64,000 nucleotides of DNA. Origin: a virus. Taxonomy: Duplodnaviria; Caudoviricetes. This document shows, piece by piece, positions 1 through 64,000 of the stretch; position 1 is the first letter of the stretch, and every line of letters begins with the position of its first letter. The position numbers and the translations under genes are program-made. The notes below the pieces were generated by a model that was not told the DNA's origin, made no database searches, and saw only the letters and a list, made by a program, of their open reading frames with translations. Location: the IMG/VR virus record IMGVR_UViG_3300022602_000027. The stretch is one strand, 5' to 3'.

Positions 1-320
1 ACTGTTTCACTATAAAAAATTTGCGCGGGCAATGCTGTGCCGCGATCAATTTGAAAACCTGCTTCATATGGTGATGTTGTAATACCATTAGTAAGCAAAC
101 CTGTATTAATTTCAAAAAATGGATCAGAAACTGTAGTAGTAGTTGATTCAATTGTAGTTGTTACACCTTTGACATCTAAGTTACCCCAAATAGTAACTTT
201 TCCATAATTGCTACCTGCACCTCTCCCTACTGCGGTACCGGTAGTATCAAAGATGATATTGCCGCCTGGCTTTACCTGTAGACTATAATCACCGTTGCTG
301 ACTTTTACAATTTTTGACAT
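1..320 (-). CDS. Virion structural/tail-fibre-like protein, 5' part (runs off window start; not in ORF track)
   Basis: ATG at 320-318 after AGGA; open to position 1: MSKIVKVSNGDYSLQVKPGGNIIFDT...GNLDVKGVTTTIESTTTTVSD...AGFQIDRG, a motif typical of phage fibre/structural proteins. Confidence 0.7.
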   Translation of the reverse strand, partial: MSKIVKVSNGDYSLQVKPGGNIIFDTTGTAVGRGAGSNYGKVTIWGNLDVKGVTTTIESTTTTVSDPFFEINTGLLTNGITTSPYEAGFQIDRGTALPAQIFYSET

Positions 321-342
321 TAGGAATCCTGTTAGGTTATCA

Positions 343-360
343 GGGGGAGTTTCCTCCCCC
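343..360 (-). other. GC-rich intergenic hairpin with GAAA tetraloop
   Basis: Minus strand GGGGGAG-GAAA-CTCCCCC; no U-tract, so more likely an mRNA stabilising/processing hairpin than a terminator. Confidence 0.6.
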
Positions 361-371
361 TTGATTAACTA

Positions 372-1898
372 TTAAGCGTTATCTAGTGTTACTGAAACGT
401 TAGCTGTTGGAGTTGTTAAATTCCATTGTGCCGCTTGTCCAGTAGTCCATTGTGTACCTGAAATTGGAGTTAAGTATGCCTTACGGTTTGTTAACTTAGA
501 TACAGCATAGATACCACCAGCACTATCAGTAGCAATGATTGCCATTTGACCTGCTGTCAAACTGCTTTCGCCAACTGCTGTTAATTTGCATAGTGTACCT
601 GGATAGCTTCCGCCTTGTTGAATAACACGGAATGTACGTGAACCTTCTTGTTTGATGATGTCACAATCGGTATACAATGTTCCGCCAATGTTAGCATTAG
701 CAATAATCTGCTCGTAACGTCCTGTGTAACCACTTGTTACTTGAGCTGCCAATGTAGCTGTAGCTGTAGCTGAACCAGAACTTACTGTTACAACTGGTGT
801 GTAACCAGCGATTGTAACTGCATCACTAACTGTGTAAGTGAATGTTAAGCTACCAAAACCGTTACCAGCAACAATTGCCAATGCACTTGTACCTGCAATA
901 GCGTTTGCTTGAGTTGCATATAATGTACCGCCAGTAGTTGTTAAACTTGGACCACCAATGTAATATACTGTACCAACTGTTGGAACTGATCCACCAATTG
1001 TACCTGTACCTGCGGCTGAACCACCAACTGTAATTGCTGTACCAACTGGTAAAGCTGTAGTTGTTGCTGTATAGCTAACTGTTGTACCTGTTGCATAAGC
1101 AAATGATGCTAGTGCGGCTGAGTTAGGTTGCGCTGTTGTTGATTGTAGTGTACCAACCCCTGCACCAGTAACTGAAGCACTTAATGTAACTACTTTAGTT
1201 GCTGTGTTAACAGATTTGATATAGTAACCTGTACCACCTGTCAAACCACCAATTGACTGATTTGGTGTAAACTTCATACCAACAACCATTTCATCAATTG
1301 AACTAACTGTAATGTTACCACTACCGTCAACTGCTGTGATGCTCATTGATTTTGTATCAGCTGAATCAATATAACCATCACCGCCATTGTTAGTTAATGA
1401 ATAACTTGTAATTGTGAATGATGTTAATGTGAATGTGGCGGCTACTGTAAATGTGCTACCTACCGCTGTCAATGCTGACGCACCCGATGTTGCACCAGTC
1501 CATGTACCGCCTGAAGTTACTGAGTTAACTGTTGTAATAACACCAGAACTGTTTGTTGTAACGTTTAGTACTGCTGTACCACCACCTTGAGCACCTGAAC
1601 CTGTTACTGAAACAGTAAATGTGCTTGAGTTTGGATAACCAGAACCGCCACTTGTTACGCTAGCCGCGGCCGCTGTTAATACTGCAACTGCTGTAGCTTG
1701 TACACCGTTAGCAAGTTGTGGACCAAAGATTGATAAACTTGGAGCACCAGATGTATAACCTGTTAGTGTACCGCCTGTTGCAAGACTTGCAATATTTGAA
1801 CCACCAATGCCGGCATCAACTGCGGCAGAGCGGCTATATGTACCTGATGCTGACGCATTACGTGAGCCAAAGTACTTTTTATTAAGAGGACGTCCCAT
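372..1898 (-). CDS. Virion structural protein (G/S/T-rich, beta-rich; possible head decoration or fibre)
   Basis: 508 aa, AAGGAG RBS, late promoter upstream, lies downstream of the major capsid gene. Confidence 0.7.
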   Translation of the reverse strand: MGRPLNKKYFGSRNASASGTYSRSAAVDAGIGGSNIASLATGGTLTGYTSGAPSLSIFGPQLANGVQATAVAVLTAAAASVTSGGSGYPNSSTFTVSVTGSGAQGGGTAVLNVTTNSSGVITTVNSVTSGGTWTGATSGASALTAVGSTFTVAATFTLTSFTITSYSLTNNGGDGYIDSADTKSMSITAVDGSGNITVSSIDEMVVGMKFTPNQSIGGLTGGTGYYIKSVNTATKVVTLSASVTGAGVGTLQSTTAQPNSAALASFAYATGTTVSYTATTTALPVGTAITVGGSAAGTGTIGGSVPTVGTVYYIGGPSLTTTGGTLYATQANAIAGTSALAIVAGNGFGSLTFTYTVSDAVTIAGYTPVVTVSSGSATATATLAAQVTSGYTGRYEQIIANANIGGTLYTDCDIIKQEGSRTFRVIQQGGSYPGTLCKLTAVGESSLTAGQMAIIATDSAGGIYAVSKLTNRKAYLTPISGTQWTTGQAAQWNLTTPTANVSVTLDNA

Positions 1899-1921
1899 TT
1901 TGTTTTCTCCTTATGAAAAAC

Positions 1922-1979
1922 ACGGCGTTCTAGGCCGTACGCAGTTGGATTTCTGCATAAAACTCACCCCATGTGAGTT
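1922..1979 (-). promoter_or_regulatory. Three-hairpin structured 5' leader
   Basis: Inverted repeats 1961-67/1973-79, 1938-44/1953-59 and 1922-26/1934-38 between the late promoter and the RBS. Confidence 0.55.
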
Positions 1980-1988
1980 GTTACTATG

Positions 1989-1996
1989 TATTTATG
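1989..1996 (-). promoter_or_regulatory. T4-type late promoter (CATAAATA)
   Basis: Close match to TATAAATA upstream of the 372..1898 gene. Confidence 0.6.
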
Positions 1997-2576
1997 CGTA
2001 TGTGATTCTTAAGCTAGCTTGATCTAAATAAGCTGTATCACTATGAGGGTAAATTACATTACTTTTAAAACTAACAACTACTCCAAAGGTAGGATCTGCT
2101 ACATTAGCGGCTGTGAGTGTTGTGCCCCATAGATCTGCAGGACCCCCATAGATACTAAGGTCTCCTACCGGATTTAACGGTTCAAGCAACTCCCCTGTGT
2201 ACATATCACTTTGTACTGGATTAATTGTACTAGCATAATTGTTACCAATTAGTTGTCCGTTAAGAGTTAATTGTATAATTAAATCTTCAATACGTGCTTG
2301 TCGTTGAATATTTAGTTGTAACTCAATACCAACTATAGTGCCACTAGAACTAGGAATTTTATAACCAGTACACCATAACTGACTTGTATTGCTTAAAAAC
2401 TTTTCCATCCATAGTCCGCTTACAGTATACAACGGTTTTTTACTTGTGGCATAAGCACCTGGTGCAAGTGCAATTGGATTATATTTCCAGTCTATACTAG
2501 GTATTCCTGTTATCTCATTAGGAATGTTAATATTAGATATAGAAGTTGGATCGTAAAATTTTGTAGTGGTCATCAT
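1992..2576 (-). CDS. Hypothetical virion-associated protein
   Basis: ORF 1992..2618; the 5' part overlaps the capsid terminator, so the real start is ATG 2576 or 2573, just after TTAAATA. Confidence 0.7.
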   Translation of the reverse strand: MMTTTKFYDPTSISNINIPNEITGIPSIDWKYNPIALAPGAYATSKKPLYTVSGLWMEKFLSNTSQLWCTGYKIPSSSGTIVGIELQLNIQRQARIEDLIIQLTLNGQLIGNNYASTINPVQSDMYTGELLEPLNPVGDLSIYGGPADLWGTTLTAANVADPTFGVVVSFKSNVIYPHSDTAYLDQASLRITYA

Positions 2577-2586
2577 ATATTTAACC

Positions 2587-2613
2587 AAAGAGAAAGGGCA
2601 CCGAAGTGCCCTT
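2587..2613 (-). terminator. Rho-independent terminator after major capsid gene
   Basis: AAGGGCAC-TTCG-GTGCCCTT (cUUCGg loop) followed by TCTCTTT. Confidence 0.85.
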
Positions 2614-2638
2614 GTCATTTACAAACTCTAGGTTTGAA

Positions 2639-3814
2639 TTAGCTGAACTTAACGTTAGCTGAAGTAATACCAACTAGACCTAGATAGTCAGCGGCGTTAC
2701 CTAGAGAAGATGCAGTATTTGACAACTCAACATAACCATAACGTGTCATGAATGATACGACTGGTTCAAATGTTGATGGGTCAAGAACAACACCACTGCT
2801 CATCAATGGAATGTATGGGCAATAGAATGCTGGAGCATCTGATTCACTAGCACCTTTGTATCCAATTAGGATAGATGCTGTATCTTGTGCATAGCTGTTA
2901 ACATACACTTTCATTGCATTGTTCAATGTACCAACAAACTTAGTGTTTGTAGGAGCTTCGAATGTGCCTTCTGTTGTACGTGCAAAAGCTGATGTTGTAG
3001 CACTTTGTAGGATGGTTAATGCAAATGGGCTAACCACTGCATAGTTACCAGCGCCACGACGTGTACGTTGTGCAATCAAGTTACTTACGCGGTTGATCAT
3101 AACAGCAAGAGCCGCATGTTCGTCACCAACGAATGTAGCAGTACCAGAAACTTGTGACTGATCATAAGTTTGTGTTGCTGTACCAGCTAAGTTTGTTAGA
3201 GATGCAATAATTTCTTGATCAATTTCAGCTGTGATTTCTTGAGCCAAAGCAGCCATAACTTCAGCTTCAACGTCAATACCTTGTTGGGCTTGTGCGTCTT
3301 GTGCTGACTCAAATGTCCAACGTGCAGACAATTTACGAGTTTTAGCTTCAACTGTTTGTTTCAAGATTTGAATGCTTAGACGGTTACCTGGTTGACCTTC
3401 TAAAGTCGCTGTTGAAGCGGCCTTAGCGGCTGCATCGTTAGCGTTACCAGAGTAACTAGCGGCAATCTTGAATGGGCTTAATGCCTCTTCACCTGCTAGA
3501 ACGTTCGCACCACTTGATGTATCGCTGTAGCGTACACGCAATGTGTGGATTTGTCCAACAGGGCCAGTCATTGGTTGTACACCAACCAACTCGTTAGCGA
3601 TAACGGTTGGCATAACACGACGGATCACTGGAAGGATCACGCGGTTTAAAGTTGCAACGTTGCCAGCAGAAGTAGCACCAGCAGTTGGGGATTCCATCAA
3701 ATACTTGCGAGTATTTTCAAGTGTTACACCCATTACTGATTTTTTTGTGCCTTGCAAGCCTTCTAATAGGGCTTCTTTGGTCTCTGCCCAACGTCCGTTT
3801 AATAGTTCTGACAT
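2639..3814 (-). CDS. gp23: Major capsid protein, T4 gp23-like
   Basis: Motifs RVILPVIRR, GVQPMTGPVGQIHTLR, VEAKTRKLSARWTFE, EITAEIDQEI, FYCPYIPL, FMTRYG; AGGAG RBS. Confidence 0.97.
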   Translation of the reverse strand: MSELLNGRWAETKEALLEGLQGTKKSVMGVTLENTRKYLMESPTAGATSAGNVATLNRVILPVIRRVMPTVIANELVGVQPMTGPVGQIHTLRVRYSDTSSGANVLAGEEALSPFKIAASYSGNANDAAAKAASTATLEGQPGNRLSIQILKQTVEAKTRKLSARWTFESAQDAQAQQGIDVEAEVMAALAQEITAEIDQEIIASLTNLAGTATQTYDQSQVSGTATFVGDEHAALAVMINRVSNLIAQRTRRGAGNYAVVSPFALTILQSATTSAFARTTEGTFEAPTNTKFVGTLNNAMKVYVNSYAQDTASILIGYKGASESDAPAFYCPYIPLMSSGVVLDPSTFEPVVSFMTRYGYVELSNTASSLGNAADYLGLVGITSANVKFS

Positions 3815-3826
3815 TTAAATTTCTCC

Positions 3827-4930
3827 TTAAAATTTTAGTCCAGCAAGACGACGTATATCTACGATATTGCTATCACTTGATACGCTCTCACTGCTATTTT
3901 GGTTGTTGGAAATCTTATTTCCTGTAACTTCTTTTGCCTCTACTAGTGCCTGTTTCTTCTGCGGAGCTTTGCCAGCAATAACGCTAGGCAAATACTTTTC
4001 AAAACTTTCGTTTAGACGTTCTGTTTTCACAGTCTCCATCAACTCGCTCATGATAGCTTTCTGCTCACTGTTAAGTGGGCTTAGTAACTCGCTCATGATT
4101 TGTTTTCTTGTTTGACTCTCTTTAAGAGCACGGATTTCAACTTCTTTACTTTCTAGGATTGCTTCAGCTTTGACAACTGCCTTTGCGGCTTCTTGCATTG
4201 CTTGATCTTTCAAGTCTATGACTTTGAGTAATTTTGCTGTTTCCGATTTTTCATTTAGGTATGATGACTGATATTCAGCGGCAAAAGCCTCGAATAACTT
4301 ACGTCCAAAGTCTTGACGACGAGCGGCTTCGATGTCTTCTTTTAATGTTGCCATTTCAGAACGTAGTCCTGATTCTACAACATTTTCAACCATCTTAGCG
4401 GCACGTTGAACAAATGCTTCTTTTACCTTCTTGATTTCTTGACGACCTTCGCGAACTAGGCGAACCTTAGTTTCTGCTAGGTCACGTTTATCTTGCGTAA
4501 ACTCTGTAATTTCTTGAGCTAGAGCCTCTACTACGAACTGTTCTAGTTTACCGAATTTGCTTGCCATTGTAACTTGATCTTCGTGCAACTCTTTTACTTC
4601 AGAAGCTAGTTGACGAACAACGAATTGCTTCATTGTTTCGGATACTTTCTTCTTTTCTTGAGCTAGCTTAACTTTCATTTCAGCTAATTGGGCACGATCA
4701 TCTGCGAACTCAACAATTTCAGCGGCTAGTTGTTCAGAGATCATACGATCTACTGCTTCAACCATCGTTGCTTTGTCATGTTCATATTTTTGCGCAAACT
4801 CTTCGCGTAGTTGTTGAGTAGCTTGTTCTTTTGCCTCGTTGATACGAGACTCGAACGCTTGCTCGATTGACTCTTTGATCTCCTCAGAAATCACATTGTT
4901 TTCAAATAAAGATTTTAGTGCATCCAACAT
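3827..4930 (-). CDS. gp22: Prohead scaffolding/core protein, gp22-like
   Basis: E/K/A-rich coiled coil lying between protease and capsid genes, as in T4. Confidence 0.85.
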   Translation of the reverse strand: MLDALKSLFENNVISEEIKESIEQAFESRINEAKEQATQQLREEFAQKYEHDKATMVEAVDRMISEQLAAEIVEFADDRAQLAEMKVKLAQEKKKVSETMKQFVVRQLASEVKELHEDQVTMASKFGKLEQFVVEALAQEITEFTQDKRDLAETKVRLVREGRQEIKKVKEAFVQRAAKMVENVVESGLRSEMATLKEDIEAARRQDFGRKLFEAFAAEYQSSYLNEKSETAKLLKVIDLKDQAMQEAAKAVVKAEAILESKEVEIRALKESQTRKQIMSELLSPLNSEQKAIMSELMETVKTERLNESFEKYLPSVIAGKAPQKKQALVEAKEVTGNKISNNQNSSESVSSDSNIVDIRRLAGLKF

Positions 4931-4943
4931 GTGATTCTCCTTA

Positions 4944-5579
4944 TTATTGGAGTTTGTTTATTATTGCTAATAAACTCTCTTTGAGATATTTTTGTGCTTT
5001 AGGATCTCCCTTAACCTCTTGCGCTATGCGTAAGGCATTTAATCCTCCCTTATTATTCATAAGGTGTTCATAAATTGGTGTGGGATATGCTCCAGGAGCA
5101 CTAGGTTGAGCTACCATATCTACTGTGATAATCTCAAAATCTGATACTTCACCGGATCCGTCATCTCTGACGTTTCCGGATCCGCGACTTGAAACACCTA
5201 ACTTAACTCCGCTTTCCAGCATTGTGCGAATTAGTTGTCCCATAGGGGTTGGTAAAATTTTCAATTTACCATAACCATTAGGACCGTCCATCCACATATT
5301 AACTATCATGTGGCTTACACGGTCCAGGTTAATTTTTAGATCATCTGGATGATCCACTTCTCCGAGAACTGAATAACCGTTTTGAATCTGATCGTTAAGG
5401 GTTTTGACAGCCTTGCCAATCTCGCTCACAGGGTACACACGCTGGTTTGCATTACGGATTCCTCCTTGGATGCAAATACCAGACATGTATAAATTTTTCC
5501 CGTCTTTGTCATCAGACTCAACGATCATTTTTGCTTCGTTGAAACTGAGATTCTCTCGGAGATATAACATATTTTTCAA
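4944..5579 (-). CDS. gp21: Prohead protease, gp21-like
   Basis: NANQRVYP, LGEVDHP (catalytic His), LGVSSRGSG (catalytic Ser), DMVAQPSAPGA. Confidence 0.95.
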   Translation of the reverse strand: MKNMLYLRENLSFNEAKMIVESDDKDGKNLYMSGICIQGGIRNANQRVYPVSEIGKAVKTLNDQIQNGYSVLGEVDHPDDLKINLDRVSHMIVNMWMDGPNGYGKLKILPTPMGQLIRTMLESGVKLGVSSRGSGNVRDDGSGEVSDFEIITVDMVAQPSAPGAYPTPIYEHLMNNKGGLNALRIAQEVKGDPKAQKYLKESLLAIINKLQ

Positions 5580-5592
5580 TGTTGTGTCCTAA

Positions 5593-6600
5593 TTAACGTA
5601 CACGCTTACTGATTAAAGACTTCGTGTTGCTTTCGCCACGTCCGCTTGAATCTTTAGCGCCTACTTGCTTACCTGGTTGATCAAAGCCAGACTGTGCATC
5701 AATACCGCCGCCTTTTACGCGAGTCTTGAAACCTGTCTTACCTGCATCAACACCTGGTGTATTTTGTACTTTACCAATCAATGGCTTAGTAGTTGGAGCT
5801 TCCAAACCACCTTTTGTTCCGCCAGCTTTAACACCTGCGTCACCGTGTACTTCAACATGGTTCTGAGCGATGTTAGCAGTTGTACCACCCATATCGTTCT
5901 TCATGTTGTCAATTAATGATTTTGTATTGCCAGAAGCTTTGTAGCTGCCGCCAGTACTTGCACCAACGTTTTGTAATTCTGTTGTATTAGCAATGTAAGC
6001 ACCTTGACCGTATGGTACACCAATCTTGTTAACGTATTCCATTAGTCCTGCTAATTCATCTGGACCAGCGCCGTCATGCTCTCCGCCATGCATTTCTGCA
6101 TCTAAATCGTGCATTGGTTCACCGTCGCCATGAATGCCTGGCTCGTTTTCTTCTTCGTGTTCTTCGCCTTGCAATAGTTGTTCAAACTCTGCTTTTAGGT
6201 CTTCTAGTGCGTCTTCTAGGTCCATAACGCGGTCTTCCATATCACCGCCTTCTTCGCCTTCGCCGTCTTCTTCGCCGCCGAATGGATCTTCTTCGCCGTC
6301 ATCTTCTGCGTCGTCTTCAGCGCCGTCATCTTCTGCGTCGTCTTCAGCGCCATCATCTTCCTCTTCTTCCTCTTCTTCCTCACCTTCTTCAGAAGATTTA
6401 GGTTCAAAACTTTCTTCTTCCTCTTCTTCCTCTTCTTTGTAAGGATTACCCTGATCTTGTTTAAAATCAGATTCTAATAATTCTTCGTAGATTTCTCGGC
6501 TTTTGCCTACTACGATATTGTGAAAAATCTCTTTTGCTGTTTCTTGATCTTCATTGATCAAAGCTTCAAGCATTGCTTCAAATTGAGCGCGGTCAGTCAT
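5593..6600 (-). CDS. Highly acidic prohead core/internal protein
   Basis: 335 aa with poly-E/D tracts; sits between portal and protease, where T4 has gp67/gp68. Confidence 0.65.
   Translation of the reverse strand: MTDRAQFEAMLEALINEDQETAKEIFHNIVVGKSREIYEELLESDFKQDQGNPYKEEEEEEEESFEPKSSEEGEEEEEEEEDDGAEDDAEDDGAEDDAEDDGEEDPFGGEEDGEGEEGGDMEDRVMDLEDALEDLKAEFEQLLQGEEHEEENEPGIHGDGEPMHDLDAEMHGGEHDGAGPDELAGLMEYVNKIGVPYGQGAYIANTTELQNVGASTGGSYKASGNTKSLIDNMKNDMGGTTANIAQNHVEVHGDAGVKAGGTKGGLEAPTTKPLIGKVQNTPGVDAGKTGFKTRVKGGGIDAQSGFDQPGKQVGAKDSSGRGESNTKSLISKRVR
6294..6360. repeat. 27-nt tandem repeat, about 2.5 copies (encodes DDGAEDDAE-type units)
   Basis: CGCCGTCATCTTCTGCGTCGTCTTCAG at 6294-6320 and 6321-6347, partial copy to 6360. 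Confidence 0.9.
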
Positions 6601-6709
6601 GTTGTGTTCTCCTGTGATTATAGATACAAGGCTGTAATATATTTACAAATTTATTAAAAAAGTAGGCGGATATGTGTCAAAAACGAGTCGTTTTGACAAT
6701 TTTTGATGA

Positions 6710-6958
6710 TTAAGCAGGAGCGCCAGCTTCCGGAGCAGGTGCCGCATACATTGCGGTTATGAATTCTAATTCTCTTTCTTGCTCTAAAATATGTGCTTCT
6801 GTGCTTTTTCTTAGTTCGTTTATTTGTCTAAGAGTTAATCTTGTTTTACGAGTGTCGTCGCGATGCAACATAGCGTTATCACGACCTGCATCGTAACGCA
6901 AGTCATTAGCCACGTGTCTCGTGTCAGGATCAATATAAAATAATTCTCTTAGGATCAT
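6710..6958 (-). CDS. Hypothetical head-module protein (MILRELFY...)
   Basis: 82 aa from ATG 6958, 4 nt after ATAAATA; the longer 7003 start overlaps the portal gene. Confidence 0.75.
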   Translation of the reverse strand: MILRELFYIDPDTRHVANDLRYDAGRDNAMLHRDDTRKTRLTLRQINELRKSTEAHILEQERELEFITAMYAAPAPEAGAPA

Positions 6959-6965
6959 ACTATAT

Positions 6966-8729
6966 TTATGCAACTGGACCCGCGGCGCCACCTGGAGGGC
7001 CACTAGGTGCGCCTGGAGTACCGCCTGGACTACCTGGAGCGCCAGCTTGTGCTTCTGGATTTTGCATATCTTCTGGTGCAGTCATATCAGCTGCCGCACC
7101 TAAATCGCCTTCAATACCGCTTGCAGATAATCCTGCTGAACGCATTTCACCGGCGGCATCAGTGCTTGTAGGTTGTCCTTTACCGTTTTCTTCGCCCCAT
7201 AAACGTTCATTTTCTGCAATCTCTTCATCAGTTAAACCAAGGAATCGTTTAACTGCAAAGCGTTTACTGATATAAGGAATAGCTTGTACTGTATTAAATG
7301 TATTGATACGCTCTGCATCAATAGCCGCTTGCTTGCTACTAGCAAAGTTCATTGGCGGATTAAATGTTAATTCAAACAAGCTAGGGTCAATGTTTACACC
7401 TTTGCTGTGCATGTATAACTTAAATTCTTCGTCAAATATTGTAGTAATTAGACTTTGTAAGCGTTCGCAATACTTGTTAAAACGCAGTTCTTGAATGTAT
7501 GCTGTACCAACACGACCGTCATTAAATTGATTTTGACTGTCTTCTGCACCAGTTGGCAAGTAGCTACTTGGAATACGCAAACCACGGAATAACTTGTTGG
7601 TAAAGTATTTTAAATCATCAATTTCACCAATGTTTTTACCACCTTCTAACATCTTAACGTCACTTCCTTGACCGTTAGCAGTCTTAGGAAAGAAGTAATC
7701 TTCGTTAATACTCAAAGGGTTATACGCAGAGTCTATGACATTTTGCCCGCCACCTGTTTGACTTGGGATTCTGCGCTGATGAATTTCATTTTTAACACGT
7801 TCTACGAATGCCATTGCCAAGTGACTTGGCATGTTACCAACGTCAATGGTAAACACTCTGCGCTCCGGTGCGCGGCTTATACGATAGATTAAAATAGCAT
7901 CTTCAAGCAATTCTTTTTGCTTGTATACTTTAAAAACGTTTTCTAATAAACTGTTACCAAATGGATAGTTATTGTCTAATCCTTCTGATAAACTTAGGTG
8001 TACTACGTGTTTAGCGTCAACTGCTGACTCTTTCTGATTAAGTCCAAAACGTGTTGCGTTACCGGCTGTAGGACCTTTGCTACCAGTTCCACCTGCTGAT
8101 CCACCACCACCATAGGCTCCGCCTGGAGTTTGCGAACCTTGGCCGCCTTGACGTGGGCCAACTTGTGGAGTAATCATAGTAGCAACTAGACTTTCAAAGT
8201 TAGGTGCTAGGTCTTTAATAATATACTGTTCTGGTTTCTTGCCTTCTGACTCGTTGACAATAATCTTAATCAACTGGGCAGGATCTACCCAAGACCACTT
8301 TTGATTTTCTGGATCACGAATAAAGAAAGCATCGCCGTATTTGAATACATTACGTACAATTTTAAAAATACGAGTGTCAAACTTTTGTAGTTTATTCCAT
8401 TGTTGCAAGTACTCGCCTAAGATTTTTACTTCAGCATTAGTGGCTTTACTGCGCCAGTGTACAGCAAATGGACTTTTACCATCTTTTAATTTTTGTGTGC
8501 AAAATTCTGCAAGAATATCCAGTGCCGCGTTAACTTCTGGATCACTATCCATAACTTCGTATTGACCGTAACGCTCAACACGATTTGGACTGCCGGTGTA
8601 AACATCTGGAAGATAGCTAGAATAATTAGTTCGAGCTGGGCCTGGGCGGGTACCATTAAACTGCCCATTGACTGGGCTGAGCATTTCGCCGTTAACTGGT
8701 ACTGGGGTAAAGTATTTTTTCCAACTCAT
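6966..8729 (-). CDS. gp20: Portal protein, T4 gp20-like
   Basis: LLEDAILIYRISRAPERRVFTIDVGNMP, EDYFFP, DDLKYFTNKLFRGLRIPSSYL, ELRFNKYCERLQ. Confidence 0.96.
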   Translation of the reverse strand: MSWKKYFTPVPVNGEMLSPVNGQFNGTRPGPARTNYSSYLPDVYTGSPNRVERYGQYEVMDSDPEVNAALDILAEFCTQKLKDGKSPFAVHWRSKATNAEVKILGEYLQQWNKLQKFDTRIFKIVRNVFKYGDAFFIRDPENQKWSWVDPAQLIKIIVNESEGKKPEQYIIKDLAPNFESLVATMITPQVGPRQGGQGSQTPGGAYGGGGSAGGTGSKGPTAGNATRFGLNQKESAVDAKHVVHLSLSEGLDNNYPFGNSLLENVFKVYKQKELLEDAILIYRISRAPERRVFTIDVGNMPSHLAMAFVERVKNEIHQRRIPSQTGGGQNVIDSAYNPLSINEDYFFPKTANGQGSDVKMLEGGKNIGEIDDLKYFTNKLFRGLRIPSSYLPTGAEDSQNQFNDGRVGTAYIQELRFNKYCERLQSLITTIFDEEFKLYMHSKGVNIDPSLFELTFNPPMNFASSKQAAIDAERINTFNTVQAIPYISKRFAVKRFLGLTDEEIAENERLWGEENGKGQPTSTDAAGEMRSAGLSASGIEGDLGAAADMTAPEDMQNPEAQAGAPGSPGGTPGAPSGPPGGAAGPVA

Positions 8730-8732
8730 CTG

Positions 8733-16808: not shown

Positions 16809-17646
16809 TAGATGTGTCCTCTGCATGTCGTTTTAACGCCGCGGCATGCTCACCGGCACCAGTACGGCTATAACTTGGATTCATTCCGTTCATTTCTAAT
16901 ATGTCGTCACGGATGTTTTGATTACGCTTTTCTATATTAATAACACGAACAAAGCTATTAGTAACAGCCGCAGTAAAATACGCAAAAGGATTGTCTGATT
17001 TTGATTCATCAAATTGTAGTCCTATCTGTGTTAATTGCAAAATGGCTTGCCCTTTCATCTCGTCATTGTAAGTATAGCCGCGAACGTTACCGCGAGTAGC
17101 ATACCTTTCACATAACTTTAACATCATTCTAGCTAAGTTGTTAGTAATTTGGCCAGCATCTTTATCAAACTTGCCTTTAGCTAGGGTACCTTTCCAATGA
17201 CTTTTACCAACACATTCTAATTCATCATTTTCATTAAACTTCCAATGTTGGAATGGCGGAAAGTTAACTTTATCTCTATGATCCGCTAGACTTTTTGGAT
17301 TCTTTTTACGAGTATTGTTTAATGGAATATGATCAAATGTCATAACTCTAAAAATTAAATCTTGTTTTGGAATCTTTTTATAATCTACTTCGCAATCGGC
17401 TTGTTTAATTTTTTCTCCAGCCTTTTTACGAGTTTGATAATCAGCATCTCCTAACCGTTTAGCTTTATTTCGTTTAGCTTCAGCTATTGTTCTAATATTA
17501 ATCTTATCTAAACTTGGTACAATTAAATCATATTGATGATATTCTGGTTTAGCAAAAACACAATAACTACTTTTTGACTTGTGTATTTCCGCTAGCATAT
17601 CCTTATTGTTTAAGTAATTTACTTTTGGGGTTGATGGTATTGTCAT
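16801..17646 (-). CDS. gp55: Late-transcription sigma factor, gp55-like
   Basis: NYLNNKDMLAEIHKSK, RGYTYNDEM, FDESKSDNPFAYFT; adjacent to gp47 as in T4-like phages. Confidence 0.8.
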   Translation of the reverse strand: MTIPSTPKVNYLNNKDMLAEIHKSKSSYCVFAKPEYHQYDLIVPSLDKINIRTIAEAKRNKAKRLGDADYQTRKKAGEKIKQADCEVDYKKIPKQDLIFRVMTFDHIPLNNTRKKNPKSLADHRDKVNFPPFQHWKFNENDELECVGKSHWKGTLAKGKFDKDAGQITNNLARMMLKLCERYATRGNVRGYTYNDEMKGQAILQLTQIGLQFDESKSDNPFAYFTAAVTNSFVRVINIEKRNQNIRDDILEMNGMNPSYSRTGAGEHAAALKRHAEDTSSE

Positions 17647-17668
17647 TAATTCATTCTCCGGATTGTTA

Positions 17669-17697
17669 ATTATAAACTACGCACTTTATAAAGTCAA
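17669..17697 (-). promoter_or_regulatory. sigma70-type promoter for the gp55-gp47-gp46 operon
   Basis: TTGACT-17 nt-TATAAT on the minus strand. Confidence 0.8.
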
Positions 17698-17704
17698 CTA
17701 AATA
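17697..17704 (+). promoter_or_regulatory. Late-type promoter (ACTAAATA) for the baseplate operon
   Basis: TAAATA core 23 nt upstream of ATG 17728; GAGG RBS follows. Confidence 0.55.
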
Positions 17705-17727
17705 TTGTACCAAAAGAGGATTTTATT

Positions 17728-18720
17728 ATGGCAGTTAACGGATCAACAATTACACGAGTATCAGCAGGATCAGGTGTTATATCCTCAACAACTAGTTCAA
17801 TTAACGTTGCTAGAAATATAGCTGGTGCTGTAGCGGCCGTAAGTGAAGTTGGAAGCGCACTACGTTCGAGCAGTTTACCAGCCGCGGGAGAAGCAATTGG
17901 CGATTTAAGTAGCGCACTTGCCGCATTTGGTGGAGGCGATGCTCCCGATAGCGATTGGCGTGTCAGATTAAGTCTCCCATTATGGCCCAGCTTTAGAAAT
18001 AGTCCAGTGCTTACACCATTAAAAGATGCAGGCGGATTAATATTTCCGTATACTCCTACAATTACTATTGCTAGTGCCGCATCGTATAACAAAGTTGAAA
18101 CGGTACACACTAACTTTCAATTTCAAGCATTTAAAAATAGTGATCCTGGAGCAATTACAATTACAGCACCTATGAATGTGTCTGATCCTACTGAAGGATT
18201 ATATTGGATTGCTGCCGTTCATTATTTACGTAGTTTAACTAAAATGTTTACTGGTCTTGATCCAAAGGCAGGAAACCCTCCACCAGTAGTAAAACTAAAC
18301 GGATACGGACAATTTGTTTTTAAAAATGTACCAGTTGTTGTAACAGCATTTAATACAACATTGCCTAATGACTGTGACTACATTGGTGTGCCAGTTGTAG
18401 GCAGTATGGCAGGAGCAATTGAAGGAATTGCGGATTCAATTGGTGGATTATCAGACAGCTTAGGAGATACATTTCCAGGAATACCAAGCGGACTTACTGA
18501 TGGCATAAGCAGTATTGCAGGCGGAGTTGGTGCTATTGCAGGATTAGCAGGTAGTTTAGGATTAGGTGGAAAGACTAGTGGCGGTATTAGCCATGTGCCA
18601 ACTAAGAGTTCGTTTACTATAACACTACAACCAATTTACAGCAGAGCTAGTGCTCGTACATTTAGCCTTGACAGATTTGTCGGCGGCGGGTATTTAAACA
18701 GCCCATTTGGATATATTTAA
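17728..18720 (+). CDS. Baseplate-tail tube initiator (gp54/gp48-like)
   Basis: IFPYTPTI, NPPPVVKLNGYGQFVFKNVPVVV tube-fold motifs; first gene of baseplate cluster. Confidence 0.6.
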   Translation: MAVNGSTITRVSAGSGVISSTTSSINVARNIAGAVAAVSEVGSALRSSSLPAAGEAIGDLSSALAAFGGGDAPDSDWRVRLSLPLWPSFRNSPVLTPLKDAGGLIFPYTPTITIASAASYNKVETVHTNFQFQAFKNSDPGAITITAPMNVSDPTEGLYWIAAVHYLRSLTKMFTGLDPKAGNPPPVVKLNGYGQFVFKNVPVVVTAFNTTLPNDCDYIGVPVVGSMAGAIEGIADSIGGLSDSLGDTFPGIPSGLTDGISSIAGGVGAIAGLAGSLGLGGKTSGGISHVPTKSSFTITLQPIYSRASARTFSLDRFVGGGYLNSPFGYI

Positions 18721-18721
18721 T

Positions 18722-19021
18722 ATGGCAACTTATACAAATACAAGTCCTTGGTATACTACTGAGGTAGTAAACAATCATTTAGATGTACTGTCTATTAGAT
18801 CAGTTAGTGCTGAAGCTGATGATTATCTATATACTATTGAACCTCAATACACATACCGACCAGATTTATTAGCATATGATTTATATGGTGATTCTAATTT
18901 GTGGTGGGTCTTTATACAACGAAATCTTGATGTTTTACAAGATCCTATTTTAGATTTTGTACCGGGCACACAAATTTATATTTGTAAAAACAGCAGTTTA
19001 AAAACTGCCTTAGGTTTATAA
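18722..19021 (+). CDS. gp53: Baseplate wedge subunit, gp53-like (LysM-like)
   Basis: YRPDLLAYDLYGDSNLWWVF motif. Confidence 0.85.
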   Translation: MATYTNTSPWYTTEVVNNHLDVLSIRSVSAEADDYLYTIEPQYTYRPDLLAYDLYGDSNLWWVFIQRNLDVLQDPILDFVPGTQIYICKNSSLKTALGL

Positions 19022-19022
19022 C

Positions 19023-21218
19023 ATGAGTGGAGTTAATGTAGGTACAGTCGTAGGCGCAACAGTTGCAATTGGTGCAGGTGCTGCCGCGGCTAAATCTTTA
19101 GCATCATCAGGACCGGCAACTGGATTGTCTGCGGCGTCTGGAGGAGGCTCGTCTGGATTTTTTAGTAACTTCTTTTCTGGGTTAACCAAACCTAAATTAC
19201 CACTACCTAATCCCTTACTTAAATATGCAAGTTATACATATCAAATAGGTTTAGGTGTACTGACTGATGCACAACTAAAGGATCCTTCAAAATATATGAA
19301 GGGGCAAGCAATACCTTTAATATTAAAAGATGCAAGTGCTAGTCCGCAAAATCGAGTTAAGACACCTTACGGATCTTTTGAATTCTATATTGACAAACTT
19401 GAATTAGCCACCTTGCCAGTATTACAAACAAATTCAATATCAAATGTTTGTAATCTTTCATTTACTGTGATAGAACCTTATAGTATGGGAATGTTTCCTA
19501 TAGCGTTACAAACTGCGGCTCAAAAAGCAGGACATGACAATTGGGTTCAAGCACCGTTTCTGCTAACATTAGATTTTAGAGGTAACACCGAAACAGGACA
19601 AATAGCAAGTATTCCAAATACAAGTCGTAAGATTCCTATTAAGATAACTGAAATTAGTATATCAGTTAACGAAAATGGCGCTACGTATAGTTGTTCAGGT
19701 ATTCCGTGGAATGCACAAGCACACTCTCTTGCTGACGCAGGATTAAAAGGCGATATATCTGTTTCAGGAAAAACTGTACAGCAAATTTTGCAAACTGGTG
19801 AAAAAAGTTTGCAAGCAGTTCTTAATGCAAAATTAAAACAATTAAAAACAGAAGGCATTGTAGAAGTGCCTGACGAAATAGTAATAGTATTTCCTACCGA
19901 GTATTGGTCTGATACAGGATCAAAAGGAGGCGACAAAGTTGAAACACCAGCGCCAGCAACGACCGCAGTTGATGCAGACTCAATTGCTAAACAATTAGGT
20001 GTAACACGAAGCAGTAAAAATAGTACATTGATACAATCTGATGCAACTTGTAATGCGTTAGGAAAATCAATATTAGGATTTACTGATACTCGTAAAGGTG
20101 ATCAACGTGTTGGAAAAGACAACAAGGTTTACGATAAAAATAAAGATACCAATGTTCGAGCAAATAATTTTATTGATCCCACTACTGGCGAAATGAAATT
20201 TACTCAGAATATGGATATTATGAACGTTATTAATCAAGTACTGTTGAATAGTGATTATGCAAAACAAGCATTGTCAACAGGACAAGTAGATGATAAAGGA
20301 CAACGCCAATGGTGGCATATTGACTGTCAAGTTTATAATATTACTAGTACTGCAAATTATCCATATACAGGAACAAAACCAAGACTATTAGTATATAGAG
20401 TTATCCCTTATCTTACTCATAGTTCAAACATTGCAAGTCCTAATACCGGACCAGTTGGCATAGACAATCTAAAGAAAGAAATAGTTAAATCTTACAACTA
20501 TATCTATACAGGAAAAAATATTGATATTATAAAATTTAATATTGAATTTGGTTTAGGTATAGTCGGTGTGATGGGCAGTTCAAAACTTAAACAAACACAA
20601 GACAATGTTAAAGCAGTAGATAGCAGTGGAGCAAAAGATAAGAAACAAGAAGACATTAATCCAAACAGTCCTGGAAATGCTCCATCAAAAAATCCAGGAA
20701 CGCTGTCAACCGCAATGCGATTTGTTAACTGGATAACAGGTACAGATAAACAAGGCGGTGGTGGTAATGAAACAGAAACCACACGAGCGGCTAGATTGTG
20801 GCATGATGCTATAACTAGTAAAGCAGAAATGATAGAATTAAATTTAGAAATTCTTGGAGATCCATATTATATTTTTCAAAGTGGCGCAGGAACATACTCT
20901 GCAAAACCAGTGTCTCAAAATTTAAATTCTGATGGATCAATGTGCCATCAAACAGGCGAAGTGCATATTAGTGTAGGATTTTCTACACCAATAGATTTAA
21001 ATCTTTCAACAGGATTGTTTGATTTTGGCAAATCAAAAACTGCACCAGTGTCACAATGGCAAGGAGTTTATAAAGTTACAGGTGTTACTAGTAAATTCCA
21101 AGGTGGTACATTTGTACAAAATATAGATGGTGTTAGAATTCCTGGGCAAGAATTACCTGAGAGCTATACATCAACACCAGATAAAACATTTAATAATTCA
21201 ACTCCGGCAAAAAAATAA
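19023..21218 (+). CDS. Baseplate hub protein (gp27/gpD-like)
   Basis: 731 aa between gp53 and gp5; LEILGDPYY and GVYKVTGVTSKF.GG.F.Q motifs. Confidence 0.6.
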   Translation: MSGVNVGTVVGATVAIGAGAAAAKSLASSGPATGLSAASGGGSSGFFSNFFSGLTKPKLPLPNPLLKYASYTYQIGLGVLTDAQLKDPSKYMKGQAIPLILKDASASPQNRVKTPYGSFEFYIDKLELATLPVLQTNSISNVCNLSFTVIEPYSMGMFPIALQTAAQKAGHDNWVQAPFLLTLDFRGNTETGQIASIPNTSRKIPIKITEISISVNENGATYSCSGIPWNAQAHSLADAGLKGDISVSGKTVQQILQTGEKSLQAVLNAKLKQLKTEGIVEVPDEIVIVFPTEYWSDTGSKGGDKVETPAPATTAVDADSIAKQLGVTRSSKNSTLIQSDATCNALGKSILGFTDTRKGDQRVGKDNKVYDKNKDTNVRANNFIDPTTGEMKFTQNMDIMNVINQVLLNSDYAKQALSTGQVDDKGQRQWWHIDCQVYNITSTANYPYTGTKPRLLVYRVIPYLTHSSNIASPNTGPVGIDNLKKEIVKSYNYIYTGKNIDIIKFNIEFGLGIVGVMGSSKLKQTQDNVKAVDSSGAKDKKQEDINPNSPGNAPSKNPGTLSTAMRFVNWITGTDKQGGGGNETETTRAARLWHDAITSKAEMIELNLEILGDPYYIFQSGAGTYSAKPVSQNLNSDGSMCHQTGEVHISVGFSTPIDLNLSTGLFDFGKSKTAPVSQWQGVYKVTGVTSKFQGGTFVQNIDGVRIPGQELPESYTSTPDKTFNNSTPAKK

Positions 21219-21221
21219 ATT

Positions 21222-22907
21222 ATGGCAAGCGCACAAGACTATTATTCACCTAAAGACCTTCCAGCACAATCACCTGGACCGTTTCTCGCTACGGTAATAA
21301 GTCACCAAGACCCTACCTACATGGGTGTTATTGAAGTTGAAATTTTAAGACCATCTGGTACAACACAATCTGGATCTGAAGGACAACTACATCAAGTTAA
21401 GTATATGAGTCCTTTTTACGGTGTAACAAAAATTAGCGATACAGCAACTGATCCTAACGCAAACAATTTTACTAACAGCCAACAAAGTTACGGCATGTGG
21501 ATGGTTCCTCCAGATGTAGGAACAACTGTAGTAATATTTTTTATTGACGGTGATCCAAAACGTGGCTATTGGATGGGATGTGTATTAGATGATGCTATGA
21601 ACTTTATGTTACCAGGAGTTGCCGCAACACAAAGCACAGTAGAAACTGTACCTGGCGATAGTAACACTCCAGAAGCACATCAAGGTCGTTCTCCAACTGG
21701 AGAATATAATAAATTAATACCAGAAAATAATAATCCTAAAGATCCAGAGTTATTAAAAAAACCACAGCATCCTTTTTATAAAATTTTAGCAAGTCAAGGA
21801 TTGTCAATTGATGACATCAGAGGACTTACTACAAGTAGTGCTCGAAGAGAAACTCCTAGTATGGTTTTTGGTATCAGCACTCCAGGTCCGTTAGATAAAA
21901 CAGCTGGTGCTAGACGAGGAACTCAAGGAAAATTAGAATGGCAAATTAATAATGCTCCGCTTAGTCGTTTAGGTGGAAGCACATTTGTTATGGATGACGG
22001 TGATGATAAATTTATAAGAATGACCAAAGCTAACGCAGGTCCACCAGTCTATGAAGCCATCGAAGCATTGCCAGATAAACAAGCACCTTCTGGCGATCAA
22101 ACAATACCGCATAATGAACTTGTACGTATTAGAACACGTACCGGCCATCAAATTCTTTTACATAATTCAGAAGATTTAATTTACATTGGCAATGCTAAAG
22201 GAACAACTTGGATTGAGTTGACTAGTAGTGGTAAAATTGACATTTTTGCCGCAGACAGTATAAGTGTGCATACTAAACAAGATATGAATTTTTATGCTGA
22301 CCGTGATATAAACATGGAAGCAGGTCGTAATATAAACATTAAAGCTACAGGAAATACTTCTCCTGGTAAAGTTCATATTGAAAGTAAAAAAGACACTGAA
22401 ATTGTTACTGGAGGTAATTTACAAGTCAGCTCTACTGGAAAAATTAATTTGTCATCTAAATTAGCAACAAATCTTAATAGCGGAACAAATCTTAATTTTC
22501 TTTCACAAGCAGATACTAATCTCAAAGCACTTGGAAAATTTACACAAAACGCATCTGGATATTATCAATTACCTGGATCAGGCGGTACAGCAGTTGTTTC
22601 AGAGTATGCTTCGTTATCTACAGCAACAGTATTGAGTACATTTGATAATGTCTATAACGCTAACGGCGATAAAATTAAAAGTATTATGAAACGTATTCCA
22701 AACGTTGAACCTTGGCCTCAACATGAAAATTTAGATCCGTTGTTTATGACTAATAGTGCAACAGATAGAGAAAATTCAGAACCTATAAAATTTACAGCAA
22801 ATTCAAACAATCAGTTAGTGCCAAAATATTTTAATGTTTATACCACTGCAACTGATACGTTTACAAAATACAAAGGTACGACTAGTAGTAATCAATCTGG
22901 AGCATAA
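21222..22907 (+). CDS. gp5: Baseplate central spike, gp5/VgrG-like
   Basis: N-terminal OB-fold (GMWMVPPDVGTTV, GYWMGC), RTRTGHQILLHNSE, beta-helix repeats. Confidence 0.8.
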   Translation: MASAQDYYSPKDLPAQSPGPFLATVISHQDPTYMGVIEVEILRPSGTTQSGSEGQLHQVKYMSPFYGVTKISDTATDPNANNFTNSQQSYGMWMVPPDVGTTVVIFFIDGDPKRGYWMGCVLDDAMNFMLPGVAATQSTVETVPGDSNTPEAHQGRSPTGEYNKLIPENNNPKDPELLKKPQHPFYKILASQGLSIDDIRGLTTSSARRETPSMVFGISTPGPLDKTAGARRGTQGKLEWQINNAPLSRLGGSTFVMDDGDDKFIRMTKANAGPPVYEAIEALPDKQAPSGDQTIPHNELVRIRTRTGHQILLHNSEDLIYIGNAKGTTWIELTSSGKIDIFAADSISVHTKQDMNFYADRDINMEAGRNINIKATGNTSPGKVHIESKKDTEIVTGGNLQVSSTGKINLSSKLATNLNSGTNLNFLSQADTNLKALGKFTQNASGYYQLPGSGGTAVVSEYASLSTATVLSTFDNVYNANGDKIKSIMKRIPNVEPWPQHENLDPLFMTNSATDRENSEPIKFTANSNNQLVPKYFNVYTTATDTFTKYKGTTSSNQSGA

Positions 22908-22909
22908 TT

Positions 22910-23356
22910 ATGGTTAATAGCATATACACTAAGAAAGTAATAACAACAAAAGCAAATACAAATTCAGTTTCTAGCCCTCGTATGTACCGAGGATTTAGTA
23001 CAGTGAATACTACTACTCAAAATTTTGCTTTGTATGATTTTGAATTAATTAAACAAGATTTAATTAATCAGTTTCATGTGCGTCAGGGTGAAAGATTAAT
23101 GAATCCTACCTATGGATGCGTTATCTGGGAATTGTTGTTTGAACCGCTAACAGAGGATGTTAGAGAATTAATTTTACAAAATGTTAATCAAATAGTTAAC
23201 AGCGATCCGCGTATACAAGCCAGTAATGTATTTGTTACAACTTATGATAACGGCATACAAATTGAAGCTACTTTAACGTATGTCTTGTATAATTTGCAAG
23301 AACAATTACAAATTCAATTTGATCAAACTAACGGTTTAACCGCACAAACGATATAA
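22910..23356 (+). CDS. gp25: Baseplate wedge subunit, gp25-like
   Basis: RQGERLMNPTYGCVIWELLFEP. Confidence 0.9.
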   Translation: MVNSIYTKKVITTKANTNSVSSPRMYRGFSTVNTTTQNFALYDFELIKQDLINQFHVRQGERLMNPTYGCVIWELLFEPLTEDVRELILQNVNQIVNSDPRIQASNVFVTTYDNGIQIEATLTYVLYNLQEQLQIQFDQTNGLTAQTI

Positions 23357-23403
23357 TATACGCACATAATTTAAACTAATAAATACACTTATTAGGACAA
23401 ATC

Positions 23404-26400
23404 ATGAGTTCAACATCAAGACAAAATAACCTGCTACTTGCAGAAGATTGGCAAAAAATATATCAAAGTTTTAGAAATGCAGATTTCCAAAGCTATGATT
23501 TTGACAACCTTCGTCGTACGATGATTGATTATATCCGTACAAATTTTCCAGAAGATTTTAACGATTATGTCGAGTCTAGCGAATACCTTGCCCTAATTGA
23601 TCTTATTGCTTATGTTGGACAAAATATTGCTTTTCGTGCAGATTTAAATGCTCGTGAAAACTTTTTAGAATTAGCAGAGCGCCGTGATAGCGTATTACGT
23701 TTAGCACGTTTAATCAGCTATAACGCCAGCAGAAACGTAGCGGCTCAAGGCTTGTTAAAGTTTACAACAGTACAAACAACAGAGAATGTTCTTGACAGTA
23801 ATGGTAGAGATTTAGCTGGACAATATATCTCTTGGAACGACAGCAGTAATCCTAATTGGTACGACCAATTTATTAGAATTTTAAATGCGGCATTCCCGCA
23901 AACACAGCAATTTGGTAACCCGGCAGATTCAGCAACTATCTATGGAACTCCGACTGCTCAATACAGATTTAATGCAAATAACACAGATGTGCCAGTATAT
24001 TCGTTTACAAAAACTGTAGCTGGACGTGGAATGGATTTTGAAATAACCAGTACTACATTTACAGGTGAAACATTTATCTATGAAGAACCACCTAAGATTG
24101 CTAATCAAATTGCATGTATCTATAAAGACGATGGCTACGGTGCTGGCAGTCCAGGAACAGGATTCTTTTTTAATTTTACTCAAGGTACATTAAACACCGG
24201 CACATTTAATATTACTAATCCTAGTACTAATGAGTCAATTGATATTGATACACAAAATATTAATAACTCAGATGTATGGTTGTATCAATTAAGTCAAACA
24301 TCTGGTCTTGAATCAACTTTGTGGACAAATATTCCTGCACTAACAGGCAACAACGTTATATATAATTCTCTTAATCAGTCAACCAGCACAGTATATGCAG
24401 TTACTACACGAGTAGGTGATGCTGTTAGTTTAAATTTTGCTGACGGTGTCTTTGGTGAATTGCCAAACGGAAACTTTAGAGTTTATTATAGAATTAGTAA
24501 TGGATTAACTTATACAATTAATCCAGCAGACATTGTTAACGTATCTGTGGCTATTCCTTATACTTCTGCGCTAGGTACTCCTGAAACATTAACAGTTAGT
24601 TTAAGTTTAGCAAGCTCTGTAATTAATGCAACAGCATCGGAAACTAATGCCAGCATTAAACAAAATGCTCCTCAAACATATTATACACAAAACCGTATGA
24701 TTACCGGCGAGGACTATAATATTAGTCCGTTGGCCGCCAACTTACAAGTTGCTAAAGTTAAAACTATTAACAGAACATCAAGTGGTATTAGTCGTTATTT
24801 TGATCTAACAGATCCTACCGGCAAGTATAGTAGTACTAATTTATTTGCAGATGACGGTGTATTATATCAACAAGAATATACAACTGGTACAACTTTTTCT
24901 GCATCAGGAACTCAAGTTGATGCCGCATACGTACAAGGTATTATTGATAATACTGTATTGCCTATCCTTGAAGATCCAAATCTTAGAAACTTCTTTTATT
25001 CAAATTTTGTAACTTATACTGCGGCTAGTTTAAATGTTTCTTGGTACCAAGTTACTAAAGACAGTAATTCATCTAGCGGATATATTGGCGGAACAACAAG
25101 TGGCACACCATTTGCTGTAGGTTCATATACTTTAACAGACTTATCATTTATTACATCCGGTGCTTTAATTAAATTTACTGCGCCTTCATATACTGATAGT
25201 GTTACAGGAATTACATACTATTACGGTTATTTTAATACAAAGCAAAATAATGCATACGTGACATTTGCTAATCCATCATTAGCTAGTGCAGTTCCTTCAA
25301 ACGGAGTATTATATCTATGGGCTAGAGTAATTTCTGTAAACGGTGACGGAACAGCAAGCGGCACTGGAACATTATCAACTGGGTTTGGTCCAATTGTACT
25401 AAGCAAAGTTATACCTAAGAAAGCAGTAATTTCAGAAGTAATTCCTGAGTTTTCAACATCACTAACAGCAAGTGTTCAGACATCGATGATTGACTTAATT
25501 CTTAGTAACTCAACATTTGGTCTACGCTATGATGCTAGTTCAACTAGCTGGCAAATTGTATTTGAACAAAATCTTAATACTACAACACCTTTTAATTTGC
25601 AATATCAAGGAAATAACACAAACACACAACTAGATGCTAGTTGGATATTGTTATTCAGTACCGATACTTTAACTTATACAATTACAGAACGTACAGTTCG
25701 TTATATTTTTGAAAGTGATGCAGAAGTAACATTTTATTTTGATGACAGCGTAAAAATTTATGACATAGTTGGATCTAATACAGTAACTGACACAGTGAAA
25801 GTATTAAACATTAATCCACAACCTGATAGTGTATTTCCACTTACAGTTGATTATCCATGGCAAGTAGTTTCTGAATACATTGGACAAGATGGATATATTG
25901 ACCCTAAAAAAGTTGTAGTAACATTTGCAGATCCTACTAATAGCGGAGTAGTTGATAATCCACAACAATTTATTGATATTGTATCTCCATCAACTAATAC
26001 TGCATACAAATATATTGTAGAAAAGAAATATGAAATAACATCAGGACAAGAAGATTACAAGTATGTTGTTAACAACCCATTAACAGGACCTGTAATTATT
26101 TTTAGTACTATAAGTGCATCTTATCCTTTAAGTCAATGGACTACTGGACAGTATTTTTATTTTGAAGATACACAAATTGTTATGCAATATGTTCCAAGCA
26201 ATACTACTTCACAATTACAGCCTACATTAGATTATAAAGTTTATGTTGGCCGTGATGGATTACGTTTCCAATATGTTCATAGTGCAGATTATGATAGTCG
26301 TATCGATCCAGGCGCAAGCAATATTATGGATGTATATGTGTTGACATATAGTTACGATACTGCATTTAGACAATGGGCCGCAACTGGAGGTAGTGGTACT

Positions 26401-26943
26401 GAGCCATTACCGCCAAGTCAATATGAATTAAACACATTACTATCACCTAATTTAAATCTAATTAAATCTATTAGTGATGAAATTGTTTACCATCCTGTGA
26501 ATTATACATTGTTGTTTGGCAATTTAGCTGATCCTAATTTCCAAGCAACATTTGAAGTTATGATTAATCCTAGTTCAGCAGTAAGTTCAGCAAATGTTAC
26601 TGCTCGAGTACTAACAGCAATTAATGAATTTTTTGCACTTGAAAACTGGGACTTTGGTGATACATTTTACTTTACAGAATTATCAACTTATGTAATGAAT
26701 CAACTAGCACCAGATATTATTACGTTTGTTATTGTTCCTGCACAAACAGGACAATACTTTGGTAGTCTATTTGAAATTAAATGTCCTAACAATAGTATAT
26801 TCTTAAGTTGCGCTACAACAGCAAATATACAAGTAGTATCAGGCTTAACTTCAACAAATCTTAAAACTGTAACAGGAACTGCGTTAGCGGCAACTGTAGC
26901 TAGCCAACAAATTACTAGCGCAAATTATGGGGCAAATAGTTAA
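23404..26943 (+). CDS. gp6: Baseplate wedge subunit, gp6-like
   Basis: DFQSYDFDNLRRTMIDY, ENFLELAERRDSVLRLARLISY, QNRMITGEDY. Confidence 0.85.
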   Translation: MSSTSRQNNLLLAEDWQKIYQSFRNADFQSYDFDNLRRTMIDYIRTNFPEDFNDYVESSEYLALIDLIAYVGQNIAFRADLNARENFLELAERRDSVLRLARLISYNASRNVAAQGLLKFTTVQTTENVLDSNGRDLAGQYISWNDSSNPNWYDQFIRILNAAFPQTQQFGNPADSATIYGTPTAQYRFNANNTDVPVYSFTKTVAGRGMDFEITSTTFTGETFIYEEPPKIANQIACIYKDDGYGAGSPGTGFFFNFTQGTLNTGTFNITNPSTNESIDIDTQNINNSDVWLYQLSQTSGLESTLWTNIPALTGNNVIYNSLNQSTSTVYAVTTRVGDAVSLNFADGVFGELPNGNFRVYYRISNGLTYTINPADIVNVSVAIPYTSALGTPETLTVSLSLASSVINATASETNASIKQNAPQTYYTQNRMITGEDYNISPLAANLQVAKVKTINRTSSGISRYFDLTDPTGKYSSTNLFADDGVLYQQEYTTGTTFSASGTQVDAAYVQGIIDNTVLPILEDPNLRNFFYSNFVTYTAASLNVSWYQVTKDSNSSSGYIGGTTSGTPFAVGSYTLTDLSFITSGALIKFTAPSYTDSVTGITYYYGYFNTKQNNAYVTFANPSLASAVPSNGVLYLWARVISVNGDGTASGTGTLSTGFGPIVLSKVIPKKAVISEVIPEFSTSLTASVQTSMIDLILSNSTFGLRYDASSTSWQIVFEQNLNTTTPFNLQYQGNNTNTQLDASWILLFSTDTLTYTITERTVRYIFESDAEVTFYFDDSVKIYDIVGSNTVTDTVKVLNINPQPDSVFPLTVDYPWQVVSEYIGQDGYIDPKKVVVTFADPTNSGVVDNPQQFIDIVSPSTNTAYKYIVEKKYEITSGQEDYKYVVNNPLTGPVIIFSTISASYPLSQWTTGQYFYFEDTQIVMQYVPSNTTSQLQPTLDYKVYVGRDGLRFQYVHSADYDSRIDPGASNIMDVYVLTYSYDTAFRQWAATGGSGTEPLPPSQYELNTLLSPNLNLIKSISDEIVYHPVNYTLLFGNLADPNFQATFEVMINPSSAVSSANVTARVLTAINEFFALENWDFGDTFYFTELSTYVMNQLAPDIITFVIVPAQTGQYFGSLFEIKCPNNSIFLSCATTANIQVVSGLTSTNLKTVTGTALAATVASQQITSANYGANS

Positions 26944-29900
26944 TGGCAACAAACGGCAACATCCCAATGGGTAACACCGGACTAGGTGTAAACTTTCTTC
27001 CAGACTTTTATCAAACTCCTGCGAATAAAAAATTCTTACAAGCAACTATTGATCAGTTATTTCAACCAGGTACGATAACTAAAACTAGTGGATTTATTGG
27101 AAGAGAAAACGCCAAAGCAGCCACTGGTGCTGATGTGTATATTCCAGCGGCTACTACATCTAGACAAAATTATCAATTAGAGCCTGGAATGGTAATTAAA
27201 GATTCATTAGGCAATGTAACATTTTTTAAAGACTATCAAGACTATATCAATCAGTTGACTGTATTTGGAGCTAACACTAGTAACCATGCAAGATTAAACA
27301 AACAAGAAATGTATTCTTGGGATCCGCATATTAACTGGGACAAATTTGTTAATTTCCAAGATTACTATTGGATGCCTTATGGCCCAGATGTTATTAAAAT
27401 TTATGGACAGCAACAAAATGCAGTCAGTACATATACTGTAGAAATTCAATCAGAGGGTAATGTTAACGAGTATTTGTTTACTCCTAACGGGTTTGATCTT
27501 AATCCTACAATAAAATTATATCGTGGACAAACTTATAATTTTAATATTACAAGCCCAGCAAATCCATTTAGTATTAAAACATCAAGAACTGCCGGAACTG
27601 GCGATCGCTATACTGTAGGTGTTAGTGATAATGCCGTTTTAACTGGCATCTTAACTTTTACCGTACCTATTGATGCACCTGATATTTTATACTATCAAAG
27701 TGAATCAGATTCATACTTAGGCGGTGCAATTGAAATTTATGATTACAAAGATAATTCTGCTATTGATGTTGAAAATGAAGTAATTGGAAAACAGTCTTAT
27801 AAATTAAACGATGGCACACAATTAAGCAACGGAATGAAAGTTTCCTTTGGAGGAAACGTTACACCTGCTAGTTACTCTAAAGGCAATTTTTATGTTGAAG
27901 GAGTAGGTGTTGCTATAAAATTAATACCTGAAACAATTTTAGAAATTGTTAGTCCTTATACTACAAATGAATCAATAGAATTTGACGCGACGGCATTTGA
28001 TACACAGCCGTTTGATGATGCTACAGGCTTTGCTACATTGCAAGATTATGTAGTTATTAATCGTGCCAGCCGAGATCATAACCCATGGAGTCGTTACAAT
28101 CGTTGGTTCCATAAGGATGTAATATCAGCGTCAGCTTTGTATAACAATGATTCAATTTCATTAGATCAAACAGCTCGAGCAACTAGACCAATTATTGAAT
28201 TCCAAGCAGATCTTAAATTGTTCAATATGGGAACAACGGCAATCATTGATATTGATTTAGTTGATGATTTTACTACTAACGTATTTTCAACTATTGAAGG
28301 ATCACGTGGTTATAATATTGACGGTGTTCCGTTAGTACACGGACAAAAAATAATATTCTTAGCAGATACCGATCCTCTTGTACAAAATAATATTTACGAA
28401 GTAGGAGTTGTTAACATCAACGGCTACAATCAAATAACATTAACACAAATTGCTTCTCCAACATTGAATGAATCAGCGTTAGTTTTACAAGGGGCAAAAA
28501 ATCAAAGTTTAATGTACTGGTATAACGGTAGCAACTGGGTTAAAGGACAACAAAAAACATCAACTAATCAAGCACCGCTATTTGATATAGTAGATGACAA
28601 TGGTGTAAGTTATGGAGATACTTCTGTATACACCGGATCTACTTTTACAGGTACTAAATTATTTTCTTATGCAGTTGGTACCGGTGTCAATGATGTTGTA
28701 TTAGGATTTCCATTAAGCTATCAAAACGTTGCTAATATTGGAGATATAGTATTTCAGTTTGATTTAGCAACTGATACTTTTGATTACAAATTAAGTTCTC
28801 AGCTAATGACTAGTAAAGTAGCGGCTGGATACTTAGTTAGTTCTGACTACGCAGGAAATCCTGTATATGTAAACGGCTGGCAAATTTGTAATACTACAAC
28901 ATTACAAGCCGCTGTAAGAATCTATAAAAATTCTGGATTAACAAATAATTTTAATATTGACATTTATGATGATGTTAATAATCTTAGTGATTTAACTGTA
29001 AAAATTTATGTAAATGGAATTAGATTAGATTCAACTTTGTGGACATTAGTAAAAGGTACCGCCTATTATACCGTAGTCTTAAACACATCTATTAAAACAA
29101 CAGATGTTTTAACAATTCGTTCTTTTGCTAGTCAGCCAGTTAACTCTAATGGGTATTACGAAATACCTACTAATTTACAAAACAATCCTTTAAATGCAGA
29201 TATTGGTACATTTACTTTAGGTGAAGTTACTGACCATGTGTCTAGTATAATTGATAATTTGCCTTCTAACGAATTTTTAGGAGTCTTTCCAGGCGATGGA
29301 AACTTAAGAGATTTAGGTAACATTACTCAATATGGTACAAAATTTGTACAACACAGCGGCCCTCTAAGTCTTGCAATGTATCATATTGCATCAGAAACAA
29401 ATAATATTATCAAGGCTCTAGAAACTGCTAGAGATGATTATAATAGCTTCAAACGAAATTTTATTGAAATTGCTAGCTCATTAGGTGTTGACGGTGATAC
29501 TGTTCAATTAATTGAATTAATTATGCAAAAAATTAATTCAAACAGACCTAATACTGCACCTTACTATTTTAGTGATATGGTTCCATACGGAGCAAATGTT
29601 TCTACTGATTTAACTGTTGTTGATTATAGAATAAAAACATATCCATTGTCTAACGCATTTTCTTTAGATACATTATCTAATAAAGCAGTTGGCGTTTATT
29701 TAAATGGATCTCAATTGGTATATCAAAGAGATTATACATTTAATAGTCAAGGATTTATAGAAATATCTAGTAGCGTAGCAATGAATAACGGAGACACAAT
29801 TACCACAGTTGAATATGAATCAACTGACGGTTGTTTTGTTCCAGCAACTCCTACTAAATTAGGTTTATGGCCTGCATATATCCCACAGATTTATTTAGAT

Positions 29901-32900
29901 ACTACTTTACTTGATCCGATTGAAGTAATACAAGGACACGATGGCAGTATTATTGCCGCTTACGGTGACTACAGAGATGCATTAATATTAGAACTAGAAT
30001 TACGAATCTACAATAATATTAAAGTAAAATACGATTCAAATATTTTTGATGTAAACGACATCATTCCTGGATACAGCAGAACTAATGATTATTCTCTTGC
30101 AGAATTTAATCAAGTACTTGCACCTAATTTTTATCAGTGGGCTGGTTTAGTTGGAGTTGACTTTACTAAACCTTTAAGTTATGATCGTTCAAACACGTTT
30201 ACTTATAACTATTCAGGCGATTCTGCTCCAAATCAAGCCGCTACTCCCGGATTCTGGAGAGGCATATATCGTTGGATGTTAGATACAGATCGTCCACATC
30301 TATGTCCTTGGGAGATGTTAGGATTTAGTACTGAACCATCTTGGTGGACTTCTGTATACGGACCTGCTCCATATACCAGCGATAACTTAATTTTATGGAC
30401 AGATTTATCTACTGGAACTATAAGAGAACCTGGCGTTCCTGTTATTACTGTAGACAAATATGCTAGACCATTTTTGTTAAATTATTTGCCAGTTAACGAG
30501 AACGGTGATTTATTAAGTCCTATTCGTTCTGGATTAGCACAAGGTGTAATAACAGAAAGCACTGGAAACGATTTTGTATTTGGCGATGTAAGCCCGATAG
30601 AAGCCGCATGGAGACGTAGTAGTTACTATCCATTTGGTGTAATAATTTCTTCAATGTTATTGACTCCTGCAAAAACTTTTGGTTTATTGTTAGATAGATC
30701 AAGAGTCGTGCGTAACAAAGCTGGACAACTAGTTTATAAAGATACTAATCTACGTATTCAACCTTCGGATATTTTAATCCCAAGCATTTATTCTAGTACA
30801 ACTAGAGTGCAAACTGCTGGTATTGTAAATTATGTAGTTGATCTTATTTTAAATATTATTTTTAGTAACAATCAAAATTCTTACAATTCTTATCAGTCTG
30901 ATTTAAAATTAATTACTCCACAATTAAGTTACAGAGTTGGATCATTTACAAATCAAAATCAATTTAATTTGTTGCTTGAAAGTAAAACTCCGTCAGCAAC
31001 TGGTAGTGTGTTTATTCCAAAAGAAAGTTATCAAGTATTTTTAAATTCTTCAAACCCTACTAAAAAAATCACATACAGTGGTGTAGTTATTACAAAATTA
31101 TCTACAGGATTTGAAGTTAAAGGTTATAGCAAATCTCAACCTTACTTTAATTATTACAGTTATATTTCATCAGGAACTGCTATTAACATAGGCGGAATTT
31201 CTGAAAGCGTTGCAACCTGGACACAAGGACAACAATATATTGTTGGGCAAGTAGTACAATATGGAAATGCATATTATAGAACAACTGTTAAAAATGTAGC
31301 AGGCGTATCTTTTGACAAAACAATGTTTACTCAGTTGCCCAGCCTTCCAATAGTGGGCGGAGTTACTGCAATATTTAGAGACACATGGAATAAAAATACT
31401 TTAAATGTTGCTCCTTACGGAACACAATTTGCTACTGTACAAGAAGTTGTAGATTTCTTATTAGGATATGAACAATATTTAATTGACCAAGGATTCGTAT
31501 TTGATGACTTCAATGGAAATTTAAATGCAGTTACCAACTGGTCAACTAGTGCAAAAGAATTTATGTTCTGGACTACACAAAATTGGGCCGGTGGACAAAC
31601 ACTATGGACTGATTGGTTACCAAACCAACTGTATAGTTACGGAACTATAGTTCGATACAATGGCGAATACTACAGTGCTCAGTATAATATTCCTGAGTTA
31701 GATACATTTGATACTACACAATGGATAGCATTGCCTGGATTAAGCAATGTAGGCAGTAGTGTAATTAGTTTGAGTCCGTCTGCAAATAAAATTACTTTTA
31801 CAACTGACTTAACAGTAGTTGATAATATCAGTAATCCGTTTAACAAATACGAAATATTTAAAGTAGACAGCACACCTTTACAACCAAGTGAGTTAGATAG
31901 TTATAGAGAAAACAATGTTGTAAGTTATAGTCCTCGAGGAACTGCTGGAATTTACTGTGCTAGTTTTTACTTAATACAAAATGAACATGTAGTAATTATA
32001 GACAATACAGATATTTTCAACGATGTTATATATAATCCACCAAGCGGATATCGCAGAGAGCGTATTAAAGTTTCAGGTTATGTAACTGAAGGATGGTACG
32101 GCGGATTAGATATTCCTGGATTTATATATGATGGTGCTAAAGTACAAAATTGGCAACCATGGCAAGATTATAACATGGCTGATATTATTTCCTATCAAGG
32201 AAATTATTATAGCGCCAATAAATTTATAGCAGGTGCGTCAGTGTTTAACTCTGTGGAATGGTTAAGATTAAAAAATCAACCAACTGCACAGCTATTACCT
32301 AACTGGACAAATACTGCTACACAATTTATAGATTTTTACGGCCTTGACATTGATAATTTTAATATTCAGCAACAGCAGTTTGCTCAACACTTAATTGGTT
32401 ATCAAACACGTCAATACTTAGACAATATTATTCAAGACCCAGTTAGCGAATTTAAATTCTTCCAAGGAATGATTCGTGATAAAGGTACACAGAATGTATT
32501 GAATCATTTGTTTAATGTATTGAGCAATGACGGAACAGAAAGTCTAACTTTCTATGAAGAGTGGGCTATCCGTGTTGGACAATATGGTGCGGCAAAAGCG
32601 TTTGAAAATTTTGAAGTTGTTATTGATCAAAATGAATATAAAAATAATCCTCAAGGATATTATCTAACTACTAGAAAAAATAATAAAGTTAGTACTGTTA
32701 TTAATCAATTAACTCCTAATGAAATTTATGTTAAACCTTTAGGGTATGATAATCAACCATTCCCTGTATTAGAAAATCCTGATCCAGTCTTGCGTAGTGC
32801 AGGATATGTAAACCCTATTGATGTGACATTTAAACTAGGATATATTTCAGATATACTTAATTATGATGTATCTTTATTAGGTAATGGTCAATATGTTTGG

Positions 32901-35900
32901 ACTGCATTTAGCGAAAACACATGGAATATCTACAGATTTACAGATTTGCAAATCCGTGTACTTAATGTAAGTTACTCAACTGACACTAAAACATTAACTT
33001 TGACTACACAAAATCTAATAGTTCTAAAAGCTGGAGATTATATTGGATTAGATCAAGTAGCAAGTATTAAAGGATTTTATAAAGTAGCAAGTGTTTCTTT
33101 AAATTCATTTACAGTAGTAACACCAACTGCAATAACAATTCCGTCTCCATTTACAAATACAAGTGAAGTAGTCGTTTATGTATTAACTACTCAACGCACT
33201 AGTTCTATGGATACATTAGACAAGTTATTGTTATCACATTTAAAACCTAAAACTTTAATATGGACAGATGATGACGGTAGCGGAAAGTGGGCAGTATGGC
33301 AATACAATTCTGTTTATGCCACACAAAATATTCCAAATGCAACACCGTCTACTAACTTTAATTTTGGTTCTAGTTTGTCAATTAACACACAAGGGTCTAT
33401 ATTAGCAGTTAGCAATAGTCAAGGCACGGTATCTATTTTTGATAAAGTGGGTCGTTCAGTTAAATGGGAAGCAAGAGGACATTTGTTAGAGCCTTTTATA
33501 TCAAAGAACGGCATAGTAAATGCTGATCAAGTTGCTACAGTAACCGCAATAAGTGCGGATGGAACATGGTTAGTAACTGGTAGTCCTAATGCTGGCTATG
33601 CAAGAACAAATTATAAAGGCGTTTACAATTCTAGCTCAACATACGCTATTAATAGTGTTGTGGCTGTACAAAATTCTACAAATAATTATTCTTACTATCA
33701 AGCATACCGAGCAGTTCCTATTAACACTCCAACAACTAATACTACTTACTGGTATGCAGTACCTTATGTTGATGTAAATCAAGTACAAGGATCTGATTCA
33801 AGTTTAGCAAATCAAGGTGTAATTAGCATCTACTTAAAAGATTTAGATAACAATTATAATTTAGTTGATACTATTATAAGTCCTTTGCCAAGCGCAAATG
33901 AACAATTTGGATCTAGTCTTATTTTTGGTAACAATACCTTGTATGTTGGTGCTGTGGGTTATAATAATGGCGCAGGTCGAGTATACAAATTATCATACTC
34001 TAGTACAGTGCGTGTTGAAACACAATACAATCCTGTAGGCAGTATTAACAGTACACTAGCAGTTACATCAACTAACGGAATTCGAGTTGGAATGATTGTT
34101 AGCGGTGTTGGGTTTACTAGCGGACAAACAGTGGATGCGGTGTTAAGTGAGACTACATTAGAACTAAGTGGAACACCTGACACTGGAGTTATACCTTCAG
34201 GTATGCTTCAATTTATAACAAATAGTTGGGCATATGACTGGACAGAAAATTATGTTGGTACTGGTACAAATGCATTAGGATCTAATTTATCAATAAGTTC
34301 AGATGCTAGCACACTTGCTATTACTGCCGTTGGCACTGCTCACATTTATAAAAATACTGGTAATGGTTTAGAAGAAATACAAGTATTAACTGGAAGCGAT
34401 GCATATTTTGGAAAAGCTATTGCAATATCACCGGACGGCACATACATTGCCGCATCTGACGACACATCAGGTAATGTAAGCCAACAAGGTAATGTTACAG
34501 TTTATCAATATAGCAATGGTACATACACTTCGTCACAAACTTTAGTTAATCATCAACCTGAAACAAACGGTTTGTTTGGTAATAAGATAGCGTTTATGGA
34601 TGATACTACTATTGTCGTTTATAGTAAAAATGGCGATAGCACTATTACAACTACATTTGATAATGATACTACTACATTTGATAAGAGCTCTACTAATTTC
34701 TTAACAGTAGAAGTTAATAGTGGGCGTGTAGATATATATGACAAATATCACAATGTTTGGGTATTCAGTGAAAGTTTAGAATCAGAAAATCTTCCTAGCG
34801 ATGGTTACGGAACAGGATTTGCAGTAGGTGCTAACCAAGTAATTGTTAGCGCACCTAATGCATCTGATCAAAGTCTTGCATCAGGACAAGTTTATAGTTA
34901 TGGAAAACAGAATGACACATATTCTTGGTCAATCTATGAACAGCAAGATGTAGTACCTGATGTTAATAAAATTAGAAAAGCATTCTTGTATGATCAAACA
35001 TTAGGAAAACTAGTAACATATCTTGATATTGTTGATCCTCTACAAGGAAAGATTCCAGGACCTGCACAAGAAGAAATTACATATCAAACATTCTATGATC
35101 CAGCAAGTTACTCGTACAGCGACGGCACTGCTGGTGTTGTTCTAAATACAAATGAATTCTGGGCAGATATACCTGTTGGACAATTATGGTGGGATTTAAG
35201 AACTACCAAGTTCTTAGAAAATAATTTTAATGATCCATCTTATAGAAACAGTGCTTGGAATACACTAGCAGAAGGCGCAAGCGTTGATATTTACGAATGG
35301 GTTTCAACTAACTTATTGCCATCTAATTGGGATAATTTAGCAGACACTCCGTCAGGAATTGCTATCGGTATCAGCGGAACAAGTTTATATGGTAATTCAG
35401 CTTACAGCGTAACACAAGTATACGATAACATTAGTAAAACATTTAGAAATACATATTATTTCTGGGTTAAAAATAGAAAAATAGTTCCAGCATCAACTAG
35501 CGGTAGAAACATGGCCGCAAATGATGTTTCACTATTAATTGCTAATCCACGAGCACAAGGTTATACATGTTTAGCGATTACAGGAGTTGATACATTTAGT
35601 TTAGTAAATGCCGCTGGATATTTAAAAGGTACTGAAGTTATTCTTGCTATTGAATACTGGGTAATCGATAAAACAGATCAAAATGTTCACAGCCAATGGA
35701 AATTAATCAGTAATGATACACTTGTTAACCTTCCAGCTGTTATTGAACAAAAATGGTTTGATAGTTTATGCGGTATTGACGAAGGCGGTCGTTCAGTGCC
35801 AGATCCAACTTTACCTATTAAATTACGTTACGGTATTGAAAATCGTCCTCGCCAGAGTATGTTTGTGAACCGTATTGAGGCATTAAAAGAATTTATTGAA

Positions 35901-38900
35901 AGTGTTAATACAACATTAAGCACATATCAAACTACAGAATTGAAAGATATTAGTTCTTTAGAATCTTATGATCCTATCCCTAATCCAATATATGGATTAT
36001 ATGATAAGATTGTTGATACTTATGAAGAATTAGGATTTGCAAGTATTGGTTATTTCTCAGTACCGGTACTAACACCAATTATTACTAATGGTAGCATTAC
36101 TGGAATTACGGTAATTAATTCAGGCAAAGGATATGTTTATGCTCCTTACGTTACTATTATTGGATCAGGTGAAGGTGCAGTAGTACGTACAACAATCAAT
36201 GCGTTAGGTGAAATTACAGGTGCAACTATTATCAATGGCGGTACTGGATATAATAGCGGTACACAATGCTCAGTTCGTAGTTACTCTGTGCTAGTAAACA
36301 GTGACAGTACTTCATCTGACACATGGAGCATTTATTCTTATAATACCATTAGTAAACAATATTCTAAAGTATTAACACAAGGTTACGATGTTAGAAAATA
36401 TTGGTCTTATATGGACTGGTATGAAACAGGATTCAGTCAGTTTAGTGCTCCTGATATTACTGTTAACAATTTTGTTGATTTGAATACTACACAAGATATA
36501 TTCTTTAATCAAGCACGAAATAACACTATTGGTAATGGACAATTAGTTAAAGTATTAAATGGAAATGCAAACAAGTGGGTATTGTTGTATAGATACTCTT
36601 CAGTTGTTTCTGTAGACTGGACACAAAGCTATCGCGTAGTAGGAATTCAAGACGGAACAATTCAATTTAATACTAACTTGTATGAGTTTGCAGGAACTGA
36701 TATTGGTTACGACTCTAGCATTTTTAATACATCAAACTTTGACGTTCAAGCTAGTGCTGAATTACGAATTATACTTAACACTATAAAAAATAATATTTTA
36801 ATAAACGATCTAAAACAAAATTATTTAGATTTATTCTTAAACGGTTTAAGATATGCGCACAGCGAACAGCCGTTTATTGACTGGGCGTTCAAAACTAGTT
36901 TTGTCCGTGCTACTCATAATGTTGGACAATTATCCCAACCAGTTAACTATCCTGTTGATAATTTAAGTAATTTCCAAGATTATGTTGCAGAAGTTAAACC
37001 TTATAGAACTAAAATTAGAGAATATGTAAGTCAATATACTAGCATTGATACTAATCAATCAGCAGTAACAGACTTTGACTTACAACCTAATTATTCAAAT
37101 ACAAAAATTAAACCAGTTGAGACAACATTTATTAACAACAGTATTAGTGTTGTAGATCCAACAATACAAAATTATCCTTGGAAGTTTTGGTTAGACAATG
37201 TTGGTTTTAGCATTATTGAAATTAAAATCGTCAGTGGTGGTAGCGGCTATGCTAGTGCTCCAGTAGTAATTATTGATCAGCCAACTGGTGCAAATTCTGT
37301 TCCAGCTACGGCTAAAGCATTTATTACTAACGGAGTAGTTAATAGAATATTATTAACAAACATTGATACATACGGTCGTGCTGGTAGCGGATACCTAAGT
37401 GCGCCGAGCGTAACGCTTTATGGTGGATTAGATAAAGGCGGAGTAGCAGCCAAAGCAGTTGCAATTATTGGAAATAGCGTTGTACGTTCAACATCAACTG
37501 AGTTGCGTTTTGACCGTGTTAACCAAACTTATTACCTAGCAAACTTGCAACAAGTTGATTCATTTACTGGTACTGGTTCTAAACTACAGTATGTGTTAAC
37601 TTGGGCACCAGACATTCGTGCAGGAGAATCTAGTGTTACAGTTAACGGTATTCCTGTTTTAAGAGAATTGTATGCGTTGTCAGTAGTAAGCTCAACTGCA
37701 TCTGGATATACACAATATACAGGTAAAATTACGTTTGCCTCAGCTCCGGCAACTGGATCAACAATAGTTGTCAAATACAATAAAGCACCGTCAGTATTAA
37801 CAGCGGTCGATCGTATTCAATACTATTATAATCCAGCATCTGGACAGTTAGGAAAAGATTTAGGACAGTTAATGACTGGAGTTGATTACGGCGGTGTTGT
37901 AGTCAGCGGTTTAGGTTTTGATGTAGCCGGCGGATGGGGTTCTGCTCCGTACTTAACAGATGCATGGGATAGTAGACCTGCAACATTTAAAGATTATTCT
38001 GTACAAGTTACAGGTAATACTCACGTGTTTACGTTGCCATATACACCTGCTAATGGAACAGCGATCAACATTTATTTCTCAAGATTGATAACAACTTCTT
38101 ACGTATCCGACGGAGTTTCGTTGCAATATGCTTACGATTTATCTTTATTAGATGTATCCGTTAATGTTGTAACAGTTACTCAAACAACAGCAATTACCGC
38201 AACTTATGTTCCAAGTCAAATTGTTAACGGTATAACATTTATTAGTAGCGGCTATACATTAGTAGTATCGGATACTACTGGAATTGTTCCAGGAATGATT
38301 GTAAGTGGAACTGGTTTTTCTAGAAGACAAAAAGTTGTAAATGTAGTTAACTCAACAACATTAACTATTGATAACGTAGCAGATACTGCTCCGAGCGGAT
38401 TAATAACATTCTCTAACTTAGCAGGCGGATTTGTTTTAACTGTGTCTGATACTACTGGATTAGCAGTTGGCGATGTTGTGACAGCCTCAACTGCTCACGG
38501 AACAATTTTTGCATACGGTACTACTGTGACAGCAGTTAATTCTTCAACGTCTGTTACTTTAAATCAAGTACTTTATTCAACAATAACTCCAGGAACAAAT
38601 ATAAACTTTACTAAAAATTTAGTAGAACCAACAGACGTAGTTATTAATGCATCTGGAACTATTCAATTATTAGAAGCATACGCTTCTGGAAGTACAATTA
38701 ATATTATTGGACAAAAACCACCAGTAAGATTAGACGATCCTTATTATGGAATGTCCGCCACACAAAACTGGGCTACTGGCACTGTGTATGCAGTTAATGA
38801 TCTTGTTCTTTACAATAGTATTTCTTATATTTGTAAGACTGCACACACTGCCGCTTCTTCATGGAGTATAGATTTTGCTCAAGGATATTGGAAATTAATT

Positions 38901-41900
38901 AACACTAATGCTATTATTCCTACTCCGGTTATTGGCGTTAGTGTAATTACAAACGTAGTTGAAGGTGGCGCTGGTGGCGCAACATTGACAATTTCATCAT
39001 ATAGTGGAGTAGACGACGGGGGTTCAGCATCAACGGTTGAATCATCAATTATTGATGGAGGAATTATTGATGACTCTCCAACTAATGTAATTGAAATCCC
39101 TGCAACATTTACAGTATTACCAGGAGATGAATTTATTTTAAGAGAATCTACTAGCGACGGTTCTATTTCAACCCCTGATGCAAATTACGATACATCAATG
39201 GATGGCGGAAATTTAACTTATTCAACTGCTACAGGTATTGCCGCAGATGACATAGTTGTTGATGGAGATGGATTTGTAACCCCAACTTCAAGTCCAGCAC
39301 CGGAAGAAGTTGTTCCAGGACAAGTTGTTGATGCATTATCTATTAAAGTTTATGATAAATCACAAGCAGGTTCTGCCGCTATAAAAGTAAACTCACAGAT
39401 TACAGACGGTATTACTAATACATACAGCATTGGGCAAACTCCTAATAGTCCTCGAGCATTAATTGTAAAATTAGGTAATAATATTCAAACGTACGGAACC
39501 GACTACTCAATAGATTATACAAACGGAACAGTAACATTTACTCCGTCTGGAAATAGTATTCTTTCAACAGGACAGTTGGTAACAATTTTTAGTGTTGGAT
39601 TCAACGGTACTAATATTTTAGATTTAGATTATTTTGTTGGTGACGGTGTTACAACAGAATTTATAACTCGAGCACCATGGATTACTCCTGTTACTAGTTT
39701 AATATATGTTGACGGAATTTCAACTCCTGCAAATTTATTTAAAACTGATAGTACATACACATTTACTAATGCTATTGGAATTAGATTTATAACACCACCT
39801 GCTGTAGGAAAATTAATTAATTTTATTATTGTTAGCGGCAATCAACAAACATTTGCAACTACAAAAACTGAAAGAATTACCGCAACAGGCTCATCAACAT
39901 ATACTTTAACATATCCTATTGGAATAACTTTACCAAACGAAAGCAATATGATTGTAAGAGTTAACCAACAAATATTAAGTGCTCCTGTTAATAATTATTT
40001 TACTATCGGTAATGATCAGTTAACTTATACATTAGATCCAAGTAAGGCACTTCCGTATTCTACAACAGTTGATAATGTTTTAGTTTATGCAGAAGGTAGT
40101 ACATTAACTTTTGGATCAGATTATACTGTTGACCCAGCTGGTATTTCAGTAACAATTAACCAAAACATATACGCAGAATACGAAGGTAAATCATTAATTG
40201 TTAGTATCATTACAAATGAAGGTTACACATACAATCCAATCAGCAGTCAGATTACATTTGCGCAAGGATCTGTTCCTTCAAACGGCGATGTTGTTGAAAT
40301 AATTAGTAACTACTTGCAAGATATTTTAGATATAGAACGCACAGAAGTACAGTATTCATCTACATTTACTTTAACACCTGGAACAATTGAATTCTTCAAA
40401 TACAATGCTCTTGGTGGCGGATTAATTCAATTAGACAGACCTGTAATTAATGCCGACTATGTTTGGGTAATTAAAAATAAAACTTTATTAAGTTCTGGTA
40501 CTGATTATAAACTTAATGAAGATTTACAAAGTTTACGTTTAGCAAAACCTTTAAGAAGCTCAGATGTTTTAGAGTTAATAACTTTTGGTAGCAACATTTT
40601 ACCTTCAGCTGGTATTTCATATATGCAGTTTAAGGATATGCTAAACAGAGTAAGATATATTCGATTAAATGCAAATAAGCAAACTACACTAGTGCAAGAT
40701 TTAAAATGGAATGACACACAAATTGTAGTAAATGATGCAAGTCAACTTGATCAACCAAATGCAGCCGCAAACAGACCGGGTGTAATTGAAATACGTGGCG
40801 AGCGCATTGAATATTTTAATGTTAACGGAAATGTTTTAAGTCAATTACGTCGAGGTACATTAGGAACAGGAGTTTACAATTTAAATAAATCTGGATCATA
40901 CGTACAAGGAATTGGTGCAAGTGAATATATTCCTTACACCGATACTACAGTAACTGAAACAGTTAAATCGTCAGGACAAGGAGTTCCGCGAACAACTGGA
41001 ACAGTATTGTCTACAACATCAAGCGTTGCAGAACCAATTGCCAACTTTGGTATAACAACTACATCTGGACAACTATCTGTATCGACTGGACAATATTATG
41101 TAGGTCAAGTGATTACTATAAGTGGTCAACCTGTACACAGTACACTCAATGGTGTAGTTTCTTTAGGCACTAATGGACAATTTAGTTGTTTGCCAACAAC
41201 TGTTACATTAGCATCTGGACAATCTGTAATTATTAACAATTCAACGGCTAATGCTCCAATTATTGGTCTAGCAATTACAGGAACATCAGGTCAATTTAGT
41301 TGTTCTTCAAGTCCAGTGCCATTAGTAGTAGGACAGCAAGTAACTTTAATAGGCTTAGTTACTGTTTCTCGATTCTTGTCTGGAGTTACCATTAACAACA
41401 CAAGTGGATTGTTCCAATGTACATATTCAAATACATTATTACAAGTGGGACAAACTGTAACTGTTACTGGAACATTTGGCGGTGGTGGCGGAATCTTAGG
41501 GTACACAAGTGGTACAACTTATACTATTAGTGCAACTGATGGACATAGCAATTTCACCTTAATTACATCACCTACAACATTTACAGCAGTTTCTGCTACT
41601 AATATTATTGGTACAGGATCAGGCGCAGTGTTCAATGTGTATGCGGCAAATAGAGGATATAAAGTTACGATAGCATCAGCTGGTACAGGCTATGCTGTTG
41701 GCAACACTATGAAAATTTTAGGTGGCGCATTAGGTGGCACTAATGTAACTAATGATTTGCTTATTTCAGTTGCTGGAGTATCTAATGGCACTATTACAGC
41801 TATTTCTGTTAGCGGTGTTTCAAATTACGGTGATCCGTTGATCACAACCTCCGGAGTTCCAACAGGAGTTACTTGGCAACTAGTGGCAGGATCTGGAAGT

Positions 41901-43121
41901 ATTCAAAATTATGTTTCTCCAGAAACATATAAAATATCAGCAACTAATGGGTCATCTACATTTACATTAACAACTCTTGATAATCAACCTTTGGTTACTA
42001 CAGTTGGTACTCCTGCGGATGGTATAGTAATAGATACTGGATTAAATGTATCGTTGAATCCTGGATCAATTACTGGATATGTTGGAAATCAACAAAGATA
42101 TTACATTATTGCTACTAATGGTTCAACACAATTTACATTATCTGCAACTTACAACGGTAGCGCAGTTACAACTACATTGGGTTCAATGTATGGACAGCAA
42201 TACTCTGTTAGTGCCGCAACTATAAACAACTATTCTAATCCAAAGAATTATTATGTTGTTGCTACAAATGGAACATCTACGATGACATTGTCTGAAACGC
42301 TTGGAGGACCTCCTGTTACAACTACAATTGGTACACCAAGTGGATTAATAGCCAGTGTGCCTAACAGTATAATAACAGTAAGTGATAATAGCGGTTTAGT
42401 TGCATTACAAAAATTTGTAGTTACAGGTGCAGGTGGTGGTGGATTAACTGCTGGAACTTATTACATAGTTAATCCGTCAGTTGGTACTAATCAAATCACT
42501 TTAGCTACATCATTATCTTTAGCAGAAGCCGGTAAACCAATTGGCACACTAACTACTGCTACATTATCAAACACATCGTTTACATCGGGTGGGCAAGATA
42601 TTAGTATTGGATTTGTGCCAGCAAACGCTGATCAAATTGAAGTGTTTGTTGGAGGTTACGATAATGTATCATGGTCCCCAGACACTGCGTATAAGGTAGG
42701 AACTATTGTGTCAGTGGGCGCATATACTTATAGATGTTCAACTGCACACACAAGTTCATCATCGTTTGGTAATGATTTGTCTAACTGGTATTTCTTTGTA
42801 GAAAATATTCGATTAAGAAAATCAGCATACAGTGTGTTTAACATTAACAAAGCACCATATAGCCCTGCCGGCGATGTAAATTTTGCCGAAGACTTTATTG
42901 TCGACGGAACAACTTCGATTATAACTTTAACAAATCCGCTGTCCCTTGGCACACAAGTAACAGTAGTTAAGAGATCAGGAATAGCATGGGACGGTAACAA
43001 ATCCGGAACAACAGTTAATCAAACAGTTGCGCCATCAGTTAATATCTTAAATGATAGTTCCGCTATTGCTAACTTTATCAGAGCAGAACTTGGAATTTGG
43101 TACACGGACTACAAGAGTTAA
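26943..43121 (+). CDS. Giant (5392 aa) baseplate wedge/receptor-binding structural protein
   Basis: Uninterrupted 16.2-kb ORF coupled to gp6 (TAATG), in the T4 gp7 position; carbohydrate-binding-like repeats, propeller-like repeats and nested beta-domains. Confidence 0.8.
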   Translation: MATNGNIPMGNTGLGVNFLPDFYQTPANKKFLQATIDQLFQPGTITKTSGFIGRENAKAATGADVYIPAATTSRQNYQLEPGMVIKDSLGNVTFFKDYQDYINQLTVFGANTSNHARLNKQEMYSWDPHINWDKFVNFQDYYWMPYGPDVIKIYGQQQNAVSTYTVEIQSEGNVNEYLFTPNGFDLNPTIKLYRGQTYNFNITSPANPFSIKTSRTAGTGDRYTVGVSDNAVLTGILTFTVPIDAPDILYYQSESDSYLGGAIEIYDYKDNSAIDVENEVIGKQSYKLNDGTQLSNGMKVSFGGNVTPASYSKGNFYVEGVGVAIKLIPETILEIVSPYTTNESIEFDATAFDTQPFDDATGFATLQDYVVINRASRDHNPWSRYNRWFHKDVISASALYNNDSISLDQTARATRPIIEFQADLKLFNMGTTAIIDIDLVDDFTTNVFSTIEGSRGYNIDGVPLVHGQKIIFLADTDPLVQNNIYEVGVVNINGYNQITLTQIASPTLNESALVLQGAKNQSLMYWYNGSNWVKGQQKTSTNQAPLFDIVDDNGVSYGDTSVYTGSTFTGTKLFSYAVGTGVNDVVLGFPLSYQNVANIGDIVFQFDLATDTFDYKLSSQLMTSKVAAGYLVSSDYAGNPVYVNGWQICNTTTLQAAVRIYKNSGLTNNFNIDIYDDVNNLSDLTVKIYVNGIRLDSTLWTLVKGTAYYTVVLNTSIKTTDVLTIRSFASQPVNSNGYYEIPTNLQNNPLNADIGTFTLGEVTDHVSSIIDNLPSNEFLGVFPGDGNLRDLGNITQYGTKFVQHSGPLSLAMYHIASETNNIIKALETARDDYNSFKRNFIEIASSLGVDGDTVQLIELIMQKINSNRPNTAPYYFSDMVPYGANVSTDLTVVDYRIKTYPLSNAFSLDTLSNKAVGVYLNGSQLVYQRDYTFNSQGFIEISSSVAMNNGDTITTVEYESTDGCFVPATPTKLGLWPAYIPQIYLDTTLLDPIEVIQGHDGSIIAAYGDYRDALILELELRIYNNIKVKYDSNIFDVNDIIPGYSRTNDYSLAEFNQVLAPNFYQWAGLVGVDFTKPLSYDRSNTFTYNYSGDSAPNQAATPGFWRGIYRWMLDTDRPHLCPWEMLGFSTEPSWWTSVYGPAPYTSDNLILWTDLSTGTIREPGVPVITVDKYARPFLLNYLPVNENGDLLSPIRSGLAQGVITESTGNDFVFGDVSPIEAAWRRSSYYPFGVIISSMLLTPAKTFGLLLDRSRVVRNKAGQLVYKDTNLRIQPSDILIPSIYSSTTRVQTAGIVNYVVDLILNIIFSNNQNSYNSYQSDLKLITPQLSYRVGSFTNQNQFNLLLESKTPSATGSVFIPKESYQVFLNSSNPTKKITYSGVVITKLSTGFEVKGYSKSQPYFNYYSYISSGTAINIGGISESVATWTQGQQYIVGQVVQYGNAYYRTTVKNVAGVSFDKTMFTQLPSLPIVGGVTAIFRDTWNKNTLNVAPYGTQFATVQEVVDFLLGYEQYLIDQGFVFDDFNGNLNAVTNWSTSAKEFMFWTTQNWAGGQTLWTDWLPNQLYSYGTIVRYNGEYYSAQYNIPELDTFDTTQWIALPGLSNVGSSVISLSPSANKITFTTDLTVVDNISNPFNKYEIFKVDSTPLQPSELDSYRENNVVSYSPRGTAGIYCASFYLIQNEHVVIIDNTDIFNDVIYNPPSGYRRERIKVSGYVTEGWYGGLDIPGFIYDGAKVQNWQPWQDYNMADIISYQGNYYSANKFIAGASVFNSVEWLRLKNQPTAQLLPNWTNTATQFIDFYGLDIDNFNIQQQQFAQHLIGYQTRQYLDNIIQDPVSEFKFFQGMIRDKGTQNVLNHLFNVLSNDGTESLTFYEEWAIRVGQYGAAKAFENFEVVIDQNEYKNNPQGYYLTTRKNNKVSTVINQLTPNEIYVKPLGYDNQPFPVLENPDPVLRSAGYVNPIDVTFKLGYISDILNYDVSLLGNGQYVWTAFSENTWNIYRFTDLQIRVLNVSYSTDTKTLTLTTQNLIVLKAGDYIGLDQVASIKGFYKVASVSLNSFTVVTPTAITIPSPFTNTSEVVVYVLTTQRTSSMDTLDKLLLSHLKPKTLIWTDDDGSGKWAVWQYNSVYATQNIPNATPSTNFNFGSSLSINTQGSILAVSNSQGTVSIFDKVGRSVKWEARGHLLEPFISKNGIVNADQVATVTAISADGTWLVTGSPNAGYARTNYKGVYNSSSTYAINSVVAVQNSTNNYSYYQAYRAVPINTPTTNTTYWYAVPYVDVNQVQGSDSSLANQGVISIYLKDLDNNYNLVDTIISPLPSANEQFGSSLIFGNNTLYVGAVGYNNGAGRVYKLSYSSTVRVETQYNPVGSINSTLAVTSTNGIRVGMIVSGVGFTSGQTVDAVLSETTLELSGTPDTGVIPSGMLQFITNSWAYDWTENYVGTGTNALGSNLSISSDASTLAITAVGTAHIYKNTGNGLEEIQVLTGSDAYFGKAIAISPDGTYIAASDDTSGNVSQQGNVTVYQYSNGTYTSSQTLVNHQPETNGLFGNKIAFMDDTTIVVYSKNGDSTITTTFDNDTTTFDKSSTNFLTVEVNSGRVDIYDKYHNVWVFSESLESENLPSDGYGTGFAVGANQVIVSAPNASDQSLASGQVYSYGKQNDTYSWSIYEQQDVVPDVNKIRKAFLYDQTLGKLVTYLDIVDPLQGKIPGPAQEEITYQTFYDPASYSYSDGTAGVVLNTNEFWADIPVGQLWWDLRTTKFLENNFNDPSYRNSAWNTLAEGASVDIYEWVSTNLLPSNWDNLADTPSGIAIGISGTSLYGNSAYSVTQVYDNISKTFRNTYYFWVKNRKIVPASTSGRNMAANDVSLLIANPRAQGYTCLAITGVDTFSLVNAAGYLKGTEVILAIEYWVIDKTDQNVHSQWKLISNDTLVNLPAVIEQKWFDSLCGIDEGGRSVPDPTLPIKLRYGIENRPRQSMFVNRIEALKEFIESVNTTLSTYQTTELKDISSLESYDPIPNPIYGLYDKIVDTYEELGFASIGYFSVPVLTPIITNGSITGITVINSGKGYVYAPYVTIIGSGEGAVVRTTINALGEITGATIINGGTGYNSGTQCSVRSYSVLVNSDSTSSDTWSIYSYNTISKQYSKVLTQGYDVRKYWSYMDWYETGFSQFSAPDITVNNFVDLNTTQDIFFNQARNNTIGNGQLVKVLNGNANKWVLLYRYSSVVSVDWTQSYRVVGIQDGTIQFNTNLYEFAGTDIGYDSSIFNTSNFDVQASAELRIILNTIKNNILINDLKQNYLDLFLNGLRYAHSEQPFIDWAFKTSFVRATHNVGQLSQPVNYPVDNLSNFQDYVAEVKPYRTKIREYVSQYTSIDTNQSAVTDFDLQPNYSNTKIKPVETTFINNSISVVDPTIQNYPWKFWLDNVGFSIIEIKIVSGGSGYASAPVVIIDQPTGANSVPATAKAFITNGVVNRILLTNIDTYGRAGSGYLSAPSVTLYGGLDKGGVAAKAVAIIGNSVVRSTSTELRFDRVNQTYYLANLQQVDSFTGTGSKLQYVLTWAPDIRAGESSVTVNGIPVLRELYALSVVSSTASGYTQYTGKITFASAPATGSTIVVKYNKAPSVLTAVDRIQYYYNPASGQLGKDLGQLMTGVDYGGVVVSGLGFDVAGGWGSAPYLTDAWDSRPATFKDYSVQVTGNTHVFTLPYTPANGTAINIYFSRLITTSYVSDGVSLQYAYDLSLLDVSVNVVTVTQTTAITATYVPSQIVNGITFISSGYTLVVSDTTGIVPGMIVSGTGFSRRQKVVNVVNSTTLTIDNVADTAPSGLITFSNLAGGFVLTVSDTTGLAVGDVVTASTAHGTIFAYGTTVTAVNSSTSVTLNQVLYSTITPGTNINFTKNLVEPTDVVINASGTIQLLEAYASGSTINIIGQKPPVRLDDPYYGMSATQNWATGTVYAVNDLVLYNSISYICKTAHTAASSWSIDFAQGYWKLINTNAIIPTPVIGVSVITNVVEGGAGGATLTISSYSGVDDGGSASTVESSIIDGGIIDDSPTNVIEIPATFTVLPGDEFILRESTSDGSISTPDANYDTSMDGGNLTYSTATGIAADDIVVDGDGFVTPTSSPAPEEVVPGQVVDALSIKVYDKSQAGSAAIKVNSQITDGITNTYSIGQTPNSPRALIVKLGNNIQTYGTDYSIDYTNGTVTFTPSGNSILSTGQLVTIFSVGFNGTNILDLDYFVGDGVTTEFITRAPWITPVTSLIYVDGISTPANLFKTDSTYTFTNAIGIRFITPPAVGKLINFIIVSGNQQTFATTKTERITATGSSTYTLTYPIGITLPNESNMIVRVNQQILSAPVNNYFTIGNDQLTYTLDPSKALPYSTTVDNVLVYAEGSTLTFGSDYTVDPAGISVTINQNIYAEYEGKSLIVSIITNEGYTYNPISSQITFAQGSVPSNGDVVEIISNYLQDILDIERTEVQYSSTFTLTPGTIEFFKYNALGGGLIQLDRPVINADYVWVIKNKTLLSSGTDYKLNEDLQSLRLAKPLRSSDVLELITFGSNILPSAGISYMQFKDMLNRVRYIRLNANKQTTLVQDLKWNDTQIVVNDASQLDQPNAAANRPGVIEIRGERIEYFNVNGNVLSQLRRGTLGTGVYNLNKSGSYVQGIGASEYIPYTDTTVTETVKSSGQGVPRTTGTVLSTTSSVAEPIANFGITTTSGQLSVSTGQYYVGQVITISGQPVHSTLNGVVSLGTNGQFSCLPTTVTLASGQSVIINNSTANAPIIGLAITGTSGQFSCSSSPVPLVVGQQVTLIGLVTVSRFLSGVTINNTSGLFQCTYSNTLLQVGQTVTVTGTFGGGGGILGYTSGTTYTISATDGHSNFTLITSPTTFTAVSATNIIGTGSGAVFNVYAANRGYKVTIASAGTGYAVGNTMKILGGALGGTNVTNDLLISVAGVSNGTITAISVSGVSNYGDPLITTSGVPTGVTWQLVAGSGSIQNYVSPETYKISATNGSSTFTLTTLDNQPLVTTVGTPADGIVIDTGLNVSLNPGSITGYVGNQQRYYIIATNGSTQFTLSATYNGSAVTTTLGSMYGQQYSVSAATINNYSNPKNYYVVATNGTSTMTLSETLGGPPVTTTIGTPSGLIASVPNSIITVSDNSGLVALQKFVVTGAGGGGLTAGTYYIVNPSVGTNQITLATSLSLAEAGKPIGTLTTATLSNTSFTSGGQDISIGFVPANADQIEVFVGGYDNVSWSPDTAYKVGTIVSVGAYTYRCSTAHTSSSSFGNDLSNWYFFVENIRLRKSAYSVFNINKAPYSPAGDVNFAEDFIVDGTTSIITLTNPLSLGTQVTVVKRSGIAWDGNKSGTTVNQTVAPSVNILNDSSAIANFIRAELGIWYTDYKS

Positions 43122-43131
43122 AATAGCACAT

Positions 43132-43149
43132 TATAAATATTGATAAATA
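43132..43149 (+). promoter_or_regulatory. Tandem late promoters TATAAATA / GATAAATA
   Basis: 43132-39 exact consensus; 43142-49 variant. Confidence 0.7.
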
Positions 43150-43169
43150 TAACATAAAGAGAGATTAGT

Positions 43170-43778
43170 ATGCAGACAAAAGACGCCACAGGAATTCATA
43201 TTGAGGGACATATTAAGATATATGATCCCGTTTCTAAGGAAATTTTCATTAATAAGCGCAATGCTATCCATTATGAAAATATGAGTATAGCGTTGGCTAA
43301 TACTATGATTAACAACGGTCAAGGGTTTATTTACTCAATGGCGTTTGGAAACGGCGGAACTAGTATCGATCCAACCGGAATTATTACATATCTAACACCA
43401 AATACTACAGGTACTAATGCTAGTTTGTATAATCAAACTTATGAAAAGGTTATTGACGGAAGTTCGAGTACTAATTTAGATCCAACACGTAATTTTACCG
43501 AAGTTAGACACGTTACTGGACAAAACTACAGCGATATTTTTTGTACATGTTTATTAGATTACGGCGAGCCTAGCGGTCAAGCCGCGTACGATACAACAGT
43601 TAATGGCGAAACAACTTATGTATTTGACGAATTAGGACTACAAAGTTATAGCCCAACTGGCGAAAGTTTATTACTAACTCATGTTATTTTCCACCCTGTG
43701 TTAAAAAGTCTAAACAGATTGATACAGATTGACTATACAGTTCGTATTCAAAGCCTTACTGGCTTAGTAAATGTTTAA
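43170..43778 (+). CDS. Baseplate/tail structural protein
   Basis: 202 aa; FDELGL and HVIFHPVLKSLNRLIQIDYTVRI; tail-module context. Confidence 0.7.
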   Translation: MQTKDATGIHIEGHIKIYDPVSKEIFINKRNAIHYENMSIALANTMINNGQGFIYSMAFGNGGTSIDPTGIITYLTPNTTGTNASLYNQTYEKVIDGSSSTNLDPTRNFTEVRHVTGQNYSDIFCTCLLDYGEPSGQAAYDTTVNGETTYVFDELGLQSYSPTGESLLLTHVIFHPVLKSLNRLIQIDYTVRIQSLTGLVNV

Positions 43779-43788
43779 GGAGCAGTAG

Positions 43789-46002
43789 ATGACATATACA
43801 GTTTCGTTCTCTGACTCAACTAATCCTGCTAAGCCACCGATTACAGTTGCAGACGCCGCACTAAACAATCAGACTAGTTTGTCGTTTGTTGGACAAAACT
43901 ATTCAGGATACGGTCCTGTTATAGCTAGTAATTTTTTACATTTATTAGAAAATTTTGCCAACAGTTCGGCACCATTAAATCCTGTACAAGGACAACTATG
44001 GTATGATACTTCATTAGGAGCAAATATTCTTAGAGTGTACAACGGTACACAATGGGTAGAGGCAGGAGCATTAAAGAAAGCAACAGCATCAAATCAGCCA
44101 AGCGTATCGGCTAGTGTTGCCGGTGACTTATGGGTTGATACTACTAACAGTCAACTATATTTGTTCTCTGGCGCAACATGGTTGCTAGTTGGTCCTACAT
44201 TTAGTGCAGGTTTGCAAACAGGTCCAATTGTTGAAACAATAATAGATACAACAAACGTTAGCCATTCAGTTATTTCAATGTATGTTTCTAGCTCTACAGA
44301 TAATTCATCTTATAGAGTATCGATAATTAGTAAAGATTCATTTGTTCCTAAAGTTAGTATATTAGGCTTTCCAACAATACAGGAAGGTGTTAATTTAAGT
44401 ACAATAGATAGCGACTTAACAACTAACCCAACAAGATTTATTGGAACAGCTACATCAGCTGATGCATTGTTAGTTGGCGGTACAACAGTTCCAGCCGCAA
44501 ATTTTTTAAGAGGTGATGTAGCTAGTACAAGTAACAGCGCATTGAACATTAGAAATGCTGGCGGTTTAAGTATTGGTACAGATTTAAGTTTTAATATTTC
44601 TCAAGGTAATACTGCATACACTATATTTTCAAAGAGTACTACAAAAAGTATTGAATTTAGTGTAAACGGAAACACATTAGTACATTTAGATCCTTCAGGC
44701 AACATTGGATTAGGTGTAGGAAATACAAGCCCTTCTAGTGCATTAAGTGTAGGAGGTGTAATTACTTCAGGTATTGCAGGACTGGCTGGCGGACTTGTTG
44801 TCACAGACGGCGGAAGTCCTAACCCGACTACAGTATTTTCAATTAATCCTGTTAGTGGAATTAGTACATCTTTAAATGCTACAAGCACAGGAAATTTAAC
44901 AGTAGGCGGTGTAGTAACTGTTGGATCTGGAACGAGTGGTGGTTCAGTAATTTTACCAGCAACATCTTCATCAGGTCCTTTATTTGATATTGGTTCTTTA
45001 ACACAACCTTTTAGAAACGTTTATGCAAATACGTTCACTGGAAGTTTTAACGGAACATTTACTGGAACAGTTTTAGGTAATGCTACAGGAACAGCAACCG
45101 CACTACAAAATGCAACCGCATTTAGTATAACAGGAGATGTGATTACTACATCAACTGTTAATTTTACAGGTAATTCGGGTCCAGCTACATTAAATGTAGT
45201 TGCTAACTCAAGTTTAATTGCAGGATCTTCAGATAATCCAAAGACACAAGCTACTTCGGCAGCGGCAACAGACCAGATGTTAGTGTTACAAACATCAGGA
45301 ACTTCGTCAAATCTAGTTCGTATGACTAGACAAACATTCCTTTCTGGAGTAGGATTATATTCTATACCAGTTGGTGTTATGATGCCATTTGCTGGACCAG
45401 TGGCCGCTGTTCCAGCAGGTTGGTTACTATGTGACGGAAGTGAAGTTAGCACCGCAGTATATAATCAACTATTCTTAGCAATTGGATACATTTATAAAGC
45501 ACAGAGCAGTTTACAAGGTGTAAACACTTTTGCTTTACCTGATATGCGTGGACGTATGCCGCTAGGTGTAACTAACATGAACAACTACGGTAACATCAAC
45601 GGCTTTACTCAAGCACTTGACGGTGGTGGACATACAGTTAACACTGGTGGACAAACAGGAACAGCAACTACAATAACTGTAAAAGCTAATCAAAATCTTA
45701 CACAAGTGTTAGGTGCAGTAGGCGGTACTGACGGAACAGTACTAGATGTTAATCAAATACCGCAACACGAACATTCATTGAATGACGGAACTGCACAATA
45801 CTATGCTCCAGGATTAAATGGCGGAGTAGCGGATCCGAGCAACAATACTGCCTCAGGTTATAGCATTAGTTCATCAGGATCAGGATACGCATTAAAACAA
45901 ACAGCAGGTATGACAGCAGGTGCAACTGGTGAAAGTGTAAACTTATTAAACCCATTCATGGCTGTTAACTACATAATATTTACTGGCGCAGGACTAAGCT
46001 AA
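43789..46002 (+). CDS. Tail fibre protein with tail-collar domain
   Basis: C-terminal PVGVMMPFAG...GWLLCDG...TFALPDMRGR collar motif; N-terminal LLENFAN..GQLWYD domain. Confidence 0.85.
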   Translation: MTYTVSFSDSTNPAKPPITVADAALNNQTSLSFVGQNYSGYGPVIASNFLHLLENFANSSAPLNPVQGQLWYDTSLGANILRVYNGTQWVEAGALKKATASNQPSVSASVAGDLWVDTTNSQLYLFSGATWLLVGPTFSAGLQTGPIVETIIDTTNVSHSVISMYVSSSTDNSSYRVSIISKDSFVPKVSILGFPTIQEGVNLSTIDSDLTTNPTRFIGTATSADALLVGGTTVPAANFLRGDVASTSNSALNIRNAGGLSIGTDLSFNISQGNTAYTIFSKSTTKSIEFSVNGNTLVHLDPSGNIGLGVGNTSPSSALSVGGVITSGIAGLAGGLVVTDGGSPNPTTVFSINPVSGISTSLNATSTGNLTVGGVVTVGSGTSGGSVILPATSSSGPLFDIGSLTQPFRNVYANTFTGSFNGTFTGTVLGNATGTATALQNATAFSITGDVITTSTVNFTGNSGPATLNVVANSSLIAGSSDNPKTQATSAAATDQMLVLQTSGTSSNLVRMTRQTFLSGVGLYSIPVGVMMPFAGPVAAVPAGWLLCDGSEVSTAVYNQLFLAIGYIYKAQSSLQGVNTFALPDMRGRMPLGVTNMNNYGNINGFTQALDGGGHTVNTGGQTGTATTITVKANQNLTQVLGAVGGTDGTVLDVNQIPQHEHSLNDGTAQYYAPGLNGGVADPSNNTASGYSISSSGSGYALKQTAGMTAGATGESVNLLNPFMAVNYIIFTGAGLS

Positions 46003-47321
46003 TGACATATTCAATTCTTTTAACTAACGGCAACACATTAACTACTGTAGCTAATGGTAGTATCGATCAAACCACTACAGATTTAACGCTGATTGGTCAA
46101 AATACATCGGGATACGGAGTATTCATTAATGATAACTTTGTGCATTTGTTAGAAAATTTTGCAAATACTAGTCAACCAAATCATCCTGTTAAAGGGCAGT
46201 TATGGTATGATACAAGTCAAAATTTATTGCAAGTGTACAACGGTTCGACTTTTACTCCAACCGGTAATACTATTGTATCAGGCACAGTGCCTAGCGGGCT
46301 AACTACCGGCGGATTATGGATTAATAGTACAACAAGCCAGTTATATTTTAATGATGGAACTGAAACAACTCTTGCAGGCCCTTTGTATACAAAACAACAA
46401 GGACAAAGCGGATTTGTTGTGAGTACAATATTAGATACGTTAAGTGTTAGCCATACTATTGTATCTTTATATGTTGCTAATACCTTAATGGGCATCTTTG
46501 CCAAGGAGTCTTTTACTCCTGCAACTGCAATTACTGGGTTTACAGATACTATAACTTTAACAGCAAGCCAAGTAGGAACAACTTTAACTGTTACATCTTG
46601 TTCAACTAACACACTTGCGGTGGGACAAACAATAACCGGAGTTGGAATACTTCCAAATACAGTTATCACTAGTTTAGTAGTTAACGGTGTAACAGCAAAC
46701 GGCGGAGTTGGACAATACCTAGTAAGTACTAATGCTACACTTGCATCAACATCGATGACTGCAATTTACGGTACTTTACAAATTGGATTTAATGTAAGTA
46801 CATACGGCGGTATTACTTTTAACGTTCCCGTAAGTCAAGCAAGTTATTTGTTAAGCCCAACAGACGGATCATTAAAAAATGCTAATAGTTTCTTGTCAAC
46901 TACATCAGCATCGTCGACTAGCGGAACACTTTCAATACAAAATTCAACTCCATTACGTCTTGGTACTGCAGGTTACACGACAGTAAACACTAGTTATGGT
47001 ACTTTTGAGATATTATCTAATATTGCTGGTCAAGATTTTCAAATTAGTTCATCAAATTCAAATCCAACTACACAAAGTTTGTATATAAATGGTACAACAT
47101 TATTTGTTGGAGTTGGCGGATATAGTTCATCTAACTTACCAAAGACAACATTAGATGTAAACGGAACATTTAGAATAGCGACAACTAAAACACCAGCAAG
47201 CAGTACAGCCGCTGGCTCTACTGGGCAGTTTGCTTGGGACACTAATTACCTATATATTTGCGTATCGGGCGGAACAACAGGTAATGCTACATGGAAGCGA
47301 GTAGCGTTAGGAACCTTCTAA
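46002..47321 (+). CDS. Tail fibre/baseplate protein (paralog)
   Basis: Same N-terminal LTLIG..GYG..NF.HLLENFAN..GQLWYD domain. Confidence 0.75.
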   Translation: MTYSILLTNGNTLTTVANGSIDQTTTDLTLIGQNTSGYGVFINDNFVHLLENFANTSQPNHPVKGQLWYDTSQNLLQVYNGSTFTPTGNTIVSGTVPSGLTTGGLWINSTTSQLYFNDGTETTLAGPLYTKQQGQSGFVVSTILDTLSVSHTIVSLYVANTLMGIFAKESFTPATAITGFTDTITLTASQVGTTLTVTSCSTNTLAVGQTITGVGILPNTVITSLVVNGVTANGGVGQYLVSTNATLASTSMTAIYGTLQIGFNVSTYGGITFNVPVSQASYLLSPTDGSLKNANSFLSTTSASSTSGTLSIQNSTPLRLGTAGYTTVNTSYGTFEILSNIAGQDFQISSSNSNPTTQSLYINGTTLFVGVGGYSSSNLPKTTLDVNGTFRIATTKTPASSTAAGSTGQFAWDTNYLYICVSGGTTGNATWKRVALGTF

Positions 47322-47334
47322 CAGCTCAAACTAT

Positions 47335-47342
47335 GATAAATA
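47335..47342 (+). promoter_or_regulatory. Late-type promoter GATAAATA
   Basis: Intergenic, upstream of ATG 47369. Confidence 0.55.
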
Positions 47343-47368
47343 CACTGAAATAAGGACGAGCGACAACC

Positions 47369-48868
47369 ATGTCATACACAATTAACCATTATAACGGTAC
47401 ATTACTAACCACAGTTTCTGACGGAACAGTAGATACATCCACAGATTTAACTCTGATTGGTAAAAATTACGCCGGTTATGGGCAAGCACAGAACGACAAC
47501 TTTGTATGGTTGTTAGAGAATTTTGCAAATACAAGTAGCCCTCCAAACCCACTTGCAGGACAACTTTGGTATGACAGCGGCAATAAAAAATTAAAATTCT
47601 GGGACGGCACTAATTTCCGTAACACCGGAGGCGCTGAAATTGGTTCTTCAGCTCCAACAGGACTAACACAGGGTGATTTCTGGTTTAATACACAAAGTAA
47701 TCAGTTGTATGCATGGACAGGTAGCACATTTACTCTAATTGGCCCACAAGAAGTTACTGGTGCAGGCACTACACAAATGCAATCAGTTAGTGTTCTTGAC
47801 ACTAGTAATGTTAGCCATGCTATTATTCAAGGTATTGTTAACGGTCAAACAGTATTTACGATTGCAGGAAGTGATGCTCCATTCCAGTTAAATGGCACAA
47901 CTAACCCAATCGTTGGTTTTGATTACATTCAACAAGGCGTTACTTTACAATATACACAGCAAGCAAGTAATGGACAAACATCTGGAAGCCAACGTTTCTG
48001 GGGAACTGCTACTAACTCCGATAGATTAAACGGACATACTATTAGCGATTTCGTTCTAAACACAGGAACACCGCAATTTAGTTCATTAGTTAACTTTGCA
48101 GACGTTGGTTTTACAGTTGGTAGTCCAATTTCTAAACTAGCAATTTATAATTATAATCAAACAACACCAACAATTCAAAACATTAACGGTTCACAAATTT
48201 CATTTGAAACGTTAGTTTCTGGATCAACAAAAAATCCTTTAATTATTAACGGTAATGATGTTACACCGGGACAAAGTGGAACAAGTAATTTAGGAACAAG
48301 TTTGTTACAATGGGCCGCAGTTTATGCTAGTTATCACTATGGAACAGCACAACAAGCAGATGCGCTTAACGTAAATAACGTTTATGTAACAGCTAGTACA
48401 AGTGCAGTAGCTGGAACTATTGCCGCTAGAGATAGCAGTGCTAATATCTATGCTAATGTATTCAATGGTACTGCTACAGCGGCACAATACGCTGACTTAG
48501 CAGAAAAATATCTTCCTGATCCATCACGTACATACGATGTAGGTACAGTTATGGCAGTAGGTGGCCCTGCTGAAGTACGCGGAGCATCATATGGAGATAA
48601 AGCTATCGGTGTAATTAGCCAAAATCCAGCTTTTATGATGAATAAAGATTTAGTAGGCGGAGTTTATGTTGCTCTAAAAGGTCGTGTGCCAGTTAAAGTA
48701 TTTGGCGGATGCTCTAAGGGCGATATGCTAGCACCATACGGTGATGGTTTAGCCGCAAGTATTCCTGGATATTTTGGTGGCGATAATACTAGCAACATCT
48801 GTTTTGCAGTGGCTCTAGAAGATTGTGCAGACGGAAATATCACTCTTGTTGAATGCGTAATCTTATAA
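47369..48868 (+). CDS. Tail fibre protein (paralog) with C-terminal YADLAE..KGRVPVKV domain
   Basis: Shared N-terminal domain; C-terminal ADLAEKY...VALKGRVPVKV resembles fibre chaperone-like domains. Confidence 0.75.
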   Translation: MSYTINHYNGTLLTTVSDGTVDTSTDLTLIGKNYAGYGQAQNDNFVWLLENFANTSSPPNPLAGQLWYDSGNKKLKFWDGTNFRNTGGAEIGSSAPTGLTQGDFWFNTQSNQLYAWTGSTFTLIGPQEVTGAGTTQMQSVSVLDTSNVSHAIIQGIVNGQTVFTIAGSDAPFQLNGTTNPIVGFDYIQQGVTLQYTQQASNGQTSGSQRFWGTATNSDRLNGHTISDFVLNTGTPQFSSLVNFADVGFTVGSPISKLAIYNYNQTTPTIQNINGSQISFETLVSGSTKNPLIINGNDVTPGQSGTSNLGTSLLQWAAVYASYHYGTAQQADALNVNNVYVTASTSAVAGTIAARDSSANIYANVFNGTATAAQYADLAEKYLPDPSRTYDVGTVMAVGGPAEVRGASYGDKAIGVISQNPAFMMNKDLVGGVYVALKGRVPVKVFGGCSKGDMLAPYGDGLAASIPGYFGGDNTSNICFAVALEDCADGNITLVECVIL

Positions 48869-48869
48869 A

Positions 48870-48877
48870 AATAAATA
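48870..48877 (+). promoter_or_regulatory. Late-type promoter AATAAATA
   Basis: Intergenic, upstream of ATG 48903. Confidence 0.5.
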
Positions 48878-48902
48878 ACAGACAGTAAAAAGAGAGAATT
48901 AA

Positions 48903-50027
48903 ATGACAGGTATAGGAACAATCATTGCCGCTAACGATTATAATACTATTCAAGGAATAGTAAATAATCTATTAGCAAATACTTACGGACAACCAGTTCA
49001 AAGTAGTCAAGTTTCAACTACCCAAGTTATTCAAGCAAGTCAATGGCAAGCACTATTGTATGATATTACTGCTATAAATTATCATCAACTTAATACTGGT
49101 CCAAAATTTAATAGTTATGCTTTAACGATCCCTTCAAACGGTACTGGAATAAGTCAAGCAATTGGTTCAACAACCTATACTAATGCGGCTCCAGCAGTTA
49201 AAGTTAAAGATGCAGACAGAGCCGCATACCTTGCAGTAGCACAAGCTCTTGCTAATCCAGTTTCTACTACAATTGGCGGAGTAACATATCCTGGTTGTTA
49301 TTCTATTAGTTCTAACAGTTCAGAGCAAACACAAGTTGCCGCAGGCGTATTTTTAGCACCAAGTATTAGAGTTGGCGCTTCAAGTCCTTGGGGAAGTACA
49401 TCGGGCGGTACTGCTGTAATTAATCAAGGACAACAGCCAAACGAGGAAGGTACAATTTCTGAAGTAGTTACATTAACTTTCCCAAATGCCGCAGCCGCAC
49501 AATATTATTTTAATACAGGCGGATCGATTGTAATATCTGGTAATGCAACTTCAGGACAAACTGGTACAGTTAATACTAAAGATTATTCTTGGGCAGTTCT
49601 ATTGTCACAAATGGGCAATGTAATTTTTAATTACGCCGGAGTTAGTTCTTCAAACAGCAACGGATCTGGATCTAGTTATGGTTGGAGTTATTTTAACGCT
49701 AACCGAAATATTACACAACTATTGTATACTATTACTACATCTTCGCAGTTGTATGCCCCAAATGCTTATACCATCACTGGTAATTTGAATTCAGCTGGTA
49801 CAATTTTAACAATTACCATGCAACTTCAAGATCTTTCTACAGCACAAACTAAAGTTGCTTCTGGACAAAGTCCGGGTGATAGTTTAACATATTCTATAGA
49901 TACTCCAGTTACTGCTACAATATCAAATAATCTTACTATTTGGTACGCATCAGGCAATTATGTATCAATGACTACGCCAACTAATTATTTGCCAACTCCT
50001 GTCATCACTACTCCTCTAACCGCATAA
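48903..50027 (+). CDS. Virion structural protein
   Basis: 374 aa, S/T/G-rich; YYFNTGGSI motif shared with next gene. Confidence 0.7.
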   Translation: MTGIGTIIAANDYNTIQGIVNNLLANTYGQPVQSSQVSTTQVIQASQWQALLYDITAINYHQLNTGPKFNSYALTIPSNGTGISQAIGSTTYTNAAPAVKVKDADRAAYLAVAQALANPVSTTIGGVTYPGCYSISSNSSEQTQVAAGVFLAPSIRVGASSPWGSTSGGTAVINQGQQPNEEGTISEVVTLTFPNAAAAQYYFNTGGSIVISGNATSGQTGTVNTKDYSWAVLLSQMGNVIFNYAGVSSSNSNGSGSSYGWSYFNANRNITQLLYTITTSSQLYAPNAYTITGNLNSAGTILTITMQLQDLSTAQTKVASGQSPGDSLTYSIDTPVTATISNNLTIWYASGNYVSMTTPTNYLPTPVITTPLTA

Positions 50028-50046
50028 GTAGTTTAAGGAGACAAAT

Positions 50047-51015
50047 ATGACAGCAGGTGTAAATAACCAAATTGAAATTGCTGAATATAACGCTATCTAT
50101 GCTCAAATAGCCGCAGTTCTTTCAACACAATATGGACAAACAAATTTAAACAGTAGTGCAGTGGCCGCTCCACCGCCTGCTAGTAACGCTACAAAAATTA
50201 CAGTAGCTGAATGGAATGCTTTACAAAATGATATGTTTAGAATTGCAGATCATTTAGGTATTGCTCGCCCATCTATAACCACAGCATCTTCAAGTTTAGT
50301 TATTAAAGATTCTGATAGAGCCGCATATTTGACAGCGGCCACAGCTCTTAATAATCCATCTCAATATTACGGTCTTCCAGCAGACACAGTAACTTCTGCA
50401 ACAGTAAGTAGTTTAAATTATGTGAACGTAGGTGTTGGCAAAACTGCAACTCATACAGTAACTATGACATTTTCTAGTTCCGCTTACGCAACTTATTTCT
50501 TTAATACAGGAAGCATAATTAATCTAAGTGCAAATTTAAATCAGTATCAAACTTCAGGTGGTGCTCAAAGTCCTGCAACTCTAGATAATGATTGGTTTAA
50601 TTTATTAAGCAGTTCTGGTACAATTACTTATGGACGTAGCAGTACATCAAGCAGTGGATATCAAGCAGGTGTGATTAGCCCATCTACTGGATTTATCAAC
50701 GCAACAAATACAGAAACTACTATATTCAGTAAAACCATCGGTGACGGTCTTTACACTAGTGGCACTGCTGATAGATTTTGGATTACTGTTCAATACAATG
50801 CGCCTGTATTAACTTTTAGAATGTATTATGGCAACACTTATACTAGCCGTGGTATAAACACATATCCGTCGGCAGGATATCCTCAAGCGCAATACTATGC
50901 TATCACTGGTCAAATAACTAGTACGGTAGCCGCAATTTATCCGTCTAGTTCAAACGTTTCGGCTAGTGCATTTTATCCAGCTTCGGGTATCGGTGCTAGT
51001 TTCTCAAGCAATTAA
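50047..51015 (+). CDS. Virion structural protein (paralog of previous)
   Basis: IKDSDRAAYL and YFFNTGSII shared with 48903..50027; AAGGAG RBS. Confidence 0.7.
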   Translation: MTAGVNNQIEIAEYNAIYAQIAAVLSTQYGQTNLNSSAVAAPPPASNATKITVAEWNALQNDMFRIADHLGIARPSITTASSSLVIKDSDRAAYLTAATALNNPSQYYGLPADTVTSATVSSLNYVNVGVGKTATHTVTMTFSSSAYATYFFNTGSIINLSANLNQYQTSGGAQSPATLDNDWFNLLSSSGTITYGRSSTSSSGYQAGVISPSTGFINATNTETTIFSKTIGDGLYTSGTADRFWITVQYNAPVLTFRMYYGNTYTSRGINTYPSAGYPQAQYYAITGQITSTVAAIYPSSSNVSASAFYPASGIGASFSSN

Positions 51016-51038
51016 TCAAATTAATTTATCCTAAGCTC

Positions 51039-51067
51039 TTGACACAGCTAACTACATAGTGTAATAT
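51039..51067 (+). promoter_or_regulatory. sigma70-type promoter for the glycosyltransferase cluster
   Basis: TTGACA-17 nt-TAATAT. Confidence 0.6.
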
Positions 51068-51087
51068 TATACACTACGGAGTTTATT

Positions 51088-51438
51088 ATGGACGAAAGAA
51101 TTGAAAAAGCATTTGCTGTAGCTAATTATGCGGCCACATTGTCAAATCAACGCAGAGTGATATCGGAAGAGTATAAACAAAAATTAGTTTACTACACTAA
51201 CGGATCTACATTTAAAGTTTCCCCTGAGTTAATTGCATTTATTAAAACAGTTATAGAGTTAGGACATATTTCAGATGTTCCATTTTTAGATGCAAATGAT
51301 TTTCCAGTGGTAATTCCTAATGTACAGGAATTTTTAGATAACATAGTTTCAGTTTACTTCGAAGCTCTAAATGAGTACACAGTAAAATATTCAGAAATTA
51401 AAACAAAACGAAAAATTGCAGATATAGTTGAACTATGA
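51088..51438 (+). CDS. Hypothetical protein (possible fibre assembly chaperone)
   Basis: 116 aa, GGAG RBS, follows fibre genes. Confidence 0.7.
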   Translation: MDERIEKAFAVANYAATLSNQRRVISEEYKQKLVYYTNGSTFKVSPELIAFIKTVIELGHISDVPFLDANDFPVVIPNVQEFLDNIVSVYFEALNEYTVKYSEIKTKRKIADIVEL

Positions 51439-52283
51439 CAACAGGCGCACTTATATTTGCTCAAAATAATCATTCAGTTGATTATGTCCAGCTAGCAGTA
51501 TTTGCGGCTAGCCGTGCTAAACAATATTTAGATATTCCGGTATCTTTAGTAACAGATAATAAAAAATGGTTAGAGGAAAACTATCCCAACCATGAGTTTG
51601 ATTCAGTTATTGAAGTACAGCCATCTGGATTAGTTCAAAGCAAAATGTTCCATGATGGCTCATTATCTTCAAAATTTACCGAATGGAAAAATTGGACACG
51701 TAGCCAAGTTTACGATTTAACACCTTACGATCGCACACTAGTTTTAGATAGCGATTATGTTATTAACTCTCCATTGTTAAAAACAGCATTGGATAACGAT
51801 CACGATTTCCAAATATATCAAAGTAGTTTTGATTTAGCCTTAGATAGAGACACAACTGATTTTAAAAGAATCAATAGATATAGTGTTCCTTTTTATTGGG
51901 CTACAGTTTTTATATTCAATAAAAATGCTATAATGGATAGTTTTTTTACTCTAGTAGAATATATTAAACAAAACTGGATTTATTTTAAAACGCTCTATAA
52001 CATTACTGCATTTACATATAGAAATGATTTTGCTTTTAGTATTGCTATACACATTATGAATGGCAAAACAAATGGCGATTTTGCAACAGCACTTCCTGGA
52101 AAAATGATATACATCAGCGATAAAGATTTTTTAGTTAATGCAGTTGACAACAAAATGAATTTTCTAGTACAGAAACAAAAATTTTACGGTGAATATACTG
52201 CTGTAAAAACTACAGGATTAGACGTACACGTTATGAATAAATTTAGTCTAAGCCGATATATTACAGGAGGTTCAGGTGTCTAA
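51435..52283 (+). CDS. GT-A fold glycosyltransferase (GT8-like)
   Basis: YDLTPYDRTLVLDSD (DxD), YWATVFIF. Confidence 0.7.
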   Translation: MTTGALIFAQNNHSVDYVQLAVFAASRAKQYLDIPVSLVTDNKKWLEENYPNHEFDSVIEVQPSGLVQSKMFHDGSLSSKFTEWKNWTRSQVYDLTPYDRTLVLDSDYVINSPLLKTALDNDHDFQIYQSSFDLALDRDTTDFKRINRYSVPFYWATVFIFNKNAIMDSFFTLVEYIKQNWIYFKTLYNITAFTYRNDFAFSIAIHIMNGKTNGDFATALPGKMIYISDKDFLVNAVDNKMNFLVQKQKFYGEYTAVKTTGLDVHVMNKFSLSRYITGGSGV

Positions 52284-53118
52284 AGGATTTCTTTTATTTG
52301 CACAAAATACTGACAGGGTAGATTATATTACACAAGCCTATGCTCTTGCGTTAAGTATTAAATCTAGTCAGCCTACAATTAATTCAGTTTCACTAGTAAC
52401 TAATAGTGATGTACCTAAAAAATATAGAGAAGTTTTTGATCAAATCATTCCTATTCCTTGGTTTGAAGAAACAGAAAATAGTCCTCTAGCCGCAGAGCAT
52501 CGTTGGAAATTATATCACGTAACTCCGTATGACGAAACAATAGTATTAGATACAGATATGTTATTGTTAGAAGATATAAGTGAATGGTGGCATTATTGTA
52601 GAAATTATGATGTTAAATTTTGTAATCAAATTAAAAATCATAAATTAGAAACAGTTGTTGATACAATACACAGAAAAGCATTTAAGGCAAACAATTTAAC
52701 TAATCCATATTATGCATTGCATTATTTTAAAAAGAATGATGCCGCAAAATCTTTTTATAAAGTATTAGAATTTGTATGTAATAATTGGGAATGGTGTTGG
52801 ACAAAGTTTGCACCCGACTATTATCAAAATTGGTTAAGCATGGATTTAGCTACAGCTATTGCAGTTGAAATTTCAGGCGAATATAATTATGTAATTGATA
52901 ATTGTAGCCCTTTAGAATTTATACACATGAAAATTCCATTACAAGATTGGCCTGATAGTGCTACTAGATGGCAAGATACTATTCCTTGGATTTTAAACAG
53001 TCGAGGCGAGTTAATTGTATCAAATATTAAACAAACTAAATTATTTCATTATGTGGAAAAAGATTTTGTTACTAAAACTATACTTGATCAGCTAGAGGAA
53101 TTACATAATGACAAATAA
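52276..53118 (+). CDS. GT-A fold glycosyltransferase (GT8-like, paralog)
   Basis: YHVTPYDETIVLDTD (DxD), FIHMK; N-terminus parallels previous gene. Confidence 0.7.
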   Translation: MSKGFLLFAQNTDRVDYITQAYALALSIKSSQPTINSVSLVTNSDVPKKYREVFDQIIPIPWFEETENSPLAAEHRWKLYHVTPYDETIVLDTDMLLLEDISEWWHYCRNYDVKFCNQIKNHKLETVVDTIHRKAFKANNLTNPYYALHYFKKNDAAKSFYKVLEFVCNNWEWCWTKFAPDYYQNWLSMDLATAIAVEISGEYNYVIDNCSPLEFIHMKIPLQDWPDSATRWQDTIPWILNSRGELIVSNIKQTKLFHYVEKDFVTKTILDQLEELHNDK

Positions 53119-53704
53119 GTATATGATTTCGCCAGAGCAGAAGTATTGGGCTCACTACAGTAAACAAACTGGAGTGATTCGTTCAGTTTCAAACGAACCT
53201 ACTGTACTTGATGAAGGTAGTCTTGAAATCAAATATGAAGATTATATACCATTTATTACTGGAGAAAAAAAGCTACACGAGCATATGATTGGGTATGCTA
53301 AAAATGTAGATGGTACCACTCATAAAACTATTATACAAATAGCAGAACAACTTTACGGATTTAGAAATAACATTTTTGAATGGATAAACAAGACTCCTAC
53401 AAAAGACACTGAACTAACAGTTACTTGGAATAAAACTGATAAAACATGGAATTTTAAATTAAGTAAAAAAGCTAAAATTAGAATTGAAAATGATGTGTTA
53501 ACTAAAACTATCTTTTTTATAATGCTTAAAGATGATTTTGATTTTTTAATTAGAAGTATAGTTATAGATGTAAAAGAACTAGTAGAAAATCAAAGTATTA
53601 CAATACCATTTGCTAGTAATGTAGAAACAAAAATTGAAAAAATATCAGTGTCTAGTCAAATAATATTTCAAAGTTACGGATTAAAAATAAATGACAAAAA
53701 TTAA
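53108..53704 (+). CDS. Hypothetical protein
   Basis: 198 aa, overlaps both neighbours. Confidence 0.75.
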   Translation: MTNKYMISPEQKYWAHYSKQTGVIRSVSNEPTVLDEGSLEIKYEDYIPFITGEKKLHEHMIGYAKNVDGTTHKTIIQIAEQLYGFRNNIFEWINKTPTKDTELTVTWNKTDKTWNFKLSKKAKIRIENDVLTKTIFFIMLKDDFDFLIRSIVIDVKELVENQSITIPFASNVETKIEKISVSSQIIFQSYGLKINDKN

Positions 53705-54587
53705 AATAATTGAACAAGACATCATCTTTCTCAGCTACGATGAACCAAATGCTGAAAAAAATTATGCAGACTTACTTACTAAAGTGCCTTGGGCAAAACG
53801 TGTTCATGGAGTTAAAGGTAGTGATGCCGCACACAAGGCCTGTGCGGCATTAAGTGATACTGAGTATTTTGTTACAGTGGATGCAGACAATATTGTAGAT
53901 CCTAAATTTTTAGAAGTTGAAATTGACTTAGATGCATTAGGACTAACAAGTGAAAATGTATTTTCATGGTGTGGTAAAATTCATGTTAATGGACTTATGT
54001 ATGGCAATGGTGGACTAAAACTGTGGACTAAAGAGTTTGTTAACAATATGCGTACACATGAAAATGCCGCAATTGATGATGCAAAAGGCCGTGTAGAATT
54101 TTGTTTCGACGACAAATATTATCAATTTAATGATAGCTATTCAGAAAGTTTTACAAATGCTACGCCTTTCCAAGCGTGGCGTGCCGGATTCCGTGAAGGT
54201 GTTAAGATGAGTTTAAATCAAGGTATGAAAACTAATGATTTAAAAAAGGTATGGTGGCAAAACTATCATAGATTATTAGTTTGGTGTACAGTAGGTGCAG
54301 ATGTTGAAAACGGTATTTGGAGTGTATTAGGTGCTAGAGAAGGCTGTTACATGACAATGTTTACTGACTGGGATTATGCAAACGTTCGCGATTTTGAATG
54401 GTTAACTACTCATTGGGAAACAACACACGAACAAGCAGAGCCAGAAAAAATAACAGAATATATAAATTTTTTAGGCAAATATTTAATGAAGCATAGTGAA
54501 TTAGAAATTGCCAATTTAGATCCAGCTGGTAGTAAGTTTTTTAAAACCGTCTACTTAAATACACCTCGAGTAATTAGAAGACGATAA
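53691..54587 (+). CDS. Putative GT-A glycosyltransferase (GT2-like)
   Basis: IIFLSYDEP, RVHGVKG, FVTVDAD (DxD), YGNGGLKLW, AWRAGFREGVK. Confidence 0.65.
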   Translation: MTKIKIIEQDIIFLSYDEPNAEKNYADLLTKVPWAKRVHGVKGSDAAHKACAALSDTEYFVTVDADNIVDPKFLEVEIDLDALGLTSENVFSWCGKIHVNGLMYGNGGLKLWTKEFVNNMRTHENAAIDDAKGRVEFCFDDKYYQFNDSYSESFTNATPFQAWRAGFREGVKMSLNQGMKTNDLKKVWWQNYHRLLVWCTVGADVENGIWSVLGAREGCYMTMFTDWDYANVRDFEWLTTHWETTHEQAEPEKITEYINFLGKYLMKHSELEIANLDPAGSKFFKTVYLNTPRVIRRR

Positions 54588-55267
54588 TGTACGATATAGT
54601 TTTTATTTCATATAATGAGCCAGATGCAGAAGAAAATTTTGCTAGCCTAAAAGAACGTTTTCCTAGAGCAAAACGTGTAGATGGTGTCAAAGGAATACAT
54701 CAAGCACACATTGCCGCGGCAAAGAAATGTTTTACTCGTATGTTCTGGGTAGTGGATGGCGATGCAGTTATATTAAATGATTTCAATTTTGATTATAAAG
54801 TTCCAGATGACGAGCTGGATGTAGTCCATGTTTGGCGTAGTATTAATCCTATTAATAATTTAAGTTATGGATACGGAGGAGTAAAATTATTGCCAAAACA
54901 AATGACTATAAACATGGATACCAATACTACTGATATGACTATGAGTATTAGCAGTAAATTTAAAGCCATGGATACAGTAAGTAACATTACAGCATTTAAT
55001 ACAGATGAGTTTAGTACTTGGCGTAGTGCTTTTAGAGAATGTTGTAAATTAGCTGTAATTAATAATGAAGAGTCTTTGGCTAGATTATATTTCTGGTGTA
55101 AGTTAAATCAACATGCGCAATTTGGCGGATATGCTTATATGGGTGCTATCCAAGGTCGTGAATATGGTGAAAAAAATGCCTCCAATAAGGAGGCACTTGC
55201 TAAGATAAATGATTTTATTTGGCTAAAAGATCGTTGGCTAGAGGGAAAACCTGAGCTATTACTTTAG
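54587..55267 (+). CDS. Putative GT-A glycosyltransferase (paralog)
   Basis: IVFISYNEP, RVDGVKG, FWVVDGD (DxD), YGYGGVKLL, WRSAFRECCK. Confidence 0.65.
   Translation: MYDIVFISYNEPDAEENFASLKERFPRAKRVDGVKGIHQAHIAAAKKCFTRMFWVVDGDAVILNDFNFDYKVPDDELDVVHVWRSINPINNLSYGYGGVKLLPKQMTINMDTNTTDMTMSISSKFKAMDTVSNITAFNTDEFSTWRSAFRECCKLAVINNEESLARLYFWCKLNQHAQFGGYAYMGAIQGREYGEKNASNKEALAKINDFIWLKDRWLEGKPELLL
55170..55195 (-). terminator. Rho-independent terminator for thyX transcript, inside the opposite-strand CDS
   Basis: TGCCTCC-TTATT-GGAGGCA followed by T7 on the minus strand. Confidence 0.75.
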
Positions 55268-55904
55268 CACATTCTATAGCAACTTCTTGGTGCTCTTTCT
55301 GAGTACCATTTGCACTACGTAACTCAATAAAATGAATCCAACTGCGTAGTGTACCATTCATATATAAACGACTTACTGTAAGTCCTTCGGGCAATACAGC
55401 ACGAGCTTGTTCTTTAGCAATACCATTCTTAATAGCCCAAGAATATTCTTGCTTAACTGCCCACAGTACACGTTTCTGAGCACGTTCCCATTCAATAGCT
55501 AATAGACGTTGCTCGTTATTATTCATATCAAACTCTACACTATTTTGTCTATTGTTGGTGTCTTGAAATCTTGCTTCTCGTAGTACAAACGCATCATCAA
55601 GCTCTGCCGTTGGGTCGGCATAACGTTGGCTAAACTCTTGGAAGCTGAAACTTCTGTGTCGCAAGATTTGCCGTGCAATATCTCGTGTTGTCGTAATTTC
55701 CATGCAAGCTGAAACCATTTCGAGTGGACTCCAGTGTTGATGTCTGATGAGGTATTTGATGAGTTTTTCACTTGTTTCTGTGTTAAGTTGGTTGGAGGGA
55801 TTTGATACTCTTGCGCAATACGCAATAAGTTCTTGAGCATCGCTAATACCTAATGCTTCAAACTCTGCTGTTGGCTGACTATAACTTAGTAGTTTAACAT
55901 TCAT
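55215..55904 (-). CDS. thyX: Flavin-dependent thymidylate synthase
   Basis: RHRSFSFQEFSQRY ThyX motif, HWSPLEM, KEQARAVLP, ELRS. Confidence 0.96.
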   Translation of the reverse strand: MNVKLLSYSQPTAEFEALGISDAQELIAYCARVSNPSNQLNTETSEKLIKYLIRHQHWSPLEMVSACMEITTTRDIARQILRHRSFSFQEFSQRYADPTAELDDAFVLREARFQDTNNRQNSVEFDMNNNEQRLLAIEWERAQKRVLWAVKQEYSWAIKNGIAKEQARAVLPEGLTVSRLYMNGTLRSWIHFIELRSANGTQKEHQEVAIECAKVIAQVFPLANDLLAK

Positions 55905-56225
55905 CTATAGTTTCTTTTTCTTTAAAAATTGTTGGGTTTGTTTTTCCATATCTTTGCGAATGCTTTCTGTATCTAATTTAAAGTCAACATCGTGGATGTT
56001 GTCTTCGTAATTTTTACAAATTTCCGCTAGATTTTTTTCAAAAGACTGCCAACCTTCTCGACGTGTCTTTGCTGTTATTTTTATTTCCCAAATCTTGCCA
56101 TCCTTAAAATTGACCAGAACGGTATGGAGATACCTGAGAGGTAACACATTGAGCTTTACCTCACTAAAAACTTCTGGCCATTTTTCAATAACGTCTTTGG
56201 GAAGTTTTCTTCCCGATTTCGTCAC
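55905..56225 (-). CDS. Hypothetical protein
   Basis: 106-aa ORF in tightly packed operon. Confidence 0.75.
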   Translation of the reverse strand: MTKSGRKLPKDVIEKWPEVFSEVKLNVLPLRYLHTVLVNFKDGKIWEIKITAKTRREGWQSFEKNLAEICKNYEDNIHDVDFKLDTESIRKDMEKQTQQFLKKKKL

Positions 56226-56851
56226 GCTGGATCTTTAGCCTTCTTCTTTACAGTAGGAACTAACGCTTCTGCTTTACGGCGCATTTCAGCGGCTTGTTTA
56301 GCCAATGCATCTGCTTGGCTACGGAAGAATTTTGCTTGCTCTTCTGGGCTAGCACTAGCATCAGGTGCTTCTACTACTTTAGCAGTTGCTTTTGGAGTAT
56401 CAGCTTTAACAGTTGGGTCAGCTGGAATAGATTTTGGATCAGCCGCCTTGCTAGGTGTAGATGGATCCTTCATTGCCAAATCATCTACCGCAAGACCACG
56501 TTGTTCGGCAATAATTTGATTTAACTCTGAAAGTAAAATAGCTGTTGCCGGTGTTGGAGTCATTTCAATATCGCTAGTTGGTGCCTTAATTAGTCTTCCT
56601 GAAGCATGTAGGCTTGGAAGCATTGTTGCGCCATCTGGAAATTGTGTACGTGCTAGAGCTTCTGCAAACTCATAGCTGTCTTGACCACTGCCACTCTCTA
56701 CTAGATTAATAAGTGCATCGTGATAGATATCTGGTAGATTTTCTGTTGGGATAATTAGGCAATTATATGCATCGCCTGGCAATGTGCGATAAGCTACTAA
56801 ACATTTTTTATTAGTAGCTTTGACACGTGCCACGTGTTTAAGTTCAGCCAT
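56222..56851 (-). CDS. Hypothetical protein with P/A/K-rich linker
   Basis: 209 aa, GGAG RBS. Confidence 0.8.
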   Translation of the reverse strand: MAELKHVARVKATNKKCLVAYRTLPGDAYNCLIIPTENLPDIYHDALINLVESGSGQDSYEFAEALARTQFPDGATMLPSLHASGRLIKAPTSDIEMTPTPATAILLSELNQIIAEQRGLAVDDLAMKDPSTPSKAADPKSIPADPTVKADTPKATAKVVEAPDASASPEEQAKFFRSQADALAKQAAEMRRKAEALVPTVKKKAKDPA

Positions 56852-56852
56852 A

Positions 56853-57104
56853 TTAAGCTCCTGTAGCTGGCGCTGTGGCGTCTGCCGGTTGTTGACCTTG
56901 TGGTTGTTGTTTAGCTACTGCATCCAAGAATGTAGTTAACTTAGTATATGTTTGTCCAACTGCTACCATTTCATTTGGTTTAAATGCGCCACGTGAGCTA
57001 GCAATATCGATAATAACTTTAAGTGCGTTTAAGTCATTAATTGTTAGGTCAGTGCTTTGTGCGGCTGGATCTGCTTGTTGTGGGGTTTGTGTTGTATCAG
57101 TCAT
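56853..57104 (-). CDS. Hypothetical protein
   Basis: 83 aa, AAGGAG RBS. Confidence 0.8.
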   Translation of the reverse strand: MTDTTQTPQQADPAAQSTDLTINDLNALKVIIDIASSRGAFKPNEMVAVGQTYTKLTTFLDAVAKQQPQGQQPADATAPATGA

Positions 57105-57137
57105 GGTATCTCCTTAATATAATCTGTACTTACTTAA

Positions 57138-57425
57138 TTATCTTTGTTCTAAAAGTGGACAGGCAATCTTGAAAAAACTTAATTCTTTTTCACTTTCAAA
57201 ACCAATCATAGTAATATATACGATTGTGTTAGTGTGATCTAACTCAAGACTTTGTCCTATGTAGTACCTATTATTTAAGTTATGGCGGATCCAATTGTCT
57301 ATAGATTTGATAAAGTTTGGATTGTACTTATCTAATGTAGTATATTTAAAATGCGGACAGGCAAACTCAACCCTCCGCAAGTTAAAATAATTAAGAGGAT
57401 TAGGTTTACCTGTCTTTAATGCCAT
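57138..57425 (-). CDS. Hypothetical protein
   Basis: 95 aa, coupled to upstream stop. Confidence 0.75.
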   Translation of the reverse strand: MALKTGKPNPLNYFNLRRVEFACPHFKYTTLDKYNPNFIKSIDNWIRHNLNNRYYIGQSLELDHTNTIVYITMIGFESEKELSFFKIACPLLEQR

Positions 57426-58609
57426 TATGCGCCTACTTTTGCAAATTCGTAATAAGCATATTCTCCAAATGGTGGAACAATCTTATCGTTGCCGTGAATG
57501 ATGAATACTGTATCACAGTAGTTTTCATCACCCCAGCTACCCCAAGGATAACCGTCTGTAAACATAATGAACTTTTTGGGTTCAATGTCATTTTCCTTCA
57601 TGTATTCCCAATTGACATCAAACTCAGTTCCGCCACCACCCATTGGTTCATACTCGTCAAACTCATCCATTGTATAACCATCATAATCTTGCTCGTTATA
57701 CACTTTAGTATCAAAACACCATACTTTAATTTTAAAGTCTTGATATTCTTGCATAATGCCTTTAATCTCTGACAAGAAGTCTTTTGCTTGCTCATCACCA
57801 ATTGATCCTGACATATCAATTGCTACGCAAATATCAATTGTTTCTTTAAATTGTGTACCTGGCAATACTGCATTCATGTGCCAACCCTTACGATTAGGAC
57901 GCATAAATGTGTAATCATTTTTAATAACACTTTGGATTTGCTGACGCAAAATATCACGCCAATTCATTTTAGGTTCTGTAAGTTCCTTAATCATACGTTG
58001 TACGCTTGCAGGAGTATTACCAGCACCTGCGGCTTGTGCCGCTTGAATTGTTGCTTCGCGAATTTCGTCACGAATTTCTTTTAGTTGTTCTTTACTTAAA
58101 GTTGGGCGACCATCTTTACCTTCTTTTTCCCAATCAATATGCTCGTCGAGTAATTGACCAAGTTGATTCAATTGTTCCTCGTCCATATCGTCATAAATCT
58201 TATCATAAATTTCTTCAGCACTCATGCCGTAATATTTAGGATCATGAAAGATTTTAATATCTGGGATTTGATGATCACCGATATGGTCTCGCACTAATTG
58301 TCCGTTAACAGTATAGTCACAGGCAATGTTAAAGATTTGAGGATCGCGTCCTTCACGACGTGTCATGTGATCAAAAACATTGTGTAAGATTTCGTGTGCA
58401 ATGACAAACTCTACCTGTTTAACGGTAAGTTTTTCAAAAAACTCACGACAGAAATAAATGTTACGACCATCTGTTGCGGCAGTTGGCAACCATTTTTCTG
58501 CTTCCTGAATCTTCAAACGTGTAGCCATGTTACCAAAAAACGGATGCTTTAAAAGCAAACCTACACGAGCTACAATAATTTTGTCTATGACTGGATCTGA
58601 ATGTGACAT
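57425..58609 (-). CDS. Metallopeptidase (HExxH) plus vWA domain protein (DUF2201-like)
   Basis: TAATDG, AHEILH, NIACD, MIDAS DMSGS, GGGGTEF, FTDGY; ATG 58609 after AAGGAG. Confidence 0.85.
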   Translation of the reverse strand: MSHSDPVIDKIIVARVGLLLKHPFFGNMATRLKIQEAEKWLPTAATDGRNIYFCREFFEKLTVKQVEFVIAHEILHNVFDHMTRREGRDPQIFNIACDYTVNGQLVRDHIGDHQIPDIKIFHDPKYYGMSAEEIYDKIYDDMDEEQLNQLGQLLDEHIDWEKEGKDGRPTLSKEQLKEIRDEIREATIQAAQAAGAGNTPASVQRMIKELTEPKMNWRDILRQQIQSVIKNDYTFMRPNRKGWHMNAVLPGTQFKETIDICVAIDMSGSIGDEQAKDFLSEIKGIMQEYQDFKIKVWCFDTKVYNEQDYDGYTMDEFDEYEPMGGGGTEFDVNWEYMKENDIEPKKFIMFTDGYPWGSWGDENYCDTVFIIHGNDKIVPPFGEYAYYEFAKVGA

Positions 58610-58634
58610 ACTTGCTCCTTTTACGTATGTATAT

Positions 58635-58663
58635 ATTATAACACCTCCCGTAGGAGGTGTCAA
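58635..58663 (-). promoter_or_regulatory. Consensus sigma70 promoter whose spacer is an inverted repeat
   Basis: TTGACA-17 nt-TATAAT; ACACCTCC-TACG-GGAGGTGT spans 58641-58660. Confidence 0.85.
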
Positions 58664-58679
58664 TTGGTACTAAGCCAAA

Positions 58680-59771
58680 TTACTTCTCAGTTGCGGCGCT
58701 AATGTACTTACCAAACTTAGCGTGGAAGTCGTCAAAGCACTTAATTTCATCTGGATCCAACGGCAACTTGTATTGGCTAAGAGCAATTTTAGTACCCATA
58801 ATAACCAATTCTGTTTCAAAATTGTCCATGATAAATTGGAAGAAGTAGTTAACTTGATCGTTCCAGTTTTTGGCTTTCTTTTCACAAGAGTCTTTAAGCT
58901 CGTAGCACAATGACACAGTCAAAGAATACATAGCTGAAATCTCTTTTGAGTCCATCTTTTTAACCTTACCACTCAAAATATCTGATGGGTTAGGCATTTT
59001 GGACGCATGTTTACGGTGAGCCATAAACTTAATAGCAAGTCCTTCACCAACTGAACCTGACACCAAATCTGTTAGTGTTTCAGTATCAACATCGTCATCT
59101 GTAAGCAATTCGCTTACAAAAGACCAAGAGCGTGGTGTAGCAAAAGAGCGTGAGCTAGATTTTGGATCAAAATCGTATAAGTCCTTTTTACTAAATGTTA
59201 GGAAACCAATAACATCTGGGTGAACACCGTTATCAACAGCCCACTCAAAATAGTCATCCCAGTCTACTGTCATTTCCAAGTGAACAAAACGATTAGCCAA
59301 CGGGCTAGGCATACGATAGCTAACACCCTTGTCAGTTTCACGGTTACCAGCGGCAACCATTACTACGTTATCTGGCAACTCGTATGTGCCAACTTTACGA
59401 TTAAGAACTAACTGATAAGCCGCCGCTTGTACGCTAGGAGCCGCTGAATTAAGCTCGTCCATAAAAAGGATAATTTGTTTATGCTTTGATGCAAAGTCTT
59501 TGCTTGGCAATTCTGAAGGAGGTGCCCAACGCATGGTACCTTCATTGCTATCAAAATATGGAATACCTTTAATGTCAGTAGGTTCCCAAAGGCTCAAACG
59601 TACATCAATTACGTGAGCACCAAGTTCTTCACCTAGCTGTTTAATGATATCTGATTTACCAATACCTGGAGGGCCCCAGATAAAGATTGGACGCTTACTA
59701 TTAAAAGCCTTACGCAAAGACTTTTTAGCGCCTTTTGGACCCACTGTACGGGTTACTAGTTCTTTTGCCAT
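58680..59771 (-). CDS. MoxR-like AAA+ ATPase
   Basis: Walker A GPPGIGKS, Walker B ILFMDE, AAGNR, LANRF, TPRSW. Confidence 0.9.
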   Translation of the reverse strand: MAKELVTRTVGPKGAKKSLRKAFNSKRPIFIWGPPGIGKSDIIKQLGEELGAHVIDVRLSLWEPTDIKGIPYFDSNEGTMRWAPPSELPSKDFASKHKQIILFMDELNSAAPSVQAAAYQLVLNRKVGTYELPDNVVMVAAGNRETDKGVSYRMPSPLANRFVHLEMTVDWDDYFEWAVDNGVHPDVIGFLTFSKKDLYDFDPKSSSRSFATPRSWSFVSELLTDDDVDTETLTDLVSGSVGEGLAIKFMAHRKHASKMPNPSDILSGKVKKMDSKEISAMYSLTVSLCYELKDSCEKKAKNWNDQVNYFFQFIMDNFETELVIMGTKIALSQYKLPLDPDEIKCFDDFHAKFGKYISAATEK

Positions 59772-59824
59772 TTTGTTTCCTATCTTAGTTAAAGGTGAAC
59801 TGTATTTGTTTCGTTACAGTAGTA

Positions 59825-59853
59825 ATTATACAGTCAACTTGTAGGAAAGTCAA
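59825..59853 (-). promoter_or_regulatory. sigma70-type promoter for the AAA ATPase
   Basis: TTGACT-17 nt-TATAAT. Confidence 0.8.
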
Positions 59854-60245
59854 TGCGAATCTAGATCTTTTTCTCGCTCATTTATGGCTTTAATTAAGCC
59901 AAATTTTCTAATGTCGTCTGAAAACAACATTAGCTCAAAACTCTTGCGTTCAGTAAACACAGTAATGCTTTGATTGGTAAGATAATATGGAGTGTCTAAA
60001 TATCTTTCCAAAAATATAATAGTTTGGGGACTGAGCTCAATTGGTTCAGTAAAGGGAATTTCGTATTCTCTTAACGACAGTTCTTGCACTAAGAACATGT
60101 ATCCTGTATCACTTAATCGAAATGATTGTTTACCAGATCTATTTGATTGCCACCAAGTACGATTGTACATTTCGAGATTTGCTTCGTCTGCACTTTTACC
60201 CCATTGTTCTAAAAAAATCTTAGTTAGGGTATTTCGAGAAATCAT
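59850..60245 (-). CDS. Hypothetical protein
   Basis: 131-aa ORF. Confidence 0.75.
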   Translation of the reverse strand: MISRNTLTKIFLEQWGKSADEANLEMYNRTWWQSNRSGKQSFRLSDTGYMFLVQELSLREYEIPFTEPIELSPQTIIFLERYLDTPYYLTNQSITVFTERKSFELMLFSDDIRKFGLIKAINEREKDLDSH

Positions 60246-60526
60246 TTTATTATTGTACCTTGTGTTAGCATAACAACTTGGAAATCCTCAGTTCCAAACT
60301 GTAAATTCAATTTCTTTGCCAAATTATGTGCGTGGCCAGGATTTGAAAAAGAAACTTTTTTATACTTAGGTCCGGGATAATTAACAATGCTATTAAACGA
60401 TTTTAAATTAAATGGTTCGTTTTTATAAAATACTGCCCAAATGGCATCAGCCTCCAAAATCTGCTCAGCCTTATAGTTCTTCTTGTTAACGTACTCTAAT
60501 AGTACCTTAGGTTTTGGTCGACTCAT
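60242..60526 (-). CDS. Hypothetical protein (MSRPKPKVLLE...)
   Basis: ATG 60526; late-type GATAAATA at 60556-63 upstream. Confidence 0.75.
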   Translation of the reverse strand: MSRPKPKVLLEYVNKKNYKAEQILEADAIWAVFYKNEPFNLKSFNSIVNYPGPKYKKVSFSNPGHAHNLAKKLNLQFGTEDFQVVMLTQGTIIK

Positions 60527-60564
60527 AATATGCATACCCCAGATATATACGCATATATTTATCC

Positions 60565-60816
60565 TTACTTGTCGCTAAACCCACCGCCGTCAATTTCAAT
60601 TTGTACTTCTTCTTGACTTACATAACCTTTAAGGCTATTAAACATACTTTCATAGTCTCGATTTACTTTATCTTGTATTTCTACTAAGGCTAGGCCAAGT
60701 AAGCGAGCCTGCTGAATAGTCATTTTAACTTCTTTACTTTGACTTAATTCAGCGGCTCTTAGTATTTGTGCAAATTGTGTTAATGGTGTTAAATTAATCT
60801 GATTTTGCATTAGCAA
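60565..60816 (-). CDS. Hypothetical protein
   Basis: 83-aa ORF. Confidence 0.7.
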   Translation of the reverse strand: MLMQNQINLTPLTQFAQILRAAELSQSKEVKMTIQQARLLGLALVEIQDKVNRDYESMFNSLKGYVSQEEVQIEIDGGGFSDK

Positions 60817-61273
60817 GTACCTGTTTCATTTCAAGTTCACTTTTAAATGGACCTTTATATTCATTACGTTCTAATGTAATTAGTTTAGGACAAAATGATT
60901 TAACCCAACCTTTATTAAACTTGATTGTGTAATAACCTGCACAGTACAAACTTTTACTAGCATTGCTCTTAGTAAACAATGGTAATTTTTCTTGTACATT
61001 GTACATTGGATTAAAGGGTTTTGAACTTGTTGGAAATCCGTGACATTCATGGACTTCTGGTTGAGTAACTTTAACTTTGGTGCTGGTTAGGAAAAATCCT
61101 TCTCCAAACTGTTTAGTTAAGTCTTGTTTTTTGTTAAACATAACTTCGCCGTTAGTACTACTTAAGACGAATTTATTATTTTCTTTTTTGTGTAGTGTTG
61201 CAACCTTAGAGCCATCTTGCTCTACGATCCAAAACTTACCATCCACAATAGGCTTGGCATGTATCTCTGTCAT
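60794..61273 (-). CDS. Hypothetical protein (MTEIHAKP...)
   Basis: ATG 61273 after AAGGAG; the longer 61378 start crosses a promoter and hairpin. Confidence 0.75.
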   Translation of the reverse strand: MTEIHAKPIVDGKFWIVEQDGSKVATLHKKENNKFVLSSTNGEVMFNKKQDLTKQFGEGFFLTSTKVKVTQPEVHECHGFPTSSKPFNPMYNVQEKLPLFTKSNASKSLYCAGYYTIKFNKGWVKSFCPKLITLERNEYKGPFKSELEMKQVLANAKSD

Positions 61274-61327
61274 ATTTTTCTCCTTACACCCCGTAAATTT
61301 ATTTGGGCATGTTGTTTCGTACACACA

Positions 61328-61370
61328 ATTACTAGGCCCCGAAGGCGCACTAGTAATATACGTATTTATC
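61328..61370 (-). promoter_or_regulatory. Late-type promoter GATAAATA followed by UUCG-capped leader hairpin
   Basis: GATAAATA 61363-70; ATTACTAG...cTTCGg...CTAGTAAT 61328-57. Confidence 0.6.
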
Positions 61371-61374
61371 TCTG

Positions 61375-61878
61375 TCATTCTTCAACAAAATCAACTACAT
61401 TGCCATCTGCATCTGCACAGATAATACGTACAGTTTCGTCAGCTTCGTTTTTAATTTCGATAGGACCCCAGATCCACCATTCGCTATCGTCTTGACTCCA
61501 TGGATCTTCTTCACGATCTTCTAATTCATAAACACTATTTTCATCGATGAATTCTTGAAGTTCTTCTTCCTCTTCTTCAGTGAGGTCTTCAAATTCAATA
61601 TCATACCAGCACCCGCCGTCATCCATGCTAATAAGTTCAACACTTTCAATGTTGTTAACTTCGCAGTCTAGCATATTGATACTGTCTTTTTTGCCATCAC
61701 CCCCGGGAACAAAAGTAAACTCAAATTCTGGAGGATTATCATCTGAAGTTTCTACAGTCCATTCACCCCAACGGAAACCGTTAGTGACTGTGAGTCGACC
61801 TTCGCCTTCACTTCGAACCCAATGTTCGACTTCCTGGCAAGATTTTTTATAGTATGTTCTAACGGTCCATGTTGCCAT
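61375..61878 (-). CDS. Hypothetical acidic protein
   Basis: 167 aa, AAGGGG RBS. Confidence 0.75.
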   Translation of the reverse strand: MATWTVRTYYKKSCQEVEHWVRSEGEGRLTVTNGFRWGEWTVETSDDNPPEFEFTFVPGGDGKKDSINMLDCEVNNIESVELISMDDGGCWYDIEFEDLTEEEEEELQEFIDENSVYELEDREEDPWSQDDSEWWIWGPIEIKNEADETVRIICADADGNVVDFVEE

Positions 61879-61888
61879 TTTTATCCCC

Positions 61889-62083
61889 TTATTCTGCCAA
61901 AGGTAATGCTAATGCTTCTTTAATAGCATCGATTAATTCGTCTTCACTGCCAACAATAACTTTGGCACTTTTCCAATCGTCATTGTCATCACGTCCACCT
62001 ACTTCAATCATAAAGCCGTTGTCATAACGGTTGATGGTAAAGCTCTCGTTTGCTTTTACTAGTTTTTCTGAAATTGCACTCAT
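61889..62083 (-). CDS. Hypothetical protein
   Basis: 64 aa; ATG overlaps upstream stop. Confidence 0.7.
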   Translation of the reverse strand: MSAISEKLVKANESFTINRYDNGFMIEVGGRDDNDDWKSAKVIVGSEDELIDAIKEALALPLAE

Positions 62084-63072
62084 TTAAGTTCTCCTTGATA
62101 TTTTGCCTGAAATGGCTCTGCATACTGCTGAATGTTATCAGCGATCTTTTTCATATCCCAAGCATTGCAGAACTTGAGCATACGAATACCTACTTGGCTA
62201 ACGTCTTTAGGAACTGCATTAGCCTTAATCGTTTCCTTAATCTTTTCTTTAATATCGTCCGGTTGTGCTGTTAAATCACATAATTGAACATTACGTTGAT
62301 AATCTTCTAGCACACGATGTTCTAATCCGTTATGGTCAACCCATCTCTGAAGCATGAGATTGTTCCACGCAAATCCTTTGGCTTTACGATCTTCGAACGC
62401 TTCAAGTAAACCAACTTTGTTTTTTGTACCTTTAGTACGCACACCTGGATACGCTGAGAAGACATTATCACTGGTATCACCGCGCATACATTTTTCGAAC
62501 AGCATCCACTCTGGGTCTTGTGCTGGCTTCGGCTCGCCTGTCTTTTTGTCTTTAACCGGTTTACCTTTTGCATCAAAGATACCTTCATGTGTAATGTGTA
62601 AATCACCTACGCCGTTATATTGACTAACAGTAGGACTTACCAATTGTGCAAAGTCGCCATCTGTTGAAATAATAACGTGCTTTGCATCTGGATGTGCTTG
62701 TATCCAACCTGCAATCAAATCGTCAGCTTCTAAATTTTCGTGACGCATTACAGTAGCATTAGTTTTTTCTGTAATGAAATTCTTAAACTCGTCAAATGCT
62801 TCCCAGAACAATTTATCTTCGTCTTGTTCTCTTTGAGTCATAGCCGCACGAGTTTCTTGTCTATTGGCCTTATAGGGCTTGTAATAGTCTTTACGCCAGC
62901 TACGACCTTCGAGACAGAATACGATATGACTGCCACCAAAGTCTTGCCACGCTTTTTTGATACTGTTAAAAGTAATATGAAATGCCATACCGAGTTTAAT
63001 ATCGGACGACCCTTGAACTACGTGTCTAGCACGAAAAAATGTGTTAGCAGTATCAACTATAATATATGTCAT
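62080..63072 (-). CDS. rnh: 5'-3' exonuclease / T4 RNase H-like flap endonuclease
   Basis: IIVDTAN, WRKDYYKPYKANR, LEADDLIA, ISTDGDFAQL, GDTSDNV. Confidence 0.9.
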   Translation of the reverse strand: MTYIIVDTANTFFRARHVVQGSSDIKLGMAFHITFNSIKKAWQDFGGSHIVFCLEGRSWRKDYYKPYKANRQETRAAMTQREQDEDKLFWEAFDEFKNFITEKTNATVMRHENLEADDLIAGWIQAHPDAKHVIISTDGDFAQLVSPTVSQYNGVGDLHITHEGIFDAKGKPVKDKKTGEPKPAQDPEWMLFEKCMRGDTSDNVFSAYPGVRTKGTKNKVGLLEAFEDRKAKGFAWNNLMLQRWVDHNGLEHRVLEDYQRNVQLCDLTAQPDDIKEKIKETIKANAVPKDVSQVGIRMLKFCNAWDMKKIADNIQQYAEPFQAKYQGELK

Positions 63073-63503
63073 TCTACTTCGGCTTTGCCGTTACCTAATC
63101 TGTTTACATTAACATAACCGCCAATTGTACGGCTTGGATTAGCAACACCTGCTTCTGCAAGCATGTTACCTGCTAAATCTCTAAACCAACGATCGACAAT
63201 CTCTTCATCTGGATCACCTTCAAAACCGTATCCAGCGTCCTTTAATTGTACTATAAACAAGTCGTTCCAGTCAAGTTCAAAAAAGCCATTACGAACATTA
63301 TCTTTATTAACATGCGTATCTAGAACTGCTACATATGGTTCACCACGAGCAGTTGCACGGTCTTTTGGTGTTGCTTTAGCCAATTCAGCGGCCTCTTCTG
63401 CTTCTTTAGCCGCATTCATAGCCAATTCCGCCGCGGCAAGTGCTTCTTCTTTTTGTTGCTCTAACTTATCAATGCCAAATAATCTTTTAATCAGTTTTTT
63501 CAT
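63069..63503 (-). CDS. Hypothetical protein
   Basis: ATG 63503 (MKKLIKRLFG...). Confidence 0.75.
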   Translation of the reverse strand: MKKLIKRLFGIDKLEQQKEEALAAAELAMNAAKEAEEAAELAKATPKDRATARGEPYVAVLDTHVNKDNVRNGFFELDWNDLFIVQLKDAGYGFEGDPDEEIVDRWFRDLAGNMLAEAGVANPSRTIGGYVNVNRLGNGKAEVE

Positions 63504-63639
63504 TTTTCTTTTCCATACAGTTACAATCTCTACCTTGTCTACAATTACCGGTACAAGCACTATTGATATTCTTAGTCCATCTTAACAATAGACAAATTAT
63601 TATAATCCAACCAATTGTAAAACAAAGCGTAAAGAACAT
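63487..63639 (-). CDS. Small (50 aa) membrane-anchored Cys-rich protein; not in ORF track
   Basis: MFFTLCFTIGWIIIICLLLRWTKNINSACTGNCRQGRDCNCMEKKNEKTD*; ATG abuts the QueE-like stop; fills the gap exactly. Confidence 0.7.
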   Translation of the reverse strand: MFFTLCFTIGWIIIICLLLRWTKNINSACTGNCRQGRDCNCMEKKNEKTD

Positions 63640-64000
63640 TTAGGTACCCCATTCATTTTTAAATAAAGGCACTTGTAGTCTATCACTATAGCGTAAGCCT
63701 GCCTTCATAGCTAGTTCTGCTACACGACGATTGTTTAATGTATAAACACTTTCTACTCCGCCAACTGGCATCAAATATACTGCGCCAGTAAAACCAGCAA
63801 GTCGATATAAATCCATTACTTCTAATGCTTCATATGCATCGTCTTCTGTGGCTACAACAAATTTAAGATATGTATAACCAACATCTTGATATTGCAAAAG
63901 CACATCTGGTTTGATAGCATCTTCACGTTTTTCACCACTACAACTCAATTTAGCACTTACACTAAATGTTACATCTCTAGTATAATGCTCATGCCCAGTC
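63640..64000 (-). CDS. queE: QueE-like (7-carboxy-7-deazaguanine synthase) radical SAM protein, C-terminal part; runs off window end
   Basis: Frame open to 64000: VTFSVSAKLSCSGE...YLKFVV...VYLMPVGG...RYSDRLQVPLF.NEWGT; CxxxCxxC motif is outside the window. Confidence 0.7.
   Translation of the reverse strand, partial: TGHEHYTRDVTFSVSAKLSCSGEKREDAIKPDVLLQYQDVGYTYLKFVVATEDDAYEALEVMDLYRLAGFTGAVYLMPVGGVESVYTLNNRRVAELAMKAGLRYSDRLQVPLFKNEWGT

What the first reader, a model, noticed from the sequence alone, without database searches (positions are those of the whole stretch)
41046..42345. Matryoshka-style nested domain repeats in the giant baseplate protein
Seen: four N-half repeats (xTxGQFSC..L.VGQ.VT(I)xG at ~41046, ~41154, ~41268, ~41385) come first. 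The four C-half repeats (GSI.NY..P..Y.I.ATNG...FTL...P.TTT.GTP) follow at ~41480, ~41886, ~42060 and ~42210. Only the innermost unit is contiguous, and it carries a further insert (~41568-41830). The order A1 A2 A3 (A4 B4) B3 B2 B1 indicates repeated insertion of a domain into the same loop of its own copy, not tandem duplication. Inference: recursive domain insertion builds an extendable adhesin stalk.
Basis: partly seen in the sequence, partly recalled or inferred. Interest (0 to 1): 0.62.

Follow-up and report, generated by a model that had tools for sequence, protein, structure and literature searches.

The report
Self-nested barrel domains in phage baseplate protein
Near the end of a 5,392-residue baseplate protein of an uncultured freshwater giant phage, four copies of one small unnamed beta-barrel domain sit one inside the next like Russian dolls, and related phage proteins carry the same domain nested from one to at least six deep.

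Summary
Residues 4702-5142 of the giant ORF (26943-43121, +) hold exactly four N-halves (A) followed by four C-halves (B). An ~83-residue foreign domain is inserted in the innermost B.

The nested reading is supported.
- In about 220 other proteins, A and B normally occur as one contiguous ~85-residue AB unit (308 units).
- 195-204 of 219 proteins spell balanced-bracket words: AB, AABB, A(AB)(AB)B, A3B3, A4B4, A5B5 and a six-deep word.
- Proteins with homologous flanks differ in depth because they carry matched extra A and B pieces.
- AlphaFold2 on the two inner layers of an orthologue gave mean pLDDT 86.7 and pTM 0.68.
- Structure search matched the same small barrel fold (EF-Tu domain 2 type) to the contiguous inner unit and, separately, to the split outer A3+B3.

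The domain has no Pfam or PDB sequence match. The principle itself is published: recursive insertion of homologous domains in the Si3 region of cyanobacterial RNA polymerase.

The role as an out-and-back stalk carrying a variable tip is inference, and "adhesin" is untested. Layers 1 and 2 of this window rest on homology, not on a model. Other notes of this scan report the same kind of architecture on other phage DNA.

The parts
26943..43121 (+). Giant baseplate-module protein (5392 aa) that carries the nest near its C-terminus
   Evidence: ORF list and translation. It follows the gp5-like hub, gp25-like and gp6-like wedge genes. Its N-terminal part hits phrog_677 and phrog_10938. Five orthologues of 5323-5428 aa were found.
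41046..41159 (+). A1: N-half of the outermost domain (aa 4702-4739)
   Evidence: A profile, 44 bits and 26 bits with the family-wide profile. Pairing with B1 is inferred from the bracket rule.
41160..41273 (+). A2: N-half of layer 2 (aa 4740-4777)
   Evidence: A profile, 48 bits. Pairing with B2 is inferred.
41274..41390 (+). A3: N-half of layer 3 (aa 4778-4816)
   Evidence: A profile, 52 bits. In the orthologue's model this segment has pLDDT 76-91 and forms the outer barrel together with B3.
41391..41492 (+). A4: N-half of the innermost domain, ending in the Gly-rich A/B loop (aa 4817-4850)
   Evidence: A profile, 34 bits. Contiguous with B4. In the orthologue's model the inner barrel spans residues 40-129.
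41493..41579 (+). B4, first part (aa 4851-4879)
   Evidence: B profile hit 4849-4900 and orthologue alignment.
41580..41828 (+). Foreign ~83-aa domain inserted in a second loop of the innermost domain (aa ~4880-4962)
   Evidence: Present in P0001-3 and absent in P0004-6. It belongs to a separate family, with hits to query positions ~190-295 in P0019, P0024, P0034, P0046 and P0094. No Pfam family matches; homologues give only a sub-threshold Gp18_dom_I hit.
41829..41891 (+). B4, last part (aa 4963-4983)
   Evidence: Aligns with the uninterrupted B4 of P0004-6. B profile positions 31-52.
41892..42059 (+). B3: C-half of layer 3 (aa 4984-5039)
   Evidence: B profile, 66 bits. In the orthologue's model pLDDT is 81-94 up to the last strand.
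42060..42212 (+). B2: C-half of layer 2 (aa 5040-5090)
   Evidence: B profile, 68 bits.
42213..42368 (+). B1: C-half of the outermost domain (aa 5091-5142)
   Evidence: B profile, 70 bits.
42369..42587 (+). Unit 5: contiguous remote homologue of the AB domain, in tandem after the nest (aa 5143-5215)
   Evidence: hhalign of AB against unit 5: 92% probability, E 6.6e-7, 59 columns. The same module occurs in a 579-aa tail-fibre protein, L002/P0007.

Best explanation
Residues 4702-5142 are four copies of one small beta-barrel domain of about 85-90 residues, here called AB. Each copy is inserted into the Gly-rich loop between the A half and the B half of the copy outside it: A1[A2[A3[A4-B4]B3]B2]B1.

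The chain runs outward through the four A halves, turns in the innermost contiguous domain, and returns through the four B halves. The N- and C-ends of the whole nest therefore meet, and the nest is a side branch of the giant baseplate protein.

Each domain is tied to its host by two chain crossings. The A-to-A linker is predicted to be the first strand of the inner barrel.

The tip domain tolerates a further foreign domain in another loop. That domain is present in three orthologues and absent in three.

Inferred, not shown: the nest forms a fairly stiff projection from the baseplate whose length is set by the number of matched layers, and it presents a variable tip module towards the host surface.
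For: Shown directly:
- Exactly 4 A + 4 B, with strong profile scores, in all six orthologues and nowhere else in the window.
- A and B are halves of one domain: 308 contiguous AB units in other proteins, and 128 proteins whose word is simply AB.
- Bracket grammar: 195-204 of 219 proteins are balanced at 12-20 bit thresholds. Words include AABB x11, A(AB)(AB)B+AB x9, A3B3 x3, A4B4 x6, A5B5 and A6B5ABB. Most exceptions are truncated ORFs or weak partial hits.
- Pure A^mB^n words have m = n in 21 of 22 proteins. The one exception is a B split by the insert. All 9 independent flank families have m = n (rough p 2.5e-5).
- Flank-homologous proteins differ in depth (1, 3, 5, 6 in one cluster; 1, 2, 3 in another). 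The extra A and extra B flank a shared inner AB.

Predicted:
- AF2 of the orthologue's A3 A4 B4 B3 with a 48-row alignment: mean pLDDT 86.7, pTM 0.68, all five models 82.6-86.7.
- VIA-align finds the same fold twice. EF-Tu domain 2 (5i4q_C) matches model residues 40-129 with Z 6.0. EF-Tu domain 2 (4iw3_B) matches 73 residues spread over 1-183 with Z 5.8. The 86-residue protein 7anu_B matches 66 residues over 1-185 at rmsd 2.4 A.
- An independent BFVD model of a homologue aligns over 180 columns, TMq 0.55.

Other support:
- Similarity among the A's mirrors that among the B's in the giant proteins (r 0.74-0.94) and in P0008 (r 0.63, 0.3% of permutations reach it).
- One relative (P0012) is a tail sheath protein with A4B4 inside it. 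This fits a module whose two ends meet.
Against: - No coordinates or contact map could be read. The outer-domain reading rests on first and last aligned residues and aligned lengths.
- The model is of an orthologue (about 50% identical in this stretch) and covers only layers 3 and 4. Layers 1 and 2 of the window are assigned by homology and the bracket rule.
- A first AF2 run on the whole window region with a 2-row alignment failed (pLDDT 32).
- The last ~25 residues of the good model, which include the closing strand of B3, have pLDDT around 52-63.
- Structural Z-scores are only 5-6.
- The mirror-similarity test gave no signal in P0012, P0015 and P0033.
- A few words remain unexplained: P0039 has BBB after an unrelated N-terminus, and P0040, P0060 and P0087 carry orphan A's.
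- Rod shape, stiffness and any binding function are inferred only.
Confidence: 0.85

Rival explanations
1. Two independent tandem arrays. The four 38-residue A repeats form one structure (for example a beta-solenoid or fibre segment), the four ~50-residue B repeats form another, and the counts match by accident.
For: Read linearly, the sequence is AAAA then BBBB. Adjacent repeats are the most similar within each array, as tandem duplication would also give. A few database proteins show B-only runs (P0039, P0188, P0021).
Against: - A and B are fused as one unit in 308 cases.
- m = n in all 9 independent families.
- Branched balanced words such as A(AB)(AB)B cannot come from two arrays.
- B-only runs are mostly truncated ORFs.
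- AF2 packs A3 with B3 into the same fold as A4B4.
Confidence: 0.04
2. Nested, but interdigitated. The layers exchange strands, as reported for parts of Si3 of cyanobacterial RNA polymerase, so the units are not clean A_i+B_i barrels and the whole is a compact intertwined body, not a rod.
For: The A-to-A linker is predicted as a beta strand that belongs to the inner barrel: model residues 39-43 fall inside the inner-domain matches. Strand exchange between recursively inserted domains is described for Si3 (PMC11515920). pTM 0.68 suggests a fixed contact between the two layers.
Against: Single-domain PDB barrels superpose on the inner and on the outer unit with equal Z and rmsd 2.4-3.1 A. This argues for two complete barrels.
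Confidence: 0.1
3. Artefact of composition. The Thr/Ser/Gly-rich sequence gives spurious repeats and spurious profile hits.
For: The region is rich in T, S and G. BLAST with the low-complexity filter found nothing in the phage collection.
Against: Profile i-E values reach 1e-20. Invariant Gly, Tyr, Phe and Cys positions are conserved across hundreds of proteins. The predicted fold is confident.
Confidence: 0.01

Closest known systems
Si3 insertion of cyanobacterial RNA polymerase beta' (RpoC2): recursively inserted HABAS / sandwich-barrel hybrid motif domains
   Same: Homologous small beta domains are inserted into one another repeatedly. The result is a multi-level nest, six levels in Prochlorococcus rpoC2, with branching nodes, grown inside one loop of a large host protein (PMC13114784; PMC11515920).
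   Different: - Different fold family: the best structural matches here are EF-Tu domain 2-type barrels, and no hybrid-motif chain is among the rows shown.
- Different host: a phage virion protein, not a polymerase.
- Depth varies from 1 to at least 6 among close relatives, whereas Si3 is a lineage-fixed architecture.
- Here the halves obey a simple readable A/B grammar.
'Russian doll' domain organisation of contractile sheath proteins (T4 gp18, pyocin and diffocin sheaths)
   Same: Phage tail proteins in which surface domains are insertions within one another (PMC6088184). One relative here, P0012, is itself a sheath protein carrying an A4B4 nest.
   Different: The sheath domains I-IV have different folds and a fixed number. 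Here one domain family is host and guest at every level, and the depth is variable.
Small inserted beta-barrels of the EF-Tu domain 2 / FNR FAD-binding / UBA1 FCCH type, including barrels in phage tail proteins (phi92 endosialidase, lambda gpJ, phage Mystique tail tube)
   Same: Same general barrel arrangement by structure comparison: Z 5-6, 65-79 residues, rmsd 2.4-3.3 A. To my knowledge several of these are themselves insertion domains.
   Different: No sequence relationship was detected: there is no Pfam or PDB sequence hit. Z values are in the range where only a common arrangement may be shared.
Out-and-back stalks such as flagellin (D0-D1-D2-D3) and streptococcal antigen I/II (from my own knowledge, not tested here)
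   Same: The chain runs out and back, so both ends sit at the base and a variable module sits at the tip.
   Different: Those are built from different domains or from paired helices, not from one domain inserted into itself.

Membership tests
Recursive self-insertion architecture (as in Si3 of cyanobacterial RNAP beta') | Host and guest domains are homologous | tested here: met
   All A units match one profile and all B units match another. Contiguous AB units of the same family are widespread.
Recursive self-insertion architecture (as in Si3 of cyanobacterial RNAP beta') | The host domain is discontinuous and folds around the guest, which sits in one of its loops | tested here: met
   Met for layers 3/4 in the orthologue's AF2 model: the same fold is matched by residues 40-129 and by ~70 residues over 1-183. 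Layers 1/2 are inferred from the bracket rule. This is prediction, not experiment.
Recursive self-insertion architecture (as in Si3 of cyanobacterial RNAP beta') | More than one level of nesting | tested here: met
   Four levels in all six orthologues. Relatives have 2, 3, 4, 5 and 6 levels.
HABAS / sandwich-barrel hybrid motif domain family | Domain has the hybrid-motif fold or sequence | tested here: inconclusive
   No Pfam hit. The VIA rows shown are EF-Tu domain 2-type barrels and no hybrid-motif entry is listed, but absence from the list does not exclude it.
EF-Tu domain 2-like / FNR FAD-binding-like beta-barrel fold | Closed small barrel superposable on members over most of the domain | tested here: inconclusive
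   Z 5.1-6.1, 63-79 aligned residues, rmsd 2.4-3.4 A. Foldseek found nothing below E 0.04. Z under 8 may reflect only a common arrangement.
Ordinary tandem-repeat arrays (independent A array and B array) | Each repeat type occurs and multiplies independently of the other | tested here: not met
   m = n in 21 of 22 pure words and in 9 of 9 independent families. 195-204 of 219 words are balanced.
Russian-doll sheath insertion domains (gp18 domains I-IV) | Sequence membership in the sheath domain families | tested here: not met
   The nest region has no Pfam hit. Only homologues of the tip insert give sub-threshold Gp18_dom_I matches (21 bits against a cut-off of 27).
CBM5/12 carbohydrate-binding module | Pfam PF02839 match within the nest | tested here: not met
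   The PF02839 hits lie at aa ~3942-3975 and ~5244-5273, outside the nest.

The most novel reading that the evidence does not exclude
An unnamed beta-barrel domain family of phage virion proteins (baseplate, sheath, fibre and tailspike-like proteins) grows by inserting copies of itself into its own A/B loop. This gives out-and-back rods of 1 to at least 6, possibly 8, layers. Phages would change the length and branching of these rods by gaining or losing matched half-domains. That would be a general, evolvable way to tune the reach of tail appendages and to display variable tip modules, and no paper I found describes it.
Probability: 0.5. Interest if true: 0.7.

Novelty: new variant of a known kind. 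Interest (0 to 1): 0.6.

Why it matters
Recursive insertion of a domain into its own copy has so far been documented mainly for one case, the Si3 region of cyanobacterial RNA polymerase.

This work shows a second, unrelated domain family doing the same in phage particle proteins. The family is large: 513 proteins at E <= 1e-10 in one search. Nesting depth varies among close relatives, and the A/B grammar can be read from sequence alone.

This has three uses:
- It gives a natural series for studying how discontinuous domains fold, with depth 1 to at least 6.
- It shows how giant phage proteins grow.
- It warns annotators that 'AAAA BBBB' repeat patterns can be nests, not two tandem arrays.

For phage biology it points to a length-adjustable side arm on the baseplate with an exchangeable tip.

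Tried and rejected
- AF2 of the whole window region (aa 4690-5226) with a 2-row alignment gave pLDDT 32 and was unusable.
- Alignments with the window sequence as first row were dropped. In A5 the C-part of B4 was misaligned onto the start of the insert. In A4 unrelated flanks were laid over the outer layers. The insert-free orthologue was therefore modelled instead.
- tblastn of the region against 50,697 phage records found no match, with the low-complexity filter on.
- The one metagenome scan only returned the contig of P0006 again, so P0002-P0005 could not be cut by reference.
- Pfam and PDB sequence searches with the AB domain found nothing. Foldseek against PDB found nothing below E 0.04.
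- The mirror-phylogeny (Mantel) test is suggestive for the giant proteins and P0008 but gives no signal for P0012, P0015 and P0033. I do not lean on it.
- No whole genome is held for this window.
- I considered that the start of the insert (aa 4877-4900, 'IIGTGSGAVFNV') might be the true end of B4. I rejected this because the orthologues without the insert align to aa 4963-4983, and the G-T/S-G-A-x-F-x-V motif belongs to the insert's own family.

Full report
**What is there.** The window carries a myovirus-type baseplate module: a gp5-like hub/lysozyme, a gp25-like and a gp6-like wedge protein, and then tail-fibre genes. Between the gp6-like gene and the fibre genes lies one ORF of 5392 codons, 26943-43121 on the + strand. 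Its N-terminal part matches phage baseplate and virion families. The only Pfam domains above cut-off are two CBM5/12 modules, both outside the finding. The finding, nt 41046-42345, is aa 4702-5134. Earlier notes of this scan call the source an uncultured freshwater jumbo phage. No whole genome is held for it.

**Check of the observation.** Five orthologues of 5323-5428 aa exist and are 46-73% identical in this region. Aligning them and cutting out the units gives four A units of ~38 aa and four B units of ~50 aa.
- A consensus: I-T-G-T-(A/S)-G-Q-F-S-C ... L-x-V-G-Q-x-V-T-I-x-G.
- B consensus: G-S-I-T-G-Y-x-x-P-T-T-Y-Y-I-x-A-T-N-G-S-T-T-F-T-L-S ... T-T-x-G-T-P-T-G-L-T-Y-T.

Profiles of A and B hit exactly 4 + 4 places in each orthologue, with i-E from 1e-12 to 1e-23. 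Profiles rebuilt mostly from unrelated proteins find the same 4 + 4 and nothing else in six frames of the window.

The innermost B is interrupted at aa ~4880-4962. Three orthologues have this insert and three do not.

A fifth, contiguous unit follows at aa 5143-5215. It is too diverged for the A/B profiles but is a remote homologue by profile-profile comparison (92%, E 6.6e-7).

**Are A and B halves of one domain?** I searched 1.84 billion representative proteins with a profile of the region (272 hits at E <= 1e-3). I also searched the 5.8-billion-protein index with an AABB protein (513 hits at E <= 1e-10). I then scanned the 265 sequences held with the A and B profiles.
- In 128 proteins the word is simply AB, with A running directly into B. 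In all there are 308 such contiguous units.
- The junction is a Gly-rich loop (G-G-T-G-S).
- The ~85-residue AB unit has no Pfam match and no PDB sequence match.

**The bracket grammar.** Reading A as an opening bracket and B as a closing bracket, 195-204 of 219 proteins spell a balanced word at thresholds of 12-20 bits.
- Non-trivial balanced words include AABB (11 proteins), A(AB)(AB)B+AB (9), A(AB)(AB)(AB)B+AB (6), AAABBB (3), AAAABBBB (6), A5B5 (P0015) and AAAAAABBBBBABB (P0008, six deep, every unit >= 19 bits).
- P0009 has a solid run of eight B's and six solid plus two weak A's.
- The unbalanced words are mostly ORFs cut at a contig end or by a mis-called start, 12-19 bit partial hits, or a B split by the insert.
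- Among pure A^mB^n words, 21 of 22 have m = n. All nine independent flank families do, which is a rough probability of 2.5e-5 if the two counts were independent.

Two separate tandem arrays would not give this pattern. Branched words such as A(AB)(AB)B cannot arise from two arrays at all.

**Depth among relatives.** After masking the units, proteins with homologous flanks cluster together but differ in depth.
- One cluster holds AB (26 proteins), A3B3, A5B5 and the six-deep word.
- Another holds AB, AABB and A-x-AABB-x-B.

In the alignment of the second cluster, the extra A lies upstream and the extra B lies downstream of a shared inner AB. Layers therefore come as matched pairs. One relative with A4B4 (P0012) is a tail sheath protein (PF17482 at its C-terminus). 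This fits a module whose two ends meet and which can therefore sit in a loop of any host.

**Structure prediction.** The first AF2 job, on the window region with a 2-row alignment, failed (pLDDT 32). For the second and last job I modelled the two inner layers of orthologue P0006, which lacks the insert. The construct was L001:10244-10825, 194 aa: the tail of A2, then A3 A4 B4 B3, then the head of B2. The 48-row alignment had about 20 rows covering both layers, and I inspected it first.
- Result: mean pLDDT 86.7 and pTM 0.68, with all five models at 82.6-86.7.
- The split outer halves scored as high as the inner unit. Only the last ~25 residues were poor, where the alignment was off.

Coordinates are not returned, so I used the aligned ranges of an all-against-all structure comparison. 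The rows fall into two groups that hit the same fold, a small barrel of the EF-Tu domain 2 / FNR FAD-binding / UBA1 FCCH type.
- One group covers model residues 39/40-129/131 with 63-79 aligned residues. This is the contiguous inner unit.
- The other group covers 1-183 with only 68-79 aligned residues, so it skips about 100 residues. This is the outer unit made of A3 and B3.
- EF-Tu domain 2 appears in both groups: 5i4q_C with Z 6.0 on the inner unit, and 4iw3_B with Z 5.8 on the outer.
- The 86-residue protein 7anu_B aligns 66 residues over 1-185 at rmsd 2.4 A.

The inner range begins at the A3-to-A4 linker, which is predicted as a strand (residues 39-43). Residue 1 of the outer range is the equivalent A2-to-A3 linker. 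A BFVD model of an uncharacterised uncultured-phage protein aligns over 180 columns (E 2.7e-14, TMq 0.55). Foldseek found no PDB match below E 0.04.

**How it most likely works.**
- Shown by sequence statistics and supported by prediction: the topology A1[A2[A3[A4-B4]B3]B2]B1. Each copy sits in the A/B loop of the next, and the ends of the whole nest are adjacent.
- Inferred: a fairly stiff, double-tethered side arm on the baseplate protein. Its reach depends on the number of layers, and its tip (the innermost domain) can carry another module.
- The insert at the tip belongs to a separate widespread family with no Pfam name. Its presence or absence among orthologues fits an exchangeable tip.
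- 'Adhesin' is not tested. How a layer is added at the DNA level is not resolved.

**Weak or mixed evidence.** Similarity among the A's mirrors that among the B's in the giant proteins (r 0.74-0.94, only four units) and in P0008 (r 0.63; 0.3% of permutations reach it). It does not do so in P0012, P0015 or P0033. P0039 carries BBB after an unrelated Toprim-like N-terminus, and P0040, P0060 and P0087 carry an orphan A. These remain unexplained.

**Comparison with what is known.**
- Domains inserted in one another are well known in tail sheath proteins, where they are described as a 'Russian doll' arrangement of different folds (PMC6088184).
- Recursive insertion of homologous domains is published for the Si3 region of cyanobacterial RNA polymerase beta'. 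[quoted passage not shown]
- The present case works like Si3. It involves another fold and another kind of host protein, and its depth varies among relatives.
- I found no paper describing this domain family or its nesting. My literature searches were limited.
- Other notes of this scan report the same kind of architecture in other jumbo-phage and cyanophage baseplate proteins, and they name the same precedent. They are unchecked AI notes and are not counted as evidence here.

**Verdict.** The nested-insertion reading is supported with about 0.85 confidence for the topology. The stalk and adhesin function is plausible but untested. This is a new variant of a known kind.

Noticed in passing
window 41580-41828 (aa ~4880-4962): The tip insert belongs to its own widespread domain family, with motif G-(T/S)-G-A-x-F-x-V ... 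G-x-G-Y-x-V-G-D-x-I-x-I-x-G-x-x-L-G-G. The family is repeated many times in large proteins such as P0019 and P0024. It has no Pfam match; some homologues give only a sub-threshold hit to Gp18_dom_I.
   Followed up: partly
window 42369-42587 (aa 5143-5215); L002:4285-6024: The contiguous unit after the nest is 59% identical to a module in a 579-aa tail-fibre protein of an unrelated viral contig (P0007). Small modules of this superfamily therefore seem to move between phage fibre proteins.
   Followed up: partly
window 43119-43169: The window's giant protein ends at '...WYTDYKS'. All five orthologues continue for ~25-35 residues with T-F-D repeats ending in F-D-Q-G. No remnant of this tail is seen in any frame after the stop.
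   Followed up: partly
P0012 (1438 aa): This is a phage tail sheath protein (PF17482 at 1329-1427) carrying an A4B4 nest at aa 251-591. It adds self-nested layers to the already nested sheath architecture.
   Followed up: partly
P0039 (477 aa): Three B halves with no A follow directly on a Toprim-like N-terminal region. The C-terminal flank is homologous to P0009 and P0022. This is either a chimeric assembly or a recombinant, and it is the one clear exception to the bracket rule.
   Followed up: no
P0040, P0060, P0087: These proteins have words with an orphan A (AAB, ABABAAB) at good scores. They could be intermediates of layer gain or loss, or their closing halves may be too diverged to detect.
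   Followed up: no
window 41046-42368 and family consensus: Both half-units begin with the same short motif: the A head is V-x-I-T-G-T and the B head is G-S-I-T-G-Y. This could offer microhomology for the rearrangements that add layers. This is speculation only.
   Followed up: no
window 38400-38600 (aa ~3822-3869): Contiguous ~50-aa 'V-G-M-x-V-S-G-x-G' modules elsewhere in the giant protein give a weak match to the MscS beta-domain (PF00924, E 0.0015). They may be distant relatives of the same barrel superfamily.
   Followed up: no
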